Positions 1-64,000 of a DNA stretch of 64,000 nucleotides are shown here, piece by piece. Within the stretch, counting starts at the first letter, position 1. The number at the start of each line of letters is the position of its first letter. This DNA comes from a virus (Duplodnaviria; Caudoviricetes), in the IMG/VR virus record IMGVR_UViG_3300042445_001485, one strand, 5' to 3'. The notes beneath the pieces were generated by a model. It was not told where the DNA came from. It searched no databases and was given only the letters and a program-made list of their open reading frames with translations. The position numbers and the translations under genes are program-made.

Positions 1-52
1 CATCACCGTGATTATATGGATCTTGCCAAGGTACCCTAATAGTTATCATATA

Positions 53-271
53 TTAACTCCACTTCAGTAAAAATGCTGACATGTCTTCTTCTCGGTCAAA
101 TCGAAATGTATCAAATGCTGTGCGTCGTACTGTGGGCATGGTGTTCCAACACCAATGTTGTATAGGATCCATTAGGGCTTCGTTTAGGATATAGCCGGGG
201 TTACTGTAGTCACTGGTAATAGTATCAGCTATTTTCAACTCCATGCCATCTCTAATCCATTTCATGTCCAC
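53..271 (-). CDS. small hypothetical phage protein (C-terminal F-x-F...F-x-L-x-W family)
   Basis: ORF ends FRFDREEDMSAFLLKWS; same C-terminal pattern as the two adjacent ORFs. Confidence 0.7.
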   Translation of the reverse strand: MDMKWIRDGMELKIADTITSDYSNPGYILNEALMDPIQHWCWNTMPTVRRTAFDTFRFDREEDMSAFLLKWS

Positions 272-474
272 ACCAATGCAAATGCTGTTGCATCTCTGTC
301 ATGTTTGAATGTAAAAGTTGTTTCTCCAAACATGCTCCATACAGCCCAGGTTCGTTTATCCCAGTCGCCAGGATCGGCATACACATGCCCGCCATGGCCA
401 ATATGGTCATAGCACCAAGCGGACATTTCTCTGTTGAGATGATATTGTTGTTTACCAATTTTGATTTCGGTCAT
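262..474 (-). CDS. small hypothetical phage protein (same family)
   Basis: Ends FTFKHDRDATAFALVWT; start placed at ATG 474, which overlaps the TGA of the upstream gene (ATGA). Confidence 0.7.
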   Translation of the reverse strand: MTEIKIGKQQYHLNREMSAWCYDHIGHGGHVYADPGDWDKRTWAVWSMFGETTFTFKHDRDATAFALVWT

Positions 475-701
475 TGCCATCGTAAACAAAATAAGGTTGC
501 ACCCTCCGGAGTGGGCATTCGAAAAGTCCATACGTGGCTGGGGAATCCACTGCTGAAACTCCAGGCATCTATGCCAATTTCTCGTTCACACCAATCAATG
601 ATATCGTAGATATCTTTATCTTTACAATCTAAGGTTATGGAAGTCATATCACATTGTAACATTGTTGTCTTTATAGGTCTTGTTTTTTGAGCGTGTCCCA
701 T
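471..701 (-). CDS. small hypothetical phage protein (same family); probable start 647
   Basis: Ends WTFRMPTPEGATLFCLRWQ; tandem with its paralogues. Confidence 0.65.
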   Translation of the reverse strand: MGHAQKTRPIKTTMLQCDMTSITLDCKDKDIYDIIDWCEREIGIDAWSFSSGFPSHVWTFRMPTPEGATLFCLRWQ

Positions 702-1096
702 ACTTCTTTTTGCTCTCGGAACTTGTCGCGTAGTCGTCTATATTGGATGCCGGCTTCTTTGAGTTCGTCAAATTCTTTTTCCAATGCAGAGTCCATCTTC
801 ATTACACCCAGCATTTCCTGTATGCTCACCAATGTCTCTGTCAAACTCACGCCGTTTATTTTAAGGTCTGCGTTCTTGCCATTTAGCTCCAAGGTGCCGC
901 TTTGTTTTAGTGTGGCGGCGGTATTGTTGACCGCATAGCCTGGGTTGGCCCAAGTTCCGTTGGTGCCCGAGCTGGTGTACACATAGCCATTTTGTCCCAT
1001 TGGCGGGACGGTGACAGTTACATTACCATATGTGTATGGTGATGCGGTTGTATTCATTGTGTATGACATAATAGCATTATATATCTTTAGCACCAA
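671..1096 (-). CDS. hypothetical protein
   Basis: 141-aa ORF with a C-terminal coiled-coil-like segment; start uncertain. Confidence 0.65.
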   Translation of the reverse strand: MVLKIYNAIMSYTMNTTASPYTYGNVTVTVPPMGQNGYVYTSSGTNGTWANPGYAVNNTAATLKQSGTLELNGKNADLKINGVSLTETLVSIQEMLGVMKMDSALEKEFDELKEAGIQYRRLRDKFREQKEVWDTLKKQDL

Positions 1097-1117
1097 GATG
1101 TCAAACTAAATATTTCC

Positions 1118-1474
1118 ATGTTAGCACTTAAATATGAATCTTACCGACCAGACCTTTCTGTACCATGGGTATCGGAACTACTTACAACAACACAAGATCC
1201 TGCATTGCAATCGTTGAGTCAGAGCTATAATCGTTGGCTAGACCTATCACAGGGACAACATGGGTGGCGTATGCAGATCGTACACGGCAATGATCCACAC
1301 GTGGGCATACACATACACGACTTTGGTCCAACCACTACCGAAGAAAGTATATATCACTTGTACGATCTTTATCTATATCGCTTCTTGCCAGAGTACCAAG
1401 AATGGTACCACTGGCTAAGAAACTATGTGCAACAACATAATTGGCGTATCACTAGAACCATCATAGAGATTTAG
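1118..1474 (+). CDS. hypothetical protein
   Basis: 118-aa ORF preceded by TAAATA at 1107-1112. Confidence 0.6.
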   Translation: MLALKYESYRPDLSVPWVSELLTTTQDPALQSLSQSYNRWLDLSQGQHGWRMQIVHGNDPHVGIHIHDFGPTTTEESIYHLYDLYLYRFLPEYQEWYHWLRNYVQQHNWRITRTIIEI

Positions 1475-2325
1475 ATATCAAATCCAAAATTGGGATCAAA
1501 GTGTTCTGCTGATTCCTCGTAACCTTTATAGCCACGCGGATTGCATACCACACGACACTCTCCGATCATGTAGTCAAATTGATCATGTGTGTGTCCATGC
1601 GTCCATACTTTGATTTCTGGATAATCCAACATAAACTCACTGAGATCACTGCTGTAAGCACCATTCATAATGGTGTCATTTAAGTAGCGTGGTTTGATAC
1701 TGACCTTGCTTGGAGCATGGTGAGTGCAGATCACAACCGGACTTGTCTTGCCTTCTGCACGACGATTTGACATCACTGACTTGAGATAACCCACAGTTTT
1801 ATAATGATCTGTCATGGTTTTTTCTGGCTGTAGCCTATGATATGCATTCTTGGTTTCGTTAAACATGGTGATTTGACGATAGTCGTTCATCATTGATTTC
1901 ATATGAAACAAGGTCAACTCGTCACCTCGGTTCATATCGGTCCAAAGCGTAGCACCTAAGAATGTAACACCATCGATGTCAATACACTCATTTTCCAACA
2001 GTTGCACATTGTCGGGCATCTGTTCTTTTAAATGTGAGTAAGTCTTGTGGTACTGGAATCCATAATGCTCGTGGTTACCCATGACATAGATCACCTGCCT
2101 GTACTTGGGACATTCTTCAAGAAAGAAACGGATATACCGATCTTCGCGTTTTCCATTAAACACCTGTTCTGTTAACACCTGATTCAATATGTGGTTTTCT
2201 CTGTAACGTTCACGCTTGACATTCTTGGCCTCACAGATGTCTCCAGACAGGATTAGGACATCGCCGCCTGGCAACTCGAGATCTGCAAACTCAAGGTGTA
2301 AATCACTCATAACATTAACACGCAT
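1471..2325 (-). CDS. calcineurin-like metallophosphoesterase
   Basis: Motifs SDLH, GDI, GNHE, THH and HGHTH. Confidence 0.92.
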   Translation of the reverse strand: MRVNVMSDLHLEFADLELPGGDVLILSGDICEAKNVKRERYRENHILNQVLTEQVFNGKREDRYIRFFLEECPKYRQVIYVMGNHEHYGFQYHKTYSHLKEQMPDNVQLLENECIDIDGVTFLGATLWTDMNRGDELTLFHMKSMMNDYRQITMFNETKNAYHRLQPEKTMTDHYKTVGYLKSVMSNRRAEGKTSPVVICTHHAPSKVSIKPRYLNDTIMNGAYSSDLSEFMLDYPEIKVWTHGHTHDQFDYMIGECRVVCNPRGYKGYEESAEHFDPNFGFDI

Positions 2326-2379
2326 CTTCTTCTCCTATAATAGTAATTATACTATCAATTCCGTTATTGCACAAATAAA

Positions 2380-2401
2380 AAAAGGCCCCTCGGGGCCTTT
2401 T
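2380..2401. terminator. intrinsic terminator (bidirectional form)
   Basis: aaaaggcccctcggggcctttt hairpin with A/T tracts, just after the 2417 gene. Confidence 0.85.
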
Positions 2402-2416
2402 GGGTCGCGCCAGGGA

Positions 2417-2683
2417 TTAAACCAAACCCATTGCCAATGCTTTGTAACCAGCGGCTACAACTTTGCGGCTTGGTTTGCCATGCACATACTCAGTAACAGT
2501 AACACCGTTACCAGCTTTGCGGCTGTTTGCATAAATTGCAAAACCAGCTTGACGAATACGACTGGCTTCAGCACTCAAGTTGCCAATGCCAAAACGCTTA
2601 CGAGCTTCGCTTGCAGTCAATTTCTCACCATTGAGAACCATGGCTTTAAAAGCCTTACCAGTTTTAGTTTCTAGATTAATCAT
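2417..2683 (-). CDS. small winged-helix DNA-binding protein (putative)
   Basis: LTASEARKRFGIGNLSAEASRIRQAGFAI helix-turn-helix-like pattern. Confidence 0.6.
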   Translation of the reverse strand: MINLETKTGKAFKAMVLNGEKLTASEARKRFGIGNLSAEASRIRQAGFAIYANSRKAGNGVTVTEYVHGKPSRKVVAAGYKALAMGLV

Positions 2684-2729
2684 CTTTTTTCCTTTAAAAG
2701 TATTTGCAGTAATTTCAACTGCTGATGCT

Positions 2730-2758
2730 AGTATAGCAAAATTATTACACTAGGTCAA
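2730..2758 (-). promoter_or_regulatory. sigma70-type promoter
   Basis: TTGACC-N17-TATACT upstream of 2683. Confidence 0.75.
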
Positions 2759-2767
2759 CAACTAGTT

Positions 2768-2986
2768 TTACCGTTTGTAATATGTTTGCCCATAATATAT
2801 CTTGCGACACACTTCTTGACCTTGGAGCAGTCGATATGTAACGCAATCTTGATGGTAATGGTCACTTAGGGCATGACTGGCAACCGTTTTTCCAGTTGTG
2901 GCGGCCACACCCAAATCCATAACTGTAGTCACGGCACAACCTTGAAGGGTGACCAATAACACCATTAACCACTTATAGGTTATCAT
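2768..2986 (-). CDS. small putative lipoprotein
   Basis: Hydrophobic N-terminus with lipobox-like LQGC. Confidence 0.55.
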   Translation of the reverse strand: MITYKWLMVLLVTLQGCAVTTVMDLGVAATTGKTVASHALSDHYHQDCVTYRLLQGQEVCRKIYYGQTYYKR

Positions 2987-3347
2987 ATGAAATAGGCATC
3001 CATCCTAGTTGTCGTAGGTCTGTTTCAATTTCTTCGGTTACTTGCCCTTCGGGCACAAATCCTTCGCCTGTGCGACAACCAAGACCAAATCCTTCTTCTT
3101 CGGATCCAATGCCCGAGCAGTACCAATCTATGTAATTACCTTGCTGTCTAATGGTGGCAATGATGCCTCCGGCATAGCGCCAACTGCAATGCCACAGTTG
3201 TTTTTTCAATATGGCCATGACTTCTAGTCGTTGCCACTGCATATTACACAAGGCCGCATAGAGGTTTTGTGCATAGGTGTCATTGGCCCTGACCTTGTCA
3301 CAGATCCAGGTGGTATTTTTTAGATCGGTTTCTAAATTATGATCCAT
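2973..3347 (-). CDS. hypothetical phage protein
   Basis: 124-aa ORF directly behind a consensus promoter. Confidence 0.75.
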   Translation of the reverse strand: MDHNLETDLKNTTWICDKVRANDTYAQNLYAALCNMQWQRLEVMAILKKQLWHCSWRYAGGIIATIRQQGNYIDWYCSGIGSEEEGFGLGCRTGEGFVPEGQVTEEIETDLRQLGWMPISYDNL

Positions 3348-3352
3348 ACCTT

Positions 3353-3381
3353 ATTATAAACTATTTTAAATTTTGTGTCAA
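3353..3381 (-). promoter_or_regulatory. sigma70 consensus promoter
   Basis: TTGACA-N17-TATAAT, 5 nt before ATG 3347. Confidence 0.85.
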
Positions 3382-3427
3382 CTAAAAAGTGGTCTACGGC
3401 GTTGTATATATGTAACATAAAAAACAA

Positions 3428-3772
3428 ATGAAATTACTTGCCATTTTAATTGCTGTATCAGTATTTGCGGTAGAACCTGCTGGCGCGGTAGTAACGGTCA
3501 CACCAAAAACGGCCAAAGCGCATCTACCACGAGTGCCTAGAGTCAAACTGCTTCGTAGTAATCCACACAGGTTTACTGCCATTCGGTTGCAGGGTACCAA
3601 TCCGTATGATGCACCAGATGATGATTTCCTTTGTGTCAGTAGTGCTCGCAAACCAAAAGTTATCAATCCCAATCTTGTGGATGACGATGAAGAACTTTCG
3701 GAATATGTGACCATACGATTGATGGTGGCCCGTGCCAGAGCCATGCAAAAGTACAGAGAAGTCCGTGCATAA
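3428..3772 (+). CDS. hypothetical protein with signal peptide
   Basis: MKLLAILIAVSVFA N-terminus; followed by a terminator. Confidence 0.65.
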   Translation: MKLLAILIAVSVFAVEPAGAVVTVTPKTAKAHLPRVPRVKLLRSNPHRFTAIRLQGTNPYDAPDDDFLCVSSARKPKVINPNLVDDDEELSEYVTIRLMVARARAMQKYREVRA

Positions 3773-3773
3773 A

Positions 3774-3796
3774 AAAAGGCCCTAAGGGGCCTTTTT
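3774..3796. terminator. bidirectional intrinsic terminator
   Basis: aaaaggccctaaggggccttttt between convergent genes. Confidence 0.85.
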
Positions 3797-4003
3797 GGTT
3801 AATGTAACTTGCCGGGTGCGTTCATCAATGCCCCAAGTCAGCTCATCACCGATTCGCCAACCATTGGCCTCCAATGCGTCTGGGGGCAAGGGCATAACAA
3901 TGTCGCCAGTTTCGGGATCCTCCTCCAACTCAACCGTCCAAGTTGTGGCAGATTGGCGAGTAATCCGGGCATCTAGCACACTTGCCTCAATCTGACTTTT
4001 CAT
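3782..4003 (-). CDS. AbrB/MazE-like small protein (putative)
   Basis: IVMPLPPDALEANGWRIGDELTW resembles the swapped-hairpin AbrB pattern. Confidence 0.55.
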   Translation of the reverse strand: MKSQIEASVLDARITRQSATTWTVELEEDPETGDIVMPLPPDALEANGWRIGDELTWGIDERTRQVTLTKKAP

Positions 4004-4292
4004 TTATAATCCTAACATCAGTTACATTCATCACACGAAATGATCTCCATTCGTTTTTGTCTAGACAGAATACGCTAAGTGTTTCGGGTTTGTATAAACG
4101 AGTTTGGTGATGTTCGTTTACGGCCCGAGCAGGCATTGCCGCCGCTCTAAGGGTGCAAGGCATGGTGCGTACAGAGCCATCTACCTTGGTAAAAGTAATT
4201 TCGCAATCGTGTTCACTTAACAGATTACGGATATAACGATTGCGACTATCAGCATCACCTGCTAATTCTAGTACTATTTCAGTGTCGGTCAT
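3987..4292 (-). CDS. SH3/WYL-like fold small phage protein
   Basis: ITFTKVDGSVRTMPCTL...WRSFR pattern typical of T4-like phage WYL_2-type proteins. Confidence 0.7.
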   Translation of the reverse strand: MTDTEIVLELAGDADSRNRYIRNLLSEHDCEITFTKVDGSVRTMPCTLRAAAMPARAVNEHHQTRLYKPETLSVFCLDKNEWRSFRVMNVTDVRIINEKSD

Positions 4293-4459
4293 TTGTCGCC
4301 CTTGTTACGACTAGTGCGTTGTCTAGAACCGTCTTGTTCGATTACAACATAACTACGCACAAAGGCACCACGAGTATGGTTGTCTAAAATCAGTGACGCG
4401 GCACGTTTTACACTCTTGCTGATCTTAACAGCTTTTGGATCATATCCTCTACAGGTCAT
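4289..4459 (-). CDS. 56-aa hypothetical protein (not in ORF track)
   Basis: Hand-translated MTCRGYDPKAVKISKSVKRAAS...; overlaps both neighbours in operon fashion. Confidence 0.55.
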   Translation of the reverse strand: MTCRGYDPKAVKISKSVKRAASLILDNHTRGAFVRSYVVIEQDGSRQRTSRNKGDK

Positions 4460-4700
4460 TTTGTGTTTCCTTTTTAAATTGTTTACGACAGGCTCGTTTC
4501 ATAGCAGGAGTAAAGTCTGGATGTATCTCTGCTACACTGCAATTATACACATGATCTCTATCGTTGAGCAAGAGCTTTTGAACAATATTAATGCCAAGCC
4601 AAATCAAACCAAACAATGCAATCACAATGACTACATCTAATACCATAACTGTTAGTTTAAATAATTTTGTGTTTTCTTTGCTGGTGATTACAAATTTCAC
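4449..4700 (-). CDS. small membrane protein
   Basis: Single transmembrane segment; coupled to neighbours. Confidence 0.6.
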   Translation of the reverse strand: MKFVITSKENTKLFKLTVMVLDVVIVIALFGLIWLGINIVQKLLLNDRDHVYNCSVAEIHPDFTPAMKRACRKQFKKETQNDL

Positions 4701-4891
4701 GCCAATGTGTCTACCTTTGTTCCTAACCCTCGACTTTTACCACCGATATCAAGTCGCCTTAGACGCATACGCTCGTTATCAATGATGTCTGCGTTAATCT
4801 TTAATGATTGATGTTTGAGTTCCATTATGTGCTGATCTAACTGCTGGAGTTCCATTTGTTTCTGGTAAGATTGGACTACATCAATTCTCAT
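4697..4891 (-). CDS. small hypothetical protein
   Basis: ATGA overlap with the ligase stop. Confidence 0.55.
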   Translation of the reverse strand: MRIDVVQSYQKQMELQQLDQHIMELKHQSLKINADIIDNERMRLRRLDIGGKSRGLGTKVDTLA

Positions 4892-6189
4892 AATTTCTCT
4901 CCTATTTCAAAGCCACGGAATCGAAGGAACCTAGGAAAGCGCAAACTGTAAGTACCATCTTGGTTCTGTGTTATGGCATCGGCTCGCACTTCGACCACCT
5001 GGCCTGCACACTTGGCGCGATCCTGCCAAAAGTCTTCTCGCTGTTGGTCACTGAGTCCTGAACCTACATTGACTTGAATGGCTCGTTCATCGTCAACACC
5101 TTCACATACCAGGGCACCTAACTTGCCCACATTGCGTCCTGTACCTTCTTCTGTATTTACGACAGTTAGGCTAACTTCAATAAAGGGTTTTTGTTTTAAC
5201 CATGCGGTGCTTCTTTTACATTCGTAAACTGCATAAGGATCTTTGATCATAATGCCTTCGTATCCGCCTGCAATGGCATCTGCATTGATTTGGGTAAAAC
5301 GATCGGCACCCTCATCGGTATCTAGGTTCACAAGTTCCTGTCCCACAACTGACACATTGGGCATATGGTCTGCAATTGGCAAGTACCAGGCCAATAATTG
5401 CTCACTGCGTTTGTGCTGTGGACAACTGCTGACGCCTGATTGAAATTCCTTCAGTGGTAAGATGTCAAACAGGTTCAGCACCGCATCGTCGGTTCGGGCA
5501 TCACCTTTGCGATGAATCTGCCGCATCAAGTCTTGAAAGTTTCCCGACATGATCTCACCATCTAACACTATTGGCTCTCGAAGAAACACCGCATGTTTGG
5601 CAATCTGTCGTTTAACTTCTTCAAAGTTCACCAGTTCTTTGCCATTGCGACTGTACTGATCAACTTGACCATTTGGGTACACAATGGTAATCACACGCAC
5701 ACCATCAAGTTTGACTTCGATGACTTTTTCGCCAGAAACTTTACCTTCATGCTTGGCACCATCAAATGCCAATTGGCACTCAAACACCGGCACATGAAAC
5801 TTGGGATCTGCATGTTTGTTAATAGTACTATCACTAGTGCCACAACGCATGTCTTTGATCAAGATGCGTCGATACCACAGATTCCATTCTGCTTCACGGG
5901 CATTCATACGCAGATAGTTCACTGCGGTAACGGCAGTATTGCCAGTGATACGGCGGTCGGCCAAGTCCTGTGCTGTTTTCCAAAACACTTCGCTAGTAAG
6001 TCCTTTGCCATCACCTGTTTTCTCGTCGACTTTTTTAACACCAAATGTGATCATGGCATCATATGCCGCACGGAATCCGCGGAACAATTCGGCATTGTCT
6101 GCCGCACTCTCTCGACGAATGATGGCTTCTTTTACTAGACGACTGTTGTCGGCTTCCAGCTCGGCAACAACTTCCCAGGGTTTGTTCAT
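4888..6189 (-). CDS. lig: ATP-dependent DNA ligase
   Basis: Motif I KLDGVR, LDGE, YEGIMIK, WLK-K and C-terminal OB fold SLRFPRF. Confidence 0.96.
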   Translation of the reverse strand: MNKPWEVVAELEADNSRLVKEAIIRRESAADNAELFRGFRAAYDAMITFGVKKVDEKTGDGKGLTSEVFWKTAQDLADRRITGNTAVTAVNYLRMNAREAEWNLWYRRILIKDMRCGTSDSTINKHADPKFHVPVFECQLAFDGAKHEGKVSGEKVIEVKLDGVRVITIVYPNGQVDQYSRNGKELVNFEEVKRQIAKHAVFLREPIVLDGEIMSGNFQDLMRQIHRKGDARTDDAVLNLFDILPLKEFQSGVSSCPQHKRSEQLLAWYLPIADHMPNVSVVGQELVNLDTDEGADRFTQINADAIAGGYEGIMIKDPYAVYECKRSTAWLKQKPFIEVSLTVVNTEEGTGRNVGKLGALVCEGVDDERAIQVNVGSGLSDQQREDFWQDRAKCAGQVVEVRADAITQNQDGTYSLRFPRFLRFRGFEIGEKL

Positions 6190-6458
6190 TTTGTTTCTCC
6201 ATAGTGGATTGATTGGCCGGGCTTGATGCCCAAATAGTTCATGGCCATGATCAACATGAAATTGGCATGTTCTTTATTTTTGGGCAGTACAACTCTTTCA
6301 CCTTCATTCAGTTGGCGTAGTTCTTCTTTGAGTTGTTCAAGTTCAAACACCAGGGGTCGAACTTCTAACCTCATAACTTCACGGGCTATGGCTTCAGCTT
6401 GACTTCTAGTAACTGGTACGGTATCTATCATAATTGTTCCTCTTGTAGGGTTTCCCAC
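6186..6458 (-). CDS. hypothetical protein
   Basis: ATGA coupling to the ligase. Confidence 0.6.
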   Translation of the reverse strand: MGNPTRGTIMIDTVPVTRSQAEAIAREVMRLEVRPLVFELEQLKEELRQLNEGERVVLPKNKEHANFMLIMAMNYLGIKPGQSIHYGETK

Positions 6459-6799
6459 ATCATTCGCTTTTCACACTCGGCGCGAAACTGCTCGCGAAGC
6501 TCAGGGCTTTTACACCAGGCCTTGATGTTGGCATAACTGCCCTGTGCCTTGTTAGGTACATTTTCTCGTATCCACATGGCAGTGGCCCAAAACACCGTAC
6601 GGCTCTGCCTGTCTGTGTTAAACAGGGCCCGTTCATATTCATGTGCCAACATGGCCTCCATGTGTCCACCGGGCAACAAGCCATCAAACAAGTAACGGTC
6701 CATTGCGGCCATTTGGTTGTCACTCCAACGCATGCCAACATATCGGGCATCGTGGTACATGCTACGATTATAATCAATTGCGTTGGGCTTGTAAATCAT
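6428..6799 (-). CDS. hypothetical phage protein
   Basis: Start at ATG 6799, overlapping the upstream stop. Confidence 0.65.
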   Translation of the reverse strand: MIYKPNAIDYNRSMYHDARYVGMRWSDNQMAAMDRYLFDGLLPGGHMEAMLAHEYERALFNTDRQSRTVFWATAMWIRENVPNKAQGSYANIKAWCKSPELREQFRAECEKRMMWETLQEEQL

Positions 6800-7149
6800 T
6801 TTGCACTTTCGAATTCTTTGACATGTCGACAAGCACCGCGGAATTGGAATCCGCTACAAGTGCAATTATACACATTTTCTTCTAAGGTCACAATGTATAT
6901 ATCACCTTTTGAACCTGTGACTTCCCAACGATTGGGATTTGTAGTAACTTCAATCTCAAAGTTAGGTTGATTTTTTAATGCAACAAATTTACGACCGCGG
7001 AGATCAATGCGTATGGCCGTTTTGAATGTTTTGATTTCTGTTGAGCCGGGTTTAATGTATGCATACATTTTGGTCTTGGAGTCATCCAACAAGTAAACAC
7101 CGTTGCCAAATGGATCAGCCCATGTAGTAGTTTCTTGATAAAATTTCAT
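6796..7149 (-). CDS. SWIM zinc-finger protein
   Basis: C-terminal CTCSGFQFRGACRH (CxC...CxH). Confidence 0.8.
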   Translation of the reverse strand: MKFYQETTTWADPFGNGVYLLDDSKTKMYAYIKPGSTEIKTFKTAIRIDLRGRKFVALKNQPNFEIEVTTNPNRWEVTGSKGDIYIVTLEENVYNCTCSGFQFRGACRHVKEFESAK

Positions 7150-7382
7150 CGTGTCTCCTCAACCATACGCATGAATGCCCGCATCATGGTCTGTGCCTGT
7201 GCCAGGTTCTGCTCGGGTGTCTGCTGTTGCACACAGGCCGCTGTCACCTGCTGACGATGAAACTGTGCCAGGTTTGCTTGACAAGCGGTTTGTTCTGCAT
7301 AGGTGCCAACTGTGGTGATACCTGTTGCAAGGATGATAATTAGATTGTACATGTTAGTCGGCTCTTGAGCAGGCATACGCAT
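7146..7382 (-). CDS. small hypothetical protein
   Basis: Operon position; start probably about 7352. Confidence 0.5.
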   Translation of the reverse strand: MRMPAQEPTNMYNLIIILATGITTVGTYAEQTACQANLAQFHRQQVTAACVQQQTPEQNLAQAQTMMRAFMRMVEETR

Positions 7383-7671
7383 TCAGGCCTGCCTTACGCA
7401 GAACTTCGGCAAACGCATGAGCACCGGCTTCTTTGATGTCCATACTCTGTGTGAACGAACCACCGGGGTTCCAAACACTCAGGCATTTTGGTTTGTAATC
7501 TTTCTTGAAACCTGCCGCAATCAATTCCTTGGCCTCTTTGGAGTTGGTACGATCCACAAACACATCAACCCAGGCAAAACCACAGTAGCCAGGTTCACCA
7601 TGACGAGCACGAAAGTCTGCTTCGGCTTGGCGGGCGGCTTCGAAAGCTTCTTGGACAATTTGATTCAACAT
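7354..7671 (-). CDS. early hypothetical protein
   Basis: AAAAAGGAG Shine-Dalgarno and promoter directly upstream of ATG 7671. Confidence 0.8.
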   Translation of the reverse strand: MLNQIVQEAFEAARQAEADFRARHGEPGYCGFAWVDVFVDRTNSKEAKELIAAGFKKDYKPKCLSVWNPGGSFTQSMDIKEAGAHAFAEVLRKAGLNAYACSRAD

Positions 7672-7701
7672 GTCTGACTCCTTTTTAATTACAATACAAC
7701 A

Positions 7702-7730
7702 ATTATACAAAAGATCGCCTTTTCGGGCAA
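7702..7730 (-). promoter_or_regulatory. early promoter cassette
   Basis: TTGCCC-N17-TATAAT with the repeated spacer gaaaaggcgatctttt. Confidence 0.75.
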
Positions 7731-7731
7731 A

Positions 7732-8007
7732 TCACATGCTCCAAAAAGTTTCACTAGCAGGCGAGCAACAATTTGGGGTGTTGACATCTTCTTCAAATGT
7801 TTTGCCCGACATCAAATTTGTGCGGGTGACCATCTTGGGCTTGTAGTGTTTGGTGTCAATGATGTTGAGTTGATCAACTGTATAACCTGCCTTGTTGCAC
7901 AAGCGGGTTCTTGTTGCACGAGCTGACCCAAAAGTTTTGTAGGCTCTAGTACGATTTGGACCGTCTGTAACAATAAGTCCGGTACCTCTAGCGACAATAT
8001 AAAACAT
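7732..8007 (-). CDS. early hypothetical protein
   Basis: AAAAAGGAG Shine-Dalgarno; C-terminal TPNCCSPASETFWSM. Confidence 0.8.
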   Translation of the reverse strand: MFYIVARGTGLIVTDGPNRTRAYKTFGSARATRTRLCNKAGYTVDQLNIIDTKHYKPKMVTRTNLMSGKTFEEDVNTPNCCSPASETFWSM

Positions 8008-8036
8008 CTCAACTCCTTTTTAGCTTCAATACATGT

Positions 8037-8065
8037 ATTGTATAATAGATGCCATTCGGAGTCAA
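8037..8065 (-). promoter_or_regulatory. early promoter cassette
   Basis: TTGACT-N17-TACAAT, repeat family member. Confidence 0.85.
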
Positions 8066-8100
8066 ATTTTGGGCAAATTGGGTGTTGTAAATGAGCCACA

Positions 8101-8130
8101 AAAAAGCCCCGCAAATCTTGCAGGGCTTTT
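8101..8130 (-). terminator. porin terminator
   Basis: aaaaagccc...gggctttt hairpin. Confidence 0.75.
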
Positions 8131-8165
8131 GTAGTACTTTAGTATTACTTTTTGATCAGTAATAC
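8131..8165. repeat. AGTACT/AGTATTACT-rich repeat
   Basis: gtagtactttagtattactttt is identical to 57088-57109. Confidence 0.75.
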
Positions 8166-8172
8166 TTTGGTA

Positions 8173-9270
8173 TTAGAACGTGTGACGCAAGCCAACTGCG
8201 GTGCGCTTTGTTACACCAGCGGTGGCTGTGGCACCTGCGGTGTTGGTGTCAGCATCACGAGTGTCAAAACGTGCATACAAGTTGGTTCTCTTGCTGAGTT
8301 CATGATCCACACCGTAACCAAGAATTTTCTTGTCTACATTGGCTGTGCTCTTTTCATTGCTGGAACCAGTTGACCACATGACGCTGGTAGCACCAACGGT
8401 GTACTTGGCACCAAACATTTGTCCAGTCTGGTCGATAGCGGTGGCTGTGTTTTGTTTTTCTGTCCAACGACCACCATACACAGTTGCGGCACCAATCTTG
8501 TAGTTGGCAGACAACATGCTGAGAGTGTTGTTGGTACCATCAGTCAAGGCCTGTGAACCAGTGGCAATGAATGATGCAGTGGTAGTGGCCAAAGTGCCTG
8601 ACTGCTCAATGCGTTGAGCGGCATACTGCACACTCACGGGACCATTGGCATATTTTACACCATAGTCAACCACACTCTGAGCATTGACGCTGGCACTTGG
8701 TGGCACATACAAATAAGAACCACTTACACCTGCCACTGCTGGAGACTCATAACGAATGGCTCCATTGAAGCGAGTAGGTGCAGATTGTGCTGTGTGAGTT
8801 GCTGTGGCACTGTAACGAGTAAAGATGTTACCGTTTGATCCATAACCTGAACCAATGGCTGTACCAAACACAGATCCGTTGCCCCAGGCATCTAGGATGT
8901 TGGAATTCACACGACCAAGTTTCACAGTGCCCCAATTGGCTTCTGTGCCTATAAAGGCTTCTTGACCCACACCCACAGTGCCTGCTGTGGTTGAGTTGTA
9001 TGTGGTGCCTTCAACTCCGGCACCATTGATGAAATCAGGTGTTAGTTGTAGTTTGAAATTGGCACGGAGTCCGCCGCCTAGATCATCTGTACCGGCAATG
9101 TTCAGCACCGTAGTGGCTGAATTATTGGCTGCAAGACCTTTGGTGTTGACACCAGTGGCTGCATTGGTAAACAACAGGCCGGTATCAACCAGGCCAGTGA
9201 TATTGACAGCACTTTGAGCAAACACAGAGGTGGCCGCAAGTGCAATCATGATTGCGAAGATTTTCTTCAT
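8173..9270 (-). CDS. Gram-negative trimeric porin (betaproteobacterial-type)
   Basis: Signal peptide MKKIFAIMIALAATSVFAQ, alternating beta-strands, RFNGAIRYESP, LSKRTNLYA and terminal VGLRHTF (C-terminal Phe). Confidence 0.93.
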   Translation of the reverse strand: MKKIFAIMIALAATSVFAQSAVNITGLVDTGLLFTNAATGVNTKGLAANNSATTVLNIAGTDDLGGGLRANFKLQLTPDFINGAGVEGTTYNSTTAGTVGVGQEAFIGTEANWGTVKLGRVNSNILDAWGNGSVFGTAIGSGYGSNGNIFTRYSATATHTAQSAPTRFNGAIRYESPAVAGVSGSYLYVPPSASVNAQSVVDYGVKYANGPVSVQYAAQRIEQSGTLATTTASFIATGSQALTDGTNNTLSMLSANYKIGAATVYGGRWTEKQNTATAIDQTGQMFGAKYTVGATSVMWSTGSSNEKSTANVDKKILGYGVDHELSKRTNLYARFDTRDADTNTAGATATAGVTKRTAVGLRHTF

Positions 9271-9317
9271 TGAGTTTTCCTTTTTAATAAAAATCATGGT
9301 CTTTCGATCCATGTGTT

Positions 9318-9346
9318 ATTATATAGCCTTCTGAACTGAAGAGCAA
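9318..9346 (-). promoter_or_regulatory. sigma70-type promoter of the porin
   Basis: TTGCTC-N17-TATAAT. Confidence 0.7.
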
Positions 9347-9376
9347 TATATTCTGTTAATTTTGGCTAAATTTCTG

Positions 9377-9916
9377 CTATTTGCCAAAAATCTTCTTTAG
9401 TCTACCAAAAGTCACATTGTCTTTTTTAACCGGATCGGTAATAACCATGCTGTAACACCAGCGTTCTTCACCGGGGTTTACTATATTGTGTGGTATTCCC
9501 ACTTGTACCAAACTGGGGTTCTTAATTGTTGCTGTATGCAGTAGTTGAACTTCGGTTGGATCAAATATGGTATACTTGCTACCCACTGGTGTTTCTAACA
9601 TAGCCTTTGGCAAACTGTTTGTAATTCTATACCAATGCATGGTAGACCCTTTGCCACCGAACACCCAGTTAATTTTACCCCTATCACCGGGTCCGTTGTC
9701 AATATGAATACCTAGCGTGTACGGAGTCTCAGGCGGGCCATAAAATAGCTCTAGTCGTTCAAACAATAACCCGTGCCCTTTTAACAGTTTAATCCAGGCC
9801 GGATTAACTGCATTAGAATCTGCATCTATATGACAGCGTTGACTATAATGGGGGTGTTCATAGTCTGGAACAAACAGTGGAGGTTGTAAGCCTAGCGGTA
9901 TACAAAATAAACTCAT
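9377..9916 (-). CDS. HxD...H cupin / 2OG-Fe(II) oxygenase-like protein
   Basis: GIHID ... PHNI; start at ATG 9916, 4 nt after TAAATA. Confidence 0.65.
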   Translation of the reverse strand: MSLFCIPLGLQPPLFVPDYEHPHYSQRCHIDADSNAVNPAWIKLLKGHGLLFERLELFYGPPETPYTLGIHIDNGPGDRGKINWVFGGKGSTMHWYRITNSLPKAMLETPVGSKYTIFDPTEVQLLHTATIKNPSLVQVGIPHNIVNPGEERWCYSMVITDPVKKDNVTFGRLKKIFGK

Positions 9917-9960
9917 AAAGTATTTATTGCTGGTCGTGCCTGGCAATATTATTAAAATAC

Positions 9961-10200
9961 TTACTTGCTTTTCTCTACTTGCTTTTCTTCCGTTTTCTCC
10001 ACTTTCTTTTCGATGGGTGGTGGGAAATGCGGTTCAATCACATAGTGTGTGGCACCCCACCAACCAAATGCTGAGATAAAACCGTATAAAAATATTTCAA
10101 TTACCATAGCCTGTATTATACAAGCAAGTAAATTTTTGTCAATGTTTTCGGGTAAGATTGCAAGCAGGATCTTTACAAGCTGTAATTCGTTTACGATCAC
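9961..10200 (-). CDS. small membrane protein; probable start about 10104
   Basis: One TM segment and a Lys/Glu-rich tail. Confidence 0.45.
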   Translation of the reverse strand: MIVNELQLVKILLAILPENIDKNLLACIIQAMVIEIFLYGFISAFGWWGATHYVIEPHFPPPIEKKVEKTEEKQVEKSK

Positions 10201-10348
10201 AGTCCGGGCAGTTTTTAATAACTCTGCCTAAGTTGACAGGCATAAATCTTACTATTTCATTTTTACCTGGTTTATCCCAACTGTCACATTTAGTAGCATG
10301 TATCATCGATGTCTCCTTGACATACATATACAACGCCTTAGCCTGCAA
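10139..10348 (-). CDS. small Cys-rich hypothetical protein
   Basis: CPDC...C...C pattern; start uncertain. Confidence 0.45.
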   Translation of the reverse strand: MQAKALYMYVKETSMIHATKCDSWDKPGKNEIVRFMPVNLGRVIKNCPDCDRKRITACKDPACNLTRKH

Positions 10349-10373
10349 AAGGGTTTACACACTTGGTAATATG

Positions 10374-10916
10374 TTAATAATGCGAAGGATCCATTGGTCC
10401 AAGTTGATTTAGATAAGCCAGCATATCCTCATAAGTTTGGTCGTACACGGTGATTGCCAGTGTGTATCTATTTGTGGTTCCCAAAGTCAACACTGAATGT
10501 TCTACCTGTGTATTAAACAATATTGGTTGATATCTTATGTACTCAACCGGCTTGACCATAAACATGGACGAATTCTGTTCGCCCACCTTGAATAAAGTGG
10601 TGGCATCAGGGCTATCACTTAGTAGTACATTTATTCCGCATAATCTTGTTCCGCGGGAATTAATTAAATCTTTGTGAAATTTGTAATATGTTCCTGGACT
10701 AAATCTCATATAGTCAAATGCCACATTCTTAAATTCACGCATTAATTTTTTCCCAAAGAGACTGCGTTCAAATCGCATACAGCGAGCTGTGGTTATTTTT
10801 GTTGGCATCTTGTGTTGGGTTGGATTACGGTAAGCCGCTTGTAATGCGTCATAGTAGTAAGAGATTGGTATCGGGGGTAAACCAGTTGATTGATAACAGT
10901 CGTTGATATTGATCAT
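10374..10916 (-). CDS. HxD...H cupin / 2OG-Fe(II) oxygenase-like protein
   Basis: YKFHKD ... EHSV; TAAATA-N4-ATG. Confidence 0.7.
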   Translation of the reverse strand: MININDCYQSTGLPPIPISYYYDALQAAYRNPTQHKMPTKITTARCMRFERSLFGKKLMREFKNVAFDYMRFSPGTYYKFHKDLINSRGTRLCGINVLLSDSPDATTLFKVGEQNSSMFMVKPVEYIRYQPILFNTQVEHSVLTLGTTNRYTLAITVYDQTYEDMLAYLNQLGPMDPSHY

Positions 10917-10929
10917 ACAGTATTTAACT

Positions 10930-11115
10930 TAAGAGAAACCCGCCGAAGCGGGTTTCCTGAGTTTCTGTTACGAGGTATGTCTTACCCTAGGCTACTTTAC
11001 GCGGCCAATGCGAACTGTGAGTCGTTAGCGTTTACTTTTTTTGCTTGATTAACGGTCATCGCCTACCGAGCGCCATTACTTGTACTCTTGACCCAATCGA
11101 TCCTGTGTCAGGCCC
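10930..11115 (-). ncRNA. ssrA: tmRNA coding piece (permuted, two-piece ssrA)
   Basis: 5' GGGCCUG acceptor strand at 11115, D-loop analogue ACACAGGAUCGAU, PK1 (CGC/GCG, CGGU/ACCG), resume context GUAAAC-GCU-AAC-GAC, tag (A)ANDSQFALAA* at 11029-10997; 3' end approximate. Confidence 0.93.
10935..10956 (-). terminator. terminator hairpin at the 3' end of the tmRNA coding piece
   Basis: gaaacccgc-ttcg-gcgggtttc perfect 9-bp stem with UUCG loop (minus strand). Confidence 0.85.
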
Positions 11116-11116
11116 A

Positions 11117-11329
11117 TCATAAGAAAACTTCTTCACCGTGTTCATCGCATAAACTAATATAGTGTTTGTTAGGACCAACAAACTTATACATCAAGTGACC
11201 TTGCTCTTTGTCCCGCTTGGTAAGAACCAAGTAATGCACTTGACCAAATTGGTTGGGCACTTCTTGAAACTTCTCGCCGTGGAATACAGGCAATATCTCT
11301 CCGTCACTTGTTTTTACACAAATCTTCAC
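11117..11329 (-). CDS. 70-aa protein encoded inside the tmRNA intervening segment
   Basis: TAAGGA Shine-Dalgarno immediately after ACCA, GTG at 11329, open for 70 codons, TGA ends 1 nt before the coding-piece 5' G. Confidence 0.7.
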   Translation of the reverse strand: MKICVKTSDGEILPVFHGEKFQEVPNQFGQVHYLVLTKRDKEQGHLMYKFVGPNKHYISLCDEHGEEVFL

Positions 11330-11340
11330 AAACTTCCTTA

Positions 11341-11405
11341 TGGTGGACCTGGGCGGCACTGCCCCGCCGTCTTGAATCCTTTTCTCAGTAACAGTTTACG
11401 CTGTT
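11341..11405 (-). ncRNA. ssrA: tmRNA acceptor piece (permuted ssrA)
   Basis: GAC-GGCGG-GGCAGUG-CCGCC-CAGGUCC-ACCA; pairs with GGGCCUG giving G3:U70; GAUUCAA and CUGUUACU pair with the coding piece; 5' end estimated from the promoter. Confidence 0.92.
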
Positions 11406-11411
11406 CTTGTT

Positions 11412-11440
11412 ATTATATATTTATTTTGATTGCGTGTCAA
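11412..11440 (-). promoter_or_regulatory. sigma70 consensus promoter of the tmRNA locus
   Basis: TTGACA-N17-TATAAT. Confidence 0.9.
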
Positions 11441-11589
11441 CCTATTTGGTACTTGGGTTACATCTGGCTACTATTTTTTTGTTTTGAGCCCGGTATTCTT
11501 CTTGCTTTTGGGACCTGGCCTGCTCTATTTCCGTCACTCATTCTTCAACTCCAATGGACGCCAGACTGGATCGTAGGGTAAAGTCACTG

Positions 11590-11838
11590 TCATGAACTCC
11601 ACCTCAACGCAAACCATGTGGCCAACTTGGGATCTTTGACTGTGATGGTGGGCACATATTTTGGTGCCAGGTTAAACCCTTCAAACGCTTCATGTCCTTG
11701 TGGATACACACGCTCACGCCGGTAGAACCAAGCATACTCGTCACTGTCTTTGATATCAGTCATATTGCCTCGGCCCACATGCTGGTACAGCCATTCAACG
11801 CAACCTTCAGGCACACCTTGATTGAACTCTACTCTCAT
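11590..11838 (-). CDS. small hypothetical protein (C-terminal F-x-L-x-W family)
   Basis: Ends ITVKDPKLATWFALRWSS. Confidence 0.7.
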   Translation of the reverse strand: MRVEFNQGVPEGCVEWLYQHVGRGNMTDIKDSDEYAWFYRRERVYPQGHEAFEGFNLAPKYVPTITVKDPKLATWFALRWSS

Positions 11839-12113
11839 TCAACTCCGAAATGTTGCTCAATATATGCCGCGGCTTTTAGTTGCCCGTTATACAATTCATC
11901 GTTCATACCACGATTATAGCATTGATCCAAACATTCCCGCACAATCAGTTCGGCGAACTTTGACTCATATGCCTCCGACCAAAAACTCTCACCCTTGAAG
12001 TTATAGTCGGCATACTTTTCAGCCTGTTCAGCAAGTTGTTTAATTCGTTCGTTCATTTCAGTTTCCAATTTGGGGAAGTCAACAGGATTGTTAGTGTTTG
12101 ATTTATGTGTCAT
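11835..12113 (-). CDS. small hypothetical phage protein (KFAELIVREC type)
   Basis: MNERIKQLAEQA...KFAELIVREC...HFGVE pattern. Confidence 0.7.
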   Translation of the reverse strand: MTHKSNTNNPVDFPKLETEMNERIKQLAEQAEKYADYNFKGESFWSEAYESKFAELIVRECLDQCYNRGMNDELYNGQLKAAAYIEQHFGVE

Positions 12114-12158
12114 TCTTCAACTCTACATTGCGCGGTAATAAGACACACGGTGGCTTTA

Positions 12159-12223
12159 TGGTTACGCAGGGTTAAGCACCCCCGGGTCTTGAATCCATTT
12201 TTATCTGCTTCATACAGCAATAA
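12159..12223 (-). pseudogene. partial second tmRNA acceptor piece
   Basis: ttattgct...ggattcaagacccgggggtgc mirrors the acceptor piece, but the T-arm and acceptor strand are broken. Confidence 0.55.
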
Positions 12224-12502
12224 TCATTTGTCTCTAAAAAGGCTTTCAACCTTAGAGACAGCATCTGGTGTTGACCCTTCCGCCACACCTTGTTCTTTAT
12301 CCTTCTTTGCTTTCTCTATTGCGTCCCATTCGGCTCCGGTCTTTTCACCTCGTTTTTTCTTCACAGGAGGTTTAGATGAACGAACACCAGTGTGGCTGTT
12401 TTGGTAATCACCACTTGGTAGTTTAGTCCAGCCCTCTGCTACTTCTTCACTTTGGGCATTTTCAATAAGGTTGATATAATCGCGGAAAGATTTATTTGTC
12501 AT
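12224..12502 (-). CDS. small putative head-associated protein, possibly truncated
   Basis: TAAATA-N7-ATG; LIE and two VAEG motifs; ends abruptly at the tmRNA-like remnant. Confidence 0.55.
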   Translation of the reverse strand: MTNKSFRDYINLIENAQSEEVAEGWTKLPSGDYQNSHTGVRSSKPPVKKKRGEKTGAEWDAIEKAKKDKEQGVAEGSTPDAVSKVESLFRDK

Positions 12503-12741
12503 AGTATAGTATTTATCCTTCACGCTTCCAAAATCTAAAAGATTCTGTGAGTTTGTTGCGGATGTATTCTTCTGTTTCAGTATCGCAAGATGCTAACTCA
12601 CTATCCACTAAATCGTGAATTTTTGTCCATAATTCATTATATAGGTCTTGCGAATCCATAATATCCTAACACGGTAGTCCTACCCTTGCGTCCAGGACCT
12701 GTTTCTCTTTGCTTCATATAGCAATAACTTACATTGTATAT

Positions 12742-13203
12742 TTATTTTCGACCAATGTCAACCGGTATACTCAATGCTTTTAATCGTTGCAATACCGCAG
12801 GCTTGATTTCCTCAGGGTAATCAATGATGTTTACCAGTTTGATGTATTGATTAGTAAAAGGAATCGCTTGTGCAATTCGTTCTTCTTCTTCTCCGGTTGC
12901 TGGTCCACCTGTATAACCCGGTAAGTTACTTTGCCAAGCATGACTTTGGACATTGGCTAGTTTTCTCACGGCTCGGCCATCAACTGTGATCATTACAGAG
13001 TTGGCAAGATCATTGAAATGGTACCAGTCTGGATTTCTTGTTAAACTTACATTACCGTAGTCACTATAATCAAAATCAGGATCAACATTGTCAGCACCGC
13101 TAACATCCAGCTTGCCACTGCGAACCATACCATTTAACCCTTGTGTAGTAGTTTTGTGGTAAAGTAGATCGGTTGATTCTGTTAGAATTTCATTTATACG
13201 CAT
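12742..13203 (-). CDS. ADP-ribosyltransferase-like fold protein (putative)
   Basis: LYHKT and VSLTR strands typical of ART folds; MRINEILTES N-terminus; TAAATA-N4-ATG. Confidence 0.5.
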   Translation of the reverse strand: MRINEILTESTDLLYHKTTTQGLNGMVRSGKLDVSGADNVDPDFDYSDYGNVSLTRNPDWYHFNDLANSVMITVDGRAVRKLANVQSHAWQSNLPGYTGGPATGEEEERIAQAIPFTNQYIKLVNIIDYPEEIKPAVLQRLKALSIPVDIGRK

Positions 13204-13224
13204 CTAGTATTTATTACACCAGAT

Positions 13225-13761
13225 TCAATCATAACTGTCAAGTTTCAAATCTTTCAAATGATCCAATGCTTCAGCATAGGCAACTTGGTACAAACTCACA
13301 CTTAAAATATATCTAGGTTGGTCGGTAGGATTTAATACTGCATGTGGATGTTGTGTGTTAAAAAGCGTAGCTCCTAAGAATGTGTAGTCACAAACTACTA
13401 TACCGTGATTCATTTTATTAAATGAATGATCTTTAAACATGGTAACTGCCCCAGGATTCTCGCTAACAACATAGTTGATACAGCATTGTCTTGTTCCGTA
13501 TTTTACACCACTTAGATCACAATGCCAATCATAAAAACTGTAGGGTTCATTTCTAAAAAAAGTAACAATTGTGGTTGAAAACTTTTTTGACAGGTCATTT
13601 ACAAAGTTGGTACCTTGAAACTTTATACAGGAAGCCAAGGTAATTTGATTGGGTTTCTTGTGTTCCTCTGGAAAAAAATACTTGGCTCGTTTTGCCAAGT
13701 CTGTATATTTCTCCGATAACTTTGGTAAATTTGGTAAGTGATGAAAATAATCATGTTCCAT
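13225..13761 (-). CDS. HxD...H cupin / 2OG-Fe(II) oxygenase-like protein
   Basis: YDWHCD ... PHAV; similar in layout to 10374-10916. Confidence 0.7.
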   Translation of the reverse strand: MEHDYFHHLPNLPKLSEKYTDLAKRAKYFFPEEHKKPNQITLASCIKFQGTNFVNDLSKKFSTTIVTFFRNEPYSFYDWHCDLSGVKYGTRQCCINYVVSENPGAVTMFKDHSFNKMNHGIVVCDYTFLGATLFNTQHPHAVLNPTDQPRYILSVSLYQVAYAEALDHLKDLKLDSYD

Positions 13762-14275
13762 TGAGCTGTCCTTGATAATGTTTAATCAACGAAAACGGAT
13801 CAGTGTTGTTTAATCCCACCGTTATAGCAGACCGTTCTGTCTTGATTCCTTTGACTGAATGTAGCACACGAGTATTCAGTATATGCCACCTACTGGGCTC
13901 AATGCATACACTTTCAAGTATATTTAATTTGGCATATTCTGGAATTTTGACCCTGGGCTCTCTCGAAACAGGTTGTCCGGGCTGTTGCCAAAGTGTAGTG
14001 GTCACGGTTGGTCCACCAGTGTTGATTATATAGTTTATTGCCCATAATCTTTTATCACAGTGAGCATTAACATCTTCCGAAATAACCTGATACCCTGCGA
14101 GATCGACATCACTACTGATATTTTCAGCAAGCCAAGATTTTAATTCAGGATGTACGGCCCATCGTGCATAGCCGGCATCTTGGAATCCAATTTGAGTCGG
14201 GTCTGGTATGTAAGGATTCTTCAATAATTCTTCAGGAATCCTGGGCAGTTGATCTAGATATTGGAATAGAATCAT
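13751..14275 (-). CDS. HxD...H cupin / 2OG-Fe(II) oxygenase-like protein
   Basis: NAHCD ... WAINY ... LHSV. Confidence 0.7.
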   Translation of the reverse strand: MILFQYLDQLPRIPEELLKNPYIPDPTQIGFQDAGYARWAVHPELKSWLAENISSDVDLAGYQVISEDVNAHCDKRLWAINYIINTGGPTVTTTLWQQPGQPVSREPRVKIPEYAKLNILESVCIEPSRWHILNTRVLHSVKGIKTERSAITVGLNNTDPFSLIKHYQGQLNGT

Positions 14276-14814
14276 AATATTAGTATATCTTCTAGATTTT
14301 GTTTTTCAAATCCAATTGTACAAGTAATTCTCGGTTCTAAACATTTAGGATTAATAACCACGCCGTGACAAATTTTAGTATTGAATACCATTGGTCGTAA
14401 TAATTCAATTGACTCAATTTCTTTTAGTGGAAACTTTCTCTCTGGTTCTAGATATGATTCTCGCCCCTGGTGTCTTTGAATTTTGTTGCCGTTTGTATCA
14501 TAAAATTTTGTATAACTGCCTGCACAATTAATCACCGGCCACAGCACTCGGTGTATGTGCTTACCAGTATCGAGATGGACAGGACCGTTTACCAAAGGCT
14601 CCCACCGCAAAATTGTTATCATGTTTATTTTTGATTTTATAACCTTGGCAAGCTCTTCTTCCAATTCAGGCACAAAATCTAATACCGATTCGGCATTTGC
14701 AGTAGTCCAACCCCATCTGTTAAATAACTCACTGTTTTCTGTGACATATTGATAAAGTTTATCAGAAATTAGTTGTTGTTGATCTACATCTAGAAATTTA
14801 TAAATTCGACGCAT
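14272..14814 (-). CDS. HxD...H cupin / 2OG-Fe(II) oxygenase-like protein
   Basis: PVHLD ... CHGV; start at ATG 14814, 4 nt after TAAATA. Confidence 0.7.
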   Translation of the reverse strand: MRRIYKFLDVDQQQLISDKLYQYVTENSELFNRWGWTTANAESVLDFVPELEEELAKVIKSKINMITILRWEPLVNGPVHLDTGKHIHRVLWPVINCAGSYTKFYDTNGNKIQRHQGRESYLEPERKFPLKEIESIELLRPMVFNTKICHGVVINPKCLEPRITCTIGFEKQNLEDILIL

Positions 14815-14832
14815 TAGGTATTTATAAAAAGG

Positions 14833-14863
14833 AAAAAGGCACACTTGAAAAAGGTGCCTTTTT
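14833..14863 (-). terminator. intrinsic terminator
   Basis: aaaaaggcac...gtgccttttt. Confidence 0.7.
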
Positions 14864-14886
14864 AAAGAGGGACAAGCCCTCTGTGC

Positions 14887-15222
14887 TTACTCAGCAATCA
14901 CTTCTTTAGTGGACTTGGTAGCACGAGCTTTGATAGCTTCCATGCTGGGCTTTGCGGCCTTGCCCTTGGTAACTTTGACCACGCCATTGTACTTGGCATC
15001 AGCCATGTCGATGGCCTCACGGTATGCAGGGTTTGCATACAGGTCGTGGGTCTTAAGGAACGCAACCAGGGCTGGCTTGTCCATTGCAGTTGGCAATTCA
15101 AACAGCTGGATATCGCTGTCAGTTTTTGCCAAGATCTTGACACGAGTTGTATCAGTTGCAAAGCGAACCTTGTAACCACCTTTAGATTTACTAACACCAC
15201 CGACTTTGAAAAGTTTAGTCAT
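14887..15222 (-). CDS. basic hypothetical protein
   Basis: 111-aa ORF with GGAG Shine-Dalgarno and strongly biased codons; Lys/Ala-rich C-terminus. Confidence 0.75.
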   Translation of the reverse strand: MTKLFKVGGVSKSKGGYKVRFATDTTRVKILAKTDSDIQLFELPTAMDKPALVAFLKTHDLYANPAYREAIDMADAKYNGVVKVTKGKAAKPSMEAIKARATKSTKEVIAE

Positions 15223-15456
15223 TTAAGACACTCCATTTAGTTAAGTTGAAAAACAATACAGACACACTCTGTATATTCGAATTATAGTTGAAAACGAATT
15301 TCGTGTCAACCACAATTTGAACTCTTTTACCCATTTTACTGAGCCAATTCTTTACTGTGCGTTTTGACCGCACCAATACCATTGTCCAACATTCGGGCCA
15401 CACCCGAAAAGCCCACAGTTGCAACAACAATACCTAACACAAATCCAATGATGAGA

Positions 15457-15933
15457 TTACGCATTTTCTGTCTCCTTTACAGAGGCCAGGGCCTCGTCCA
15501 AGCGAACCAGGCGACGAGCAAAGTTGCCGTACATGCTACCACAGTACCATACACTGTTTTCCATCACATAGTAGTACTCGCCGACACAGGCATCAACCTG
15601 CTCTAAGAATTCTTCAAATGTGTGCGATACTTTCCAGCCGACATCTTTTTCGCCGCGATCGCGACCGTAAAAGGTACACATATCCTGCGTGGTCTCTTCG
15701 TGCAAGCGTTGTTCAATTTGGCTAGCCAAGTCAAACTTGCTAAAGGCGTGCTTCTCGCCAATGTCCTTACGCAGGCTACTCATGTCACCCAGGGCCACCA
15801 ATTGATTGGCTTTGCCGGAGTCATAGTGCTCAGCCAAAATTTCTCCATTGTGTTCCAAATAACCATCCCAATGGCAATAAACTGATTTACAAACTGTACC
15901 GTGCATGACTGCAATACGACTTCTAGTTCCCAT
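15457..15933 (-). CDS. early hypothetical phage protein
   Basis: MGTRSRIAV...VYCHWDGYLEHNG motif; AAAAAGGA Shine-Dalgarno. Confidence 0.8.
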   Translation of the reverse strand: MGTRSRIAVMHGTVCKSVYCHWDGYLEHNGEILAEHYDSGKANQLVALGDMSSLRKDIGEKHAFSKFDLASQIEQRLHEETTQDMCTFYGRDRGEKDVGWKVSHTFEEFLEQVDACVGEYYYVMENSVWYCGSMYGNFARRLVRLDEALASVKETENA

Positions 15934-15964
15934 TTTGGATTCCTTTTTAAGTTTCAATACAAGT

Positions 15965-15993
15965 ATTGTACAATAGATGCCTTTTCGAGTCAA
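15965..15993 (-). promoter_or_regulatory. early promoter cassette
   Basis: TTGACT-cgaaaaggcatctattg-TACAAT. Confidence 0.88.
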
Positions 15994-15996
15994 CCA

Positions 15997-16185
15997 TTAT
16001 TTGCGTGTAATAGTTGTTTTGAAAACACCGCTCAAAACCACCACTGCACACCAAGTTTCAAATGTCAGTGGTATGGCCAGTGTAGGGAAAAGTGTGTTCA
16101 TGCTCCAAATTACTGCAACCGGGCCAAGTATGACCAGGGCAATAATAATCACAGCCCACAGAATAATTTTATTTGCATCGCTCAT
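15997..16185 (-). CDS. small two-TM membrane protein
   Basis: Start MSDANKIILW; hydrophobic. Confidence 0.6.
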   Translation of the reverse strand: MSDANKIILWAVIIIALVILGPVAVIWSMNTLFPTLAIPLTFETWCAVVVLSGVFKTTITRK

Positions 16186-16356
16186 GATGATTTCTTTAAC
16201 TGTTGATTGTTTTAAACGGGCTGAGTTCTTCTTGCTCTGCTTCCATATAGACCCAATCCACTGGGATATTGAGAAGTCGTGCAATATCTTGTGGGGCGAT
16301 ATCGTCCTCCAGCATTTCTTGGATGTCGATTGAAATATCACTCATTGAGATTCGAT

Positions 16357-16551
16357 TCATATAGTCTTTCTACATTCAAAAACACCGGGAAACATCCGGT
16401 TCTCCCGCACCAATTGGTCCATGTATGTGACCATGGAAGTCCGGGTCTTTTCACAGTCCTCTAGTTCTCTAAACTGACTCATGCGCTCTATGTGAAAGCC
16501 CGGAAGCCCGGCCTTGGTTACTACTAAGAATGTAAATATTAATTCGTACAT
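16357..16551 (-). CDS. small hypothetical protein
   Basis: Coupled to the upstream gene. Confidence 0.55.
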   Translation of the reverse strand: MYELIFTFLVVTKAGLPGFHIERMSQFRELEDCEKTRTSMVTYMDQLVRENRMFPGVFECRKTI

Positions 16552-16868
16552 TATGCAGTCCTCATCTGACCTTCAACGATTTCCAGCATGTTGGCCGGAA
16601 TCTTCCACAATGTGCCGTCACTATCTTTACGGACTGTGACATACTTGATGGCAATCTTTGTAACTGTACCGTGAGCACCCCAGGTGTGTTTGGGACTGGA
16701 CCAGCGAACTTGAACACCCACATCCAGGCTACGCTTGATCTGCTTGCGAAGATTGGTCTGTGCAAAACGAATGGCGTCGGTCATGCTACGAAGTTCTACA
16801 TCAGTCCATGTGCCAAACATGATAGATCTATTAAGTTGCTGAATGTCTAAAAGTCGTTCCATTTTCAA
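16551..16868 (-). CDS. early hypothetical protein (SH3-like C-terminus)
   Basis: Promoter cassette and Shine-Dalgarno directly upstream; GTVTKIAIKYVTV...WKIPANML. Confidence 0.75.
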   Translation of the reverse strand: MKMERLLDIQQLNRSIMFGTWTDVELRSMTDAIRFAQTNLRKQIKRSLDVGVQVRWSSPKHTWGAHGTVTKIAIKYVTVRKDSDGTLWKIPANMLEIVEGQMRTA

Positions 16869-16894
16869 GTTCCTTTTTAAGTTTCAATACAAGT

Positions 16895-16923
16895 ATTGTA
16901 TAATAGATACCATTTCTAGTCAA
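16895..16923 (-). promoter_or_regulatory. early promoter cassette
   Basis: TTGACT-N17-TACAAT, repeat family member. Confidence 0.85.
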
Positions 16924-17116
16924 CCAAACGCTGAAAAATTGTCTGTTGTAAAATAGCAACATCTTCCGACGGCACATAAAAGTCTGTGGCAGGGTCGTAA
17001 TACTCACCTGCTTTGGGGTCATAATAAAGTACTACACCGCTGGGATAGTGAAAAGGACCTTCTAGCCCGGCTCTAGGACCCCACTTGGGGTCATGTTGGA
17101 AAACAGTATTTGCCAT
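16916..17116 (-). CDS. small hypothetical protein
   Basis: GLEGPFHY...LYYDPKAGEYYDP motif. Confidence 0.7.
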   Translation of the reverse strand: MANTVFQHDPKWGPRAGLEGPFHYPSGVVLYYDPKAGEYYDPATDFYVPSEDVAILQQTIFQRLVD

Positions 17117-17117
17117 T

Positions 17118-17369
17118 TTAGTTTGCCATCAATGTGATTTGAACTTCGTGACCTTCGTGGGTGATGTTTACTCCCACTGGGCGGCCTTCCCCGCGGAAAC
17201 TACTGTGACGACGATCGTAAGCCAATTTTTGTATTGCAAGGCGCAGAGCCGCACCGTGCGTGACTGTGGCTGTTTTTGTATAGATGTCGTTGATAGTACC
17301 ATACATGCCAAAACCGTTGATAACAAAACGAATTCGGGTGCTGTTACTAAATCCTGCTACATGACGCAT
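17118..17369 (-). CDS. early hypothetical protein
   Basis: AAAAAGGAG Shine-Dalgarno before ATG 17369. Confidence 0.75.
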   Translation of the reverse strand: MRHVAGFSNSTRIRFVINGFGMYGTINDIYTKTATVTHGAALRLAIQKLAYDRRHSSFRGEGRPVGVNITHEGHEVQITLMAN

Positions 17370-17399
17370 CGCTGACTCCTTTTTAGCTTCAATACAAGT

Positions 17400-17428
17400 A
17401 TTGTATAATAGATGCCTTTTCGAGTCAA
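17400..17428 (-). promoter_or_regulatory. early promoter cassette
   Basis: TTGACT-cgaaaaggcatctatta-TACAAT. Confidence 0.88.
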
Positions 17429-17430
17429 CC

Positions 17431-17492
17431 AAAAAAAGTAGTACTTGAGTAGTACATGTTGTTTTATTACAACAGAGCAGGTATAGTACTAA
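17431..17492. repeat. AGTAGTAC/AGTACT-rich repeat
   Basis: aaaagtagtacttgagtagtac...tagtact. Confidence 0.65.
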
Positions 17493-17528
17493 ATATCTAT
17501 ATCAACCCTAACCCTGTTATTAGATTAC

Positions 17529-19037
17529 ATGGCTATTTCAACTCGTTTCCTTATTGATTTTCCTCTCACACCAAATCTTAGTATTACAGATACAGGTCAG
17601 GAAGGCATGCCGACCTACAACCATGATACCATTGATCGACGAATCAACGCTGTTGCGTCGGGCTTAACCCGTTTAAATTTTCCAGACAATAGTAGAATTA
17701 CAATTATAGATTATCTATCATATAATTTTGTTACATTCAACGTCGGCGTATACCGAGCCAGGCATACCATAGCACCGATTAATTTTAAACTTTCAGCCGA
17801 ACAGGTTGAACATTGTATTAGAGATTCGGGTTCTGTAATAGTTTTTTGCAATCAACATTTTACACATCTTGTACCACCTGGTATGAAATTTATTGTGTTT
17901 GATTCAACAGAATTCAATGATTTTTTAGGAGACGAGAATTTTATTCCCGTTCCACCTTCTACTAATTATGAAGATTTTGAAAATAGAAATGTAACAATGA
18001 TGTACACTTCGGGAACAACCGGTAATCCCAAAGGGGTAGTAAATAATTATAGAAATAGATTTTTTCAAATCAGCCGCGGAATTGACAATCCCATTGTCAA
18101 ATATAAACGATTGGTTTCGTTGGCTCCATTACCAATATATCATTTAGCAGGACTTAACAATATCGAGCAAGATATGTTTTTTAGTTATTCTGAAGAAACA
18201 CAGATTGTACTAATGCCACATTTTGATACTAAAAAATACATACAACACGTACAGGATTTTAAAATAACAAGATTGCGACTAGTCTCACCAATGATGGCTA
18301 TGGTTCTTCAAGAAACAGAATTACTAGAAAAAGCTGATTTTTCTCGCGTGGTAGGAATTGCATTAAACTCAAGTTTTGCTCCAAAGAAAATGCAAGATGA
18401 CATAAGAAAATACTTTAAAGATTTAAAATGGTTAGACAATCCCTACGGTTTAACGGAAACAGGTCCACTGTTTGGAAAAGAAAACCCCAGGAACTTGCCT
18501 AAACCGATGATGAGTGTGGGATATCCGCTGCCGGAGGTTAGTTGTCGTATTAACAAAGATAATGTACTCGAAGTTAAAGCACCAGCGTGTTTGTCTCAAT
18601 ACCATAATAGACCCGAGTTACAGACTTCGTTTACCGACGATGGATATTTTATCACAGGTGATTTATTTAGAGTTAACTATAATGGATTTTATTTTTACAT
18701 GGGTCGTGCCGATGACATGTTTAAAAGTGGTGGTGAAAAAATCTATCCATCTGAAATTGAACCAGTTATTGAACGCCACCCCGGTGTTGCGCTAAGTACG
18801 GTAGTGGGTGTAGAAGATGAAATCAAAGGGCATAAACCATATGCATTTGTAGAGCTCAAAATCGGAGCCAAAGCCACAGCCGAAGAAATTAAACAGTTTA
18901 CCATTGAAAATGTTGCAACATATCAAATTCCTCGTCGAGTATGGATTTTAGATTCATTGCCGAGAACCAACATAGGCAAGATTGATCGCAAAACATTAAA
19001 AAATCTTGCCATTGATCTTTTAAAGGAAAATACATGA
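17529..19037 (+). CDS. acyl-CoA synthetase / AMP-binding (ANL) enzyme
   Basis: YTSGTTGNPKG, YGLTETGP, TGDL, GRADDMFKSGGEKIYPSEIE, PRTNIGKIDR. Confidence 0.95.
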   Translation: MAISTRFLIDFPLTPNLSITDTGQEGMPTYNHDTIDRRINAVASGLTRLNFPDNSRITIIDYLSYNFVTFNVGVYRARHTIAPINFKLSAEQVEHCIRDSGSVIVFCNQHFTHLVPPGMKFIVFDSTEFNDFLGDENFIPVPPSTNYEDFENRNVTMMYTSGTTGNPKGVVNNYRNRFFQISRGIDNPIVKYKRLVSLAPLPIYHLAGLNNIEQDMFFSYSEETQIVLMPHFDTKKYIQHVQDFKITRLRLVSPMMAMVLQETELLEKADFSRVVGIALNSSFAPKKMQDDIRKYFKDLKWLDNPYGLTETGPLFGKENPRNLPKPMMSVGYPLPEVSCRINKDNVLEVKAPACLSQYHNRPELQTSFTDDGYFITGDLFRVNYNGFYFYMGRADDMFKSGGEKIYPSEIEPVIERHPGVALSTVVGVEDEIKGHKPYAFVELKIGAKATAEEIKQFTIENVATYQIPRRVWILDSLPRTNIGKIDRKTLKNLAIDLLKENT

Positions 19038-19804
19038 CATTTAACGCATGGGACACATTGGAAGGTAAAACTGCTGTGATAACCGGTGTTACCGGAGGAA
19101 TTGGGTTTGCTACCGCACAAAGACTTGCCAGACGCGGAGCCCGAATAATTGGTATAGTCAGAAGAAATTTAGAAGATGCACAGGCTAAATTAAACACATT
19201 ACCATGTAGTAGTAAAGAACCTCATCTAGCATTACTAGCAGATGTATCCAACAAGGTTCAACTACAAGAAGCAATTCTATCCATTGATCGTTGCGATATA
19301 TTGGTACAAAGCACTGGCAATACCAAAAGAATTCCACACGAAAAAATTCAGTTAATGACTGATACCTACTTTGATGAGATGACCAGAGATAACCTAAGAA
19401 GTTATTTTACTGTTATAAGGTCGTTTGAACCATTGCTGAGAAAAAGTCGAGAATCTGTCGTTGTCAATATTGGATCTGTTGCGGGCAATGCACACAGCGC
19501 CGGGGGCGGCAGCAATATTGCCTACTGTGCCGCCAAAGCCGGACTTGATGCATTGACTAGAAATTTATCCAAGGCATTAGCGCCAGACATTCGTGTGGTT
19601 GGTGTTAGTCCCGGTATAGTAGATACTACGTTTGTTACCAAGGCCATCGACAACTACCCTAATTTAGAGTCAATTGCCAATAGCACTCCACTTAAACGAA
19701 TTGCCACAGTAGAAGATATAGCGGCAAATGTAGAAGCTTTAACTACCTTAATGAGATATTCCACAGGCATTGTAATCTGTGTAGACGGAGGAAGAACCCT
19801 ATGA
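19034..19804 (+). CDS. short-chain dehydrogenase/reductase (SDR)
   Basis: TGVTGGIG Rossmann motif, YCAAK catalytic YxxxK, VSPG. Confidence 0.95.
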   Translation: MTFNAWDTLEGKTAVITGVTGGIGFATAQRLARRGARIIGIVRRNLEDAQAKLNTLPCSSKEPHLALLADVSNKVQLQEAILSIDRCDILVQSTGNTKRIPHEKIQLMTDTYFDEMTRDNLRSYFTVIRSFEPLLRKSRESVVVNIGSVAGNAHSAGGGSNIAYCAAKAGLDALTRNLSKALAPDIRVVGVSPGIVDTTFVTKAIDNYPNLESIANSTPLKRIATVEDIAANVEALTTLMRYSTGIVICVDGGRTL

Positions 19805-20694
19805 TCATCAGACCAGAAAAAACTATTATGACTTGCGCCATTACTGGCGCCATCACAGATCCCAATTCAACACCGTATTTGCCAATCAGTCCAGAAGAGA
19901 TAGCAGATAGTGCATTAGGTGCCGCAGAAGCAGGAGCCTCAATAGTGCATTTACATGTTAGAGATCCTGCAACTAAAATGGCCAGCATGAGCACCGAACT
20001 GTATATAAAAGTAGTTGAGATGATCAAAAAAGACAATCCAGATCTTATTATCAATTTGACCACAGGTCCTGGAGCACTATTTGTTCCCGGTGCTAGACTA
20101 TTGCAAGTTGGTGAAAAAAGTAGTGTCATGAGAAGTGCTAGACAGAGAACCGAACATATAACTGAAATTAGACCAGATATCTGTAGTTTTGATTTCAATA
20201 CCATGCATCATGGCGGACCAAGTATTCGTTTAAATTTTATGCCTGTGCTAAGAGAAATGGCAGTTATTATTAAAGAAGCAGGAACCAAACCTGAACTTGA
20301 ATGCTTTGACTCCGGAGATGTTAGAATTGCCATGCAGTTGCAAAAAGAAGGTTTAATTGAAGAACACCCGCTGTGGCAGTTTGCAATGGGTGTCAAATAT
20401 GGATGGGATAATACTCCCGAGGCATTAAACTATGCCCGATGTGCGATACCACACGGTTCGTTATGGTCGGCGTTTGGTATCAGTCGGGAAGAAATGCCAA
20501 TGGTGGCCAATACTTGGTTGTTAGGCGGGCATGTTAGGGTTGGTCTCGAAGACAACATTTACCTAAGTAAAAATGTGTTGGCAAAAACCAATGCTGAGTT
20601 AGTTACCAAAGGTCGTCGTGTTGTTGAGGATTTGGGTGGTCAGTTGGCCAACTATGCAGAAGCTAGGGCAATATTAAATCTCCCTAGCAAGTAA
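19801..20694 (+). CDS. beta-keto acid cleavage enzyme (BKACE / Kce / DUF849)
   Basis: TCAITGA, P-SPEEIA, AGASIVHLHVRD, GGHVRVGLEDN. Confidence 0.95.
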   Translation: MIIRPEKTIMTCAITGAITDPNSTPYLPISPEEIADSALGAAEAGASIVHLHVRDPATKMASMSTELYIKVVEMIKKDNPDLIINLTTGPGALFVPGARLLQVGEKSSVMRSARQRTEHITEIRPDICSFDFNTMHHGGPSIRLNFMPVLREMAVIIKEAGTKPELECFDSGDVRIAMQLQKEGLIEEHPLWQFAMGVKYGWDNTPEALNYARCAIPHGSLWSAFGISREEMPMVANTWLLGGHVRVGLEDNIYLSKNVLAKTNAELVTKGRRVVEDLGGQLANYAEARAILNLPSK

Positions 20695-20696
20695 TA

Positions 20697-21239
20697 TTAG
20701 GGTTGAGTATAACCTTCTACATGTTGATCAATTACGCTGTCGTCTGGTAGTTCCATCCCGGGAGCAATGACCAATACTTCTTCTTCACTGAGAACACAGG
20801 CACGTTCTGCCCCAAATGCCAAGCACCAGTCGATCCATTCTTGTGCATGTTCTGCCTTGAGAACTCTCAAACTTTTCCACGATTCGGGGACTGTTCGTAA
20901 ATGCGGATAATCAGCTATAACTACATTTCTTACAGTATCGTGCGTATAATAGGTATTACAGGCCCAATGGCGGTATTTCACATTCCAATCGATTTTTCTG
21001 CCTGCATGTGGCGAAGGTATATCATAGGGTATGTAGGTGTCTCCACCGGGTGTGTCCGGCGAAGATCTAGTCCCTAATGTTCCCTTGACCATTTTTCCGG
21101 CATCAACCAGTTCGGCAACTTTAGCAACCAGTGCATCATTGTTGGCTTTTGTGGGCGCTTCCAGGGTGCCAGGCAGGGGAATCGAAAAAGTTTCTGGCGG
21201 AAATGAGTTGGTAACGATAACATATTTTGCTGATGGCAT
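20697..21239 (-). CDS. hypothetical protein
   Basis: 180-aa ORF with TAAATA and AGGAG upstream. Confidence 0.7.
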   Translation of the reverse strand: MPSAKYVIVTNSFPPETFSIPLPGTLEAPTKANNDALVAKVAELVDAGKMVKGTLGTRSSPDTPGGDTYIPYDIPSPHAGRKIDWNVKYRHWACNTYYTHDTVRNVVIADYPHLRTVPESWKSLRVLKAEHAQEWIDWCLAFGAERACVLSEEEVLVIAPGMELPDDSVIDQHVEGYTQP

Positions 21240-21269
21240 TTTAAAAATCTCCTATTACTAGTATTTACC

Positions 21270-22421
21270 TTAGTGAAACATTAAGAATTGATTTTGCACA
21301 TCAAGTCTGGTTGCACCTAGATCACCGTGTCCTGCTGGAAATACCACAACATTCCATTGCGGCTTGGGTCCTTCGGGTATACGATTCATTTGATCGTATG
21401 TGATAATTGATGCAGGGTCAATACGGTATTTTGCCGACAACTGCTGTTTAAATTCGTCCCATGCTTCGGCACTACGGACCTGTGTACGACCCTGTTCGTC
21501 CTTGACATACTTGCCCTTGGCATCGGTGACAAACAAGTTACGGAACATGTCCTTGGGAATGGTGGGTGCGCCTTTTAGGTTTTTTCCGGCATTGCGATGG
21601 AATTCAACTTTTTTGACTTCACGACTCTTGGCGCCACCGTCACTGAAGTTGGGTAGTGTATTGGCCGGTGTGTTGGGGTCAGTTACTGGATCACCCATTT
21701 TACTATAGAAGTAAAAACGCACATCAGGATTGTTGAGTTGTACCTTTTTACTCAGGTCCCAGTATTGTTTACTGAAGAAGTCTCCAGCATCATGAATACG
21801 CACCAACAGTTTGATACCGTTTTTGTCTGCCAGGGCTTTTGTTCGTTTGATTTCTGTGTCAAACATCTGCATGTATTCGTCAGGGTGGTTGACCAAGAAG
21901 TTCAAGGCTTGTGCGGCACTCATTGATGCGGCCGGGAACATGACATAGCCACCTTTGCGGGCATAGCAGAACAGTTGGCATTCGCCGGCTCCGGGACAAG
22001 TTGTGATTTCCACAAACTCTCCAGTCTCTTCATCCACAACAATACCGCTCAGTGCTGGCAAGGTCAAGTCATATGTGATAGCGCCTTCTTTTTTGCTCTT
22101 GCTCATTTTGGCATTTGATCCCAAAATAGCTCTTGGCGGTGTGGTAATTTGACGCTTTAGATCTTCCAGGTCCCATTCTTCGGTGCCATCATCTTTGGTA
22201 ATGGCCTTGACATTGCTGCCGTGAATGATGGGTTTAAAGCGATCTTGTTTTGTTTTAGTACCAGTCTTGATACGAGTCAAGTAGGCCTGCATGTCTTGTC
22301 GGGACCATGACTTTTGTGGAGCATCTAGTTTGATTGCTTCTTCTACATCGCCCTGCTCAATATGAAGCGGCTTGACTGTAAAGCCACCTAATTTTGTTTC
22401 AATAAGTTGTGAATATCGCAT
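21270..22421 (-). CDS. GP88-like (Fe-S / radical-SAM-related) phage protein
   Basis: SNAKM, TCPGAGECQLFCYA, VRIHDAGDFF; start MRYSQLIE, 5 nt after TAAATA. Confidence 0.7.
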   Translation of the reverse strand: MRYSQLIETKLGGFTVKPLHIEQGDVEEAIKLDAPQKSWSRQDMQAYLTRIKTGTKTKQDRFKPIIHGSNVKAITKDDGTEEWDLEDLKRQITTPPRAILGSNAKMSKSKKEGAITYDLTLPALSGIVVDEETGEFVEITTCPGAGECQLFCYARKGGYVMFPAASMSAAQALNFLVNHPDEYMQMFDTEIKRTKALADKNGIKLLVRIHDAGDFFSKQYWDLSKKVQLNNPDVRFYFYSKMGDPVTDPNTPANTLPNFSDGGAKSREVKKVEFHRNAGKNLKGAPTIPKDMFRNLFVTDAKGKYVKDEQGRTQVRSAEAWDEFKQQLSAKYRIDPASIITYDQMNRIPEGPKPQWNVVVFPAGHGDLGATRLDVQNQFLMFH

Positions 22422-22429
22422 AGTTGTAT

Positions 22430-23611
22430 TTATAGGAATGTGTCTGCCAATTGCTGACACTTGTCCCTTATATCCTTGTTGTTGGTCACGGTGACTGAAA
22501 AGTCTTGCTCGCTGTGGTCATGTTGTGTGGGATCTGCATATCCAGCATACACTTTGTGTACATTGGTGTTGTTGATCAAATCGGTACAACTGCCGCCTGC
22601 TCGCTCATCGGCCATGTCAGTTTCATATTCGTTGCAAGGACTCAGGGTTGTAATGATAATCGAACCCTTGGGTATTTCACCGTACTGCTTGTTATATTTG
22701 TTGATAGCAACTCGTTCAGCATGTATTCGTGTGTCACCGTCACCGGGTAAGTTTATACCTGTGACAATGTTATCATCTGGATCCACCACAGCGGCCGCAA
22801 CCTTGCCATAACGGTCTGGGTCTTTGGCCTGGCCATCTACGATCATCTGTATCAACTGGGTCAGTATGCGATCCAATTTGGGGGTGTTGTGTACACGATA
22901 ATCGTCAACGCTTTCCATGCTGAACTCGCGGTCTTGTGTGGTGTGGTATGCTTTACCAAGTCGATCTAAATAGCCCAAATTGCGTACAACTTTAAATGCC
23001 AGGTTCTCTACACTGAACTCACCACCCGCATCCAGGCCTGCTCGGCGCATCTTACGCAGTTTATCTGTGATGCGCTTGATGTCACGACTGTCATCTGCCG
23101 TTGCCAGGGCATGTCGTATTTGTACCAATAAGTCTTGTACCTTGTGATTTACAGCACCTGTGCTGATCTTGGGCTGTAGGTACTTGGGTGTGTGTACCCA
23201 ACGATTGTTTGTGATGCTGTATACGCCTTGACTCACAGGTGGTTGTTTGACATCTTCTACATATAACTCTACATCATGTCCACGAATACGAATATTGTGT
23301 GCATCATTCCAAATCTTTTTCTTGGCTTGGTAAAGTGCTTCTGCCAAGTCATCACATTGCAAGTTGTTGTAGTCAGTGACCACATGCAGATCAAAGTCAC
23401 TAAACCGGGTCCAGTTGTAGTTGCTCATTGATCCAGTCAACACAATGTCTATGACTTCAAAGTCGGGTATTTCAAGATAGTCAACAAAGGTGCCAACAAT
23501 GGCCAGCAGTCGCTCTCTAACTTCGGGACGCATTTGATCGCCGGTCCAAGTGGCTGGATTCAGCCGGTTGTGATATGCAATATTGCCTGCGACGAAGTCT
23601 TGTGCTCTCAT
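22430..23611 (-). CDS. nucleotidyltransferase fused to a zinc-dependent deaminase domain
   Basis: N-terminal LTGS...SDFDLH (Pol-beta NTase G-S / DxD); C-terminal HAE...TLSPC...C (CDA-like). Confidence 0.8.
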   Translation of the reverse strand: MRAQDFVAGNIAYHNRLNPATWTGDQMRPEVRERLLAIVGTFVDYLEIPDFEVIDIVLTGSMSNYNWTRFSDFDLHVVTDYNNLQCDDLAEALYQAKKKIWNDAHNIRIRGHDVELYVEDVKQPPVSQGVYSITNNRWVHTPKYLQPKISTGAVNHKVQDLLVQIRHALATADDSRDIKRITDKLRKMRRAGLDAGGEFSVENLAFKVVRNLGYLDRLGKAYHTTQDREFSMESVDDYRVHNTPKLDRILTQLIQMIVDGQAKDPDRYGKVAAAVVDPDDNIVTGINLPGDGDTRIHAERVAINKYNKQYGEIPKGSIIITTLSPCNEYETDMADERAGGSCTDLINNTNVHKVYAGYADPTQHDHSEQDFSVTVTNNKDIRDKCQQLADTFL

Positions 23612-23618
23612 TGTATAT

Positions 23619-24314
23619 TTACGCTAGATGCGTCATTAGCGCATCCATTTGTTCTATACCACCTCGGGACAACTGAAAGCCTTGTTGCCGGGCTTTGTCC
23701 ATGCGTTGATCGTATGTGGGGTGTGTGCTGTTGGGTTGGCTGGCTAATTTTTTCATATATTCCAACTCGCCTTTCTTGGCATGCATGAATTTAAACACAC
23801 CAGCTTTGTTGTAGCCCAGGGCTTTACATAACCTAACAGCAAAATCATCAGCATCCATTTCATCTTTACGGGATTGTTCTGGACTTGGCTCATCATCTAC
23901 ATGTCCTAGCGCAATGTGTCCTAGTTCATGTGCTATGGCAAAAGTCAATACATCTGCTGGAGCGTCCCAGAATACAGTTAAGTCTATGCTGATGTATCGG
24001 TTCTCAGGATCACTTTGTATGTATTGTCTATTAGACTTTACACCGATGGTAGCTCCCTGCAACGGTGCGGCCCATGAGGCACCTGCAGTTCTAATCAACT
24101 TGGCAAGTACAGCGTTACATTTTTCCTGTAAGGCCTGCATTCGTGGAGCCCAAATCTTAACCAAAGCCTGTGGGTCTTGTTTGGTTATGTCTTGGTATTC
24201 ACCGGCTTGTGCCGTGGAAGCCATTGACCCCAGGGCGGCTGCTCCTGCCGCACCGGCAAGGCCCTTGAGTATATCACGGCGACCTATTTCTGTGATAAAC
24301 TCACGAGCTCTCAT
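23619..24314 (-). CDS. M48-family zinc metallopeptidase with twin-arginine signal
   Basis: HELGH, E-x-D-A-D, S-T-H-P...R; GRRDILKG plus hydrophobic segment plus AQA. Confidence 0.85.
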   Translation of the reverse strand: MRAREFITEIGRRDILKGLAGAAGAAALGSMASTAQAGEYQDITKQDPQALVKIWAPRMQALQEKCNAVLAKLIRTAGASWAAPLQGATIGVKSNRQYIQSDPENRYISIDLTVFWDAPADVLTFAIAHELGHIALGHVDDEPSPEQSRKDEMDADDFAVRLCKALGYNKAGVFKFMHAKKGELEYMKKLASQPNSTHPTYDQRMDKARQQGFQLSRGGIEQMDALMTHLA

Positions 24315-25135
24315 TAGTCAGCGTTCTTCCCGCACTTGGCTCTTTTGGCATTTGTTAATGCACCAAAGTCAACTTTCCACTCTGCACCAGGTTGAACTTC
24401 TATCACACCTGCGGGGAACTTGTAGTCTACACCGGCTACTTTTTCTATCTCTGCAATGGACCGACGGAATACTGTCAAGTCGTTGCCCAGGTTAACATAG
24501 GGTTTGGTGTGCGGGAATACCCAACCTGCGGCCTGCTTGGTTGTGTTGTTGATCACAATCTTGTAGTATCCATGTGGAACAACAACACCGTTGCCGATAG
24601 TGGGATCACCGGCACCGTACAATGCACCCACATAAATTGTAAAGGGTTGATTCAGTTGTACAGTCCATCCACGAACTGCTGTTTCCAACAGTTTCCAAAT
24701 GCCACGATTCAAACTACCGTGTTGTGGATACATGTTGGTCATTAAGAAACTTTCGTATTCTACTTGTTGACTCCATGAAAGGTCACCGTCAGGTGCGGCA
24801 TGGCCTTTGTCGTAGCCTGTGCCAGCATAGTCGTCTGGGCGAGCACCTGTACCATTTAAACTGGCATCAGCAACAAACGCATTTGTGCGGGGAAAGCAAC
24901 CAAGTGCGTTCTGTGGTAGCAGGGTGTAGGCCACATAAGCAGGAATCTTTACCGGAGCATCATATGCCACAAGATATGCTTCACGGCAAATGGCCTGCAC
25001 TGGTCGTTTGACTACAGCAAATCCATAAGGGCTATGGACTGCACAGGCTTGTACAGGATTAGGAGGCCGTTGGTCCCAGGCTTGTGCAGAAAATACACCC
25101 GTTGCTAGGGCAATTGATAACAAAAACTTCTTCAT
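24314..25135 (-). CDS. secreted DNA/RNA non-specific endonuclease (NucA-like)
   Basis: Signal peptide; YDKGHAAP, LMTNMYPQ, LNRGIW. Confidence 0.93.
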   Translation of the reverse strand: MKKFLLSIALATGVFSAQAWDQRPPNPVQACAVHSPYGFAVVKRPVQAICREAYLVAYDAPVKIPAYVAYTLLPQNALGCFPRTNAFVADASLNGTGARPDDYAGTGYDKGHAAPDGDLSWSQQVEYESFLMTNMYPQHGSLNRGIWKLLETAVRGWTVQLNQPFTIYVGALYGAGDPTIGNGVVVPHGYYKIVINNTTKQAAGWVFPHTKPYVNLGNDLTVFRRSIAEIEKVAGVDYKFPAGVIEVQPGAEWKVDFGALTNAKRAKCGKNAD

Positions 25136-25159
25136 TGATGGTCCTTTTAAAACAGTTTA

Positions 25160-25774
25160 TTAACTATTTATGGCAGGATCTATGAAGCTTTGAGTGTAGT
25201 CGTAATTGACCATTGTGCTGTAGCTCTGTGTGCGTCGGCGCTCACTGTTGTCAGCATTGGGAATAACACGCAATATTTTTGCACCATTGCGTATATGGAA
25301 CTTGGCCACTGGATCTTTTTGTGCAGATAAAAACTCCATGATGGCATTCATCGTGGGTGGCTCGGCAAAATGTGCGCTCAAATTTGGAATAGGGCTCATT
25401 GTGACAAACTGTTGAATTTCAGGCCGGTTGGCATGAATCCAAGTGGCAGCTTCGCGAATTAGTCGAGCACCAGTGTTTTGTACACCGCTGGGTTTATCAG
25501 TTCTAAACACGCTGTAAAAGACGGCATGGTCTGCTTGAAGGCACACAGCACTAGCAACATCTAGTATCTCATCAATATTGTCGGTTAGACCTTGGATGTA
25601 GGCCACACACAACACCGCTGTGGGTACATTGTTCTCTATCCAGAAAAATATATTACGGTCGAATTCGCATCTTCGGTCAAGGCTACGACTCTCAGTTAAA
25701 CTGTGAACTGGGTCCTGATGAACATATTGTAAGTAATCTGGATGGAACTCTGCTGACCGTAAGTGAACAAGCAT
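25160..25774 (-). CDS. malonyl-CoA decarboxylase catalytic-domain-like protein
   Basis: AVFYSV, FVTMSPIP, DPVAKFHIRNGA, MVNYDY. Confidence 0.85.
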   Translation of the reverse strand: MLVHLRSAEFHPDYLQYVHQDPVHSLTESRSLDRRCEFDRNIFFWIENNVPTAVLCVAYIQGLTDNIDEILDVASAVCLQADHAVFYSVFRTDKPSGVQNTGARLIREAATWIHANRPEIQQFVTMSPIPNLSAHFAEPPTMNAIMEFLSAQKDPVAKFHIRNGAKILRVIPNADNSERRRTQSYSTMVNYDYTQSFIDPAINS

Positions 25775-26018
25775 ATTGAAAGCCCTCGTGCTATTATATG
25801 CGTATTTATTCTAGAATGAATAAATGATATAAATTAGTCTATAAATTTAAGATTGTTTGGCCGGCGTTGGCAAACGACCGTAGTTGACCCATTCCCAATC
25901 ATCGTCGGTCATTGGTAACCAATTGCACATGATCAATACCATCCGTAACGAACAGCCTTTTCAGCTCGCACACGACCATAGGCTTCAAAGAAAGCCCAAA
26001 CCTTTGTTAGAATTTTTT

Positions 26019-26171
26019 TCATATTGCCCACTTTTTTTGTTGTTCTTGGTTATAGAAATTGATCCAATACTCAACTTCGGCAGTTGATTTTGGTTGCTTG
26101 CTAACTACATAATATTCCACGCTGTCTTGGTAAGTTGGCGTTGTGAATAGACTTTTGATCCATTTTAACAT
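26019..26171 (-). CDS. small protein (DUF3563-like)
   Basis: AAGGAG Shine-Dalgarno, MLKWIKSLFTTPTYQDSVEYY. Confidence 0.55.
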   Translation of the reverse strand: MLKWIKSLFTTPTYQDSVEYYVVSKQPKSTAEVEYWINFYNQEQQKKWAI

Positions 26172-26236
26172 TTTAATCTCCTTAGTAGAAACCTTATTAG
26201 TGTTTCTACTAGTATTTATCATGCACTGCAACAAAG

Positions 26237-27091
26237 TTAAGAGAATCGCACCGATTTTACAAATTGCCTTGCGGCCAAATGATCTAAGTCTAGGGGAGTC
26301 GTTAGGTCTGCTAGGGGAAAACTGGCATTGGTGTAACAGTACTGCCAAGCACCAAAGAACTCTTGATTTTTGAGATAGTAGTTGTACATCTGCATGTACT
26401 TCGCATCTGCTTGCTCTGGTGTTCTAGCAAAAAAACGCACAACAAAATCTGCACTATAGTGTCTAAAAGGCTTGAACGCTTCCGCGGCTATGTACTGATC
26501 ATTGTCTTCGGCCAGGTCCTGTATAGTTTTGCCAATTTCCGCATAGTTTAAAAAAACTGTGCCCGGGCGCCAAATATGTACAGCATGAGTATAATCGGAA
26601 TCTCTTAGCACTTGGTCTTTGGGCAAACCAAACCAGGTGACCACATGCCTGGCGTCAGCGCCGCGGGCAACACTTTCACAACGATGTACTAGTATGTTTA
26701 GATCCGCTAGTGCTCGGCGCACAGAATCTGGCGCTCGTAACCAAAATTCGCTATTCTGTTGGTCCAGTAAACCGTGATAGCGTTCAAAGATATTATGTAA
26801 GTAGTTTAGGGTGTCTTGATCTGTGACGGTGTCAAGTGTACGATCAATGATTGGTTGATGAGAATTTATTAGACTAATACATTTGTTGATCTGTAGCAAT
26901 GCCGTTTCAACCTGATCGCTGCCTAGGCCATAAAATCTAGCAGGATCATCAATGGGGTACTGGGCTTGTGCTGTTTCCACACGCTCTATCCAACGAGCAA
27001 CCACAGGATTATTTCTTAACTGAAATTCTAAGGTAATACAATCATCTAGATCTTCGGGGTCAGCATAATCGATTAACAGTTTTTTATACAT
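26237..27091 (-). CDS. hypothetical phage protein
   Basis: 284-aa ORF; TATAAT 6 nt upstream of ATG. Confidence 0.8.
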   Translation of the reverse strand: MYKKLLIDYADPEDLDDCITLEFQLRNNPVVARWIERVETAQAQYPIDDPARFYGLGSDQVETALLQINKCISLINSHQPIIDRTLDTVTDQDTLNYLHNIFERYHGLLDQQNSEFWLRAPDSVRRALADLNILVHRCESVARGADARHVVTWFGLPKDQVLRDSDYTHAVHIWRPGTVFLNYAEIGKTIQDLAEDNDQYIAAEAFKPFRHYSADFVVRFFARTPEQADAKYMQMYNYYLKNQEFFGAWQYCYTNASFPLADLTTPLDLDHLAARQFVKSVRFS

Positions 27092-27111
27092 CTAGCAATT
27101 ATACTAGAAAA

Positions 27112-27615
27112 TCAGCACTTTGTAAAGTCTTGGTACTTGAACCACTTTTTCATTCTGTGAGCTGTTTTTAAGTTTATTCCGTATTCGGCCATTCTGTCAC
27201 GGTATATGAAGAAGGCTGATCGATGTGTCATTCTACGATCTTCCCCGCGACTTTCATAGTATTCGCCTACGACATCCCATTCGTATTGGTGTGCCATTTC
27301 GTGTGCCACTGTTGTGACCATCCACTGAACACAAAACCACTTGTCGCTGATCTTCATAGTGCAATACGTGCCGGGATTGGTCATTTCGTCATGTCCGGTA
27401 CATTCACCCCAGAATCCTTTGAATTGTCCCACTGTGATTGGTGGCCGCTTTAGTTCGTTGTCAAAAATATAACGGTTTACAATATTATATGTGTATATAA
27501 TTTCATCAGTGGTAGGTCGGTACAGTTTCCGTCGTTGCTCTGTTAAAGAGGGCAACGGAGCCTGCATCATCGCTCGAATTGGGTTGGGTCTTGCCATAGA
27601 AAATGCTCCAGACAA
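27112..27615 (-). CDS. SprT-like zinc metalloprotease
   Basis: HEMAH, plus downstream H...F. Confidence 0.75.
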   Translation of the reverse strand: MSGAFSMARPNPIRAMMQAPLPSLTEQRRKLYRPTTDEIIYTYNIVNRYIFDNELKRPPITVGQFKGFWGECTGHDEMTNPGTYCTMKISDKWFCVQWMVTTVAHEMAHQYEWDVVGEYYESRGEDRRMTHRSAFFIYRDRMAEYGINLKTAHRMKKWFKYQDFTKC

Positions 27616-27662
27616 TCGTATTTAACGACTGTGCTGGAGCAATTATACTATGCTAAAACTAC

Positions 27663-28472
27663 TTATCTGAATGTAATTTGTCCAACTACAGCATTGGGTT
27701 TTGCCAATGCTTCTGCCCGCTTTTGCTTATATTCTGTGTTATCCACATCTAAGAGCTTGATTTCTGTACCGGATGTGGTACTAACCTTTTCTGCGGGTTT
27801 TGCGGCTTCGGGAACCACAACAGGCTCAACTTTAGATTGGGGTTGTACTATGGTTTCTCCACGATCCAGGCTTTCACGATCAAGCTCGGCCTTGCGATTG
27901 CGCTCAACTTGCTCTTTCAATTCCTGTTCTGCGCGACGGGCATTTACAGCCTGGTTTCGTTGTGCTCGAGATGCAAGTTCTGCAGTCAACAACTGATTGG
28001 CATCTCCTAGGGGGTAACGCATCAACACAAACACACGGAAGGTCGACCCTTCTTGTGTGATCTGACTGTCTACTTTGTGGTGCCCAATAATGGTTGCACT
28101 AGCAACTTTACGAGTCAACATCTCAGCACTCTCAGCACCATACTTGCCTCCGGTGTCTGTCTTGAAGCTCTTGATCATGGCTTCGACTTGACTCTTCATT
28201 TGGAATGCCAACTTGGCGTCGGCATCCAGCGTGGCTTTCTGCACAGTCATGCCCAAGAATGGACCTGTTGCTTCGCCCACAACAAAGATATGTTGTGCTG
28301 TGTTCTCAGGTGGTTGTATAAACCAGTCCGGAACTTTCAGTGTGGGCACCACTGTGCCTTGTGCTTTCAGCACCGTGGTAGGTAAGGTTTGTTCAACCTT
28401 GGTCTGTGGATTTGCCGCACAGCCTGCAAACAGCAAACTCAAAACACTCAATGCAATTAAACTACGATTCAT
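27663..28472 (-). CDS. lipoprotein (LPP20-like)
   Basis: Lipobox FAGC; VPDWF...A...A...A...LA pattern. Confidence 0.7.
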   Translation of the reverse strand: MNRSLIALSVLSLLFAGCAANPQTKVEQTLPTTVLKAQGTVVPTLKVPDWFIQPPENTAQHIFVVGEATGPFLGMTVQKATLDADAKLAFQMKSQVEAMIKSFKTDTGGKYGAESAEMLTRKVASATIIGHHKVDSQITQEGSTFRVFVLMRYPLGDANQLLTAELASRAQRNQAVNARRAEQELKEQVERNRKAELDRESLDRGETIVQPQSKVEPVVVPEAAKPAEKVSTTSGTEIKLLDVDNTEYKQKRAEALAKPNAVVGQITFR

Positions 28473-28524
28473 TTTAAACCTCTCGGGTTAGTTAATATAA
28501 CACAACTATACTATAGAACTCTTT

Positions 28525-29094
28525 TTAGAACAAGTCTACAACTTGCCATTTTCCGGGTTGCATAGTACACATGATTCCAGCAAAACCAACAGGTTTTCCC
28601 AAGTGTGCTTCTTTATAGGAAAACCACTTGCAGTCGGTGCCTTGGTGCCTAAATGGTCGAGGATAGCGGTGGAACACGCCCACTTCACTTTCCTGTATCC
28701 AATCACCAACCTGAATCCGTTCACGAATTCGGATAGGTGGGGCATCAGTACACACCATACTGGATTCTGAGTTAACCACAGGGTCATCTACAGGGATTAA
28801 AAATCTTGCCTGTGCAATATCACGAGCATTGGAACAGGCCTGCTGATCCGTCTCTGCGATTCCTTCGCCTTCTGCGTCTTGCCATTCGTTATTGATCTGC
28901 ACACGCATGGTGGCTATACATTTACGAAGCCCGTTATAGGGCAGTTTGATTTCTTTTACATCTGCAATTCGTTGCAATTGGCTGGTGCCAGAAACAACTG
29001 TTGCTGAACGCACATAACACTGGGCCGCCGCCGAAGTGGCCATAGCCAGTGCTATGGCCGTTATGAGCGGGCGCATTCTGTTCTTAGTGTCCAT
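28525..29094 (-). CDS. secreted Cys-containing hypothetical protein; probable start 29076
   Basis: Signal peptide ending AAA-QC. Confidence 0.7.
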   Translation of the reverse strand: MDTKNRMRPLITAIALAMATSAAAQCYVRSATVVSGTSQLQRIADVKEIKLPYNGLRKCIATMRVQINNEWQDAEGEGIAETDQQACSNARDIAQARFLIPVDDPVVNSESSMVCTDAPPIRIRERIQVGDWIQESEVGVFHRYPRPFRHQGTDCKWFSYKEAHLGKPVGFAGIMCTMQPGKWQVVDLF

Positions 29095-29351
29095 ATCTTC
29101 AACTTTGTTAGAGTATAAAATTTCTTACTAATTGTGTCGGGCCGGTCATTGCCCACCACGCCATCTACCACATAAAATTTTCTTGCGGTCAACTGTTGTT
29201 CCAATTGTGCAATTTGACTTGCCTGACGACGGCAATCAATTTGAAATGCGGCAACTTCTTGTTCAGTCATCAAACGGACTGGCGCAGGCGGGGGAGCCGA
29301 CGCACAGCCAGTCAGGGCCAGGGCTAGTATTAGACCGTAACGGATTTCCAT
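29061..29351 (-). CDS. small lipoprotein
   Basis: Lipobox LTGC. Confidence 0.65.
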   Translation of the reverse strand: MEIRYGLILALALTGCASAPPPAPVRLMTEQEVAAFQIDCRRQASQIAQLEQQLTARKFYVVDGVVGNDRPDTISKKFYTLTKLKIWTLRTECARS

Positions 29352-29518
29352 GAGTCTGCCTTGGGTTGGCGATGGAATGTCGCCACAGAGCGAATGGCTC
29401 GCTCGGCCTCTTTCTCCTGAACTTGGGCGTTACGCATGACATAACGCACAGCCTCGCGGGTGCGAAACTGTAGTTGGAACACGGCTTGATTAGCCATCTC
29501 TTCGGTACGCTCATTCAT
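29330..29518 (-). CDS. small hypothetical protein
   Basis: Operon coupling. Confidence 0.55.
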   Translation of the reverse strand: MNERTEEMANQAVFQLQFRTREAVRYVMRNAQVQEKEAERAIRSVATFHRQPKADSWKSVTV

Positions 29519-29699
29519 CGTTTTCTCCTTGGTTGCGATGTTTAGGGTTGCGTTGAAACTTGTTTTTAACAGTCACAGTCTTGGGACGAAACGGAGTGTT
29601 TTGTGCAAACAGCACAAAGTGCGCCCGTGGACTGGGATTCTGTTTCAGTTTCAGTTTGATTTTCACTTCAGTCTCCGCTGTCAATCTGATAACAGTCAT
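29511..29699 (-). CDS. small basic hypothetical protein
   Basis: RAHFVLFAQNTPFRPK motif; operon coupling. Confidence 0.55.
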   Translation of the reverse strand: MTVIRLTAETEVKIKLKLKQNPSPRAHFVLFAQNTPFRPKTVTVKNKFQRNPKHRNQGENDE

Positions 29700-29952
29700 T
29701 ACAGTGTTGGCAAGTGTATTCAGTTAAACAACGACCAACAGTCTTACTGGTGTAAGAATGTGTGCATGGCTCGCCATGCTGATTGTGATTGACCTTGCCA
29801 GTGGAACGACCAAACATGTATTGGCTGCCACAATTTCTACACGGTAGTGTGTCAGTTTCACGATCATATCCGGCTAGTACACTTTTGTGTTGATGTCCAC
29901 CAGCAGGTACGCGACAGGTTCCGTTGCAAACGGGGCAGGTTCCTTGTGTCAT
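29668..29952 (-). CDS. zinc-finger hypothetical protein
   Basis: CPVCNG, CRNCG, CQHC, terminal IDSGD. Confidence 0.7.
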   Translation of the reverse strand: MTQGTCPVCNGTCRVPAGGHQHKSVLAGYDRETDTLPCRNCGSQYMFGRSTGKVNHNQHGEPCTHSYTSKTVGRCLTEYTCQHCNDCYQIDSGD

Positions 29953-30046
29953 TTTACAAATTCCTCAATTAATACACAGGCCAACATTAGCCAAACAGGA
30001 GCCATAACAATGGCCAAATTTACGATTGCTTGCATACTGATTCCTA

Positions 30047-30274
30047 TCATTTCAAAATATGATTGACCACTTGCGAACGCACAAATGCATTTTCAATCTT
30101 GTCCAAATTTTGTATGGCTTGCACTTTTAACATTCTTGCGGCAGGGTCTGTTTCTTGATATTGCACATAAGTCATCAATGCACTCTGCTCCATGCCTTTG
30201 GCACAGGCACCAAGAATCGCTAATCCGCCAACTACCAAAACCCATGTGGGTAGTGATAAGATAAAATCAATCAT
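30047..30274 (-). CDS. small membrane protein
   Basis: N-terminal TM; coupled to the upstream stop. Confidence 0.55.
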   Translation of the reverse strand: MIDFILSLPTWVLVVGGLAILGACAKGMEQSALMTYVQYQETDPAARMLKVQAIQNLDKIENAFVRSQVVNHILK

Positions 30275-30646
30275 TTAAGCCACCTTTCGAAAATAACCAT
30301 AGGGCAAGCCCTGGGTGAAAGCAAAATACTCCGAGTCGCCATTGGCGTGTTCGGCCTCCATGAGCCATGCAATCACACGCTCGCGGTTTGTACCAGTGTG
30401 CATAAGATTCAGCACACGGTCTTCAAACCGCACAATGGCTTCGGCTTCTGCGGCCTTGCGAGCCGTTTCTTCTTGCTCGATCGCTTCGCCCAGTATTTTA
30501 AATTCGGCTTCAAAGTATTCCAGGGTCCAACCACTGGTGTCGACACCACGAGGGCGGACGCCATAAGCATCTTTGTACATGTCACTGTAGGTGGCCTGAG
30601 CTTGCTCCAGTGCAGACATTTCTTCCCAACTTTTGAACTGTTCCAT
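30275..30646 (-). CDS. early hypothetical phage protein
   Basis: AAAAAGGAG Shine-Dalgarno; YSDMYKDAYGVRPR motif. Confidence 0.8.
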   Translation of the reverse strand: MEQFKSWEEMSALEQAQATYSDMYKDAYGVRPRGVDTSGWTLEYFEAEFKILGEAIEQEETARKAAEAEAIVRFEDRVLNLMHTGTNRERVIAWLMEAEHANGDSEYFAFTQGLPYGYFRKVA

Positions 30647-30676
30647 TGCTGACTCCTTTTTACTTACTATGCCACT

Positions 30677-30705
30677 ATTATACAAAAGAAATCTTTTCGA
30701 GTCAA
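30677..30705 (-). promoter_or_regulatory. early promoter cassette
   Basis: TTGACT-N17-TATAAT. Confidence 0.85.
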
Positions 30706-30833
30706 CCGTTTAACTGCTTGATCAGCAACTGATGCAGGGTGGGTTTGAGCCCCATGCGTTTGCGAAACAGTTCGCCCAGTGTTGGCTTTTTGGTTTTTGT
30801 CATCTGCTTTTCCTTTTTTGTTTTCATGTTCTA

Positions 30834-30862
30834 ATTATACTAATGATTCCATTTCGGATCAA
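30834..30862 (-). promoter_or_regulatory. early promoter cassette
   Basis: TTGATC-N17-TATAAT, 6 nt before a small ORF ATG (30827). Confidence 0.7.
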
Positions 30863-31092
30863 CCAAATACTTTATACAAACCCAAAACACACAGGACTAT
30901 GGCTACGCCATTAATGATCATCTGTTGTTTATTTGCAACACGAATAGCCCATGCAAAAAAGCATACAGCACCGCCTAGTCCCATTATAATGTTCCAGGGG
31001 TAGAGATTGGGGAAAAAGTTCATAATTGCATACATCACTAAGATAAATGCTGTTCCAATCCACTGTATAATTTCATTGATTTTTAAGTTCAT
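30859..31092 (-). CDS. small multi-TM membrane protein
   Basis: Start MNLKINEIIQW, 6 nt after TATAAT; about 3 hydrophobic segments. Confidence 0.65.
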   Translation of the reverse strand: MNLKINEIIQWIGTAFILVMYAIMNFFPNLYPWNIIMGLGGAVCFFAWAIRVANKQQMIINGVAIVLCVLGLYKVFG

Positions 31093-31098
31093 ACAAAT

Positions 31099-31127
31099 AT
31101 TATACAAAAGATACCATTGTGAGTCAA
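31099..31127 (-). promoter_or_regulatory. early promoter cassette
   Basis: TTGACT-N17-TATAAT. Confidence 0.85.
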
Positions 31128-31134
31128 CCAAAAG

Positions 31135-31158
31135 AAAAGCCCCAAACGGGGCTTTTTT
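31135..31158 (-). terminator. intrinsic terminator
   Basis: aaaagcccc-aaac-ggggctttttt. Confidence 0.8.
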
Positions 31159-31165
31159 GTAACAG

Positions 31166-31204
31166 AAAGTACTACCGGTAAAAGTAGTACTAGAGTATTA
31201 CTTT
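31166..31204. repeat. AGTACT-rich repeat
   Basis: aaagtactac...aaaagtagtactagagtattacttt. Confidence 0.7.
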
Positions 31205-31476
31205 GCTTTAGCGGTCTTGGGAGCGAAAACTGCCAACATGTCTTGAGTGGCTTTGACATAGTCAAATTTTGTCACGGCTTCCATTTGCTTGACCATTTCA
31301 CTGGTCAATGTGGTCACTGTATCAGTGCCAACTTTGGCGGCTCGTTTGGTGTAGTCGGCTTGTGCGTCAATGAATTTGATCATTGCTTCTTTGGTTGCTT
31401 CGTTTGTAACAAATGTGTTAACAAATGTTTTTTTACCAGTTTGAACTGTGTCGATGATTGCGTCTGCTGTAAACAT
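31198..31476 (-). CDS. small helical protein, phasin-like (tentative)
   Basis: Ala/Thr/Lys-rich amphipathic helices with no Cys, Trp or His; strong Shine-Dalgarno. Confidence 0.5.
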   Translation of the reverse strand: MFTADAIIDTVQTGKKTFVNTFVTNEATKEAMIKFIDAQADYTKRAAKVGTDTVTTLTSEMVKQMEAVTKFDYVKATQDMLAVFAPKTAKAK

Positions 31477-31669
31477 AATTTCTTTCCTTTATATAAGCGA
31501 AATTTACTTTTCTAAGAGCCCACCTGATTGCGGCACCCTACAAAGTATTTAGCAATTATACTAGTGGTAAACCATGAAAGTCAATGGTTTTCTCTAGTGA
31601 GCTGTCACTAAATAATAGTGTAATACTTAAAAGAGTAAATACAAGTATATTTCAATTTAGGAGATCAAA

Positions 31670-31945
31670 ATGGAAATTTTAATTGTTGCTCTAGTAGCAG
31701 TGGGCTTTTGGTTAGTTTGGCAAGCAAACAAATCTAAAAGGTTTGATATTAACAAAGACGGCAAAGTAGACATGGCAGATGCTCAAGCCGCAGTGGTCAA
31801 AGTTGAGGAAGCTGTTGTTGCCGAAGTTAAAGAAGCTGTTGAAGAAGTCAAAGTTGTTGCCAAGAAAACTGCTACTCGGGCCAAAGCCGCTGGTGACGCA
31901 GTAAAAAAGGCCACTACACGGACTAAAAAAACCACCGCTGAGTAA
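31670..31945 (+). CDS. membrane-anchored protein with EF-hand-like loop
   Basis: N-terminal TM, DINKDGKVDMAD, Lys/Ala-rich tail. Confidence 0.7.
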   Translation: MEILIVALVAVGFWLVWQANKSKRFDINKDGKVDMADAQAAVVKVEEAVVAEVKEAVEEVKVVAKKTATRAKAAGDAVKKATTRTKKTTAE

Positions 31946-33042
31946 TGTCAAGACTTGATTTTGGGGTGTTGGTAAACAGTCCAACCTGTAAATTCCATCT
32001 CGATCATTTTCAGAACAACAACATCCAAGAGTGGGCCATCTATCATGATTCGCCCACTTATTTTCTGCAATTTCAACATCGTGCTCGTGCGGCATTATTG
32101 CATTGGCCATTTCCCGATAATCCCGAATTTGATACGCTAGTTGATCAGTTATACGATCATTGCGAAATTATTGTAATCACAATAACTGAATTACATAATA
32201 GTAGTATCAATTTTATGCGTCGATTTGACCGACCTAAGATTGTGTTTTATATTGCTGGTTTTATACAAGAACCGTTAAAGTCAGCTCAAGTAAAAAACTA
32301 CATGGATTGGTTCCACACCAGCAGGCATTTTTATCGAAACTACCTGCCTGAGATCCTACAGCGAATCAAACCTGGTGCTATTGAAAATTATTTTGACATA
32401 CTGTTGGGTCGTAAAAAACCACACAGGGATTATATCAATCAATATGTTACTAAAAATCTTCGTACTGAACAATATTTCCTAACCTATTTCAACGAGCACG
32501 ACATTGACTTTGCTGAAAATGAATTGCTATGGGCTTGGGAACAGCCCGGCCTTCGTTTCATTGATCGTCCAAAATGGACAGTAGACATGGTTGAATACTT
32601 TGGTTTGAAGATGAGTATTAGCCAAGTAATTCCCATCGACATATACAATCGCACTGCTTATTCAGTTGTAGCAGAGACTTGCTACTCAAACGAGTTTGTA
32701 TTCTTTACTGAAAAAACTGCCAAGCCAATAATTGCCAGGCGTCTATTTGTTATGTTTGCCGGACAAGGGTATCTGGCACGCCTACAACAACTAGGCTTTC
32801 GAACCTTTGACAGTATAATTGATGAAAGTTATGATCAAGAATCAGATCCTGTTCGTAGATGGGGCATGGCCTGTGATCAACTACTATTGTTAACACAAAA
32901 ACCTCAGGACCAAGTATTAACACAGATAAAGCCCATTGTGGATCATAATTTTAAAATTATGATGAACAGCAATTGGTATACTGATTTTAGTTCTGATTTA
33001 GAAAACCTGCTTGGTACACTTGCTGAGCAAACTCGGCGCTAG
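31945..33042 (+). CDS. glycosyltransferase-like protein (GT10-like motif, tentative)
   Basis: VAET...FTEKTAKP...GFRTFDSIIDESYD; paralogue of 40436-41572. Confidence 0.6.
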   Translation: MSRLDFGVLVNSPTCKFHLDHFQNNNIQEWAIYHDSPTYFLQFQHRARAALLHWPFPDNPEFDTLVDQLYDHCEIIVITITELHNSSINFMRRFDRPKIVFYIAGFIQEPLKSAQVKNYMDWFHTSRHFYRNYLPEILQRIKPGAIENYFDILLGRKKPHRDYINQYVTKNLRTEQYFLTYFNEHDIDFAENELLWAWEQPGLRFIDRPKWTVDMVEYFGLKMSISQVIPIDIYNRTAYSVVAETCYSNEFVFFTEKTAKPIIARRLFVMFAGQGYLARLQQLGFRTFDSIIDESYDQESDPVRRWGMACDQLLLLTQKPQDQVLTQIKPIVDHNFKIMMNSNWYTDFSSDLENLLGTLAEQTRR

Positions 33043-34030
33043 CCAGGTTCTTGCCCTTGGCCTCGCACATGATATCAAATTTCTGGCTAAATTGTGCGGC
33101 CCACTGATTGGTAGCTTGATTCCAAAAGAAATCACTGTGTGCCCGTAGTTTTTGTTTCTTGCGACCTTCTGCCAACAAGGCCTGATAGTCGGGACGCACA
33201 GTGGCATCATGTCCTACTAGGTAGTCTTCACGACTACAGGAATAATGCATAGTAGGACGTATGCCGCGCCAACTGTTAAGAATCCGTGAAATTCGGGCAT
33301 CGCCGGGATCCAAGTAATCCCCTTCTCGTATCCAATAATGATGGATGTCAAGAACAGTAGGTATAATATCGCTAAGACTGAGACAAGTATCAAGACCATG
33401 TGAATTCTCCTCGTTTTCTACGGTGATGCAGTTACGGGCCTCGGGACTGAGACGACCATGCACAGCTCGCATGCCTTCAGCACCGCGTTTGCCTGAAATA
33501 TGTATGTTGATTTTAAAATCCTGAAAAGACTTACCAAATCCCATCCACCGTGCCAGGTCTGCATGGTATTCAAATTCCAGTATGCTACGCTCCACAATCG
33601 CATCCGATTCAGAAGCCAACACACAAAATTGTCCAGGATGGAAACTAAGGCGCACACCCAGGCGTCGTGCCGCTTCACCCACAGGGGCAAATATCTTTGC
33701 ACAATGGTCTTGGATTTCTGTTCGTTGCCACCAGTCAATCCAGTCTTTCTCAGTATAACCCTGTAACATTTCGCTACCTAGTCGAACCATGCGTAAATGT
33801 GGTGCAAGACTACCCACACGCTCAACCAGTCTGGTAGCGGCAGCCGCATTGTGGTTCATGATGTCCCACTGGCGTTGGTCAGCCTCGCCCTTGTGCTCTC
33901 TGAGCCAACGCATGGTAGTTGACCTACCGTTTAGGTCACGGTCCACAGCATTGACTTTCATGCCCCCACATTCACTGGGGTCATTGAGCCATTTGCAAGC
34001 AAAACCTATTCGGGGTGTAACTGTAGTCAT
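32987..34030 (-). CDS. uvdE: UV-damage endonuclease UvdE (UVDE)
   Basis: RIGFACK, RLSFHPGQF, NIHISG, ENEE, LDIHH, HYS, HSD, IMCEAKGK. Confidence 0.93.
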   Translation of the reverse strand: MTTVTPRIGFACKWLNDPSECGGMKVNAVDRDLNGRSTTMRWLREHKGEADQRQWDIMNHNAAAATRLVERVGSLAPHLRMVRLGSEMLQGYTEKDWIDWWQRTEIQDHCAKIFAPVGEAARRLGVRLSFHPGQFCVLASESDAIVERSILEFEYHADLARWMGFGKSFQDFKINIHISGKRGAEGMRAVHGRLSPEARNCITVENEENSHGLDTCLSLSDIIPTVLDIHHYWIREGDYLDPGDARISRILNSWRGIRPTMHYSCSREDYLVGHDATVRPDYQALLAEGRKKQKLRAHSDFFWNQATNQWAAQFSQKFDIMCEAKGKNLASAEFAQQVYQAGFLNQN

Positions 34031-34061
34031 ACTTGTATTATATACATACTTTATTTTATTG

Positions 34062-34499
34062 TCAACTGTAGATCCACCCTAAATGTTCCTTTTGGTGTAA
34101 CCAAGTAAAAATAGGTACCGTAAATGCCAATTCCCATCTGCCATTCCATCCCAAATGGGTCGCACCCCGAAGTATTTGATCCAGACTACTTTGTGAGTCT
34201 GCCCAAGGTTGTGGATAGTTGGGTGTATATGTTCCAGACCATTTTAGCCTGTCAGTTGTGATTCCTTCTACCGAGACCGAATCTACAACAACCATCATGT
34301 CTGGGGTGTCGTTGGTTTTGTTGGCAAACTCAAAGAAGAACCTGTGTGCTGTTGTAGATAAGTCTAGACTAAAGTGTAGCGTTACCTCATTGTCGATGAA
34401 AATTTTATTACATACTTCATTGTCTATGCCATAGGTAATCTCGGGACGACCCACACCCCGTAATGTAACAGCAAAGCTAGTATTATACTTGGTATCCAT
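34062..34499 (-). CDS. hypothetical protein
   Basis: 145 aa; coupled to the radical SAM gene. Confidence 0.7.
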   Translation of the reverse strand: MDTKYNTSFAVTLRGVGRPEITYGIDNEVCNKIFIDNEVTLHFSLDLSTTAHRFFFEFANKTNDTPDMMVVVDSVSVEGITTDRLKWSGTYTPNYPQPWADSQSSLDQILRGATHLGWNGRWELAFTVPIFTWLHQKEHLGWIYS

Positions 34500-35775
34500 G
34501 CTCTAATAAAAATTCTCGGTACTCGGGATAAATCTCTCGAGCATCCAATTTGAACTCGTTGTCCCATCTGGCCAACCAATGTATCAACTGCTCTCGTAAT
34601 TCTACAACATTGTCAGGTTCAGGTGCAGACAACATATTGATAACGGTTTCTGTGTGTCTGGCCAACATTTGTTCTATGTTGGCTACATTTCTTCCTGTGG
34701 TAAGTCCAACACGATCCGGAACCAGTTCAGTTAACTGTGCAAGTAGTTCTGTATATTTGGGAATCAAACCAGTTCTAATTTCCAAAGGCAATACACAGAT
34801 TTGTAAATATTCTGGTTCAGTCAACGGAATGCTTTGAATTGCCAACTTGTTTTGTAACGCCCATCTAATCAATTCATCATAGTTGTTCACGCTCAACAAT
34901 TGTGGCACTGTACGCAATACAATATTAAAAGTGTCGCTTTGATGTTGAGTCAATTCTAAAATAGTTTGCTTTACATCCGCGGTAACAGATCCTTGCCTAA
35001 TGTAATGGTTGTTGTCTTTGACACTTTCTATGCTGATTTCAATATCGCATGATCTAAATTGTTTTAGTCTAGCGACTGCTTGATCGTACAACATTGTGCC
35101 ATTGCTTACAAAACTAATGCTGATATCTGTGCGCCCCTGTGCTATTAGAAAATCCAGTAGTTCAATGAATCGTTTACTGAGCATGGGTTCGCCACCCATG
35201 AAATGTAGTCTATTTAAATGCTTGGTTTCTAGTATGCTGGTCTTAAAAGATTCCCAGGCTTGATCGTCCGCAGTCCAATTACGATTGGCAGTCGCATCTA
35301 TTAGTTTCCATTTTTGATAAATGCTACTAATCTTACTGCTGGCTCTAGGATAGCACATCTTACAGGCCAGGTTACACTCATTGCCCAAGTCTATGTGCCA
35401 ATCAACAGGCTGTCGATCTGTTACAGTAGCAAATGCATCACGCATGGGACTTTGAATATAACTGCGTTCGAATGCCCGCTCTGTAAAGATTACAGTTTTA
35501 AAGTTTTCACGGATGCGTCGACTTTCGTGCCCGTGTGCTTCTTCTTTGTAACAGTCCCTACAACCATTGATGGGTTCTGCTCCTTGGATAGCCCGACGCT
35601 TGGCCTGCATGGGCACAGAGTTGTACCACTGACCCACTGTCATGTTTTTAATATTGTATTGTGCAGGATCTGTGTGTGGCTGTTCTCGTTCACTGCAACA
35701 CAGGCCAAAACTGCCGTCCCAATAGATATGTGTATTCGTCCAAGGAACGCTACAAAATATTCGCTGATCAGGCAT
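34483..35775 (-). CDS. radical SAM protein with N-terminal SPASM/twitch-like Fe-S domain
   Basis: CNLACKMC (CxxxCxxC), FMGGEP, N-terminal CSVPW...CC...CRDC. Confidence 0.9.
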   Translation of the reverse strand: MPDQRIFCSVPWTNTHIYWDGSFGLCCSEREQPHTDPAQYNIKNMTVGQWYNSVPMQAKRRAIQGAEPINGCRDCYKEEAHGHESRRIRENFKTVIFTERAFERSYIQSPMRDAFATVTDRQPVDWHIDLGNECNLACKMCYPRASSKISSIYQKWKLIDATANRNWTADDQAWESFKTSILETKHLNRLHFMGGEPMLSKRFIELLDFLIAQGRTDISISFVSNGTMLYDQAVARLKQFRSCDIEISIESVKDNNHYIRQGSVTADVKQTILELTQHQSDTFNIVLRTVPQLLSVNNYDELIRWALQNKLAIQSIPLTEPEYLQICVLPLEIRTGLIPKYTELLAQLTELVPDRVGLTTGRNVANIEQMLARHTETVINMLSAPEPDNVVELREQLIHWLARWDNEFKLDAREIYPEYREFLLEHGYQV

Positions 35776-35776
35776 G

Positions 35777-37033
35777 TTACTCTATTATGCCAAAGTTAGC
35801 CCAGCGAGCTTGCCCTAAACTAACCCACCCAAGCGGGCCACCAATGCTGGGATTACTGTTGAACACAATTGATCCTTTTTCGGTATCGTTATTGGGTGGA
35901 GTAGGCGATGTGCTAATACTAGTTGTTCCTAGTTGTAGTCGTGGAATAGTCACAGATCCATCGGTGTTCAACAACAAGTTAGATTTACCATTGGTCCCGA
36001 TGACCAATAACTGGTCTCTATTAGACCATATCTGTGCTACCCCTTGTTGTCGTTTGCCAATGTTAATATCAATTTCTTCTTCCCATATAGTCAGAGCACT
36101 ACTTGGTTCCATTGTATTAACACCCACTCGTTTACTTCCAGTATACAAAGTATTATATATTAAGGTTTCACCACGAACCATAAGTTCATGTAACACGCCA
36201 ACTTTTTGTAAATTACTTTCTATTATAGCATTGTCTAGTCTGTTACCAACTACTAGATCAACACCGTTTAATTTTATTTGATTAAGATCAAGTCCGTTGG
36301 CATCTATTTCGTTATATAAATGCTTACTAAATTTTGTAAACAGTTCGTCGTTTAATTCTTCTTGTACTTGCTTTTTAGCGGCACTAACCACAGTGACAAA
36401 ACCCGGACTGGTTTCTACTATAGTTCCGTTTAAAGATAAATTACCTTCAAATATGGTATTACCTTTAACAATTAGATCTTTAGTTAATAAATTATTTTCA
36501 ATTACTGTGACATCATCCATGATGGTAACACGACAACCGGTTGCTTTGTCATCTATGCCTGTGCTACCAAACTCTGTAATGATGCCGCCTTTGACTGTAT
36601 CTCCGCTGATTGTACCTACTTGTTTAATTGCGGTACTGTTGATACTTTCGTTGGGGAATGTAAAATCTTTTAATTTACTGTCGATAATGGATGTTAATGC
36701 AGAAGCAATAGCTCCATTAAAATCTATACTGCTGATTCTAGCTGTTATTGCTTCATTAACCAATCTCGACGCGGTATTGGAGATATTATCTACAATGGCC
36801 TTTGTTGATGCGGCAAGTTGTTTATCAATTTCACCCAACTTTGGTTTATATTGTACCGCGGCAACTCGGGCCTCAGCCTTTGCGGCTTCATCCACCCGTG
36901 CGGCAACATTTATTGCATCAAGTTGTCTATTGATTGTATCTTGTAGACTGTTATTGACTTTAGCTGATACTTCTTTAAGTATCTGTTGCGAAAGATTGTC
37001 AACTAAGCCAGATAGTATATTGTTAGATTCCAT
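35777..37033 (-). CDS. hypothetical protein (coiled-coil N-terminus, beta-rich C-terminus; possibly structural)
   Basis: 418-aa ORF. Confidence 0.75.
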   Translation of the reverse strand: MESNNILSGLVDNLSQQILKEVSAKVNNSLQDTINRQLDAINVAARVDEAAKAEARVAAVQYKPKLGEIDKQLAASTKAIVDNISNTASRLVNEAITARISSIDFNGAIASALTSIIDSKLKDFTFPNESINSTAIKQVGTISGDTVKGGIITEFGSTGIDDKATGCRVTIMDDVTVIENNLLTKDLIVKGNTIFEGNLSLNGTIVETSPGFVTVVSAAKKQVQEELNDELFTKFSKHLYNEIDANGLDLNQIKLNGVDLVVGNRLDNAIIESNLQKVGVLHELMVRGETLIYNTLYTGSKRVGVNTMEPSSALTIWEEEIDINIGKRQQGVAQIWSNRDQLLVIGTNGKSNLLLNTDGSVTIPRLQLGTTSISTSPTPPNNDTEKGSIVFNSNPSIGGPLGWVSLGQARWANFGIIE

Positions 37034-37766
37034 CGAATGTTATTGAAATTACATGCTCATAATTTCGCTTGACCAAGCTCTTGTACATAAGATTTTTATG
37101 AACTAAAAAGTTACTTGCTCCTGAGTCTAAGCTGAATTTGGCTAATTGTTTGAAATACATAGTTCTGCGACTAAAAGGTCCGTGTGTTGTTAACTCATTT
37201 ATAGATTGATCAATTTCGTATACTGCTGTTTTCCATGACGCACGATCTTTAAGGTCCCAATCGTGACTTTCTATGTAGGTAGTTTTAGACAGCCCCGATC
37301 TTACCAAAACTGGTTGACTGTATTCACGGTCTTTGTAGTCTTGATTTTTATAATCCTTTAAAGTACTTATTAAAAATTCTCGGGCCAGGCTACAAAATAA
37401 TTTAATTTGGTGTTGCTGTTCTGCATCCGATTGAGCAAATGTAAAATACTCATCTAGTGCCACCACAACATCAAATCCTTTTTGATATTTGTGTAGATCT
37501 ACATAATCTATGTATCTAAATTTAACTCCGCGGTCTGTCAATGATTTTTGCGCCTCGGAACTAATTTCAGTGACTGCAATATCGCCAACAGTGGATGCAA
37601 TAATAGCTGGATTGTATCCAACAAACAAAATTGAATCAGGTGCCAGATTGTAAAAATCGTACACTCCGATTATAATTTCGTTTTTCTTGTTTATAACATC
37701 TTGTGCATGAGAGTTGCGATTAAATGCAGATAAGATACTGTCTGTATAGCTGTCAAATTCGGTCAT
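37023..37766 (-). CDS. hypothetical protein, degenerate methyltransferase-like fold
   Basis: SILFVG...FDVVVA pattern; TAAATA upstream. Confidence 0.55.
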   Translation of the reverse strand: MTEFDSYTDSILSAFNRNSHAQDVINKKNEIIIGVYDFYNLAPDSILFVGYNPAIIASTVGDIAVTEISSEAQKSLTDRGVKFRYIDYVDLHKYQKGFDVVVALDEYFTFAQSDAEQQHQIKLFCSLAREFLISTLKDYKNQDYKDREYSQPVLVRSGLSKTTYIESHDWDLKDRASWKTAVYEIDQSINELTTHGPFSRRTMYFKQLAKFSLDSGASNFLVHKNLMYKSLVKRNYEHVISITFDGI

Positions 37767-37787
37767 AGTTTTATTCTAATAATGCTA

Positions 37788-38708
37788 TTATTTAGCGACC
37801 CGAACCAAATCCAATGTAACACAATGAAACCCACCTCCCAGTGTACGACTGTGGCGTAGCTCCAAGGGAATGACTGTAAATTTATAACTCTCAAGAGACT
37901 TGATCAATTCTGTTTGATGTCGATCTACAATAACTGTATGTTGATCTACCACCAGCATGTTCATGGCAATCCACTTGCTGGCATAGGGATATTGATAGAA
38001 GTCTTGTGTCACCACATCATTGATCCATATCTTGTGCCATCCATCAAATGCACGGGGTACGGTGTCTGCGGTGACACGACTTCCGTTCAGCATTACCAGA
38101 CCTGGTCTCAAGGGAACTATGGTGCTGTCAATGTGTACTCCACTGTAGAAGTTACATAATTCGATGCTGGTGGTTGGGGGCAAGTTGGCCAATAGCCAAT
38201 AGTATGCCAGCCGATTGCCACTGGCACTTTCTAAGTACAGTAATTTATTCTCACCCAGTCGTAATATATTGGCCGCATCCAACACAAGTCCTTGATCTCT
38301 AGGCATGTGTAAGACCCGAGCATCTCGAAGTATGTCGTGATAACATTGTAGTTCCATATCCCTGCAGGGATACATCATTGGTGTGTCCACTACTGTATCA
38401 CCTAGCACTAATAATCTATCTCGGGGGCAGTAGTTATACATGCCATCGTGAGTTTGAAAGTTTAACGGGTCAGGTCGTACGACTTCAACACCCAGACTTG
38501 TCAATGTCGTGGCCAGTGTATCTAAGTCTTCGTTAGTTTCTTCTATTATGCGTTGTGGGACAGGGCCTCGTGGCACCGGAGTTTCTTTCCAAGTGGTCTT
38601 TTCGCTCTCTTTGTTAAAAACAGGATCGTTAACTGGCCAATTGGCATCGGTAGCATCACCAACTACAACTCTTTTTAAACTATCCCATTCATTCCATGTT
38701 GATATCAT
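37788..38708 (-). CDS. amidinotransferase (glycine / inosamine-phosphate amidinotransferase family)
   Basis: NEWDSLKRVVVG, YCPRD, HIDST, GGGFHCVTLD (catalytic Cys). Confidence 0.92.
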   Translation of the reverse strand: MISTWNEWDSLKRVVVGDATDANWPVNDPVFNKESEKTTWKETPVPRGPVPQRIIEETNEDLDTLATTLTSLGVEVVRPDPLNFQTHDGMYNYCPRDRLLVLGDTVVDTPMMYPCRDMELQCYHDILRDARVLHMPRDQGLVLDAANILRLGENKLLYLESASGNRLAYYWLLANLPPTTSIELCNFYSGVHIDSTIVPLRPGLVMLNGSRVTADTVPRAFDGWHKIWINDVVTQDFYQYPYASKWIAMNMLVVDQHTVIVDRHQTELIKSLESYKFTVIPLELRHSRTLGGGFHCVTLDLVRVAK

Positions 38709-39223
38709 ACATGCCCTGTAATTTGTAATGTGTAGCGCGGTTCCAATCCCATGTTGGCTGCCATATGTGGCGCATCATAACTCCACTCATTGGCCCAGCC
38801 TGCTGTCCAACCGACAAAAGGTTGATCATTATACTCAGCATAATGCCCAGGCTTCCAATCTTCTAAGAACACAACGGTACGCCGTATGGTCTGCTCTTGC
38901 CCTCGAAGTTTAAAAATATCAATATACCTCGTATACAAGTCACTGTGTGTGGGCAATATGGTTCCAGGCATCATTCTGTAGTAACTGGTGCCAACATCTT
39001 GCCAACCCAATTGTTCAAATATATTGACGAATTGTCGATTCCAGGTGGGCTGTACACTACGCATGTCACACATATCACCAGTGAACTTGTTTGCAAAACC
39101 TGATTCCGTCCAACGCTTCAAATTTTCATCGTCATTGAATGATTCATTGACATATGGTAACGACTTAAACTCGTCGTCCCAAAATTTGGGAATCTTATAC
39201 TTGGTTATTGCGTGTGTTACCAT
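38705..39223 (-). CDS. 2OG-Fe(II) / AspH-like oxygenase
   Basis: PGTILPTHSD ... PHMAANMG...RYTLQITG. Confidence 0.75.
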   Translation of the reverse strand: MVTHAITKYKIPKFWDDEFKSLPYVNESFNDDENLKRWTESGFANKFTGDMCDMRSVQPTWNRQFVNIFEQLGWQDVGTSYYRMMPGTILPTHSDLYTRYIDIFKLRGQEQTIRRTVVFLEDWKPGHYAEYNDQPFVGWTAGWANEWSYDAPHMAANMGLEPRYTLQITGHV

Positions 39224-40436
39224 AATGTATTACCTTAATATCGGGGTTAGTCGTCTTGTATGTTCGCCACGGATCAATGATTGTGCTACCTGATCCTATT
39301 TCACAGTACAGCGGTTGTTCAACAATATTGCCACTATAGCCATAAGTGATCTGCTGATTATGTGCCAACAAGAATACACCAATTGCAAATTGTAATTGTG
39401 TATCTTCGGCCAACGGATCAATGTAGTAAGGTTTGATACCCATTTCTTCTAGATAGTATCCCACTAGCAAACTGTAACTTCCTTCAGTATAGGCCACATT
39501 AGGTTTATATGCTTTGCCGTGAATGTAAACCGATTTATCAAGTCCCTGCTCAACAGCAACATCACGAATAAACCTTGCCATATTTTTGGCCTGTTGTTCT
39601 CTTGCTTTCATTATAGCATCAAATAAGTCATAACCCAAATCTAATTCTTCCGCAAGATAGCGCAAGGCAATATTATCCCTGGGATGACAAGGACCTGCAT
39701 CGCCCAAACCTGCAGTCATGTATTTTGGTCCCATAATACGCATTTTGCTATTGGCCAGGGCATTGGTAACTACATCTACATCGATGTTGCCTTGCTTCAT
39801 TGCTACATCTTGTATCATGTTGGCTAGTCCAAGTTTGGCACTGATAAATGTATTATAAAATACCTTGATACACTCAGCCTCATCCCAGGTGCCAACTTCG
39901 TATCGTGGATCATTTTGCATTATGGTTTTGTAAAATGTAATTAATTCTCGAGCATCGCCTGTTTCACTGCCGTCTTCTGTGCCAATAATAACCATTTCTG
40001 GATTGACCATATCCCACTCCACTGAGCCCATGGCAATTAAGTACGGATTGTAAATGAAACGAGCATTGGTAATGTTGGGTCTTAGTAGTCTACGGGTAGT
40101 ACCGGGCAGTACTGTACTAATTAACACAACCAATTGATCGGGTTGTGCCCAAGCATCAACATCTTTTAACACCTGTGTGACTTTTGTGTAGTCAAAATCT
40201 TTGTTCTTCAAGTGTGTGATAGGTTGTTCGCCTCCGTAAACAGGATCGTGCGGAGTTTGTACAGCAATAAAGATTATGTCTTGATTGACCACTGCACCAC
40301 GCAGGCTATCGGATATTCTAATCTTGTCACTTTTTCGTGGATAAATATCATACCCAGTAACTTCATGCTGAGTAGCCATTACTTCGGCGCACGACATTCC
40401 CAATTTGCCTATTCCAATAAATCCTATTTTCATCAA
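39195..40436 (-). CDS. ugd: UDP-glucose/GDP-mannose 6-dehydrogenase
   Basis: GIGKLG, IAVQTP, ISTVLPGT, KVFYN, GDAGPCHPRD. Confidence 0.93.
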   Translation of the reverse strand: MMKIGFIGIGKLGMSCAEVMATQHEVTGYDIYPRKSDKIRISDSLRGAVVNQDIIFIAVQTPHDPVYGGEQPITHLKNKDFDYTKVTQVLKDVDAWAQPDQLVVLISTVLPGTTRRLLRPNITNARFIYNPYLIAMGSVEWDMVNPEMVIIGTEDGSETGDARELITFYKTIMQNDPRYEVGTWDEAECIKVFYNTFISAKLGLANMIQDVAMKQGNIDVDVVTNALANSKMRIMGPKYMTAGLGDAGPCHPRDNIALRYLAEELDLGYDLFDAIMKAREQQAKNMARFIRDVAVEQGLDKSVYIHGKAYKPNVAYTEGSYSLLVGYYLEEMGIKPYYIDPLAEDTQLQFAIGVFLLAHNQQITYGYSGNIVEQPLYCEIGSGSTIIDPWRTYKTTNPDIKVIHYGNTRNNQV

Positions 40437-41572
40437 TGAGTTCCTTTAATTTCGTTAGTTTTACCAATTGGTATCGAATTTTACATAGATACTTTTTTTC
40501 TAATTTAGATTTTGATCTGCACTATGTATCATCAATGCTGGATGAATCACCTTATTATCATATTTCATCCGATGGTACTAAAATAGATAACAGCAAACAT
40601 AGTATCTTGTTTTTTGACCAAGAACCTATTCACCCAGAGTTAATTCATTATGTCAGATCTGCGGCCGATTGGTATTTTACCCCAGGACGGCGTTTTTTTG
40701 TAACCAGTGAAAAGTCTAACACAGTTGATCGATATACACATGGCATGAATGCCCAAAGTATTTATTATTTCTTTCATGCCATTGCGGCAAATGAGTGGTA
40801 TCACCAATACAGATGGCGCAAACCTGTTTATAAAGATCATCAGCACCTGTATATAAGCTACAATAATCTAGTTAATCCTTACAGAGCGCATCGCATTGAT
40901 TTGCTGTGTAGATTATACAGCAAAAATCTAATAGATCAAGGGCTTGTTAGTTTTAATTCGCCCGGACAGAAATACCTGGCAAAGATAGTGGACGAATGCA
41001 CTTGGTATAGCACAAAGTCTCGAGACCTATTTCAACAACACACACATCAATTAACTAATAGAACTATCGACACAGACTCAATCGATGGCTTTCTAAGTGC
41101 CACCATTGATGTAGATCATTCAACTCAGTGCTTGCTTCAGATTGTAACCGAAACAGATTTTTACAAAGATAAATTGCATTTAACTGAAAAAGTATTTAAA
41201 CCTATAGTGAGCGGACAACCGTTTATGTTATTGGCAGGTCGAGGAAATTTAGCATACTTGCGTGAATATGGTTTTAAAACATTTGATGATTACTGGGATG
41301 AATCATATGATGACATATCTGATCCTGGTGACAGAGTGGGTGCTGTGGTAAATCAGCTAGAGCGACTTGCCAATTTGAGTCACACCCAACAACAATCAAT
41401 GCGACAAGATATGCAACATATCGTAGAACATAATTTTAATCACTTGTTCTTTGATCTAAGACTGTGCGTAGTAGCAGAACTTACAAACAACATAGCACAG
41501 GCATTGAAATTGCAAGATATTGCCTACAATCCTGCAGATTTACGCGAGCTTTACCGCCAGCTGGTCAATTAG
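40436..41572 (+). CDS. glycosyltransferase-like protein (GT10-like motif, tentative)
   Basis: IVTET...LTEKVFKP...GFKTFDDYWDESYD; paralogue of 31945-33042. Confidence 0.6.
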   Translation: MSSFNFVSFTNWYRILHRYFFSNLDFDLHYVSSMLDESPYYHISSDGTKIDNSKHSILFFDQEPIHPELIHYVRSAADWYFTPGRRFFVTSEKSNTVDRYTHGMNAQSIYYFFHAIAANEWYHQYRWRKPVYKDHQHLYISYNNLVNPYRAHRIDLLCRLYSKNLIDQGLVSFNSPGQKYLAKIVDECTWYSTKSRDLFQQHTHQLTNRTIDTDSIDGFLSATIDVDHSTQCLLQIVTETDFYKDKLHLTEKVFKPIVSGQPFMLLAGRGNLAYLREYGFKTFDDYWDESYDDISDPGDRVGAVVNQLERLANLSHTQQQSMRQDMQHIVEHNFNHLFFDLRLCVVAELTNNIAQALKLQDIAYNPADLRELYRQLVN

Positions 41573-42356
41573 TATTGTAGATAAACTCAGCCTCGGGTAT
41601 GCGAGTTCGCCCGTCTTTACTGCCCAACACAACAACACGGCGTAATCCTCGTTCTGTTTCTACAGTTAAAACAATGCACCCACCGGCAGCATTTGTGGTT
41701 CCTGTTTTACTTACTATGAACTTATGTTTATGTCCTATTAGGGGATTGGTCTGTTTGAATACTAGCCACTTCTTTTTGTTTTTTATTGTAACCTTAGTCT
41801 TGCCGGCGGCACCAACAATTAAGTAATTTTTTTCGGCTATAGTTAATAGCTTTAACAGGTCTTCGGCTGTGCTGACATTACCAGACGATAAACCCGATGC
41901 ATCTGCAAATCGAGTATTTTCTAATCCGTATTTAATTGCCAGGTCGTTCATTGCTTCTATGCATTTTTTATAACCGCCCAAGTAGTTGTTACACAACACA
42001 TCTGCGGCATGATTGTCACTGCGTACCAATGTTATTTCTATCAACTCCTGCCTTGTTAGTCGAAGTTTTTTATTGTAAGTCAGATGTTGATCCATTAAAG
42101 GACGAGATTCCATTACAGCCAATACAGTCATAATTTTGGTAATACTACCAATGGAACGAACTGTTGTGGTATCTTTACTGGCCAAGATTCGATTGTCGGC
42201 ATCGGCCACAAGCCAGCTTTGTGCAGTGAGATCATTGGTATCAGTGATCAATTTGGCTGTTGCTGTGGTTGCCAAGGAAACAACCACCCATGTGATCCAT
42301 TTCTTCAGCAATGTTAAATTTCCAATTGGTCTATATTTTTTCTTATGTGATCCCAA
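41565..42356 (-). CDS. D-alanyl-D-alanine carboxypeptidase/endopeptidase (peptidase S11); true start probably about 42310
   Basis: SxxK (SITK), SxN (SDN) and KTG motifs; N-terminal signal. Confidence 0.92.
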   Translation of the reverse strand: MGSHKKKYRPIGNLTLLKKWITWVVVSLATTATAKLITDTNDLTAQSWLVADADNRILASKDTTTVRSIGSITKIMTVLAVMESRPLMDQHLTYNKKLRLTRQELIEITLVRSDNHAADVLCNNYLGGYKKCIEAMNDLAIKYGLENTRFADASGLSSGNVSTAEDLLKLLTIAEKNYLIVGAAGKTKVTIKNKKKWLVFKQTNPLIGHKHKFIVSKTGTTNAAGGCIVLTVETERGLRRVVVLGSKDGRTRIPEAEFIYNTN

Positions 42357-43021
42357 ACACCTGTGGGATTACCATCTTCGAATGTAATAGTAGTGCCAAC
42401 CACATATCTGAAGCCGTCGCCCTGTATAACATGGTGAGCCAACTCTGTTCTTACCAGGGCACTGGGGCATGTAGTAACCGATGAAAATGCAGGTTTGGGT
42501 ATGTTATCCCAGGAGATCTTGCCTTGATGTAGATCTTCTACAAAATCAGCTATGCCTTTGACCCGAATAGGACCTGGGCGCAATGCCAAAGTAATTTTTA
42601 CATCATCTTCACTCCACCAACGAATTGCACCCGGACCGTCGCATAGTTCATAAAACGACATCCTTGCTTCTAATGTTGATACAGTATTGTTCAATCGATC
42701 TTGTTCGGTGAAGTATCCATCTTTGTGTACTGTCCATCCTGTTTGGTTTTTGTTACTTACAAAAGATGTCAAGTTGCGGCACACCAGGCCAATCGGGTTG
42801 AGAAATTTGTTACAGATTGCCAATGTTTTTTGCCACTGTGCTGGGTTTGCAGGCAATACCACATGTCCAACTTTTATATATCCATACTGTTCTCTTAGCT
42901 GGGCAACCGTGGTGTTAATTGCTAGTTCGCGTTCTTCAGGATCAATTCGAAACTGTAACGGTATAAAGTAATCTAAATTGCGTTTAGGCAACTGTGTAAA
43001 ATCATAATCTATGTTGAGCAT
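42314..43021 (-). CDS. HxD...H cupin-like protein, tandem copy 2
   Basis: WTVHKD ... AHHV; TAAATA-N4-ATG. Confidence 0.75.
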   Translation of the reverse strand: MLNIDYDFTQLPKRNLDYFIPLQFRIDPEERELAINTTVAQLREQYGYIKVGHVVLPANPAQWQKTLAICNKFLNPIGLVCRNLTSFVSNKNQTGWTVHKDGYFTEQDRLNNTVSTLEARMSFYELCDGPGAIRWWSEDDVKITLALRPGPIRVKGIADFVEDLHQGKISWDNIPKPAFSSVTTCPSALVRTELAHHVIQGDGFRYVVGTTITFEDGNPTGVWDHIRKNIDQLEI

Positions 43022-43040
43022 TGAATATTTAGTGATAAGG

Positions 43041-43760
43041 CTAAACTGCCAATTGGTCTATATTTTTTATAATATGGTCCCATACCCCAATTGGATTACC
43101 ATCATCAAATGTAATAGTGAATCCAACAACATATCTAAAACCATCACCTTGTATAACATGATGTGCTAAATTTGTTCTTACTAATGCACTGGGACATGTG
43201 GTCACTGATGAAAATGCAGGTGCTGGTATTTCATTCCAGGAGATCTTGCCTTGCTGTAGATCTTCTACAAAATCGGCATTGCCTTTGACTCGTCTTGGGC
43301 CAATCATTAACCCAGAGTTCACTTCTAGATTAATTTTCACATCATCCTCACTCCACCAACGAATTGCACCCGGGGCTGTAGATAGTCCATAAAATGATAT
43401 CCTTGCCTCCAACGATGAAATTGTGTTGTTTAATCGATCATCATTGGTAAAGTATCCATCTTTGTGTACATTCCAGGCTGTTTGATTTTTGTTGCTGACA
43501 AAGACTGTCACATACCGACTTGCAAGTCCAATTGGATTAAGAAATTTGTTGCAAATTGCAAGGGTTTGGGTCCAGTCGGCCATATTGCCAGCTGACCCAT
43601 AATGACCAGTTTTCTTATGACCTTGGCTTGCTATTGCCCGAGGGACTGTGGTGTTGACTGCTGTGGCATACTCTGCGGGATCTGGCTGCAGATCCATTGG
43701 TATAAAGTAATCTAAATTGCGTTTAGGCAACTCTGTAAAATCATAATCTATGTTGAGCAT
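43041..43760 (-). CDS. HxD...H cupin-like protein, tandem copy 1
   Basis: WNVHKD ... AHHV; TAAATA-N4-ATG. Confidence 0.75.
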   Translation of the reverse strand: MLNIDYDFTELPKRNLDYFIPMDLQPDPAEYATAVNTTVPRAIASQGHKKTGHYGSAGNMADWTQTLAICNKFLNPIGLASRYVTVFVSNKNQTAWNVHKDGYFTNDDRLNNTISSLEARISFYGLSTAPGAIRWWSEDDVKINLEVNSGLMIGPRRVKGNADFVEDLQQGKISWNEIPAPAFSSVTTCPSALVRTNLAHHVIQGDGFRYVVGFTITFDDGNPIGVWDHIIKNIDQLAV

Positions 43761-44401
43761 TGAATATTTAGTTGTTGTACAAAGTCTAAAAGTAATGCGT
43801 GATGTTGCCCATTATGATATCGGTCTCGCATCCATGAGTAACTGTCATACCAAAATTCTTCGCTTTCAGGATGGCAACCAATCAAACCGATATTGTTTTG
43901 TATGATGGCCATGCTGTCACCGTTGGCGTAGGTGGCAATGGTTTTAAATCGTCTATGATCTCCGGTCAAGGTACATCCATCATACCAAAACATATTGATA
44001 GGTTGTCCTTGCCAGGTGATGGGCATGTTCTTGGCATGTGGTCTACGAGTGTCTGAGCCTGGGCGTTTTAAATACTGCACAGCATCAACACCGTCTAAGA
44101 TATCAAGGTAATAACTACCGGCCCAGTATGCACCCATACATATACCCAAATATCTACCACCCTGTTTGACAAATTTTTTCACAGCCGACATGTTGTGTTT
44201 GAACCCAACATCAAAACTGGCTGCGTCTCCAAATCCCCCCGGAACTGCAACTATATCAACATCATCAAAGAAGTTATCTTCAATTTTGTTCTTGCTAAAG
44301 ATTTTGAAATTATAATGATTTTGTAAGGCTCGGATTATGCCATTACCCGACTGTACAGAGCATTTTGGATCATACAAAAATAACGCAATGGTGGGTTTCA
44401 T
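43748..44401 (-). CDS. BPL-N-like class I glutamine amidotransferase-fold protein
   Basis: VPGG, GGRYLGICMGAY (nucleophile Cys), GCHPE. Confidence 0.85.
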   Translation of the reverse strand: MKPTIALFLYDPKCSVQSGNGIIRALQNHYNFKIFSKNKIEDNFFDDVDIVAVPGGFGDAASFDVGFKHNMSAVKKFVKQGGRYLGICMGAYWAGSYYLDILDGVDAVQYLKRPGSDTRRPHAKNMPITWQGQPINMFWYDGCTLTGDHRRFKTIATYANGDSMAIIQNNIGLIGCHPESEEFWYDSYSWMRDRYHNGQHHALLLDFVQQLNIQCST

Positions 44402-44433
44402 GTTTGAATATCAGTGTTTCTGTATTTAGTCAT

Positions 44434-44460
44434 AAAAAAACGGGCCTAAGCCCGTTTCTT
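44434..44460 (-). terminator. intrinsic terminator
   Basis: Minus strand aaacgggc-ttag-gcccgttttttt. Confidence 0.85.
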
Positions 44461-44472
44461 CAATAAGCCATA

Positions 44473-45429
44473 TTAGGCTTGCTTACGGATAGCATCAACC
44501 AATCCTGGTGTGAACATGTCACGGAACTGATCATAAACTACAGCAGTTTGTGCTTTGGCCCAAGCCAATTCTTCTGTGCTCAAAGGTTGAATCTTTGCAC
44601 CTTCGGCAGTTAGCTTTTGCTTGGCAATTTCGCCATCACGGATTGTTTCTAAACGCTCTTCACGCCCGGCTTCAATTGCGGCCTGCTTGATAACAGCCTT
44701 GACCGCAGGGCTCAGACTTTCCCAGAAACGGTCACCAATGATCATAGTGGTCAAGAACAAACTGTGTTCTGTGTCTAACACAGTCTTGGTAACAGCATTT
44801 TGACCCAATGGGTAAATACGTGGATAATTAGTTTCTGCACCTTCACAGTTACCAGCTGTCATGTTGTCTACGATTTCTTCTAGTTCGCAAACAAATGGGT
44901 TCAATCCCAATGCACGGTAAGTTGCTTGTGCGACTGGGTTACGGTTGCTACGCTGTGTAGTTCCAGCCAACTCTGCCAGTGTACTGACTTCTTTGTTGGA
45001 AATCATTTGACGGAAACCACCCGAGTATGTGTAGCTCAAGCCACGAACATTGCTCTTTTCTTTCAATTTGGCCAACAAGCCTTCGCCAACTTCGCCTTCT
45101 AACACGCGAGTTGCGTGGTCATGACCTGCAAAGATGTATGGCAAATCAAATGCCAACATGTCTTGCTCATAGTGTTCAGCCAACCATGTGGTGTACATTT
45201 GGCTCATTTCAATCTTGCCTTGATCCATTAGATCTAACAAGTCGTGTTTTGTAACCAAGACGCCATCGTTATACTTGTGACTGTATTCAGTCAAAGTCAT
45301 GATTTCAACTTGAACTTTTTCGCTGTCATTGCTGATAGCGGCATTCAAGTGGTCTTGGAAGTCTTTGGCGGCACGAACAAATAGATTTAGTGGCTCGTGT
45401 GCGATTACCCAGCGGATTTTTGTAGTCAT
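44473..45429 (-). CDS. dctP: TRAP transporter DctP-family solute-binding protein, lacking a signal peptide
   Basis: FDLPYIF, GGFRQ, R-x-x-x-N-P, G-x-E-x-N-Y, HSLF; GGAG Shine-Dalgarno before ATG 45429. Confidence 0.85.
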   Translation of the reverse strand: MTTKIRWVIAHEPLNLFVRAAKDFQDHLNAAISNDSEKVQVEIMTLTEYSHKYNDGVLVTKHDLLDLMDQGKIEMSQMYTTWLAEHYEQDMLAFDLPYIFAGHDHATRVLEGEVGEGLLAKLKEKSNVRGLSYTYSGGFRQMISNKEVSTLAELAGTTQRSNRNPVAQATYRALGLNPFVCELEEIVDNMTAGNCEGAETNYPRIYPLGQNAVTKTVLDTEHSLFLTTMIIGDRFWESLSPAVKAVIKQAAIEAGREERLETIRDGEIAKQKLTAEGAKIQPLSTEELAWAKAQTAVVYDQFRDMFTPGLVDAIRKQA

Positions 45430-45444
45430 ATATGGTTTCTCCAT

Positions 45445-45569
45445 TTAAAATTTAGTAAGGGTTTGCAAGCGTTCTAGGCATTGTATGCTAGTAAAAGGGT
45501 CTCTACCCTAAGCGTTTCGACAGCGTCGTCGTCGTCAACATTGCGTTGGCGTTTGCATAATAATATTTA
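45445..45569 (-). promoter_or_regulatory. structured leader with short uORFs upstream of dctP
   Basis: TAAATA, uORFs MQTPTQC* and MLTTTTLSKRLG*, hairpins agggt/accct and ctagcat/atgcctag. Confidence 0.45.
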
Positions 45570-45588
45570 TCTTTTGTGAATAAAATTG

Positions 45589-45888
45589 TTATATACTGAT
45601 GCCAAAGCGCAACAATGTTGATTGTTCTCCTGTACCAATTATGCAGGCCATGGTATTGGTATATTCAATCAGAGTCCAGGTCTGAGTTTTGGGATTAACA
45701 AGCATGGTAAATTTGGTTTCGGCGCCCGAGCCGTTCCATTGCGGTTCTTCGCCGTAAGTCTTGGTTATTTGTTCTACAATCATACTAAATGTACCACAAA
45801 CAACTGGTTTGTTAAGTTGAACTATAGATTGGGCGTTTGCTACTGAGCCATACAAGCAGAATAGGAACGCCATTGCTAATCTTCGCAT
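45589..45888 (-). CDS. small secreted hypothetical protein
   Basis: Signal peptide, Cys pair, AAGGAG Shine-Dalgarno. Confidence 0.75.
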   Translation of the reverse strand: MRRLAMAFLFCLYGSVANAQSIVQLNKPVVCGTFSMIVEQITKTYGEEPQWNGSGAETKFTMLVNPKTQTWTLIEYTNTMACIIGTGEQSTLLRFGISI

Positions 45889-45910
45889 ACTGGCTCCTTT
45901 ATTATACTTA

Positions 45911-48007
45911 TTAAAAACGCATCATTCCCCGTATAAACCAATTGTTAGTGGCTATATCGTCTTTTTGCTGTCTACTTGCATACACACCAATCGATTGATC
46001 TCGTGCTGGACTAAAAGCAACTCCTACTTCGGTATTTCTATATCCGTTGCTGGTACTAGATACATCACCCGATACGGTAAACTCATCAATTGCTTTTGCT
46101 ACACGCACACCTGCTTCGGCATAACCTGTGGAATTATTAACACCATCTATAGTTCTAGCACTTTGTATATCGCCTGACTCAGTATAACCGTTTCTGCGTG
46201 AAGTACCAAAAGTGTAGCCCACATAAGGGCGTACTTCTGCGGATTCTACGGGCAAGGTTGGTACATATAATCTGTTGCTAATCCAGGTGTCTGTGCCATT
46301 GGTTGTGTATGCATTGTTGAACAATCCACCAACACTACGATTTGTGGCTATATTGTTTCTAGCATGACCCAAATTGGTTGCCAATATATGCCCGTCATCA
46401 AATGTATAGATGCTGTATAAACCTGCCGCAACTTTGCCTTGTGTGGTTGTGCTGTCAGTGCCGGTCATTGTGGTATTGAATTGACTGTATTGAGCACCAA
46501 CACGCCAATTTGGTTCAACTTTAACATCGCCACCAATGTTGTACATGTTGCTGGCAGCACCATAGCCGTCGCCCGCGCCAGTTGTTTGTCTACCACCGCG
46601 AATAAAGAAACTCTTTTGACCATCTTCGCTTTTGTAAACATCCATACGGAACGGATCCATGTTTAAACTGCGATTAATACCTGTGTTAAGGACGGACAAC
46701 TTGGCCTGTTGGTCAATACGACCACTGAAACTGTCATTGACCACTGCGGTATCCACATTGTTTTCTACCGTGACTATACTGGTAGGAGCCGCATCAGTGA
46801 ATGTAGTGGTACCATCACTCCATGTAGATGTGGTACGAACCCGAGTTGTCACTGTACGATCATATGGTGTTGTGGTATTTGTAGTTGTTTCTCTACCAAC
46901 AGTCTGTACTGTGGCAGTTTCACCCGGAGTATGATGCGCCAGGCTGGCAATGATGACCGGAAATGAGGTATTAATAGTTCGTGTGTCGGACACTGCAATG
47001 GTTGATGTTGCTGTGCTTACCACTGTAGGAGAACTACTACCGCCAGTTGCCGCCGCATCAGTTGCTGAACCAACATCAGTTAAAGTGCCGCCACCTGGAA
47101 CAGAGCCTGCCGTGCCGCCACCTGCACCTCCGGTTATGGCATAGTTAGCCGCGCCAAAAGCGTTTGGTCCGAATATGTAAGCATACTGAAAGTTAACTAT
47201 GTCACCAGGTGCTACATTGTTTACTAGAAAGCCAAGCCCGATTGTAACATCACCGCGACCGTAGTCTACGGTAACACCACCTGATGTGTATGGACTGTAC
47301 CCGTTGTAGTATATCACCGGGTTAGTGGTCCAATTGTTGGCGTCACCACCAATACCTGCGCCCACATTTGCGGCCGCACTATACAGGCCCAGGGCATAAC
47401 GACTGGTTGTGGCTTCAGCGAAGGCCACATTTGTGCGTGGGATGGCACCGTAGCCCAACACATTGTCTGTGGCACTGGTATCACCGGTCATGGGCATGGC
47501 GTCTGGATCAATGAAACGACCAAAGTACAATCTGCCTATAGCAACACTAGCGGTAATGCCGGTGTTGATGTTGATGTAGCGTTGACCGCTGGGTAAACTA
47601 TAGTTATTTGTGATGGTGAAGTCGCTAGTAGAGGCACTCCATATGGCACCGGCGGCTGTGGGTGTTCCAACCCAGGCGCCGGTTGTGATACTTCTAGCAC
47701 CATTATTGTTGTTTGTGTATGTACTAACTAGTGTTCCGCTACTGTCTTCTAAACGAACAGTAAAGCCTTCAAAAGGTGAACCGGGTGTTAGGTAGTCACC
47801 TTGACATGTATCGCACGGAAATGTACCGGTACCAGTGTTGTCGTACTGTAGACCGGGACGAGTACTACCACCTGAGCCCAAGGTACCAGTAGATAGGTTT
47901 ACACCTGCACGAACATATTCGTTTTCAATTATGACATTTTGTGATATGGCTGTGGTGGCCACGAAGACAGAGAAGGCCGCGAGGGCCTTCGAAAAATAAT
48001 AGCGCAT
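45911..48007 (-). CDS. autotransporter-like outer-membrane protein
   Basis: Signal peptide, Thr/Gly/Ser-rich passenger, about 270-aa C-terminal amphipathic beta-barrel ending in Phe. Confidence 0.8.
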   Translation of the reverse strand: MRYYFSKALAAFSVFVATTAISQNVIIENEYVRAGVNLSTGTLGSGGSTRPGLQYDNTGTGTFPCDTCQGDYLTPGSPFEGFTVRLEDSSGTLVSTYTNNNNGARSITTGAWVGTPTAAGAIWSASTSDFTITNNYSLPSGQRYININTGITASVAIGRLYFGRFIDPDAMPMTGDTSATDNVLGYGAIPRTNVAFAEATTSRYALGLYSAAANVGAGIGGDANNWTTNPVIYYNGYSPYTSGGVTVDYGRGDVTIGLGFLVNNVAPGDIVNFQYAYIFGPNAFGAANYAITGGAGGGTAGSVPGGGTLTDVGSATDAAATGGSSSPTVVSTATSTIAVSDTRTINTSFPVIIASLAHHTPGETATVQTVGRETTTNTTTPYDRTVTTRVRTTSTWSDGTTTFTDAAPTSIVTVENNVDTAVVNDSFSGRIDQQAKLSVLNTGINRSLNMDPFRMDVYKSEDGQKSFFIRGGRQTTGAGDGYGAASNMYNIGGDVKVEPNWRVGAQYSQFNTTMTGTDSTTTQGKVAAGLYSIYTFDDGHILATNLGHARNNIATNRSVGGLFNNAYTTNGTDTWISNRLYVPTLPVESAEVRPYVGYTFGTSRRNGYTESGDIQSARTIDGVNNSTGYAEAGVRVAKAIDEFTVSGDVSSTSNGYRNTEVGVAFSPARDQSIGVYASRQQKDDIATNNWFIRGMMRF

Positions 48008-48437
48008 TTTTAGTTCCTTGTTATTTTTATTATTGCTAATAAATGCGTAAGTATTTACGCTAACAAAGTCTAGAGATTTATTATGCTATTTGGATTTTTT
48101 TGATTTAGTAGTTTTGCCACGCACCTGTTTTTTTATTTCCTCTAAGATCTTTTCGCTGACTGGACTTGATCGGTGCGGATGGGACACCGACCCTGTTGAT
48201 GTGTGGGGCGGGTATTTTGGGGGCTTGTGTTTAAACCAACTCATATTGTATATATATGTAGTTTAGTTTTCGAGAGAATAATCTAAATATATTATATGAG
48301 TAGCTTTTTTGAAGACCTAAACGACATAGTTGCAGAAACACCAGTGGGTAAAGTATTGGGTGTTACTCTGTTGATTCTTGTTTTTGCCGGAGTCGTTGCA
48401 CTTGGATTTGCCTACTGGTTTACCCACAGCCATTGAG

Positions 48438-49217
48438 TTATCTTCCTGAATATCGCTTGGGTTCAGCTTCTAGTTGTCGTTGACGATCTGTCTTGGGTAT
48501 GATGCCGGTACCCAATTGTGGATATTTTTCGATCCTATCTTGTATAACTATGGCAAAGATCAAGCCAACAGCAGCCGCAACAACTATACAGGCTATGCCC
48601 CAGGCAGCATTGGCCCACACAGCATCCATACGTTGTCGTTTACGAACTGCTCTAACATGATCATCTTGCATTTGCTTGGCCACAAGTAGTTTTTGTTGCT
48701 TGCCCATGACCTTCATCATCTGTTCCACTTCGGTGTGTAGGGCACCCAGTTCTTTTGGACTTTGATAAACCATTACTTCACGCAATTCCACACCCATTTG
48801 TTCCAGTTGCTTACGCATAAGCACACGTTGTAAAGCACGTTTGCCCAGGCTAGCGTCACCTTGGTATATTTCATGTTGGTGGTGTTTTTCTTCTTCTTCA
48901 AAGACAGCCATGCACTTGTAATAGTTGTCATAGTAGGTGCCCAGGTGCTCACCAAGTTCTTGATAGATGCTTACAGTCTCACCATCACGTTTGTTCAGTT
49001 CAATTACACGATTCTTTTCTTTTACAAACTGGTTGCGTTGTTCAACTGTGGCAGTTTTACCCTTGGCCTCAAATGCGCCATGGAACTGTGCATCGAGATC
49101 CTTGAGCACATCCTTGACATCTCCCGCGGCACCTTTGATGTCTTTGTAAAGTTTGCAGCCGGCTTTGACTGCAGAAACTGCACCATTGGCCAGTGCAAAC
49201 AGGGTTAAGGGATCCAT
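48438..49217 (-). CDS. coiled-coil membrane protein
   Basis: MDPLTLFALANGAV start; one C-terminal TM. Confidence 0.8.
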   Translation of the reverse strand: MDPLTLFALANGAVSAVKAGCKLYKDIKGAAGDVKDVLKDLDAQFHGAFEAKGKTATVEQRNQFVKEKNRVIELNKRDGETVSIYQELGEHLGTYYDNYYKCMAVFEEEEKHHQHEIYQGDASLGKRALQRVLMRKQLEQMGVELREVMVYQSPKELGALHTEVEQMMKVMGKQQKLLVAKQMQDDHVRAVRKRQRMDAVWANAAWGIACIVVAAAVGLIFAIVIQDRIEKYPQLGTGIIPKTDRQRQLEAEPKRYSGR

Positions 49218-49492
49218 TACTTAACCTCCTTCTTCAAGCGATACTCAACACAGATCAAGGTTCTGTTGTTGACATCTCCTATCCAGGCTGTTCTAACACA
49301 TTCAGCTGTGCCAGAATTAAGCCGGACTTCTCGTTCTCGAGGGGGTAGCTCTCGTGCTACAGCAGATTTATCGTAGTGATGTCGATCTCCGCCGTACAGG
49401 GGAGATGATACAGTGTGTTGAGATCGTGACAATCCCAGCAACAACAAAGTCGCCAGGACAAATACCTTGAAGTACTGTAGTATTATTGACAT
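49217..49492 (-). CDS. small secreted hypothetical protein
   Basis: Coupled to the downstream gene. Confidence 0.55.
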   Translation of the reverse strand: MSIILQYFKVFVLATLLLLGLSRSQHTVSSPLYGGDRHHYDKSAVARELPPREREVRLNSGTAECVRTAWIGDVNNRTLICVEYRLKKEVK

Positions 49493-49547
49493 GATCCGAT
49501 CCCACTTATCTCTATTTAAGTGGAAAACGGATAAAAATTATCTAGTG

Positions 49548-49853
49548 TTAGATACTTATTCTTTGTATAATTTCTTGGTAAAAAGTGTCTACTTCTCCGC
49601 CAAACTTACCAATTATGTGCGGAAAAAGATCGTTACAGATCTTGTAGTCTTTGATGTTATAAGCATCAACAAATGCTTGATGTAACTTGCAGTTGTGATC
49701 AAGTTGTGGTAATTCTGACAAGTTAATTCGATCCGCGGGAATAACACAATATGCATCTAAAGTTATGCCATCTTTCACAATGGTTTCTAACTCCAACACA
49801 GTATGTTGTTTTCGTAATTCTTCTGCTACCACACGACTAAAAATTATTTGCAT
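49548..49853 (-). CDS. hypothetical phage protein
   Basis: Coupled to the exonuclease. Confidence 0.75.
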   Translation of the reverse strand: MQIIFSRVVAEELRKQHTVLELETIVKDGITLDAYCVIPADRINLSELPQLDHNCKLHQAFVDAYNIKDYKICNDLFPHIIGKFGGEVDTFYQEIIQRISI

Positions 49854-50383
49854 TATTGTTTTTGTATCCCTAGTTTATTATATACCTGTTGTACCGCAGT
49901 GGCTTGGCTAACACAGTCTTCCAAGGCATTGTGTAGTCCTGCTTTGCCTTTGACTCTTGGATCTCCGTGTACTCCAAATAGTGTACGACTGTCACGGATT
50001 TGCCAGTATTGCCAAGGAGTAGGCCACCCCATCTGTCTATACAAGTTTTCCAATATAGCAAAATCGAACAAAGGACCTTGAGCCCAAATATTGTTGGCGC
50101 CTACTAGAAATCTATTTAAGTCTCGATACAGGGTATCTAAACTAACACGCTCGTTTTCGCCCAGGGCTTCTTCACGGATGTCATCGGCCTGGCTAATCCA
50201 CCAAGCAAGAGTGTCTTCTTGCACTTCGCGACCCAGTGCTGTTTGTTCATCTACATCCACACGAAAGTAAATACCTGGTCCCGGGTCACTTAATGTATAA
50301 GGGTCAAACTTAATTGCACCCAGAGTAAGTATGACGCAATCTGGGCGAGTTCCTAGTGTTTCTAAATCAAGCATGATGTCCAT
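49853..50383 (-). CDS. DEDDh 3'-5' exonuclease/exoribonuclease (RNase T / DnaQ-like)
   Basis: DLETLG, FD, RDSRT, HNALED. Confidence 0.9.
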   Translation of the reverse strand: MDIMLDLETLGTRPDCVILTLGAIKFDPYTLSDPGPGIYFRVDVDEQTALGREVQEDTLAWWISQADDIREEALGENERVSLDTLYRDLNRFLVGANNIWAQGPLFDFAILENLYRQMGWPTPWQYWQIRDSRTLFGVHGDPRVKGKAGLHNALEDCVSQATAVQQVYNKLGIQKQ

Positions 50384-50400
50384 ACTTGTATTATATGCTA

Positions 50401-50880
50401 TTATTTACTTTGTGTCAAGAGTTTTTGGCTTTCTGCGGCAACCACACGGCTACGCAGACCCGAACTGGAGAACGAATGATCTCTGCCGTTGAACACTAGT
50501 TCAATCCCGCGCATTCCACATTCCTCCATGCCAGAGAAATTTATATGTTGATATTCCACACCCAAGATGCGTACATCCACAGGCAAGATCAACAACAGGT
50601 CCCTAAGGTCCTGTTCAGTTTGATACACAACAACTTCGTCCACATAACGGCATGCGGCCAATTGTATTTGTCGTTCCACAATACTTTGTACAGGTTTGTT
50701 TTTGGTATCCGGGCGATCGATTGTGGGATCTGTTTGCAAGCCACAAATTAGATAATCGCAATGATTCTTGGCTTCACTCAACATGGCAATATGTCCGGCA
50801 TGGAGCATGTCGAATGTGCTGAATGTTATACCAATTTTTTTACCTGCGTCTTTGAGTTCTCTAATGTGATTGAATATCAT
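50401..50880 (-). CDS. cytidylyltransferase (TagD/RfaE-like)
   Basis: TFDMLHAGH (HxGH), ICGLQTD, SSSGLR. Confidence 0.92.
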   Translation of the reverse strand: MIFNHIRELKDAGKKIGITFSTFDMLHAGHIAMLSEAKNHCDYLICGLQTDPTIDRPDTKNKPVQSIVERQIQLAACRYVDEVVVYQTEQDLRDLLLILPVDVRILGVEYQHINFSGMEECGMRGIELVFNGRDHSFSSSGLRSRVVAAESQKLLTQSK

Positions 50881-51188
50881 GTTTCTATTTCAAGTTTGAC
50901 ACTCAGCGGGAATCCGTGACTGCGAGCCAGCAAGGTGACTTCGACACCTTTTTGTTCTGCAATCTCATAGGGTAGTACTGCTACCACCGCCGATCCTGCT
51001 TCGTGAATCTTTTCTGTGATTGCCACAGCGGCCGATTCATCATAGTAAAACATTATCTTTAATGTTTCCACAACAAATTCCATGGTGGTTACTTCATCAT
51101 TGATGTAGATCACTCTATATTGACTAGGTTCTTTGAGTTTAACCTTAGGAGCAATCTTTGGTTTATTTTTAGTTTCAGGTTCTGCCAT
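50877..51188 (-). CDS. clpS: ClpS adaptor protein
   Basis: VIYINDEVTTMEFVV, IHEAGSAVV, FPL. Confidence 0.93.
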   Translation of the reverse strand: MAEPETKNKPKIAPKVKLKEPSQYRVIYINDEVTTMEFVVETLKIMFYYDESAAVAITEKIHEAGSAVVAVLPYEIAEQKGVEVTLLARSHGFPLSVKLEIET

Positions 51189-51204
51189 AGTATAGTATTT
51201 AACA

Positions 51205-51228
51205 CAAGGGTGGATGAGTCCACCCTTG
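51205..51228. terminator. hairpin after hsp20
   Basis: caagggtgga-tgag-tccacccttg perfect 10-bp stem. Confidence 0.7.
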
Positions 51229-51239
51229 CTTAGATTATA

Positions 51240-51683
51240 TTACTTTGTGAAAGTAATTGCAATCTTTTTGGGCTTGTCTTCTTCAGGCACTAGTTGTTCT
51301 AGTGCAATAGAAAGAATACCGTTTTTAACAGTGGCCCCACAAACTTCAATATGTTCTGCCAATGGAAATGTGCGAGCAAAATTGCGGGCACTAATACCTT
51401 TGTGTAGGTATTCAACTTCTGTTTCGTCTTTGGCTTTGTCGCCACGGACTGTCAAGATGTTGTCCTTTAGTTCTACATCAATTTCGCTGTCAGCAAAGCC
51501 AGCAACTGCCAACTCAATCACATAGTGTGTGTCGTCAATTTTGATTACATTATGTGGGGGATAGTTGCCATCGCTTTTGCTGTTGGCAAAAGTGCGATTT
51601 AACTGTGCAAACAATTGGTCAAAGCCAATGGCATGACGGTGTAGGCTAGGTAAATCGAGGGTGTGAAGTGTGAATTGTGTCAT
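51240..51683 (-). CDS. small heat-shock protein Hsp20 (IbpA-like)
   Basis: YPPHN, ELAVAGF, YLHKGISARNF, NGILSI. Confidence 0.95.
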   Translation of the reverse strand: MTQFTLHTLDLPSLHRHAIGFDQLFAQLNRTFANSKSDGNYPPHNVIKIDDTHYVIELAVAGFADSEIDVELKDNILTVRGDKAKDETEVEYLHKGISARNFARTFPLAEHIEVCGATVKNGILSIALEQLVPEEDKPKKIAITFTK

Positions 51684-51721
51684 GTTGTTTCTCCTTTAAT
51701 AAGCAAGTTATGACTTTTGTA

Positions 51722-51747
51722 ATGTAGCCCCATAATGGGCGCTACAT
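51722..51747. terminator. hairpin after the bS21 gene
   Basis: atgtagc...gctacat stem. Confidence 0.55.
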
Positions 51748-51774
51748 GTTTATTTATTATACAGAAAAAATTAT

Positions 51775-52014
51775 TTAATACAACTTTTTTGGTAATTCTT
51801 GGTCACGCAACTTTTTACGCCAACGGGCCTGTGCCGCACCTCGTTTGCGTTTGCGTTCGGTTGTGGGTTTTTCAAAATGTTGGCGTTCTTTTATTTCTTC
51901 AAGTAGTCCCGACTCTTGGATTTTTTTCTTGAATTTGCGTAGAGCTTTATCCACTTGATCATTTTGAACAATTACGCTACATCCGCGAATTGGTTTTGGT
52001 TTGTAATATGACAT
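51775..52014 (-). CDS. rpsU: ribosomal protein bS21
   Basis: VDKALRKFKKK...GLLEEIKERQHFEKPTTERKRKR.AA..R. Confidence 0.93.
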   Translation of the reverse strand: MSYYKPKPIRGCSVIVQNDQVDKALRKFKKKIQESGLLEEIKERQHFEKPTTERKRKRGAAQARWRKKLRDQELPKKLY

Positions 52015-52025
52015 GTACTATTTAC

Positions 52026-53516
52026 TTAAATTTTACCTTGTTGTTGATTTTTTAAATATTCAGCTATTTGGGTTTGTTCTGTTTCACTGAGCTCGTCCGG
52101 ATCGTACTCGCCCGAAGCAATTTTATCTACCAGATGTTTGATATATGCTTCATTAAATACGTAGTTATCTGTTAGTGATTTATCACTTTCAACCCACTTG
52201 GACCCATTCCATTTGAACAATTTACTGGGTAGATAATCTGTACGCAAAAACATGTCACCCTTGTTTGGCTTCAACGGAAACGATGTTCCGAAGTCAGCAT
52301 TTGATGCGTTGCCTAAACTGGGATGATTATCTGCTAGGGCACTTAATTCTGGAAACTGTTGTTTAAACGAGTCAATGCTATAACTACGGCCGTTATGCAT
52401 TAAATGATCGCTGTTTGTTAAAAATACCAAGTTATCGTCGGGTGGTAGCGGTTCATCTAATGCCGCAACTTCCGCTTCAGTAAAAGGTCTAGTTTCAACA
52501 GCGGAAATCTCCCCAGGGGCGAGTATAGCCATTGCGGCCGCATCTTCGTGTATGGCATGTGTGCTGGGTGGGGGTGGCGCCACCATGGGCATAAGATTCT
52601 TAAAATGTTCAAATGGCCGTTTTAAATATGCCAAAGGGTCAAACTTAGTTTGAGGTTCATCGGGCTCGTTCTGAGCTATGGGCTCAGCGACTTCCGGCGC
52701 TGTTGGTGCCTCTACCGTTGGTTCATCTAAAATTGATCCCGATTCTTTCTTGTCTCGTTCTTCTTGGGCCCACTTGATGCTTTGTTGTGCGGCTAGTATT
52801 AATACCAGTGCCAAGGGATCAAACACCAGCACAATAATAATGATCACCAGCCTGACAGCTCGTTCTAATACATTCTGATCAGGATTGTCGCCATACACCA
52901 GGGCCGCTATGTATTTTATAGGACCGACTTCTGATTCGATCTTCCTGTTCTCTGCGGCGAGAGGTGCCCGGTCTTCATTAAGTTGACTAATTTTTTTCTG
53001 TTCGGCCTCGATCTCGGCTTGTAAACGGGTTCGCTCTTTTTGCTGAGATCTGCGTATAGAGACTGCTTTATCGGCACCCTTTTCATCTGAGCTTCGGCCC
53101 ATGACTTGATCCACTGCCTCATCATACTGTTTAAGAACTTTGCGGTTAGCATCGATATTGTCCCTTGCTATTTTGATTTTTTCATCGTATATGGCTACCC
53201 GGGCCATTGAATCACCTGATACTAAACTTTGATCACTGTGTGCTTTACTCAGGAATCCAAAGATGCCCATGCTTGTTAACAGCATTAAGAATGCCACAGC
53301 CGGAACAAGATAAAACTTGTACAACAGGCTGGCTCGTTCCCAATACATCTTTAGCCAAATAGCCGCAGTGACTTTGCCAACTTCTAGGCTGGCACCCATG
53401 ATCATGATGGGGATCACAGCGGCTGAGAAAATGGCAGTTAGGCCTATAATACTGTAGTAGGCCGCAATGGCACTGATGATCAGTGCAACGATTAGAGTGA
53501 AGTATCCAAATATCAT
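52026..53516 (-). CDS. membrane-anchored coiled-coil phage protein
   Basis: Several N-terminal TMs, coiled coil, further TM, C-terminal KGDMFLRTDYLP. Confidence 0.85.
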   Translation of the reverse strand: MIFGYFTLIVALIISAIAAYYSIIGLTAIFSAAVIPIMIMGASLEVGKVTAAIWLKMYWERASLLYKFYLVPAVAFLMLLTSMGIFGFLSKAHSDQSLVSGDSMARVAIYDEKIKIARDNIDANRKVLKQYDEAVDQVMGRSSDEKGADKAVSIRRSQQKERTRLQAEIEAEQKKISQLNEDRAPLAAENRKIESEVGPIKYIAALVYGDNPDQNVLERAVRLVIIIIVLVFDPLALVLILAAQQSIKWAQEERDKKESGSILDEPTVEAPTAPEVAEPIAQNEPDEPQTKFDPLAYLKRPFEHFKNLMPMVAPPPPSTHAIHEDAAAMAILAPGEISAVETRPFTEAEVAALDEPLPPDDNLVFLTNSDHLMHNGRSYSIDSFKQQFPELSALADNHPSLGNASNADFGTSFPLKPNKGDMFLRTDYLPSKLFKWNGSKWVESDKSLTDNYVFNEAYIKHLVDKIASGEYDPDELSETEQTQIAEYLKNQQQGKI

Positions 53517-53583
53517 AGTCGTATATTTATAGGTTTTAGTCCTATAGTATACGCAGATAAATGGGAGTTGTCAATGATTATGG

Positions 53584-53735
53584 TTAATCTACTAACCAGG
53601 TTAAACCAATAGCAGACCTTGTTAAGGAGCCACCACTGCTGACAAACACACTGATTGTTTCGCCAGGTGCTAGTGTTAGATTATAATCCAACAGGTCAAA
53701 TGTAGGTTGGTCGAGTTAGGATTTTGTACACCCAT
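53584..53735 (-). pseudogene. internally deleted gene remnant
   Basis: Coupled ATG giving MGVQNPNST, joined out of frame to a C-terminus LDYNLTLAPGETISVFVSS...LTWLVD*. Confidence 0.5.
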
Positions 53736-54595
53736 TATGCTTTAATACCAATAAAGAGTTGACTAGTACGATCAGCAGTCCATGTGTTGCTGTTAGTAGA
53801 ACCATACCCATTATTGATTGCTGTTCTTACGGTGGCATTTAATGCAGAGGCATCCCAAACAGTAAGTACCACAATGTTACCACTGGCAACTCCGTTTAAT
53901 GCGTTTGCCAACAAAGTTAAATCACCAGCAACTCCATATGTGTCATAATTTGCTGTACTAACTAAATCACCATAAGAATCCAACACCACCATATTATGGC
54001 CTCTATCGCCAATATTCAATAGTTCAATGTCGTTTACAACTACTCTGCTATTCTGATATTCAGGTACATCCCATGTTGATGCATACACATAAATCTTATT
54101 ACCACTCACATACTGTGTGGTTGTTAATGCCGCGGTTGTTCCAAATGCTTCGTAGAATGTAAATGCGGATACTGTTTCAATCCAAGGACGACCAGTAACA
54201 AGCCCGCCAACATTGGGATTGTCCACGATAGAGTTGCCCGCAAATTGTGTGGGCAATGATGTAAGGTCATAAGTGGCTCTTGGTTTGCTTGATGCCGCCC
54301 GGTCTAGTGCGGCCAAATCTAATTTGGCTTTTTGTCTAATTTCTCTAGAAGCCAATCTGCCAATCTTGTTGTGTGTTCTTAGTGCTGTGCCAGTGATGAT
54401 GCTCAAACTAGCAAGTGTGGCAGATTCCGTCAAAATGGTTTCTGCCTTAGATATGTCGTACCAAGTAGAATTAAACCCACGGGCTGTGTTGATGGCTGTT
54501 TTTAACTGTGCCACGGTCTGACCATTGTCGATGGTGTAGCTGTCATAAACGGCTGTGTTTAACAAGCTCTGTACTGTAATGGTGATATTGGCCAT
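53735..54595 (-). CDS. ubiquitin-like domain plus ILEI/PANDER (GG-lectin)-like domain protein
   Basis: N-terminus TVAQLKTAI...ILTESATLASLSI; C-terminus GHNMVVLD...YDT...IVVLTVWD...LFIGIK. Confidence 0.65.
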   Translation of the reverse strand: MANITITVQSLLNTAVYDSYTIDNGQTVAQLKTAINTARGFNSTWYDISKAETILTESATLASLSIITGTALRTHNKIGRLASREIRQKAKLDLAALDRAASSKPRATYDLTSLPTQFAGNSIVDNPNVGGLVTGRPWIETVSAFTFYEAFGTTAALTTTQYVSGNKIYVYASTWDVPEYQNSRVVVNDIELLNIGDRGHNMVVLDSYGDLVSTANYDTYGVAGDLTLLANALNGVASGNIVVLTVWDASALNATVRTAINNGYGSTNSNTWTADRTSQLFIGIKA

Positions 54596-54647
54596 ATTTG
54601 TCCCTGTATAGGATATTTAGCCAAAAGACCACCCGCCGGGGCGGTGT

Positions 54648-54830
54648 TTACTGCACTACTGCTTGTAAGTATTCTTCACCAGCAACCTTAAGCATGGCAG
54701 TATGAGTTACCAATCTAGCAAATTCATCAATTTCTTCAGCAGATGCATATATTTCTGGAAGTGTGCTGTGACATACTGCCCACAGGCGTTCAATGTCGGC
54801 TTCTGTTAACCAAGTATCAAATTCCATCAT
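54648..54830 (-). CDS. small hypothetical protein
   Basis: GGAG Shine-Dalgarno; terminator-like hairpin follows. Confidence 0.6.
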   Translation of the reverse strand: MMEFDTWLTEADIERLWAVCHSTLPEIYASAEEIDEFARLVTHTAMLKVAGEEYLQAVVQ

Positions 54831-54969
54831 TCTTCCACTCCGATCCTAATTAGAAAACCACGAGAGTTTCTTAACTTATCTAATTCAGAGAGTTCGTTGT
54901 CTGAACCCACTGTGGTCCAATTGGCGTATAATGCAACGATTGCAATAACTATGAAACCAATTGTTTCTT

Positions 54970-55482
54970 TCATTCTGCAACTCCAAACTGTTTTATCAAT
55001 CGTGAGATATCGGTAATATCGTTTTTTGTAATATTAAACCATTCTCCTCTTACCCATTTTTTTTCAAAATGCTTGTGTAATTTTTTTTCAATAATATCTA
55101 CTCGGTTCAGCAAGTCTGATTTCCAAACTAATTTAAGATCCAACCAATGCGCTGTCTGTAAAGATCTTTTTCTTTTATCTGTGTTTGATCCCGAAGTTAT
55201 TCCAATTTTATAAGGTGTTCCTGGGATATCTGGACCTATAACATAAATGGTTCCAGTAACAGCACCTGCCATGACCAATGTAGTTTTTTGACTACGAACT
55301 AGTCCTTTGGCCTTTATTGCGCTACGCCATTGTGTGGCATATTGTTTGGCACAGGATTTACATTGGGGAATAGCAAGTTGATTCAAATTTTTAGCAACCT
55401 TCTTGAGACCGCTAGGAAAAAAATACTCTTCTGTTGCTTCCAGTAACAGTTTACATTTTGAGCAGGTGTAATGTAATTTCAT
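54970..55482 (-). CDS. T5orf172 / GIY-YIG-like endonuclease with N-terminal Zn finger
   Basis: CSKC...CKSC; IYVIG, YKIGIT, EKKLH, GEWF; start MKLHY. Confidence 0.8.
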   Translation of the reverse strand: MKLHYTCSKCKLLLEATEEYFFPSGLKKVAKNLNQLAIPQCKSCAKQYATQWRSAIKAKGLVRSQKTTLVMAGAVTGTIYVIGPDIPGTPYKIGITSGSNTDKRKRSLQTAHWLDLKLVWKSDLLNRVDIIEKKLHKHFEKKWVRGEWFNITKNDITDISRLIKQFGVAE

Positions 55483-55842
55483 TCTAATTCCTATCCACTG
55501 GTAAACAAACATATTGTCGAGCAGTGGTATTGGGTTGTTTAGCAGATACACAATCCTGTTTGGTTCGATAATGCTCGACCACTTGATAATCCTTGATAGG
55601 ACCATTATTGGATCCCGGAGACAACAATACAACAACCAATACCCAATTGAGCATCACAGACCTTTGATAAAGTCTATAACTGCACGGGCTTGAGTTAAAT
55701 CCATGTCGGTGTCGTCTGCTGTTTTATCTGCCGGACGGAATACATAGTGTGTATTCTTAATGGCATACAGACTGGTGTTGTTGGTGGGTACAACATTGAA
55801 TCGGTCATAGCTCATTTGGCGTTTCTTGTTCATACTTGCTCC

Positions 55843-56223
55843 TTAGGTGATTAAAATATGTTTCTGGTTGGCTCGGTCGCTGTACAACTGGTTGCCACGC
55901 TCACGAATCATGTCGGCCGCTGTCTGCGGTGTGGACTCAAACAGGTCACGCAAATCTTGTTGAGTAATACCACGGTCTGTTGTTACTGTATAAATTTCGT
56001 AATGTCGCTGTGGGTTTTTTCGGGCTCGCATGATCATCATACCAACCATTTGGTTGACTTTTACCAGGTGTTCATTGCGTGGTACTGTGTCTGGATCGCG
56101 GATTATGTCGAACAGTTTTTCTTGTTCAAATGTTTCTGAGCGATCACGGTCTTGTGTAATGTCAACACAGGCTTCAAGTCCGGTGTTGTCCCAACTAAGA
56201 ATAAAAAGATTTTGTTTCTTCAT
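55843..56223 (-). CDS. early hypothetical protein
   Basis: TACAAT-N6-ATG. Confidence 0.75.
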   Translation of the reverse strand: MKKQNLFILSWDNTGLEACVDITQDRDRSETFEQEKLFDIIRDPDTVPRNEHLVKVNQMVGMMIMRARKNPQRHYEIYTVTTDRGITQQDLRDLFESTPQTAADMIRERGNQLYSDRANQKHILIT

Positions 56224-56229
56224 AGTGCT

Positions 56230-56258
56230 ATTGTACAATAGATGCCATTGTTAGTCAA
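56230..56258 (-). promoter_or_regulatory. early promoter cassette
   Basis: TTGACT-N17-TACAAT with atggcatctattg spacer. Confidence 0.82.
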
Positions 56259-56649
56259 TGGCTCTACGGAACACAATTTCCTGTCGTGCAAAGGCTTCTT
56301 GTTCCCAGGGTTGATCCAAATACGGAGTGCGTCTTGAGTAGAACTTGCCACACCATTTTTTACCTCGTGGTGTTATCTTTAATATACCTTTGGCCATTTG
56401 ACGCACATGCACCAATTCATGTGCAAGTGTTACTCCCAATTCCAGGCAATTGCGTTTGGGCTTTAACACAACCAAAACGGTATCTATGCCTGTCATTGGC
56501 ACTGTGGTGCCGTGGTCTTTGAGATCACGATCTACTTTAATCATTAAAAATTTACGGCTACTGTCCAACCCAAGTTGGGTCAGCATACTGGGCAGTACCG
56601 CTTCAATAAATCGTCGAGTCTTGGGGCCTGCTTCAACATGGAATTCCAT
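56251..56649 (-). CDS. HExxH metallopeptidase-like protein
   Basis: TLAHELVH, QPWEQEAF. Confidence 0.8.
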   Translation of the reverse strand: MEFHVEAGPKTRRFIEAVLPSMLTQLGLDSSRKFLMIKVDRDLKDHGTTVPMTGIDTVLVVLKPKRNCLELGVTLAHELVHVRQMAKGILKITPRGKKWCGKFYSRRTPYLDQPWEQEAFARQEIVFRRAID

Positions 56650-56659
56650 TGTGTGTTCC

Positions 56660-56986
56660 TTAGTGGCTGTTCAGAGCAGGATTAAATTCGGCAATCAATT
56701 CACGCTCACGAGCATGAGCAGGCTTGCGTCCACGCACAAACTCCACAATGCCGTAAGTGTGAGCCAATGTGCCGTATTCGCGAATTGACTTACACAAAGC
56801 CCAATCTTTGTTTTCTGTAACTGCACGGCGTACATGTTTCTGCATACGCACTTTTAGAGCTTTACGAACTTGTTGTCCGCAAACTGTAATACCAATGTAT
56901 TGTTGGCCTGTTGTTGTATTGGTAATACAGTAAACGACATGCTTGGTATCTTGGCGTCTTTTTCGGGGTTGCTTTTTAAGTTCCAT
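56660..56986 (-). CDS. GIY-YIG nuclease-family protein
   Basis: VVYCITN...YIG, R...H, E...I...P.LN. Confidence 0.85.
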   Translation of the reverse strand: MELKKQPRKRRQDTKHVVYCITNTTTGQQYIGITVCGQQVRKALKVRMQKHVRRAVTENKDWALCKSIREYGTLAHTYGIVEFVRGRKPAHARERELIAEFNPALNSH

Positions 56987-56992
56987 ACAAGT

Positions 56993-57021
56993 ATTATAGC
57001 AATGATTCCTTTTTCGGACAA
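56993..57021 (-). promoter_or_regulatory. early promoter cassette
   Basis: TTGTCC-N17-TATAAT, 6 nt before ATG 56986. Confidence 0.78.
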
Positions 57022-57032
57022 ATTTCGGCCAT

Positions 57033-57110
57033 AAAAAAAGTACTACAAAAGTAGTACTTTTTGAGCCCTAAAAGTAGTACTTTTTATGTAGTACTTTAGT
57101 ATTACTTTTA
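57033..57110. repeat. cluster of AGTACT/AGTAGTAC repeats
   Basis: At least four agtact cores within 78 bp. Confidence 0.8.
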
Positions 57111-57335
57111 GTGCAGAGTTGCGTCATTGTCAATGTCGTCTATGTCCCTGACCCCAAATATTTTCAATATTCTTTGTACACTTTTAGGTGCAGTAAAGGA
57201 TCCAGTTTCGGGTAACAATACGCTTTTTAATTTGCCATCGGGGCTAATAATAAAAGCATAGTCCTCGTCTGCCCAATCTACTTCATTAAGAAATTCGTCA
57301 ATTTCTTCTTCCGACTCTCGCGTGACCTTGGACAT
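57108..57335 (-). CDS. acidic hypothetical protein
   Basis: AGGAGG Shine-Dalgarno. Confidence 0.75.
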   Translation of the reverse strand: MSKVTRESEEEIDEFLNEVDWADEDYAFIISPDGKLKSVLLPETGSFTAPKSVQRILKIFGVRDIDDIDNDATLH

Positions 57336-57359
57336 GTCTGTCCTCCTTGTTATTATTAT

Positions 57360-57692
57360 TTACTTAAAAAGTATCATTGCCATTATGGTTGCTTGAGCAA
57401 TAAACCCAATTCCGATTGTGACAATATTCAGGGTGTCTTTGAGAATCACTGCACGGCCAAACAGCAGTACAAGTCCGGCCCACATGAACAGCACAATGTC
57501 CAGTCCTGGAGTGCGATCACTGAGCCCGGTCAACAGAGCCAACAAACTGGGAACTGTGGCACAATGTATCACTATTGCGGCCAACCAACCCAGGGTGTCT
57601 GCTGAGATTTTACCAAAATGATCTTCAAAAAACTTGATGATGTTGAATTTAACTTTGGCCACAGTGAATAGATTCATGTCAGGAAATTTCAT
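57360..57692 (-). CDS. small 3-TM membrane protein (SemiSWEET/PQ-loop-like, tentative)
   Basis: Three hydrophobic helices with Pro at the end of TM1. Confidence 0.6.
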   Translation of the reverse strand: MKFPDMNLFTVAKVKFNIIKFFEDHFGKISADTLGWLAAIVIHCATVPSLLALLTGLSDRTPGLDIVLFMWAGLVLLFGRAVILKDTLNIVTIGIGFIAQATIMAMILFK

Positions 57693-57695
57693 TGC

Positions 57696-58271
57696 TTAGT
57701 CCTTGTAAAAAATATGGCGGCCAATTTGGCTAATTTTCTTCTTGCCCCAGTTGGGACTGACATAATCGCCATGGAAGTAAAGTGCATCACGCATTGTACT
57801 AAGTCCAAAGTTTTCTAGCAACACTTTCTTTGCCACTTCTTCACTTTCTCGATAAAGTGCAGGATATATGGGTCGGATTTTGTGTGTGGCTTCGCAGACC
57901 CAGCTGAATTGGCAAACTATTTTGCCAAGGTAATTGTTCTGTTGATATACCACTCCGCATACTCCTTCGCCAAATCGACCTGATGTAACTCGGTTCATGG
58001 TAACTTGAGCCACAGCAACTTTGCCTTCAAACGGCTCACTTGCGGCTTCCCAATAGATGTTCCTGGTCAAACAATCCAACTGACGAGTACGATCTGCTGT
58101 ACTGACGAAACCTTGACGGTAAGCTTCTGAGCCTTCCCTTAGGTTTTCGAATTTAATATTGACTACCTGTACCAGTACAGCGGCAATTAACATTAAACCT
58201 AAAAATTTCAACAGCATTGTAGTGAATGCCGCTAAAAGGTCTTGGTTGATACGAGACATGAGTGTCATCAT
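57696..58271 (-). CDS. cell wall hydrolase (SleB / Hydrolase_2)
   Basis: CLTRNIYWEA, VAQVTMNRV, CQFSW, LYFH, IGRHIFY. Confidence 0.93.
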   Translation of the reverse strand: MMTLMSRINQDLLAAFTTMLLKFLGLMLIAAVLVQVVNIKFENLREGSEAYRQGFVSTADRTRQLDCLTRNIYWEAASEPFEGKVAVAQVTMNRVTSGRFGEGVCGVVYQQNNYLGKIVCQFSWVCEATHKIRPIYPALYRESEEVAKKVLLENFGLSTMRDALYFHGDYVSPNWGKKKISQIGRHIFYKD

Positions 58272-58410
58272 ATTTTACCTCCTTCTATAGGTGTGTAGTT
58301 TTATATAACCCATTAAGTCTTGGGGTAAACGACTACTATAACCCAATGACTGAGTATATTATAGCGTTTTTTTCGTAGAAAAGCAAGTAATATGGGCAGT
58401 TAATGCCCAT

Positions 58411-59970
58411 TTATTTTTTGTATTTTGTACCAATCAGCAACGAGTTGCGAGACTGCACCAACAGATTTCTTCCCTCAACCAGAGCGGCATGAATGGCATC
58501 GCCACCAGCATTGCTCTGGCGGCATCCTTCAAAAAGTGTGGCATAATTTAGTCCCTGACTATCAACTCCATAGTCATGTAAATTATTAACCATGCTCAAA
58601 ATACCGGTAACTCCGGCTGGGGTTATGTCGTCCAGTTGTATTCCCGCCAATAATAAATTATTCAATTCAGTTGTCACTTGAGATTGCATGGCAGTGACAG
58701 CAGAATTTCCTGTGGTGGCCGTTGAGCTGAGTGCTGTTGTGGTGTTGAAGGTATTGGCCGCCGACCAAAGCGCCACAAATGCATTATCAATTTTGCTGGC
58801 TAGGCCGGTTGCACATTGTGTAATGACATTTGCTAAATTTGCGTTAAGGGCTGTACCTGCTGTGTCAGACTCTGCTGTGGTTAAACAACTGCTGATGGTT
58901 GTAAGTGCCGTACTGTGGGTAACTCCTGCTATAGAACCCATAACATCTGTTATAGTTGGGTTACCTAGACTGCCTGTACCTGTACCTATAGAAGCAGACA
59001 AATTGGCATAATCAGAATCTGATATAATATCAGTATAGGCATCCAAGTAAGTGAGGACAGGAACTTCAATGTTGTTTAATAAATCAGCAACTTCTGTAAA
59101 AGATTTAAATCTGCCGCCTAAGTTAATGAACTCATTGGCCAAGCCTGCAAAGTCACCACCGGGAACAACTGCCAGCTCTGCACTATTAAAGATCTTACTC
59201 AAGTCAAGCAATTGACTTAAATCTGTTATGGTAGAATTTGGTCTAAGGCCTGTTTGAGAAATAATTTTGTTTAGTGTGTCGCCTTTGATACTTGATAAGA
59301 ATATAAGTAGTGTATTGGCGTCATCTGTTCTCCAAGTGGTAGGCAATAAGTAACCACCGATTATATAATCGGATTTCTGCGTTTCTGCAAAGCCATAGTC
59401 TATTAGATTCTGTATAAATGTTGCAGGGTCGCCTAATTTGTTTAGATTTTTAACATCATAGGCAGTACCAAAGCGGCGAATGCCATTGCTTAATGTGGCC
59501 ATTTGTGCATCAGTGCCGAAGATGTTACTAAGTCCATTAGCAACTGCGCTACTGTGATTTGTAACACTGATACCCAGATCATCAAATGTTTGATCATAAA
59601 AAGTTTCCAACATGGTCTGTGTTGCTAGACTTGCTGTAACAAATGCACCGGCTTGTGATAGTATAGCAGTAAACTTTGTGATATCGTATAGGCCGTTGCC
59701 AATGCTGGGCAACATTTTATTGTAGTGTGATGACACCGTGGAAATTGTTGTGTTAGCGTTAGCAATATACAAGGGCAAGTATAAGTTAGTTACTGTCCAT
59801 CCTCTAGCAGACAGGGTATTGCCGTGTGTGGTTCCAGGTTGTAGATTTGAATAGTTGCTGACTAGACCATTGGTGCTGATAGTGGTCATAGCCGAGGTCA
59901 TAATGGCATTGGGTTGCAGGCCAACATTGCCAAGTAGATTTGACGCTGAGATCATCAATGACGGAGTCAT
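58411..59970 (-). CDS. putative virion (baseplate/tail-associated) protein
   Basis: 519 aa, Thr/Ser/Asn-rich, directly downstream of the PAAR-like gene; function inferred from position only. Confidence 0.6.
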   Translation of the reverse strand: MTPSLMISASNLLGNVGLQPNAIMTSAMTTISTNGLVSNYSNLQPGTTHGNTLSARGWTVTNLYLPLYIANANTTISTVSSHYNKMLPSIGNGLYDITKFTAILSQAGAFVTASLATQTMLETFYDQTFDDLGISVTNHSSAVANGLSNIFGTDAQMATLSNGIRRFGTAYDVKNLNKLGDPATFIQNLIDYGFAETQKSDYIIGGYLLPTTWRTDDANTLLIFLSSIKGDTLNKIISQTGLRPNSTITDLSQLLDLSKIFNSAELAVVPGGDFAGLANEFINLGGRFKSFTEVADLLNNIEVPVLTYLDAYTDIISDSDYANLSASIGTGTGSLGNPTITDVMGSIAGVTHSTALTTISSCLTTAESDTAGTALNANLANVITQCATGLASKIDNAFVALWSAANTFNTTTALSSTATTGNSAVTAMQSQVTTELNNLLLAGIQLDDITPAGVTGILSMVNNLHDYGVDSQGLNYATLFEGCRQSNAGGDAIHAALVEGRNLLVQSRNSLLIGTKYKK

Positions 59971-59971
59971 A

Positions 59972-60265
59972 TCACGATCCTACCGTTACTGTTGCGGCGC
60001 CCGGGCCTGTGATGGGACCTGGTCCCCAAAACTCTCTGCGATTTTTTTTAACTGATACTGTGGTAGTATCTCCAACAAAACTCAATGCTTTACCTTCAAT
60101 GGTTACAGTACTGGATCCCGGACCCGTAACAGTTTCGCCGTGATCTGTTTTGTCGCTTGATACCAGTGTTGGTGGTTTGCCTTCAATCGTGACTGTACTT
60201 GCTCCAGGGCCTGCTACGCTTTCGCCCTTGGCAGTTGCATCACCGAGTAACGAAGGTACGGCCAT
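59972..60265 (-). CDS. PAAR-like / gp5.4-like spike tip protein
   Basis: Three internal repeats GPG(A/S)(S/A)TVT(I/V)(E)G; about 97 aa. Confidence 0.7.
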   Translation of the reverse strand: MAVPSLLGDATAKGESVAGPGASTVTIEGKPPTLVSSDKTDHGETVTGPGSSTVTIEGKALSFVGDTTTVSVKKNRREFWGPGPITGPGAATVTVGS

Positions 60266-60266
60266 G

Positions 60267-60581
60267 TTATACTATGATCTTTTGTTTTGGTGCAACATCA
60301 ATACCTGTTGTGGTTTTGATATAGTGCGATTTCATTTGTTCTAGAGACTCGGCATGGAACATGACATGTTGCCTACTTAGAAATACCTTGGCATCTTGTT
60401 CGGCACTGAATAAACTCTGAATCAAGCCTATACCTTGTTGACTTGGCATGACCGTACAGGGACTGGCAACACTGAAGCCTTCGCCTGTTTCTTCCACAAC
60501 CTTGGCTACTAGCTCGTCACCGTTGACCATTTTAAAACTTGCTATGTCGCCTGCGGCATATTGTTGATTTGTTACTAGCAT
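60267..60581 (-). CDS. Sm-like fold hypothetical phage protein
   Basis: SFKMVNGDELVAKV pattern. Confidence 0.7.
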   Translation of the reverse strand: MLVTNQQYAAGDIASFKMVNGDELVAKVVEETGEGFSVASPCTVMPSQQGIGLIQSLFSAEQDAKVFLSRQHVMFHAESLEQMKSHYIKTTTGIDVAPKQKIIV

Positions 60582-60582
60582 G

Positions 60583-60825
60583 TTATACCCTTAGTTCTGC
60601 CCAAAACTCTTCGCCTTTGCCAGCGATGCCTTGGTAACCACCCGGAACAAGAGTTGTGCCATTGAATATCTGCGGAACACTACGCAGGCCCAAGTCTACC
60701 AGATGTTGTCTTGCATCCGAATCTTCTTCGATGCTGACTGTGGTATATTCTACACCACGACTCTCTAATAGACTTTTAGCCCGATCGCAAAACGGGCAAT
60801 TACTTTTTGAATAAACTGTTATCAT
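60583..60825 (-). CDS. glutaredoxin (NrdC/NrdH-like)
   Basis: CPFC active site, RSVPQIF. Confidence 0.95.
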   Translation of the reverse strand: MITVYSKSNCPFCDRAKSLLESRGVEYTTVSIEEDSDARQHLVDLGLRSVPQIFNGTTLVPGGYQGIAGKGEEFWAELRV

Positions 60826-61952
60826 TATAAACTAAAACCTTTAAATGTGTCGTTGTCGACATCTTGTTTTGTACCACCCACTACATAACTGCTGATTTCA
60901 GTTTCTTGCGGTGCCACTTGTACTTCTGCGCCTGCAATCCATTTAGCAGTCCACGGTAGGGGATTAGATCCGGGCTTCATACCACAATCCAATCCTACTG
61001 CTGTCATACGCTTGCAAGTCAACCAATCAACATACTGTCCCAATAATTGCTCATTGAGTCCAATCATTGATCCGTCCTTAAACAAATATTTAGCCCATGC
61101 TTTTTCCTGTTCTGCGGCCTTTAAAAACATTGCTTCACATTCAGCTTTTGTTTCTTGTTTGAGTTCGGCAAACGCAGGATCATCGCCGGGCAACAATTTG
61201 ATCAACATCTGAGTACTACCCAAGTGGACATTCTCGTCACGGCAGATTAATTTAATAATCTTGGCATTGCCTTCCATCTTCTTGAGCTCAGCAAAGGCCC
61301 AAGAGCAGGCAAACGAAACATAGAAGCGAATACCTTCTAGTGCGTTTACGCTATTGATAGCAAGCCATAGTTTCTTCTTGAGTTGGTATGTGTCAATCAC
61401 TAGTTCTCGGCCGTTAATGACATGTGTGCCTGCGCCCAATAGGTTATAATAACCACCGTACTCAATCACATCATCATAGTATTTGCTAATGTCTTTGGCA
61501 CAATTAACGATGGGCTCAATGTCCATGAGTTCGTCAAAAATTCTACCGGGGTCTGAGTATACATTGCGAATAATGTGAGTATAACTGCGGCTATGGATGG
61601 TTTCATTAAATGCCCAAGTTTGTATCCAGGTCTCTAACTCCGGAATCGAAACAAAGGGTAAGAACGCCAGATTAGGACTGCGTCCTTGTACGCTATCCAA
61701 TAGAATTTGTCTTTTTAAGTTGCTGGTAAAAATATGCTGTTCAAATTCTGTTAACTCTTTGAAGTCTTTGCTGTCACGCATGACATCAACTTCTTCAGGC
61801 CTCCAAAAAAATCCCAACTGCTTGTCAGTTAGTTTGTCAAACTGTCTGTACTTCAGTGTCTCATATCGTTGTAGTGTTACTGACCCACTGGGGTCTAAAA
61901 AGGCCAGGGCCTCAGTATGTTTTTTATTATTGTTAATATTGAATACACTCAT
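60825..61952 (-). CDS. nrdB: ribonucleotide reductase class Ia beta subunit
   Basis: FFWRPEEVD, ETIHSRSY, LEGIRFY, RDENVH, VAPQETE. Confidence 0.97.
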   Translation of the reverse strand: MSVFNINNNKKHTEALAFLDPSGSVTLQRYETLKYRQFDKLTDKQLGFFWRPEEVDVMRDSKDFKELTEFEQHIFTSNLKRQILLDSVQGRSPNLAFLPFVSIPELETWIQTWAFNETIHSRSYTHIIRNVYSDPGRIFDELMDIEPIVNCAKDISKYYDDVIEYGGYYNLLGAGTHVINGRELVIDTYQLKKKLWLAINSVNALEGIRFYVSFACSWAFAELKKMEGNAKIIKLICRDENVHLGSTQMLIKLLPGDDPAFAELKQETKAECEAMFLKAAEQEKAWAKYLFKDGSMIGLNEQLLGQYVDWLTCKRMTAVGLDCGMKPGSNPLPWTAKWIAGAEVQVAPQETEISSYVVGGTKQDVDNDTFKGFSL

Positions 61953-61967
61953 ACCACTATGTTATCC

Positions 61968-62663
61968 TTATGTTTTTTCAAATACGATCCTAACAGTACC
62001 ATCAAGTTCATTCATGTACTCCATGGAGTCAAGATCAAATACCAAATACTTACAAGGCAAGTTACTCAGTTGATCTCTAACATAGTCGTCAACTTCATAA
62101 TATGAAGGATCAGGAGTACCAAACAAACCATCTAGTACCTCAGCATCTTCTCTCTGCAACATGGGTGCCAAATCCAGGGCAATATAACCACGACCGCCAG
62201 GGCTAACAATGGATACAAAATTTTCAACTATTTCTTTGACCTGTGACAACGGACTATAATGCAAAGAACAGATACTTATAGCCGACTCGAATTGTCCTTC
62301 GTTGTACATAACAAAATTTTGATCAAAGAAATCATGACTATCGCCATAATAATTTGGATCTCCTTCCACATCAGGGGATATGCCCACAATTTGCGGAACA
62401 TACTTTTTAAACATATTCCAACCACAGCCAATGTCAAAAATGCTGTCGGGGGTTTTTTCTAATATGTACTGCAGGTAGTAAAAACTAGTTACCGTACAAA
62501 TGCGTAGACCAAGGGCTTGTCGTAGTGTAGGGTATATGTTAAAGGGCATGGTGTGTTTGTCCCATATCAGAGTATCAAAATCTTTTTCAAGTTTTTGGAA
62601 CATCTCAGTTTTACTAAACTGTTCTTCAAATTCTTCTTGGTTATATTCGTTTAAATTATGCAT
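61968..62663 (-). CDS. class I SAM-dependent methyltransferase-like protein
   Basis: IFDIGCG motif I, SICSLHY, VSPGGR. Confidence 0.75.
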   Translation of the reverse strand: MHNLNEYNQEEFEEQFSKTEMFQKLEKDFDTLIWDKHTMPFNIYPTLRQALGLRICTVTSFYYLQYILEKTPDSIFDIGCGWNMFKKYVPQIVGISPDVEGDPNYYGDSHDFFDQNFVMYNEGQFESAISICSLHYSPLSQVKEIVENFVSIVSPGGRGYIALDLAPMLQREDAEVLDGLFGTPDPSYYEVDDYVRDQLSNLPCKYLVFDLDSMEYMNELDGTVRIVFEKT

Positions 62664-64000
62664 GAGTCACAATCCTCTTGATTTTCAATTGTTTCTGCCA
62701 TAGGGAGAGTTTGTTTTTCACCTATTTTGTCAACATCAATTTCGCCCTGGCCGTCATTGGTGTTAAAATAGTATAATTGCTTAGTTCCATATTTATAGCA
62801 CATGATCAAGTGCTTGAGCATTTCACTCATGGGGATCTTTTCATCATCGTAAAACTTAGGGTTATACGAAGTGTTGGTACTGATACCTTGATCAATATAT
62901 TTTTGCAATACTGCACAAATTTTTAGATATCCTTCTGGACTCTTTTGATCCCACAATAGTTCATATTTGTTTTTCAATTTACGATACTCTGGTACAACCT
63001 GTCGTAATACGCCATGTTTGCTTTGTTTAATGCTTACATAACTTCTAGGTGGTTCTATTCCGTTAGTAGCATTACTTATCTGTGCTGAGGTCTCTGCAGG
63101 CATTAATGCCATCAAAGTGGCATTGCGAATGCCTGTGTTGAGAATTTGCTCACGCAAGGCACGCCACGGCATGCGCTCTTGATGTGGCACTAATTCATCC
63201 ACTTCTTGCTTTCGTGTATCGATTGGCAATAGGCCGTCTGCATACTTTAAATTTTTCCAGGCAAGGCATGGTCCCTGCTCAACGGCAAGATCAGCACTGG
63301 CTTTAATTAAATAATAACTCCAGGCTTCTGCATATTCATCTACTAATGCTAATGCTTTTGGATCACTGTAACTAATATCATGTTTGGCCAAAAAGTAAGC
63401 AAAGTTAATAATACCGTTACCCAGTGGGCGGTATTCTTGTGTTGATAGTTCAGCGGCTCGAACAGGATAATTCTGATAACTGAGTAACGCATCTAATCCA
63501 CGAACACTCAATGTACACATACGCTCAAAATCTCGGGGGGATCGAACATTACCCCAATTTTGTGCGCTGAGTGTACACAATGCAATACGACCATTTTCAT
63601 CCCGAATATCATTGAGTGGTACTGTTGGCAAGTCAATTTCACTGCATAAATTGCTCATCTTAATTGGAGCAATCTTTTCCTTAAATGGGCTGTGTGTGTT
63701 GGCATGATCTACATTTTGCAAATAGATGCGGCCTGTATCTTTACGCTCAGTCATAAACCGGCTAAACAAGTCCGCGGCTCTGAATGTTTTCTTACGCAAT
63801 TTAGTATTACGCTCGGCCTTTTCATATAACTCTTTAAAACGATCTTGATCGTTAAAAAATGCATTATACATTTCCGGAACATCATGCGGACTAAAACAAG
63901 TAATGTCTCCACCTGTTATCAATCGTTCATACATGAGTTTATTAAACTGAACACCATAATCCATTTGACGCACACGATTTTCTTCTGTGCCTTTATTGTT
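62651..64000 (-). CDS. nrdA: ribonucleotide reductase class Ia alpha subunit (5' part outside the window)
   Basis: SNLCSEI (NxCxE), ALCTLSA, MPAETSA, KQLYY, terminal CDSC; frame open to the window edge. Confidence 0.97.
   Translation of the reverse strand, partial: NNKGTEENRVRQMDYGVQFNKLMYERLITGGDITCFSPHDVPEMYNAFFNDQDRFKELYEKAERNTKLRKKTFRAADLFSRFMTERKDTGRIYLQNVDHANTHSPFKEKIAPIKMSNLCSEIDLPTVPLNDIRDENGRIALCTLSAQNWGNVRSPRDFERMCTLSVRGLDALLSYQNYPVRAAELSTQEYRPLGNGIINFAYFLAKHDISYSDPKALALVDEYAEAWSYYLIKASADLAVEQGPCLAWKNLKYADGLLPIDTRKQEVDELVPHQERMPWRALREQILNTGIRNATLMALMPAETSAQISNATNGIEPPRSYVSIKQSKHGVLRQVVPEYRKLKNKYELLWDQKSPEGYLKICAVLQKYIDQGISTNTSYNPKFYDDEKIPMSEMLKHLIMCYKYGTKQLYYFNTNDGQGEIDVDKIGEKQTLPMAETIENQEDCDSCII

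What the first reader, a model, noticed from the sequence alone, without database searches (positions are those of the whole stretch)
17490..20694. Three-gene acyl-CoA ligase / SDR / BKACE metabolic operon inserted against the genome's grain
The genes are intact, overlap ATGA-style and lie on the plus strand among minus-strand genes. They look AT-richer by eye and are preceded by TAAATA (17490). BKACE enzymes condense a beta-keto acid with acetyl-CoA to give acetoacetate plus an acyl-CoA. An SDR upstream could oxidise a beta-hydroxy acid to the beta-keto substrate, and the ligase could activate a carboxylate. A complete, apparently late-expressed catabolic or biosynthetic mini-pathway of this type is not a standard phage auxiliary module to my knowledge.
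Basis: partly seen in the sequence, partly recalled or inferred. Interest (0 to 1): 0.7.

Follow-up and report, generated by a model that had tools for sequence, protein, structure and literature searches.

The report
Phage-borne beta-keto-acid cleavage enzyme operon
A giant lake-water phage carries a working-looking three-enzyme set (CoA ligase, dehydrogenase, beta-keto-acid cleavage enzyme) that many uncultured phages keep under strong selection but no cultured phage or searchable paper has, so it is probably an undescribed way for phages to re-route host acyl-CoA metabolism.

Summary
Three intact, ATGA-coupled plus-strand genes sit among minus-strand phage genes: an ANL acyl-CoA ligase (17529-19037), a classical SDR (19034-19804) and a BKACE (19801-20694).

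It is neither a host chimera nor a recent insertion.
- Independent lake metagenome contigs bridge both junctions.
- Codon usage matches the phage.
- dN/dS is 0.02-0.13 for all three genes.
- The same module recurs in at least eight different uncultured-phage backgrounds, with variants: ligase-SDR fused, ligase+BKACE next to a terminase, and SDR+BKACE next to a signal-less DctP-like protein.

All phage and metagenome BKACEs form one strongly supported clade. It sits near, with weak support, a Burkholderiales clade that includes the dioxygenase-SDR-BKACE-MDR aromatic cassette. The ligase clade has no close cellular relative.

The phage clade keeps the zinc and catalytic residues. It has lost an arginine that most bacterial relatives share with BsfD, which suggests an uncharged substrate.

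No curated BKACE subfamily cut-off is met, so the substrate, the reaction direction and the expression remain unknown. No BKACE was found in 50,697 GenBank phage records or in searchable papers on phages.

First readers of this scan also noted BKACE+DctP islands in another genome, and this same stretch in an overlapping window.

The parts
17457..17474 (.). Conserved stem-loop (TGTTG, 8-nt loop, CAACA) in the divergent intergenic region. It lies between the minus-strand early-type promoter (TTGACT-17-TACAAT, 17428-17400) and the trio's TAAATA box.
   Evidence: The sequence is. The stem is invariant and the loop variable in L120, L122, L123, L013 and L015. There is no covariation, so function is inferred only.
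17488..17505 (+). Promoter-like box ACTAAATATCTATATCAA containing TAAATA (17490-17495), 33 nt before the ligase ATG. No Shine-Dalgarno sequence precedes that ATG.
   Evidence: The box is conserved in L120, L122 and L123 (one T/C difference in L120), and CTAAAT is kept in L013 and L015. TAAATA is enriched before ORF starts window-wide (28 of 60 against a 14% background).
17529..19037 (+). ANL-superfamily acyl-CoA ligase, 502 aa. It belongs to a clade found so far only in uncultured phage and metagenome contigs.
   Evidence: Pfam PF00501 and PF13193 match. Core motifs are intact: YTSGTTGNPKG, YGLTETG, TGD, GRADD and the C-terminal GK. No NCBIfam cut-off is met; the best is PRK06187 at 271 against 476. 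The best PDB match is MenE at 143 bits. Identity to ligases of three Burkholderiales genomes is 30% or less. The metagenome-only series runs from 91% down to about 30% identity. dN/dS is 0.06-0.09.
19034..19804 (+). Classical short-chain dehydrogenase/reductase, 256 aa, translationally coupled to the ligase (ATGA).
   Evidence: Pfam matches are. The TGVTGGIG motif and the N120/S148/Y164/K168 tetrad are present and conserved. GIVRR after beta-2 is an NADP(H)-type signature (inference from SDR classification). It is 43-48% identical to the SDR that sits directly upstream of BKACE in Burkholderiales. dN/dS is 0.04-0.13.
19801..20694 (+). [quoted passage not shown]
   Evidence: PF05853 scores 295 bits. 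The closest solved structure is BsfD 9ZSC (262 bits), then 3C6C. H50, H52 and E250 align with the BsfD Zn ligands H48, H50 and E247. E167, R246 and D251 are invariant, F169 aligns with BsfD F166, and L93 aligns with BsfD R91. The phage clade has SH-aLRT support of 100. dN/dS is 0.02-0.08.
44473..45444 (-). Signal-less DctP-family (TRAP-type) carboxylate-binding protein. It is a candidate accessory of the module, 24 kb away here but directly beside BKACE in three other phage contigs.
   Evidence: PF03480 scores 148.8 bits. It is 41-47% identical to the DctP genes convergent with BKACE in L008, L111 and L112, and 4 kb from it in L011. The N-termini start at the mature domain with no signal peptide. 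The functional link is inferred from neighbourhood only.

Best explanation
The trio is a long-resident, selected auxiliary metabolic module of uncultured freshwater phages. It acts on small carboxylates and acyl-CoA pools of the infected cell.

Most likely mechanism:
1. The SDR interconverts a beta-hydroxy and a beta-keto carboxylate with an uncharged side chain.
2. The Zn-dependent BKACE condenses the beta-keto acid with acetyl-CoA and splits it into a two-carbon-shorter acyl-CoA plus acetoacetate.
3. The ligase spends ATP to thioesterify a free acid of the pathway. The best guess is the product acetoacetate, which inhibited the one BKACE tested and which the host thiolase would then return as two acetyl-CoA.

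Shown here: gene integrity, intact catalytic motifs, phage residence, conservation as a unit, purifying selection, and a phage-clade change at a likely specificity position.

Inferred: the chemistry of each step, the substrate, the direction of flux, and any role of the DctP-like protein.

Origin: the SDR-BKACE pair is homologous to the pair inside a Burkholderiales ring-cleavage cassette (intradiol dioxygenase, SDR, BKACE, Zn-ADH-type reductase). This fits capture from a betaproteobacterial host lineage. In phages the pair is joined to a ligase that has no close cellular counterpart.
For: - Domains and motifs are intact.
- The same ligase-SDR-BKACE order occurs in 10 of 12 IMG/VR contigs and in metagenome contigs with several unrelated flanks. 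These include a 306,732-bp contig that is syntenic with the window.
- One module sits directly after a T4-type large terminase (L009).
- The phage BKACEs are monophyletic (SH-aLRT 100, 50 rows). They lie near the Burkholderiales SDR-linked clade, though the joining forks have support below 95.
- The best cellular identity is 55% or less, mostly to Comamonadaceae, Limnohabitans, Variovorax and Cupriavidus.
- The bacterial cassette dioxygenase-SDR-BKACE-MDR was confirmed by Pfam at three loci of two genomes, Limnohabitans and Paraburkholderia. ORF clustering suggests it in about half of the 23 SDR-linked Burkholderiales loci.
- Pairwise identities of the three genes co-vary across 11 loci (Spearman 0.57-0.68).
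- dN/dS is 0.02-0.13, and codon usage lies within the phage's own range.
- Independent DNA contigs bridge both junctions.
- The BsfD-Arg91 position is Arg in 65 of 77 bacterial relatives but never in 50 phage-clade sequences. The N-terminal TGAIT segment resembles BKACE15, which takes uncharged beta-keto acids (PMC11961710).
- Precedents exist for dehydrogenase, then BKACE, then acetoacetate activation: the phloroglucinol pathway (PMC10470551) and deoxyribonate oxidation (bioRxiv 10.1101/205583).
- Acetoacetate inhibits BKACE15 with an IC50 of 1.45 mM, so a removal step is useful (PMC11961710).
Against: - No curated BKACE equivalog cut-off is met: Kce 235 against 382, dioxohexanoate 191 against 430, 3-oxoadipate 163 against 350. 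The substrate is therefore unknown.
- Phe169 replaces the Tyr implicated in canonical BKACE catalysis. The closest solved relative, BsfD, does non-canonical chemistry.
- The SDR carries an NADP(H)-type GIVRR motif, which usually goes with reduction rather than oxidation.
- The ligase is of the FadD/MenE/4CL type, not the acetoacetyl-CoA synthetase type.
- In-frame ligase-SDR fusions in L005-L007 suggest that those two enzymes act on consecutive steps, which the proposed order does not give.
- The SDR is absent from L009, and the ligase is not adjacent in L111 and L112.
Confidence: 0.55

Rival explanations
1. Biosynthetic or non-canonical reading. The BKACE works like BsfD (C-acetylation of a beta-keto acid followed by decarboxylation to a beta-diketone) or runs in the condensing direction. 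In that direction the ligase would make an acyl-CoA, BKACE would extend it with acetoacetate to a beta-keto acid, and the NADPH-type SDR would reduce it. The trio would then build a small molecule such as an inhibitor, a signal or a modification precursor, rather than burn a substrate.
For: The closest solved structure is BsfD (9ZSC, 262 bits, near-gapless end-to-end alignment). BsfD makes 2,4-dioxopentylphosphonate instead of acetoacetate. Phe169 matches BsfD Phe166, and the beta-3 loop insertion is shared. The SDR motif is NADP(H)-type. The BKACE reaction has been run in reverse in vitro. The ligase comes first in the operon.
Against: BsfD Arg91 is absent (L93) and there is no phosphonate or other biosynthetic context nearby. 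Phe at this position is shared by all 77 bacterial relatives, including those in catabolic ring-cleavage cassettes, so it is not specific to BsfD chemistry. The paper itself could not show that Phe causes the altered outcome.
Confidence: 0.2
2. CoA-ester route. The ligase activates a beta-hydroxy acid to its CoA ester, and the FabG-like SDR oxidises (or, PhaB-like, reduces) the 3-hydroxy or 3-ketoacyl-CoA, as proposed for deoxyribonate in Klebsiella michiganensis. BKACE works in parallel on the free keto acid or feeds acetoacetate into this ligase-SDR pair.
For: In-frame ligase-SDR fusions occur in three contigs from three metagenomes (L005-L007). The gene order is ligase, then SDR. There is a precedent of an LcfB-like CoA synthetase plus a FabG-like dehydrogenase acting on a 3-hydroxyacyl-CoA. 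The SDR's NCBIfam matches include FabG and acetoacetyl-CoA reductase models, all below cut-off.
Against: In bacteria the homologous SDR is paired with BKACE without any ligase, which argues for a free-acid substrate. BKACE is the only invariant member of the phage module.
Confidence: 0.15
3. Sugar-acid or deoxyribonate salvage. SDR and BKACE oxidise and cleave 2-deoxyribonate or a similar polar hydroxy acid released during nucleic-acid turnover. This would link the trio to its nucleotide-metabolism neighbours (non-specific endonuclease, dCMP deaminase, and in relatives a gene with Pfam NT5C, 5'-nucleotidase).
For: An adjacent SDR-BKACE pair is genetically required for deoxyribonate use in Pseudomonas simiae and Paraburkholderia. 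The trio's neighbours include Endonuclease_NS and a dCMP-deaminase fusion, plus NT5C in relatives. The phage BKACE lacks the anion-binding Arg, which fits a polar uncharged tail.
Against: Orthology to the deoxyribonate enzymes could not be tested because no reference sequences were reachable. The closest bacterial SDR-BKACE pairs examined sit in a ring-cleavage cassette, not a sugar-acid one. A replicating phage needs deoxyribose units rather than burning them (inference).
Confidence: 0.06
4. Assembly chimera with host DNA, or a recently acquired passenger without function.
For: The strand is opposite to both flanks, and the ligase has lower GC.
Against: A 4,540-bp contig from another lake sample covers 17331-21400 with no differences, and further contigs bridge each junction. 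Nineteen DNA runs hold 73-100% of the sampled words. Synteny is conserved in independent assemblies. GC and codon usage are phage-like, whereas the nearest cellular homologues are only 55% identical or less and lie in Burkholderiales, whose genomes are generally GC-rich (general knowledge; not measured here). dN/dS is far below 1.
Confidence: 0.02

Closest known systems
BsfD of the Burkholderia flavophos cluster (PDB 9ZSC/9ZSH/9ZSN/9ZSV; bioRxiv 10.64898/2026.01.15.699783)
   Same: It is the best solved-structure match (262 bits, near-gapless over 288 residues). The two share the Zn ligands His-His-Glu, Phe at the helper-Tyr position, the roughly 20-residue beta-3 loop insertion, and CoA-contacting Arg and Lys equivalents (R229, K257).
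   Different: Arg91, which sits near the phosphonate in BsfD, is Leu93 here and is never Arg in the phage clade. There is no PEP-mutase or phosphonate context. The partners here are an SDR and a CoA ligase. Whether the phage enzyme does BsfD-type or canonical chemistry is unknown.
Burkholderiales cassette intradiol dioxygenase - SDR - BKACE - Zn-ADH-type reductase (Limnohabitans and Paraburkholderia confirmed by Pfam; Variovorax and Cupriavidus by clustering; uncharacterised, includes the 3C6C-like 'RaKce' type)
   Same: The SDR sits directly upstream of BKACE, with 43-48% (SDR) and 50-55% (BKACE) identity to the phage pair. These are among the nearest cellular relatives on the tree. TctC-type binding proteins lie nearby, as in the phage contigs L012, L016 and L017.
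   Different: The phages lack the dioxygenase and the MDR reductase and add a ligase. The bacterial enzymes keep Arg at the BsfD-91 position, as expected for a substrate with a second acidic group such as 3-oxoadipate (inference). The phage enzymes do not.
Phloroglucinol lower pathway of Clostridium scatologenes (TfD dehydrogenase + triacetate acetoacetate-lyase, then CoA-transferase and thiolase; PMC10470551)
   Same: The biochemically shown logic matches the proposal here: a 3-hydroxy acid is oxidised to a beta-keto acid, BKACE cleaves it with acetyl-CoA, and acetoacetate is then activated to acetoacetyl-CoA.
   Different: The phage BKACE scores 191 bits against the 430-bit cut-off of the NCBIfam model for that enzyme. 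Activation here would be by an ATP-dependent ligase, not a CoA-transferase. The host is not an anaerobe's fermentation pathway.
Oxidative deoxyribonate pathway (SDR PS417_07245 + BKACE PS417_07250; Price et al., bioRxiv 10.1101/205583)
   Same: It has an adjacent SDR then BKACE and an uncharged polar substrate, and acetoacetate must be re-activated. A variant pathway uses an LcfB-like CoA synthetase plus a FabG-like SDR.
   Different: Orthology was not testable here. The phage module has its own ligase and no lactonase, transporter or glycerate kinase.
Carnitine catabolism BKACE group G5 and the lysine-fermentation enzyme Kce (G2) of Bastard et al. 2014
   Same: Same fold and same Zn-dependent Claisen/retro-Claisen family.
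   Different: The Kce model cut-off is not met (235 against 382). The position aligned with Kce Glu14, which binds the amino group, is Ile18. The dehydrogenase here is a classical SDR. The carnitine dehydrogenase family was not checked here.

Membership tests
BKACE / DUF849 (PF05853) | Profile match above the curated cut-off over the whole TIM-barrel domain | tested here: met
   295.3 bits against 24.8, residues 7-294 on model positions 1-274.
BKACE / DUF849 (PF05853) | Zn2+ ligands His-x-His and Glu, plus the catalytic Glu of the PELE strand | tested here: met
   H50, H52 and E250 align with BsfD H48, H50 and E247. H50, H52, E165, E167, R246, E250 and D251 are invariant in 50 phage-clade and 77 bacterial sequences.
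BKACE / DUF849 (PF05853) | Tyr next to the catalytic Glu (Tyr145 in Cloacimonas Kce, Tyr173 in PdKce), implicated in canonical catalysis | tested here: not met
   F169 is Phe in 49 of 50 phage-clade and 77 of 77 bacterial relatives, as in BsfD F166 and RaKce.
BKACE / DUF849 (PF05853) | Catalysis: beta-keto acid + acetyl-CoA gives acetoacetate + acyl-CoA | not testable with these tools
   This needs an enzyme assay.
[quoted passage not shown] | Equivalog score cut-off, and Glu14 that binds the 5-amino group | tested here: not met
   235.3 bits against 382. The position after TGA is Ile18, hydrophobic or small across the clade. The role of Glu14 is taken from PMC10470551. The residue mapping to Kce rests on the motif and is not a printed alignment.
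3-oxoadipate:acetyl-CoA acetyltransferase (NF053568) | Equivalog score cut-off | tested here: not met
   162.9 bits against 350. Eight relatives tested (four phage or metagenome, four bacterial) score 161-179.
3,5-dioxohexanoate (triacetate) acetoacetate-lyase (NF053538) | Equivalog score cut-off | tested here: not met
   191.2 bits against 430.
BsfD-type non-canonical BKACE | Phe at the helper-Tyr position and the beta-3 loop insertion | tested here: met
   F169 matches F166, and the alignment through TTGPG..F.PG is ungapped.
BsfD-type non-canonical BKACE | Arg91 near the phosphonate, and a phosphonate gene cluster context | tested here: not met
   The position is L93, and no Arg occurs there in 50 phage-clade sequences. 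The neighbours are gp88, a dCMP deaminase fusion, an endonuclease and an MCD-like gene.
Bastard et al. ASMC groups G1-G7 | The active-site residue profile of each group | not testable with these tools
   The paper is not held. The open papers give only the substrate classes per group.
ANL superfamily acyl-CoA ligase | Core motifs A3 (P-loop), A5, A7, A8 and the A10 Lys, plus both Pfam domains | tested here: met
   Read by eye in the translation; Pfam. No NCBIfam equivalog or subfamily cut-off is met.
Classical SDR | The TGxxxGxG cofactor motif and the Asn-Ser-Tyr-Lys tetrad | tested here: met
   TGVTGGIG, N120, S148, Y164 and K168 are invariant or nearly invariant in 12 phage and bacterial sequences.
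Phage auxiliary metabolic gene | Lies inside a bona fide phage genome and recurs in related and unrelated phages | tested here: met
   The flanks are gp88, a dCMP-deaminase fusion, RNR, DNA ligase and a virion protein. There are 12 IMG/VR contigs, a terminase-adjacent copy, and contigs that bridge both junctions.
Phage auxiliary metabolic gene | Expressed during infection and alters host metabolism | tested here: inconclusive
   One RNA run holds contigs of the neighbouring gene (20886-21221) but none of the trio. Contigs cannot show absence.
Oxidative deoxyribonate pathway pair | Orthology to PS417_07245 and PS417_07250 | not testable with these tools
   The reference sequences could not be fetched. 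Only the paper's text was read.

The most novel reading that the evidence does not exclude
Uncultured freshwater phages have evolved their own BKACE system: a phage-only CoA-ligase clade, a BKACE re-tuned from an acidic to an uncharged substrate, and a cytoplasmic, signal-less DctP-type binding protein that hands the acid to the enzymes. The system either makes a beta-diketone or hydroxy-acid product by BsfD-like chemistry, or drains a host store such as polyhydroxyalkanoate-derived 3-hydroxy acids into acetyl-CoA during infection. Either would be a new kind of virus-encoded metabolic take-over.
Probability: 0.15. Interest if true: 0.8.

Novelty: new variant of a known kind. Interest (0 to 1): 0.58.

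Why it matters
Phage auxiliary metabolic genes are known mostly for photosynthesis, nucleotide, sulfur and phosphate metabolism. A conserved, selected acyl-CoA and beta-keto-acid module would add carbon-chain (ketone-body-like) metabolism to what lake phages reprogram in abundant freshwater Betaproteobacteria.

The phage clade is also a natural experiment in BKACE specificity, because it has lost the arginine that most bacterial relatives keep. It sits next to the only BKACE relative known to do non-canonical chemistry. Biochemical work could therefore reveal a new substrate or reaction for an enzyme family already used in synthetic pathway design.

Everything needed for a direct test is in hand: three small soluble-type enzymes and one binding protein.

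Tried and rejected
- **DNA search in GenBank phages.** Megablast of the trio and of 9 kb of flank found nothing. The phage has no sequenced close relative, so annotation transfer was impossible.
- **Protein search in GenBank phages.** tblastn of BKACE found no match. The ligase and the DctP found only hits of 30% identity or less, several on short or unannotated records.
- **Own genome.** No whole genome is held for this window.
- **RNA evidence.** The single RNA run (X20) gave 151-bp contigs on the neighbour gene only. Its short hits at 17377-17431 and 18003-18037 are a repeated promoter element and the universal P-loop motif from other organisms. Nothing can be concluded about expression of the trio.
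- **Sigma-70 promoter and terminator scan of 16800-21400.** It found fewer sites than the shuffles and none usable before the ligase.
- **Canonical T4 late box.** TATAAATA is not enriched as a word (4 found against 3.7 expected). The shorter TAAATA is the informative motif.
- **BKACE subgroup assignment.** Bastard et al. 2014 is not held. The ASMC and NetSyn preprints and PMC4922564 give groups but no residue tables usable here.
- **Presence or absence of the trio in relatives.** The search through the dCMP-deaminase neighbour returned 19 contigs that share only that protein's N-terminal domain and no synteny, so it was uninformative.
- **PDB search with the DctP-like protein.** It gave only distant TRAP binding proteins (88 bits or less), so there is no ligand clue.
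- **The fourth plus-strand gene after BKACE in L013 and L125.** It has no Pfam family. By Atlas features it belongs to a virus-only family with at most a weak glycosyltransferase-10 resemblance. It is judged unrelated to the pathway.
- **My own ORF caller on high-GC bacterial loci.** It produced spurious long frames. The cassette was therefore confirmed with Pfam on hand-picked ORFs.

Full report
**What is there**

The window carries three intact plus-strand ORFs: 17529-19037 (502 aa), 19034-19804 (256 aa) and 19801-20694 (297 aa). Both junctions read ATGA and are preceded by Shine-Dalgarno-like purine runs.

Pfam assigns:
- AMP-binding plus AMP-binding_C to the first ORF;
- adh_short and adh_short_C2 to the second;
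- BKACE to the third, at 295 bits against a cut-off of 24.8.

The ligase keeps all ANL core motifs. The SDR keeps TGxxxGxG and the Asn-Ser-Tyr-Lys tetrad. The BKACE keeps the zinc ligands and the catalytic acid residues.

The flanks on both sides are minus-strand phage genes: small early-type genes upstream, and downstream a 180-aa ORF, gp88, a dCMP-deaminase fusion, a TAT-signal M48 peptidase, a non-specific endonuclease and a malonyl-CoA-decarboxylase-like protein. Elsewhere in the window are RNR, an ATP-dependent DNA ligase, a radical SAM enzyme and a virion structural protein. Earlier notes of this scan describe the genome as a lake-water T4-related giant phage.

The BKACE stop codon and the stop codon of the converging gene are 2 nt apart.

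**Not a chimera and not a fresh insertion**

- Nineteen lake-water DNA runs hold 73-100% of the sampled words of 17000-21400.
- A 4,540-bp contig from a sample not flagged as the source covers 17331-21400 without a single difference. Contigs from another run bridge each junction separately.
- Independent assemblies keep the same layout: trio, then gp88, dCMP deaminase, endonuclease and the MCD-like gene. These are L013 (a 306,732-bp contig), L120, L122 and L125; L123 ends within the gene after the 179-aa ORF.
- GC is 36.2% (ligase), 41.9% (SDR) and 42.2% (BKACE) against 42.4% for the window. Codon-usage distances (0.110-0.133) fall inside the spread of the other phage genes (0.107 +/- 0.023).
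- The nearest cellular homologues are only 55% identical or less.
- Nei-Gojobori dN/dS between relatives is 0.06-0.09 for the ligase, 0.04-0.13 for the SDR and 0.02-0.08 for the BKACE. dS is saturated, which makes these values overestimates.

**Distribution**

A tblastn search with the BKACE finds nothing in 50,697 GenBank phage records. IMG/VR, however, holds 12 contigs with a relative (54-65% identity).
- Ten carry ligase, SDR and BKACE in that order.
- One is cut inside the SDR.
- One (L009) has ligase and BKACE directly after a T4-type large terminase and no SDR.

Metagenome proteins form a dense series from 96% down to 58% identity, none with a cellular name. Contexts sampled across that series are all phage-like.

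Variants seen:
- an in-frame ligase-SDR fusion (a 721-aa ORF in L005, with the same coordinates pattern in L006 and L007, from three metagenomes);
- SDR+BKACE without an adjacent ligase but converging on a DctP gene (L111, L112);
- trios that run the same way as at least some adjacent genes (L113, L124).

The opposite-strand position is therefore a feature of some lineages, not of the module.

**Origin**

In a maximum-likelihood tree of 137 BKACEs, all viral-contig and metagenome sequences form one clade (SH-aLRT 100, stem length 0.31). That clade lies next to, but outside, a Burkholderiales clade; the joining forks have support below 95.

In 23 Burkholderiales loci fetched (Variovorax, Limnohabitans, Rubrivivax, Cupriavidus, Paraburkholderia), an SDR 38-47% identical to the phage SDR sits directly upstream of the BKACE. 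There is never a ligase.

Pfam on three loci of two genomes (Limnohabitans and Paraburkholderia) shows a conserved cassette: intradiol (catechol/hydroxyquinol-type) dioxygenase, SDR, BKACE and a Zn-ADH-type reductase. In Limnohabitans the cassette is flanked by TctC binding proteins and preceded by an amidohydrolase_2 gene. ORF clustering suggests the same cassette in about half of the 23 loci. That context points to a ring-cleavage route ending in a dicarboxylic beta-keto acid such as 3-oxoadipate. This is inference, because none of these proteins reaches the NCBIfam 3-oxoadipate cut-off.

The ligase is different. The best matches in three Burkholderiales genomes are 30% identical or less. 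The homologue list is a graded, metagenome-only series down to about 30% identity, and then drops to generic ANL enzymes. The ligase contexts sampled are again phage trios.

Pairwise identities of the three genes co-vary across 11 loci (Spearman 0.57-0.68; the pairs are not independent). This fits inheritance as a unit with some shuffling.

**Active-site reading**

The closest solved structure is BsfD of the Burkholderia flavophos cluster (9ZSC, 262 bits), followed by the uncharacterised RaKce 3C6C.

From the printed alignment and the BsfD paper:
- H50, H52 and E250 correspond to the Zn ligands H48, H50 and E247.
- R229 and K257 correspond to the CoA-contacting R226 and K254.
- F169 corresponds to F166, the position where canonical BKACEs have the Tyr thought to assist catalysis.
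- The beta-3 loop insertion is shared.
- BsfD Arg91, which lies near the substrate's phosphonate, is Leu93 here.

Across my alignment this position is Arg in 65 of 77 bacterial relatives and never Arg in the 50 phage-clade sequences, where it is Thr, Tyr, Leu, Val or Phe. W202 and A17 are also clade-specific.

The N-terminal substrate-facing segment (TGAIT) is nearly the same as in BKACE15 of Paracoccus (TGAIH). That enzyme's confirmed substrates are uncharged beta-keto acids. The residue after TGA is where Kce has the amino-binding Glu14 (its role is taken from PMC10470551); here it is Ile. I map it by motif, not by a printed alignment.

Together this argues for an uncharged side chain. It argues against the lysine-fermentation, carnitine and 3-oxoadipate specificities. 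The curated models agree: none reaches its cut-off.

**Mechanism**

Two bacterial systems show the logic of dehydrogenase, then BKACE, then re-activation of acetoacetate:
- the phloroglucinol pathway, fully reconstituted in vitro;
- oxidative deoxyribonate catabolism, supported by genetics.

BKACE15 is inhibited by acetoacetate at about 1.5 mM, so a removal step next to the enzyme is useful. I therefore favour this order: the SDR makes the beta-keto acid, BKACE trades it with acetyl-CoA for an acyl-CoA plus acetoacetate, and the ligase thioesterifies a free acid of the pathway, most simply acetoacetate.

This order is inference. Three facts pull the other way:
- The SDR has basic residues after beta-2 (GIVRR), the NADP(H) signature that usually goes with reduction.
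- The ligase and SDR are fused in one lineage, as if they act consecutively.
- The ligase is of the FadD/MenE/4CL type, not the acetoacetyl-CoA-synthetase type.

A CoA-ester route and a condensing or BsfD-like biosynthetic route therefore remain live rivals.

**Regulation**

The 96-nt divergent intergenic region holds three elements:
- on the minus strand, an early-type TTGACT-17-TACAAT promoter with a Shine-Dalgarno sequence, serving the upstream gene;
- a conserved stem-loop (17457-17474);
- the box ACTAAATATCTATATCAA (17488-17505), 33 nt before the ligase ATG, which itself has no Shine-Dalgarno sequence.

The early-type promoter element is repeated in the genome and in related phages, and read depth spikes there.

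Of the 60 copies in the window, 28 lie 3-45 nt upstream of an ATG that opens 60 or more codons, against a background of 14%. Many are only 4-7 nt from the ATG. But the same motif precedes the minus-strand neighbours (the 180-aa ORF, the ORF carrying Pfam GP88, the dCMP deaminase, the endonuclease and the MCD-like gene). The trio therefore appears to share its neighbours' timing class. Calling that class 'late' rests only on analogy with the T4 late box TATAAATA.

No terminator separates the converging downstream gene from the BKACE, so antisense read-through across the trio is possible. This was not tested.

**Possible accessory**

A DctP-family protein lies directly beside the BKACE in L008, L111 and L112, and 4 kb away in L011. 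The window has a 41-47% identical copy at 44473-45444. The three I translated start at the first strand of the mature domain and have no signal peptide. They cannot serve a periplasmic TRAP importer.

In contrast, the TctC-type protein 4 kb from the trio in L016 has a clear signal peptide.

A cytoplasmic acid-binding partner is an open and interesting possibility.

**Novelty**

No BKACE and no member of the ligase or DctP clades was found in GenBank phages. No searchable paper holds both 'DUF849' and 'phage'; the one paper that mentions both the Kce enzyme and auxiliary metabolic genes is a cattle gut-microbiome study that I did not open.

The enzyme families and the pathway logic are known from bacteria, and auxiliary metabolic genes in phages are a known kind. 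I therefore rate this a new variant of a known kind, of moderate to good interest, with substrate, direction and expression still open.

Noticed in passing
window 44473-45444 (-); L008:10894-11838, L111:9539-10525: The phage DctP-family binding proteins lack a signal peptide and begin at the mature domain, so they should be cytoplasmic. In three phage contigs they sit directly beside BKACE.
   Followed up: partly
window 25160-25774 (-): A 204-aa protein matches the malonyl-CoA decarboxylase C-terminal domain (99 bits). It is conserved at the same place in L013, L120 and L122. This is a second acyl-CoA-related gene 4.5 kb from the trio, and it could supply acetyl-CoA.
   Followed up: partly
window 31945-33042 (+) and 40436-41572 (+); L013:10891-11979: Two further plus-strand ORFs of 150 aa or more in the window are paralogues (37% identity over 115 residues) of a virus-only family with an E..TEK motif and a weak GT10-like resemblance. 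A member follows BKACE as a fourth plus-strand gene in L013, L014, L015 and L125.
   Followed up: partly
window 17375-17433: A roughly 55-nt early promoter element on the minus strand (TTGACT-17-TACAAT plus a Shine-Dalgarno sequence) recurs at 16895-16923. It draws many partial contig matches and a depth spike (149 against about 10) in lake metagenomes, so it looks like a multi-copy, cross-phage conserved cassette junction.
   Followed up: partly
window-wide, e.g. 43026, 43765, 23616, 14819, 13208, 10921, 9921 (-): TAAATA followed after only 4-7 nt by the ATG of a real ORF occurs about a dozen times. This implies near-leaderless transcripts from a late-type box.
   Followed up: partly
window 45911-48007 (-): A 698-aa protein has an autotransporter beta-domain (57.7 bits), which is unusual cargo for a phage.
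   Followed up: no
window 22430-23611 (-): The dCMP-deaminase domain occupies only residues 260-357. The N-terminal 232 residues form a separate module shared with 19 other IMG/VR contigs that have no other synteny.
   Followed up: partly
window 23619-24314 (-), 41565-42356 (-), 32987-34030 (-): Three more unusual phage genes: a TAT-signal M48 peptidase, an S11 D-Ala-D-Ala carboxypeptidase and a UvdE UV-endonuclease.
   Followed up: no
L016:2943-3920, L017:200-1171, L012: A TctC-type tricarboxylate-transporter binding protein with a clear signal peptide is encoded about 4 kb from the trio in another phage lineage.
   Followed up: partly
L027, L051, L126 (Limnohabitans, Paraburkholderia): A conserved, apparently uncharacterised bacterial cassette: intradiol dioxygenase, SDR, BKACE and a Zn-ADH-type reductase. 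Paraburkholderia sp. GAS448 has two copies.
   Followed up: partly

What the first reader, a model, noticed from the sequence alone, without database searches (positions are those of the whole stretch)
25160..25774. Minimal stand-alone malonyl-CoA decarboxylase-like domain
The 204-aa protein keeps the MCD catalytic-domain motifs (FYS, T-x-SPIP with the catalytic Ser, DPVAxFHxxNGA with the catalytic His, MVNY-x-Y). It lacks the N-terminal helical domain of cellular MCDs, which are about twice as long. If active, it would drain malonyl-CoA to acetyl-CoA, shutting down host fatty-acid synthesis and feeding acetyl-CoA to BKACE. Alternatively the GNAT-like fold has been repurposed.
Basis: partly seen in the sequence, partly recalled or inferred. 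Interest (0 to 1): 0.6.

Follow-up and report, generated by a model that had tools for sequence, protein, structure and literature searches.

The report
Phage-borne minimal malonyl-CoA decarboxylase
A giant lake-water phage carries a half-size version of malonyl-CoA decarboxylase, reduced to the catalytic core with every known catalytic residue kept; the same short form recurs in many uncultured large phages, so it probably lets them destroy the host's building block for fatty acids, though no one has tested this.

Summary
The ORF at 25160-25774 (-) encodes 204 aa and scores 99 bits on Pfam MCD (PF05292).

It is one member of a monophyletic clade of 185-224-aa proteins under purifying selection. 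The clade occurs almost only on uncultured phage contigs, up to 355 kb. It is absent from deposited phage genomes, PHROGs and the BFVD viral structure library.

Compared with cellular MCDs it lacks two things: the N-terminal helical oligomerisation domain, and the helical insert between strands beta5 and beta6.

It keeps Phe86, Ser127, His160, Tyr193 and Asp175, which match human Phe288, Ser329, His423 and Tyr456 and R. palustris Asp404. The AlphaFold model (pLDDT 94.5) matches human MCD best (Z 22.1). Polyketide GNAT-like decarboxylases come next (Z 17-18), and ordinary acetyltransferases are well below (Z 13.2 or less).

The best reading is an active, cofactor-free malonyl-thioester decarboxylase that acts on host pools.

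The proposed link to the BKACE operon holds only in the window and its closest relatives. Seven other phage records with the short form have no BKACE.

The scan's first stage noted a similar 206-aa gene in another genome (e1-5798112). I found no paper describing a phage MCD. Activity, substrate carrier and physiological role are all untested.

The parts
25160..25774 (-). Gene for the 204-aa minimal malonyl-CoA decarboxylase-like protein (catalytic GNAT-type core only)
   Evidence: ORF. Pfam PF05292 at 99 bits. 118 homologues of 198-216 aa. AlphaFold model with pLDDT 94.5. Best structural match is human MCD, Z 22.1. dN/dS 0.135 against L034.
25783..25787 (-). GAGGG, a likely ribosome-binding site 8 nt upstream of the ATG
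   Evidence: Read from the sequence. Inference only.
25793..25798 (-). TATAAT hexamer 18 nt upstream of the ATG, a possible -10 element with no good -35
   Evidence: Read from the sequence. The consensus scan did not list it as a full promoter. Weak inference.
25394..25396 (-). Codon of Ser127, equivalent to the catalytic Ser329 of human MCD
   Evidence: HMMER alignments to 2ygw and 4ks9. Invariant in 29 of 29 clade members. The S329A mutant loses 110-fold in kcat (PMC3701320).
25295..25297 (-). Codon of His160, equivalent to the catalytic His423 of human MCD
   Evidence: PMC3701320.
24314..25135 (-). Downstream neighbour, probably co-transcribed (24-nt gap): Endonuclease_NS nuclease with an N-terminal signal peptide. 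It is a syntenic partner, not shown to be functionally linked.
   Evidence: Pfam PF01223 at 132 bits. It lies next to or near the short MCD in 10 loci.

Best explanation
The gene encodes an active, cofactor-independent decarboxylase of malonyl-thioesters, most likely malonyl-CoA to acetyl-CoA plus CO2. It is reduced to the GNAT-type catalytic core of the MCD family.

Inferred chemistry, by homology with human MCD and CurA: the thioester carbonyl is polarised by the Ser127/His160 dyad, with His160 held by Tyr193. CO2 leaves over Phe86. Ser127 protonates the enolate or carbanion.

The protein has lost the N-terminal helical domain that oligomerises cellular MCDs and the beta5-beta6 helical insert. 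It therefore has about the size and layout of the stand-alone GNAT-like decarboxylase domains of polyketide loading modules.

It has no constant phage-encoded metabolic partner. It is therefore inferred to act on the host pool as a host-takeover or auxiliary metabolic enzyme. It would remove the committed precursor of type II fatty-acid synthesis and return C2 units to acetyl-CoA, saving the NADPH and ATP that lipid synthesis would use.

Shown here: family membership, fold, conservation of catalytic residues, purifying selection, phage restriction. Inferred: activity, substrate, physiological effect.
For: - Family: Pfam MCD at 99 bits. A profile of the clade hits only MCDs in the PDB, at E 1e-19 to 1e-26.
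- Catalytic residues: all residues that Froese et al. 2013 implicate are present and invariant in 29 clade members that are only 38-91% identical to the window protein. They are F86=F288, S127=S329, H160=H423, Y193=Y456 (human numbering) and D175=RpMCD D404. K/R158 matches RpMCD/CurA Arg387, which contacts the 3'-phosphate of CoA.
- Wider conservation: 32 of the 41 alignable columns that are at least 90% conserved in 79 full-length MCDs are retained.
- Structure: AlphaFold model with pLDDT 94.5 and pTM 0.90. The top structural matches are all decarboxylases: human MCD Z 22.1 (198 residues, rmsd 2.8), CmMCD 18.4, SxtA 18.0, CurA GNATL 17.4 and GphF 17.2. Ordinary acetyltransferases reach Z 13.2 or less (Foldseek agrees).
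- Selection: dN/dS 0.135 against L034, with synonymous sites saturated against more distant relatives.
- Clade: monophyletic, SH-aLRT 97, branch length 0.53. It scores 143-293 bits on its own profile, against 126 or less for other MCDs.
- Phage context throughout. ESM Atlas clusters are 96% and 79% Viruses.
- No constant partner: BKACE in 0 of 7 records, AMP-binding in 0 of 5, ACP in 2 of 5.
Against: - No activity data exist, and no model with ligand could be inspected.
- The beta4-alpha4 loop (GNAT motif A), which binds the CoA pyrophosphate, has diverged. The Gly and Leu that are 99-100% conserved in that loop of cellular MCDs are lost. The clade has its own conserved Asn100 and an invariant Arg180 where cellular MCDs have Gly. 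The carrier (CoA or ACP) and the exact acyl group are therefore open.
- A His that is 99% conserved in cellular MCDs is Glu47 here.
- The structurally similar polyketide domains act on ACP-bound substrates (my own knowledge of Skiba et al. 2020, not retrieved here).
- A malonyl-CoA drain running alongside an active host acetyl-CoA carboxylase would be an ATP-wasting cycle. That is an awkward cost for a phage unless carboxylase flux also falls.
- The neighbouring genes are mostly nucleases, proteases and nucleotide enzymes, which say nothing about lipid metabolism.
Confidence: 0.6

Rival explanations
1. It has the same decarboxylase chemistry but a different physiological substrate: malonyl-ACP, giving acetyl-ACP as the polyketide GNAT-like domains do, or another beta-carboxyacyl thioester such as methylmalonyl-CoA. 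In that case it would supply an acyl primer or donor to a phage pathway rather than drain host malonyl-CoA.
For: - The size and insert-free layout equal those of the CurA and GphF GNAT-like decarboxylase domains (199-203 and 195 aa solved; Z 17.2-17.4).
- The CoA pyrophosphate loop has diverged from cellular MCDs, and the clade has its own invariant Arg180.
- A phage ACP-like gene is present in 2 of 5 records, once only 8 kb away. An earlier first-stage note on another genome also mentions an ACP.
- GNAT and NT5C-like genes recur beside it, as separate genes or fused.
Against: - Sequence and fold are clearly closer to true MCDs than to the polyketide domains: Z 22.1 against 17-18, and 26% against 16% identity.
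- A basic residue is kept at the position that contacts the CoA 3'-phosphate, a group that ACP-bound pantetheine lacks.
- The record rated 100% complete (355 kb) has no ACP, no acyl-CoA ligase and no BKACE.
- Asp175 replaces the Arg that CurA uses.
Confidence: 0.22
2. The fold has been repurposed as an acyltransferase, acetylating or malonylating a host or phage protein, nucleotide or other amine or thiol, with decarboxylation lost or secondary.
For: - The GNAT superfamily fold is shared.
- CurA was first described as a dual decarboxylase and S-acetyltransferase (PMC3701320).
- The loss of the beta5-beta6 insert re-exposes the GNAT sheet edge, where acceptor substrates or partners often bind. 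This is inference.
Against: - No acetyltransferase Pfam family matches; MCD is the only hit.
- The GNAT general-acid Tyr position is His, and the general-base Glu of canonical GNATs is not conserved in MCD or CurA.
- The Arg404 that may be important for CurA's S-transfer is Asp175, as in MCDs, which lack transferase activity.
- Ordinary acetyltransferases score far lower (Z 13.2 or less, 5-15% identity).
Confidence: 0.08
3. It is an inactive remnant or a CoA-binding regulatory protein: a truncated capture of a cellular MCD gene that no longer catalyses anything.
For: It lacks two structural elements found in all four solved MCDs. The oligomerisation domain might be needed for stability or activity.
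Against: - There are 48 invariant columns across members only 38-91% identical to the window protein, including every catalytic residue.
- dN/dS is 0.135.
- The clade is kept in several large-phage lineages with different neighbourhoods.
- The compact fold is predicted with confidence.
- In solved MCDs the other subunits contribute little or nothing to the active site.
Confidence: 0.05

Closest known systems
Malonyl-CoA decarboxylase (EC 4.1.1.9; Pfam PF05292 plus PF17408; human MLYCD in PDB 2YGW and 4F0X; bacterial MCDs in 4KS9, 4KSA and 4KSF; rhizobial MatA)
   Same: GNAT-type catalytic domain with the same Ser/His dyad, the Tyr that holds the His, the Phe over which CO2 leaves, and the conserved Asp. 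It is the best sequence and structure match: Z 22.1, 26% identity, 198 of 204 residues aligned.
   Different: It is half the length. It has no N-terminal helical oligomerisation domain (130-150 aa) and no beta5-beta6 helical insert (27 against a median of 74 residues). The CoA pyrophosphate loop has diverged, and there is a clade-specific invariant Arg180. It is phage-encoded and forms its own clade.
GNAT-like decarboxylase domains of polyketide and saxitoxin loading modules (CurA GNATL 2REE/2REF, GphF 6MFC, SxtA 7UCI)
   Same: About the same size (about 195-205 aa), the same insert-free GNAT core, and a Thr/Ser-His dyad. Z 17.2-18.0.
   Different: Those are domains inside megasynthases, next to carrier-protein domains. 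This protein is free-standing and no synthase is nearby. Identity is only 16%. CurA has Arg404 where this protein, like MCDs, has Asp.
Short MCD-like proteins of 212-340 aa (for example P0162, P0138, P0232; nearest ESM Atlas cluster 67% Bacteria, commonest Actinomycetota)
   Same: Short or absent N-terminal region and a short insert. The profile matches them as a single stretch.
   Different: They form a separate clade nested among cellular MCDs, not sister to the phage clade. They keep the cellular-type TLSPIPG motif. Some may be truncated gene calls.
MadA/MadB (YiiD) malonyl-ACP decarboxylases
   Same: They carry out the same net reaction type, a malonyl-thioester converted to an acetyl-thioester, in bacteria (PMC8666670).
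   Different: Catalysis there sits in a hot-dog domain, and the GNAT domain of MadA is not the decarboxylase. There is no homology to the protein studied here.

Membership tests
Malonyl-CoA decarboxylase family (Pfam PF05292 catalytic domain) | Sequence match to the family profile above the curated threshold | tested here: met
   99 bits against a cut-off of 23.2, E 4.4e-28. A profile of the clade hits only MCD chains in the PDB.
Malonyl-CoA decarboxylase family (Pfam PF05292 catalytic domain) | His-Ser catalytic dyad (human His423 and Ser329) | tested here: met
   His160 and Ser127 align to them and are invariant in 29 of 29 members. Their roles come from PMC3701320.
Malonyl-CoA decarboxylase family (Pfam PF05292 catalytic domain) | Supporting active-site residues: the Tyr that holds the His (Tyr456), the Phe on beta4 (Phe288), and an Asp in place of CurA Arg404 | tested here: met
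   Tyr193, Phe86 and Asp175 are all invariant.
Malonyl-CoA decarboxylase family (Pfam PF05292 catalytic domain) | GNAT-type catalytic fold closest to solved MCDs | tested here: met
   Model pLDDT 94.5. 2ygw Z 22.1 and 4ks9 Z 18.4. Foldseek E about 1e-12, TM 0.72-0.80.
Malonyl-CoA decarboxylase family (Pfam PF05292 catalytic domain) | N-terminal helical oligomerisation domain (MCD_N, 130-150 aa) | tested here: not met
   The protein starts at the catalytic domain. There is no upstream ORF with MCD_N. No longer fused form was found (weak evidence). MCD_N was not found in 5 phage records, but the control genomes gave no signal either, so that search is inconclusive.
Malonyl-CoA decarboxylase family (Pfam PF05292 catalytic domain) | Helical insert between beta5 and beta6 (3-5 helices in solved MCDs) | tested here: not met
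   27 residues against a median of 74 (range 40-107) in 79 full-length MCDs. Pfam positions 152-210 are unmatched.
Malonyl-CoA decarboxylase family (Pfam PF05292 catalytic domain) | CoA-binding loop, MCD form of GNAT motif A: (Q/R/A)xxxx(G/A)xxL | tested here: inconclusive
   Gly102 and Leu105 are kept. The first position is variable, and the Gly and Leu that are 99-100% conserved earlier in the cellular loop are lost. A basic residue is kept at the position that contacts the 3'-phosphate.
Malonyl-CoA decarboxylase family (Pfam PF05292 catalytic domain) | Decarboxylation of malonyl-CoA to acetyl-CoA | not testable with these tools
   This needs an enzyme assay.
Polyketide loading-module GNAT-like decarboxylases (CurA, GphF, SxtA) | Insert-free GNAT core of about 200 aa with a Thr/Ser-His dyad | tested here: met
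   Z 17.2-18.0 over 180-182 residues. The dyad is present.
Polyketide loading-module GNAT-like decarboxylases (CurA, GphF, SxtA) | Embedded in a synthase module next to a carrier-protein domain | tested here: not met
   It is a free-standing 204-aa gene. No synthase or ACP is among its neighbours in the window or in 19 contexts. ACP occurs in only 2 of 5 records.
Canonical GNAT N-acetyltransferases | Match to acetyltransferase profiles and the Tyr general acid | tested here: not met
   No Acetyltransf_* Pfam hit. The Tyr position is His160 by the equivalence given in PMC3701320. Structural Z is 13.2 or less.

The most novel reading that the evidence does not exclude
The short MCD is not a simple metabolite drain. 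Instead it is the priming enzyme of an undescribed phage modification pathway. As the GNAT-like decarboxylase does at the head of a polyketide line, it would turn a malonyl-thioester into the acyl donor used by the GNAT/NT5C-like proteins (separate or fused) and the large amidoligase-like protein. These recur beside it in several large-phage lineages and could modify a nucleotide, DNA base or protein.
Probability: 0.1. Interest if true: 0.8.

Novelty: new variant of a known kind. Interest (0 to 1): 0.5.

Why it matters
If it is active, this would be the first virus-encoded malonyl-CoA decarboxylase that I could find described in any searched source. It would point to a new route of host takeover: cutting off type II fatty-acid synthesis at its committed precursor and recycling the carbon to acetyl-CoA.

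It would also define the smallest natural MCD, 204 aa against about 450. That would show that neither the oligomerisation domain nor the beta5-beta6 insert is needed for catalysis. It would link cellular MCDs structurally to the decarboxylase domains of polyketide loading modules.

A compact, probably monomeric MCD would be a convenient tool for manipulating malonyl-CoA levels in cells. The family is common in freshwater large-phage metagenomes but absent from cultured phages, so its ecological weight is unmeasured.

Tried and rejected
- Cultured or deposited phages: tblastn of the protein and megablast of 5 kb against 50,697 phage records found nothing. PHROGs, NCBIfam and PADLOC gave no hit for the protein. 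BFVD gave only generic GNATs, TM 0.52 or less.
- Fused or longer forms: a search among proteins of 358-2000 aa found none at E 1e-10 or better. By the tool's own caveat this is weak evidence.
- Homodimer: complex prediction with two copies gave 'no answer' (score 0.00). This is neither support nor evidence against oligomerisation.
- BKACE coupling as a general rule: rejected, 0 of 7 records.
- Acyl-CoA ligase coupling: 0 of 5 records.
- Split MCD_N elsewhere in phage genomes: not found in 5 records, but the controls gave no signal either, so this is inconclusive.
- T4-type late promoter: TATAAATA is not enriched in the window (4 found, 3.7 expected) and none lies upstream of this gene. Timing of expression is unknown.
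- Cellular carriers: a pattern-limited scan of 185,579 species genomes found one hit, a 3.3-kb contig in a Polynucleobacter MAG. Its neighbours are 86-95% identical to those on viral contig L012, so it is a binned phage fragment and at most a weak host hint.
- Literature: two full-text searches for phage-encoded MCD found nothing relevant.

Full report

Yes. The minus strand at 25160-25774 holds a 204-codon ATG-initiated ORF. A GAGGG ribosome-binding site lies 8 nt upstream.

The protein matches Pfam PF05292 (malonyl-CoA decarboxylase C-terminal domain) at 99 bits, E 4.4e-28, against a curated cut-off of 23.2.
- F86-Y-S88
- T125-M-S127-P-I-P130
- D154-PVAKFH160-IRNGA165
- M188-VNY191-D-Y193

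PHROGs, NCBIfam and PADLOC have no model that matches it.

**2. Genome setting**

The window is phage DNA. It encodes a ribonucleotide reductase, an ATP-dependent DNA ligase, UvdE, a GP88-like protein, a dCMP-deaminase fusion, a radical-SAM/SPASM enzyme and many ORFs with no family.

No whole genome is held for the window. Earlier notes of this scan call it a giant lake-water T4-type phage. I did not re-test that classification.

The gene sits in a minus-strand run in this order: SprT-like (27112-27615), a 284-aa unknown, a 460-bp stretch with only tiny ORFs, the MCD-like gene, then, 24 nt later, an Endonuclease_NS nuclease with a signal peptide (24314-25135).

**3. The family**

A search of 5.8 billion proteins returned 118 homologues of 198-216 aa, at 38-91% identity. 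All carry PF05292, and some lie on contigs of 105-225 kb.

An exhaustive profile search of 1.84 billion cluster representatives splits the hits in two:
- About 17 clusters of 185-224 aa are matched as one stretch at 143-293 bits.
- Ordinary MCDs (mostly 400-560 aa) score 126 bits or less and are matched as two stretches, because they carry an insert that the short form lacks.

A maximum-likelihood tree of 86 sequences puts all 23 short forms in one clade (SH-aLRT 97, stem branch 0.53), separate from 63 other MCDs. A second, unrelated group of short (212-340 aa) proteins nests among the cellular enzymes. The nearest ESM Atlas cluster for that group is mostly bacterial, with Actinomycetota commonest.

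Where the clade occurs:
- IMG/VR holds 21 loci of the clade, on contigs up to 354,680 bp.
- Every context I fetched looks like phage.
- The nearest ESM Atlas clusters are 96% and 79% Viruses.
- Among 185,579 species genomes, a pattern-limited scan found only a 3.3-kb contig in a Polynucleobacter MAG. Its other genes are 86-95% identical to those of viral contig L012, so it is a binned phage fragment.
- No deposited phage genome has the gene, and BFVD holds no similar structure.

**4. Anatomy compared with solved MCDs**

Froese et al. 2013 (PMC3701320) describe the following for MCD:
- an N-terminal helical domain of 130-150 residues that mediates oligomerisation;
- a GNAT-type catalytic domain of 270-300 residues;
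- a poorly conserved insert of three to five helices between beta5 and beta6;
- a catalytic His-Ser dyad, human His423 and Ser329 (S329A loses 110-fold in kcat);
- Tyr456, which holds the His;
- Phe288, under the leaving carboxylate;
- a conserved Asp where CurA has Arg404;
- in R. palustris MCD and CurA, Arg387, which contacts the 3'-phosphate of CoA.

HMMER alignments to 2YGW, 4F0X, 4KS9, 4KSA and 4KSF give these equivalences, which I checked against the paper's residue numbers:

| Phage protein | Solved MCD or CurA residue |
|---|---|
| Phe86 | human Phe288 |
| Ser127 | human Ser329 |
| His160 | human His423 |
| Tyr193 | human Tyr456 |
| Asp175 | R. palustris Asp404 |
| Lys158 (Lys or Arg across the clade) | R. 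palustris and CurA Arg387 |

The first five are invariant in 29 clade members.

In an alignment with 79 full-length MCDs, 47 columns are at least 90% conserved in the cellular enzymes. Of these, 41 can be aligned to the short form, and 32 are retained there.

What is missing:
- The whole N-terminal domain. Cellular MCDs have a median of 164 residues before the position of residue 1.
- The beta5-beta6 insert. There are 27 residues between the catalytic Ser and the DPV motif, against a median of 74.

What has changed:
- The beta4-alpha4 loop, which binds the CoA pyrophosphate, has lost a cellular Gly and Leu.
- A cellular His is Glu47 here.
- The clade has its own invariant Asp21, Pro22, Phe90, Leu132 and Arg180.

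**5. Structure**

AlphaFold2 with the clade alignment gives a confident model: pLDDT 94.5, pTM 0.90.

An all-against-representatives structural search ranks the matches as follows:

| Match | Z score | Note |
|---|---|---|
| Human MCD | 22.1 | 198 of 204 residues, rmsd 2.8, residues 196-467 |
| C. metallidurans MCD | 18.4 | |
| SxtA decarboxylase domain | 18.0 | |
| CurA GNATL | 17.4 | |
| GphF GNAT-like decarboxylase | 17.2 | |
| Ordinary N-acetyltransferases | 13.2 or less | |

Foldseek gives the same order. The five best matches are all thioester decarboxylases. The phage protein also has the size and insert-free layout of the polyketide decarboxylase domains.

**6. Selection**

dN/dS against the 83%-identical relative L034 is 0.135. 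Against more distant relatives, synonymous sites are saturated while pN stays at 0.20-0.24. The clade alignment has 48 invariant columns. This is a working protein.

**7. Partners and context**

That operon is also present about 3.5 kb from the gene in the close relatives L034 and L035.

The link does not hold more widely:
- None of seven other IMG/VR records carrying the short MCD has a BKACE. These include one 355-kb record rated 100% complete and one 261-kb record rated 74% complete.
- None of five has an AMP-binding ligase.
- Two of five have an ACP-like gene.

Genes that recur near the short MCD across lineages:
- a ClpP-like protease, sometimes overlapping the MCD start;
- a radical-SAM enzyme;
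- an Endonuclease_NS or SNase nuclease;
- a SprT-like protein;
- a 740-868-aa protein with a weak Amidoligase_2 match;
- a GNAT acetyltransferase plus an NT5C-like protein. These are separate genes in six loci and fused in L019 (723 aa) and L016 (1020 aa, with a poly(A)-polymerase head domain).

More distant members sit beside RNA ligase, nucleoside deoxyribosyltransferase, or a phosphatase/kinase run.

These phages are related and share gene order, so these co-occurrences are not independent observations. None of the neighbours is a lipid or CoA enzyme. I conclude that the enzyme has no obligatory phage partner and most likely acts on a host pool.

**8. Mechanism and rivals**

Best reading (0.6): an active, cofactor-free decarboxylase that converts malonyl-CoA to acetyl-CoA and CO2 with the Ser127/His160/Tyr193/Phe86 machinery. 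It would work as a minimal enzyme, possibly a monomer. In vivo it would deplete the committed precursor of type II fatty-acid synthesis. The chemistry is inferred from homology. The physiological consequence is inference only.

Rival 1 (0.22): the same chemistry on malonyl-ACP or another beta-carboxyacyl thioester, feeding a phage pathway. The diverged pyrophosphate loop, Arg180 and the polyketide-like layout favour this. The retained basic residue at the 3'-phosphate contact position and the closer kinship to true MCDs argue against it.

Rival 2 (0.08): a repurposed acyltransferase. This is disfavoured by the His in place of the GNAT Tyr, by Asp175 in place of CurA Arg404, and by the absence of any acetyltransferase profile match.

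Rival 3 (0.05): an inactive remnant. This is contradicted by the conservation.

**9. Comparison and novelty**

By profile, fold and catalytic residues the protein belongs to the MCD catalytic-domain family. It fails two architectural features of all solved MCDs: the N-terminal domain and the beta5-beta6 insert. It works like an MCD but looks like a polyketide GNAT-like decarboxylase domain set free.

Databases already label some members 'malonyl-CoA decarboxylase' automatically. I found no paper on a phage MCD in two full-text searches. No member occurs in cultured-phage collections.

I rate it a new variant of a known kind, of moderate interest (0.5). It is real, conserved, phage-specific and testable, but its function is predicted largely by straightforward homology.

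The scan's first stage had noted a similar 206-aa gene in another genome (e1-5798112).

**10. Limits**

- No enzyme data exist.
- The homodimer prediction gave no verdict.
- The genome-wide cellular scan used narrow peptide patterns, so distant cellular members of the clade could have been missed.
- The MCD_N search in phage records had silent controls.

Noticed in passing
L019:6726-8897 and L016:11059-14121; also L001:8461-9960: GNAT acetyltransferase and NT5C-like (deoxynucleotidase) modules recur within one or two genes of the short MCD. They are separate genes in six loci. They are fused in L019 (723 aa) and in L016 (1020 aa, with a poly(A)-polymerase/CCA-adding head domain). The substrate is unknown.
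   Followed up: partly
L001:10638-13244, L005:10847-13414, L003:10611-13133: A protein of 740-868 aa with a weak Amidoligase_2 match lies directly downstream of the short MCD in about 10 loci. It is absent within 10 kb of the gene in the window.
   Followed up: partly
L012:9372-10567, L016:9390-10576: A ClpP-like protease gene ends 4 nt inside the start of the short MCD gene, which suggests translational coupling. ClpP is the most frequent neighbour (16 of 28 loci) but is missing within 10 kb of the gene in the window.
   Followed up: no
window 25775-26236: In the 83%-identical relatives (L034-L036) an NT5C-like gene of 311 aa sits immediately upstream of the MCD gene. In the window that slot holds only tiny ORFs of about 27-50 codons, which suggests recent gene loss or replacement.
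   Followed up: partly
window 23619-25135 and 27663-29094: A run of predicted exported proteins surrounds the cytoplasmic MCD-like gene: a nuclease with a signal peptide, an M48-like peptidase with a Tat signal, a lipoprotein-like 269-aa protein conserved in 14 loci, and a 189-aa protein with a signal peptide.
   Followed up: no
window 45911-48007 (-): A 698-aa protein with an autotransporter beta-domain (PF03797, 57.7 bits), which is unusual cargo for a phage.
   Followed up: no
window 17529-20694 (+): The acyl-CoA ligase / SDR / BKACE operon (BKACE 295 bits) is conserved in the close relatives L034 and L035. It is absent from seven other large-phage records that carry the short MCD, so the two features are inherited independently.
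   Followed up: partly
P0162, P0138, P0232, P0133 (protein ids): A separate clade of short MCD-like proteins (212-340 aa) has a reduced or absent N-terminal domain. The nearest ESM Atlas cluster (291-aa representative) is 67% Bacteria, commonest Actinomycetota. This may be an independent case of MCD minimisation, or some may be truncated gene calls.
   Followed up: partly
L029 (CAYVBV010000165.1, 3345 bp): A contig binned into a Polynucleobacter MAG is a fragment of a phage like IMG/VR contig L012; neighbouring genes are 86-95% identical at the protein level. It is at most a weak hint that the host is Polynucleobacter.
   Followed up: partly

What the first reader, a model, noticed from the sequence alone, without database searches (positions are those of the whole stretch)
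44473..45444. TRAP DctP solute-binding protein with no signal peptide and no transporter partners
DctP proteins are normally periplasmic and work with DctQM. This ORF starts directly at the first beta-strand (MTTKIRWVIAHEP) with no hydrophobic leader, whichever ATG is used, and there is no dctQM in the window. A cytoplasmic binding protein could act as a metabolite sponge or sensor, for example sequestering a carboxylate, amino acid or defence signal (inference).
Basis: partly seen in the sequence, partly recalled or inferred. Interest (0 to 1): 0.6.

Follow-up and report, generated by a model that had tools for sequence, protein, structure and literature searches.

The report
Cytoplasmic transporter-type binding protein in phage
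A giant lake-water phage carries an intact, strongly conserved copy of a bacterial nutrient-binding protein that normally works outside the cell membrane. This copy has no export signal and no matching transporter, and it belongs to a large, undescribed signal-less branch of the family, shared with predatory bacteria, that most likely binds an organic acid inside the cell.

Summary
The gene lies on the minus strand at 44473-45429. The real start is the second ATG, giving 318 aa. It encodes a full-length DctP/TRAP-type solute-binding fold (Pfam E 2.6e-43; AF2 pLDDT 97; TM 0.87 to IseP). A stop codon sits directly before the ORF and there is no hydrophobic leader, whereas neighbouring phage genes have classic signal peptides. 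The window holds no polytopic permease. Five related phage records have no DctM, and neither do 4 of 5 bacterial genomes that carry relatives.

The new point is that this is not an oddity of one phage. The 119 closest database clusters are all leaderless. In the tree a 78-row clade (local support 96) is essentially all signal-less. The phage clade is sister to Bdellovibrionota genes that sit in MFS permease / small 2OG-Fe(II) oxygenase / leaderless DctP operons, with the last two genes translationally coupled.

The phage genes share a conserved, covariation-supported 85-nt leader RNA with exported binding proteins, porins and dioxygenases.

Best reading: a cytoplasmic organic-acid binder coupled to uptake and oxygenase chemistry. 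The ligand is unknown, and there is no evidence for an anti-defence role.

This scan had already noted signal-less phage DctP genes on other DNA (e1-5374597, e1-5965162). I rate it a new variant of a known kind.

The parts
44473..45429 (-). CDS of the leaderless DctP-like binding protein (318 aa, MTTKIRWVIAHEP...). The ORF as listed runs to 45444, but the first ATG is probably not used.
45439..45442 (-). Shine-Dalgarno GGAG, 9 nt before the ATG at 45429. It lies inside the five extra codons of the longer ORF call.
   Evidence: all relatives have GGAG/AAGGA at the same spacing
45465..45558 (-). Conserved three-hairpin leader RNA in the 5' UTR, with no Rfam family. Linkers GCAACGCC / AGACGCTT / TTTTAC / AACGCC are invariant or nearly so.
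45564..45569 (-). TAAATA, a T4-type late-promoter core a few bases before the leader RNA, conserved in relatives. The late-promoter assignment is an inference.
44431..44457 (-). Intrinsic-terminator-like hairpin AAACGGGC-TTAG-GCCCGTTT plus a T run, 16 nt after the stop. The gene looks like a self-contained transcription unit.
   Evidence: read from the sequence; the consensus scan did not list it on this strand
13751..14275 (-). Distant homologue (27% identity in the alignment) of the small HxD...H 2OG-Fe(II) oxygenase that is translationally coupled to leaderless DctP genes in Bdellovibrionota. Here it is unlinked (30 kb away), so it belongs to the finding only tentatively.
17529..20694 (+). 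Acyl-CoA ligase, SDR and BKACE trio. Homologues (BKACE 54-58% identical) flank leaderless DctP genes in three Bdellovibrionota loci. It is unlinked here and BKACE is absent from the 317-kb relative, so the association is weak.

Best explanation
The gene encodes a stand-alone, non-exported member of the DctP (TRAP P-subunit) fold that stays in the cytoplasm of the infected cell and binds a small organic anion. It does not serve a DctQM membrane unit. It belongs to a signal-less clade that works with other partners: a secondary permease (MFS, or TctA in some phages) brings the compound in, the cytoplasmic binding protein captures it, and it is passed to or held for tailoring enzymes, above all a small 2OG-Fe(II) oxygenase. 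In the phage it is one of a set of uptake and modification cargo genes, each with a TAAATA promoter core and the same structured leader RNA.

Shown: the fold, the absence of a leader, the absence of DctQM, the clade structure, the gene linkage, the shared RNA and purifying selection.

Inferred: cytoplasmic location, ligand binding, the capture and hand-off role, and late timing. The ligand is unknown.
For: Fold and pocket: Pfam and NCBIfam hits. AF2 pLDDT 97, pTM 0.93. Full-length Foldseek matches to TRAP binding proteins, TM 0.80-0.87. By alignment, R140 and R160 correspond to SiaP R127 and R147, and both are kept in the phage protein.

No leader. 119 of the 120 closest clusters carry the motif; 113 start 4-6 residues before it and 6 have short non-hydrophobic extensions.

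Internal controls: TctC genes next to the homologues in the same phages all carry MKKLL...A-x-A signal peptides, and other window genes do too.

No DctQM.

Clade: a 78-row, essentially all-leaderless clade (local support 96). The phage clade (100) is sister (99) to L016-L021 and L039.

Linkage: MFS / 2OG oxygenase / DctP-like operons with a divergent Crp-type regulator. The oxygenase stop and the DctP start overlap as TAATG. The oxygenase fold is supported by Z 9.9-7.5, with nearly all of the top 50 hits being 2OG oxygenases, plus HxD...H...R motifs.

Shared leader RNA: found before DctP-like, TctC, TctA, NMT1 and SBP_bac_8 binding proteins, a porin, and TauD-type and small oxygenases.

Selection: dN/dS 0.07-0.21.
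Against: No ligand, localisation or interaction data exist. The canonical Arg (R160) is present in only about 56% of leaderless clade members, so the chemistry may vary across the clade. In this window the gene is not next to any permease or oxygenase; its neighbours are a small secreted protein and a GATase-like gene. The link to those partners therefore rests on relatives. The partner sets differ between lineages: MFS plus oxygenase, BKACE/SDR/ligase, or PP-loop enzyme plus TctC. The leader RNA precedes very mixed cargo, so it may mark mobile cassettes rather than a functional regulon. The tree is FastTree only, with midpoint rooting.
Confidence: 0.5

Rival explanations
1. The binding fold has become an enzyme, as in THI5 or MqnA/MqnD-type proteins, catalysing a step on an organic acid in the cytoplasm.
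For: The location is cytoplasmic and there is a tight operon link to enzymes. Subfamily-specific invariant polar residues exist: H11, T134, S136, R204.
Against: The same invariant residues are equally conserved in the signal-peptide-bearing, exported members of the subfamily. They therefore look like pocket residues for binding, not a cytoplasm-specific catalytic set. H222 and E258-R259 also align with identical residues in the canonical binder 4ovs. The model superposes over its full length on ordinary binding proteins.
Confidence: 0.12
2. The protein works on the cytoplasmic side of a permease in the opposite direction, loading a product of the oxygenase onto an MFS exporter, or it acts as a ligand-sensing regulatory subunit of an enzyme or permease.
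For: The order MFS / oxygenase / binding protein is equally compatible with synthesis followed by export. MFS proteins include many exporters.
Against: In phages the co-regulated genes are uptake-type parts: exported binding proteins, a porin and TctA. No biosynthetic core enzyme is conserved next to it.
Confidence: 0.15
3. It is a sponge for a host signalling or defence molecule, lowering its free concentration during infection.
For: It is a stand-alone cytoplasmic high-affinity binder encoded by a phage. Phage sponges for nucleotide signals are a known strategy (own knowledge).
Against: Close leaderless homologues sit in chromosomal metabolic operons of Bdellovibrionota with a Crp-type regulator. 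The pocket keeps the carboxylate-type arginines. No defence or anti-defence gene is linked. I did not run PADLOC on this protein.
Confidence: 0.08
4. It is exported after all by a route that needs no N-terminal signal (for example hitch-hiking on a Tat substrate, or release at lysis) and feeds the host's own DctQM.
For: The fold is complete and the arginines are intact. The host could have DctQM; the host is unknown.
Against: The leaderless state holds across essentially the whole 78-row clade and is under purifying selection, while adjacent phage binding proteins use ordinary signal peptides. Four of five bacterial genomes with relatives have no DctM at all.
Confidence: 0.05

Closest known systems
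DctP-type TRAP solute-binding proteins (PF03480; e.g. SiaP, DctP, IseP 8t9t/8te9, EFI structures 4ovs, 4p47)
   Same: Same two-lobe fold with the long spanning helix over the whole length (TM 0.80-0.87). Same family by sequence. The arginine pair that grips the acid group is kept.
   Different: No signal peptide or lipobox and no DctQ/DctM. Only 17-24% identity. Subfamily hallmarks not seen in canonical members: W-[VL]-[IL]-A-H-E-P at strand 1, T-Y-S-G-G, and R204.
Orphan Bug/TctC binding proteins of Bordetella and other Betaproteobacteria (review PMC5812351)
   Same: Binding proteins of a binding-protein-dependent secondary-transporter family that greatly outnumber, or lack, adjacent membrane partners. 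TctC-type genes are neighbours and leader-RNA co-members in the related phages.
   Different: Bug proteins are a different family (PF03401) and are exported. The orphans described in that review are periplasmic.
Cyanophage PstS (phage-encoded phosphate-binding protein; own knowledge)
   Same: A phage-carried binding protein used as auxiliary metabolic cargo.
   Different: PstS is exported and plugs into the host PstCAB transporter. The protein here cannot be exported by Sec and has no cognate transporter type.
Cytoplasmic substrate shuttles such as PhuS/ShuS, which take haem from the importer to haem oxygenase (own knowledge)
   Same: The proposed logic is the same: a soluble cytoplasmic binder between an importer and an oxygenase.
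   Different: Unrelated fold and ligand. This is an analogy only and was not tested.

Membership tests
DctP family (PF03480) as a protein fold/sequence family | Significant match to the family profile | tested here: met
   PF03480 E 2.6e-43, 148.8 bits against a cut-off of 23.4. NF037995 scores 123.5 bits against a cut-off of 50. TIGR00787 is below its cut-off (109.8 against 175).
DctP family (PF03480) as a protein fold/sequence family | Two-lobe Venus-flytrap fold with the long C-terminal spanning helix | tested here: met
   AF2 pLDDT 97. Foldseek gives full-length matches to 8t9t, 4p47 and 4ovs, with TM up to 0.87.
DctP family (PF03480) as a protein fold/sequence family | Conserved arginine that binds the substrate carboxylate (SiaP R147) and its partner (R127) | tested here: met
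   R160 and R140 by alignment. Across the leaderless clade R160 is present in 31 of 55 members only.
TRAP transporter P subunit (functional membership) | N-terminal signal peptide or lipoprotein anchor for export | tested here: not met
   A stop codon directly precedes the ORF. The maximum hydrophobicity is 0.91, against 2.4-2.9 for exported window proteins. The same holds in all 119 closest clusters. No SignalP run was possible.
TRAP transporter P subunit (functional membership) | Cognate DctQ/DctM membrane genes | tested here: not met
   None in the window. None in 5 related phage records. None in 4 of 5 bacterial genomes with relatives. The phage's full genome and its host could not be searched.
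TRAP transporter P subunit (functional membership) | Delivers ligand to DctQM in the periplasm | not testable with these tools
   Needs localisation and transport assays.
Binding-protein-fold enzymes (THI5/NMT1, MqnA/D) | Cytoplasm-specific catalytic residues absent from binding-only relatives | tested here: inconclusive
   The conserved polar residues are shared with exported members of the subfamily. No catalytic motif could be defined.
Phage anti-defence sponges | Similarity to a known sponge family or linkage to defence/anti-defence genes | not tested
   I ran no PADLOC or viral-structure search on this protein. The context argues against membership.

The most novel reading that the evidence does not exclude
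A so-far undescribed way of coupling transport to metabolism: a secondary permease, a stand-alone cytoplasmic 'receiver' protein derived from TRAP binding proteins, and a small 2OG-Fe(II) oxygenase act as one unit. This unit evolved in Bdellovibrionota-like bacteria and was taken up at least twice by giant freshwater phages, which express it under a new structured leader RNA that may sense the same metabolite.
Probability: 0.3. Interest if true: 0.75.

Novelty: new variant of a known kind. Interest (0 to 1): 0.6.

Why it matters
TRAP binding proteins are taken to be extracytoplasmic by definition. The 2018 TRAP/TTT review describes orphans only among exported TctC proteins, and four full-text searches found no description of signal-less DctP proteins. 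This report shows a large, selected, signal-less branch with its own partners.

If these proteins really bind ligands in the cytoplasm, that would add a new role for the fold and a new class of phage metabolic cargo. It would also give a simple experimental handle (protein plus ligand screen) on what organic acids giant lake phages make their hosts take up and modify.

The shared leader RNA is a candidate new regulatory RNA.

Tried and rejected
- No whole genome is held for the window.
- **Phage isolates.** Megablast of 12 kb against isolated phages found nothing. tblastn found only weak matches of 23-28% identity.
- **Rfam.** No family matched the leader region. The only hit was a chance-level rsmX match elsewhere.
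- **Neighbour proteins.** Sequence searches of PDB for the three conserved neighbour proteins gave nothing usable. Foldseek for the 204-aa partner was weak; only the VIA wide search resolved it.
- **BKACE as an obligate partner: rejected.** It is absent from the 317-kb relative.
- **Capsid-targeting leader: considered and dropped.** The N-terminus is strand 1 of the fold and has no L/I-x-E cleavage motif.
- **Thr-codon attenuator uORF (e1-5411754): not supported.** The uORF exists only in the window and L001. The ACG run lies in the variable loop of hairpin 1, while the hairpins covary across 59 distinct sequences.
- **Pocket-level ligand prediction: not attempted.** Model coordinates cannot be read in the script box.
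- **Pfam on window genes.** Scans of window genes 12742-15222 and several others gave no family.

Full report
**1. What is there**

The ORF lies on the minus strand, 44473-45444. It matches Pfam DctP (PF03480, E 2.6e-43), NCBIfam TRAP_S1 and the uncharacterised phrog_31178.

A TAA stop directly precedes the first ATG, so nothing can be added upstream. The first ATG (MEKPY-) is probably not used:
- The second ATG (45429) has GGAG 9 nt upstream.
- Every relative starts 4-6 residues before the motif I-R-W-V-I-A-H-E-P, with a Shine-Dalgarno box at the same spacing.
- In the 95%-identical relative L001 the first ATG is followed by an in-frame stop.

The protein is therefore 318 aa and begins at strand 1 of the fold. 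Its N-terminal hydrophobicity maximum is 0.91. Five exported proteins of the same window give 2.4-2.9, including the gene just upstream (45589-45888) and the autotransporter at 45911-48007.

An intrinsic-terminator-like hairpin follows the stop (sequence). dN/dS against nine relatives is 0.07-0.21.

**2. The fold is complete and ordinary**

AF2 with a 134-sequence alignment gave pLDDT 97 and pTM 0.93. Foldseek against PDB aligned the whole chain to TRAP binding proteins. The best hits were IseP 8t9t (TM 0.87), 4p47 and 4ovs, at 17-24% identity. PDB sequence hits start at E 8e-24.

By alignment, R140 and R160 correspond to SiaP R127 and R147, the acid-binding arginines. R160 is present in 31 of 55 leaderless clade members.

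Subfamily-specific, nearly invariant residues are W7, H11, P13, T134, S136, G137, G138 and R204. They are shared by exported and leaderless members alike. This argues for a binding pocket rather than a cytoplasm-specific catalytic site.

**3. No DctQM**

No window ORF has more than four predicted TM segments. PF06808 (DctM) is absent from five related phage records, including one of 317 kb rated 89% complete.

Of five Bdellovibrionota genomes that carry relatives, four have no DctM at all although each has 1-2 DctP hits. The fifth has one canonical TRAP locus elsewhere.

**4. A large signal-less clade**
- The word-indexed search gave more than 1300 hits. The 119 closest clusters (66-95% identity, 316-335 aa) are all leaderless, and one is annotated from an 'uncultured Caudovirales' contig of 332 kb.
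- The exhaustive search gave 5403 hits. The nearest 35-42% identical representatives split about evenly between leaderless forms and forms with classic signal peptides.
- A FastTree of 179 rows, with leaders trimmed off, shows a 78-row clade (local support 96) that is essentially all leaderless. The three rows scored 'SP' in it are over-extended ORF calls.
- Within that clade the phage clade (17 rows, support 100) is sister (support 99) to leaderless genes of Bdellovibrionota and Gammaproteobacteria MAGs (L016-L021, L039).
- A second phage group (L012-L014) sits elsewhere in the leaderless clade. Signal-bearing forms are basal or in the other half of the tree.
- Cellular members found in one-genome-per-species contigs are overwhelmingly Bdellovibrionota, with some Myxococcota and Elusimicrobiota.

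**5. Partners**

In related phages (L002-L011) the gene follows a 394-aa gene and one or two TctC-type binding proteins. L007 also has a TctA permease and an MFS transporter beside it. The TctC genes all have MKKLL-type signal peptides, which serves as an internal control for the missing leader.

In Bdellovibrionota the closest leaderless relatives form the operon MFS permease / 200-aa protein / DctP-like, with a divergent Crp/Fnr-type regulator and ordinary chromosomal surroundings such as flagellins, CobS and a DEAD helicase.

The 200-aa protein has invariant H-x-D, a distal H and an Arg. Its AF2 model (pLDDT 87) matches 2OG-Fe(II) oxygenases in nearly all of the top 50 rows of the wide structural search (Z 9.9-7.5: proline 3-hydroxylase, AspH, ALKBH7, PHDs). 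Its stop overlaps the DctP-like start (TAATG) behind AAGGAGG.

Phages carry homologues of this oxygenase next to the module (L002-L004, L006). The window has a distant one at 13751-14275.

A second cellular context (L024, L025, L063) places the gene beside BKACE, SDR and acyl-CoA ligase genes. Their homologues lie at 17529-20694 of the window (BKACE 54-58% identical). BKACE is missing from the 317-kb relative, so this link is weaker.

Signal-bearing subfamily members sit next to acyl-CoA ligase (AMP-binding) genes and ABC transporter genes with NMT1-type binding proteins, again not DctQM.

**6. Shared leader RNA**

The 145-nt spacer upstream holds a conserved element (window 45465-45558, minus strand) just downstream of TAAATA. 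RNAalifold predicts three hairpins, and 13 of 19 pairs show compensatory changes.

A covariance model built on 11 copies found further copies before a TctA-like gene, a secreted 276-aa protein and two TctC genes.

A pattern scan of IMG/VR followed by the model gave 69 hits at E <= 1e-3. On 59 distinct sequences, 96.4% of cells pair and 14 of 19 pairs have changes on both sides. No shuffle and no slid register comes close.

The downstream genes are:
- 28 leaderless DctP-like genes, down to 39% identity to the window's
- 7 TctC genes
- NMT1-like and SBP_bac_8 binding proteins
- a porin
- a TauD-family dioxygenase
- the small 2OG oxygenase
- a desaturase-like membrane protein
- a hexapeptide transferase

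Rfam has no match. The uORF with four Thr codons proposed for this spacer (e1-5411754) exists only in the window and L001. Its ACG run lies in the variable loop of hairpin 1.

**7. Reading**

The evidence shows an intact, selected binding fold that is not Sec-exported and has no TRAP membrane unit. It belongs to an old leaderless clade whose members are genetically tied to secondary permeases and 2OG oxygenases.

I infer a cytoplasmic binder of an imported organic anion that buffers it or hands it to tailoring enzymes. Context suggests candidate ligands only: 2-oxoglutarate or succinate, tricarboxylates, sulfonates, and carnitine-type hydroxy acids.

The rivals cannot be excluded, but each fits less of the data:
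- enzyme
- donor to an exporter, or regulatory subunit
- signal sponge
- unconventional export

**8. Prior knowledge**

The TRAP/TTT review describes orphan binding proteins only for exported TctC/Bug proteins. Four full-text searches found no description of signal-less DctP proteins in bacteria or phages.

Earlier agents of this scan noted signal-less, sometimes split, phage DctP genes and the upstream RNA on other DNA. I re-derived the RNA independently.

I added the following points:
- the leaderless clade structure
- the Bdellovibrionota operon
- the translational coupling
- the oxygenase fold
- the absence of DctM in the cellular genomes
- a wider cargo list for the leader

**9. Limits**
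- No SignalP run was possible.
- The tree is FastTree with a midpoint root.
- MAG contigs may be mis-binned. The Polynucleobacter and Methylococcaceae contigs look like phage DNA.

Noticed in passing
window 45465-45558 (-); also L006:8789-8878, L007:8862-8950, L010:8743-8831, L033:5816-5904 and 69 IMG/VR hits: Uncatalogued three-hairpin leader RNA downstream of TAAATA, with strong covariation. It is shared by very different uptake and oxygenase cargo genes of giant freshwater phages. It could be a riboswitch or a cassette leader; this is unresolved.
   Followed up: partly
   Followed up: no
window 17529-20694 (+): Acyl-CoA ligase, SDR and beta-keto-acid cleavage enzyme (BKACE) form a plus-strand island in a minus-strand region. 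The BKACE is 54-58% identical to Bdellovibrionota genes that flank leaderless DctP genes.
   Followed up: partly
L015, L027, L033, L037 (MAG contigs labelled Methylococcaceae and Polynucleobacter): These short MAG contigs share phage genes with L013 and L007 or carry the phage leader RNA (L015 is one of the copies the RNA model was built from). They are probably phage DNA binned with a bacterial genome, which may hint at the host.
   Followed up: partly
L028-L052 (Bdellovibrionota loci): Signal-peptide-bearing members of the same DctP subfamily lie next to acyl-CoA ligases and to ABC transporters with NMT1 (TauA/SsuA-like) binding proteins, in genomes without any DctM. Even the exported forms may not be TRAP components.
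   Followed up: partly
window 42314-43021 and 43041-43760 (-): Two tandem paralogous genes (235 and 239 aa, both starting MLNIDYDFT) with no Pfam family. They are followed by a class-I glutamine-amidotransferase-like gene (43748-44401) just downstream of the DctP-like gene.
   Followed up: no
window 45911-48007 (-) and 45589-45888 (-): The phage encodes an autotransporter beta-domain protein with a signal peptide and, next to it, a small secreted protein. Both lie immediately upstream of the DctP-like unit.
   Followed up: no
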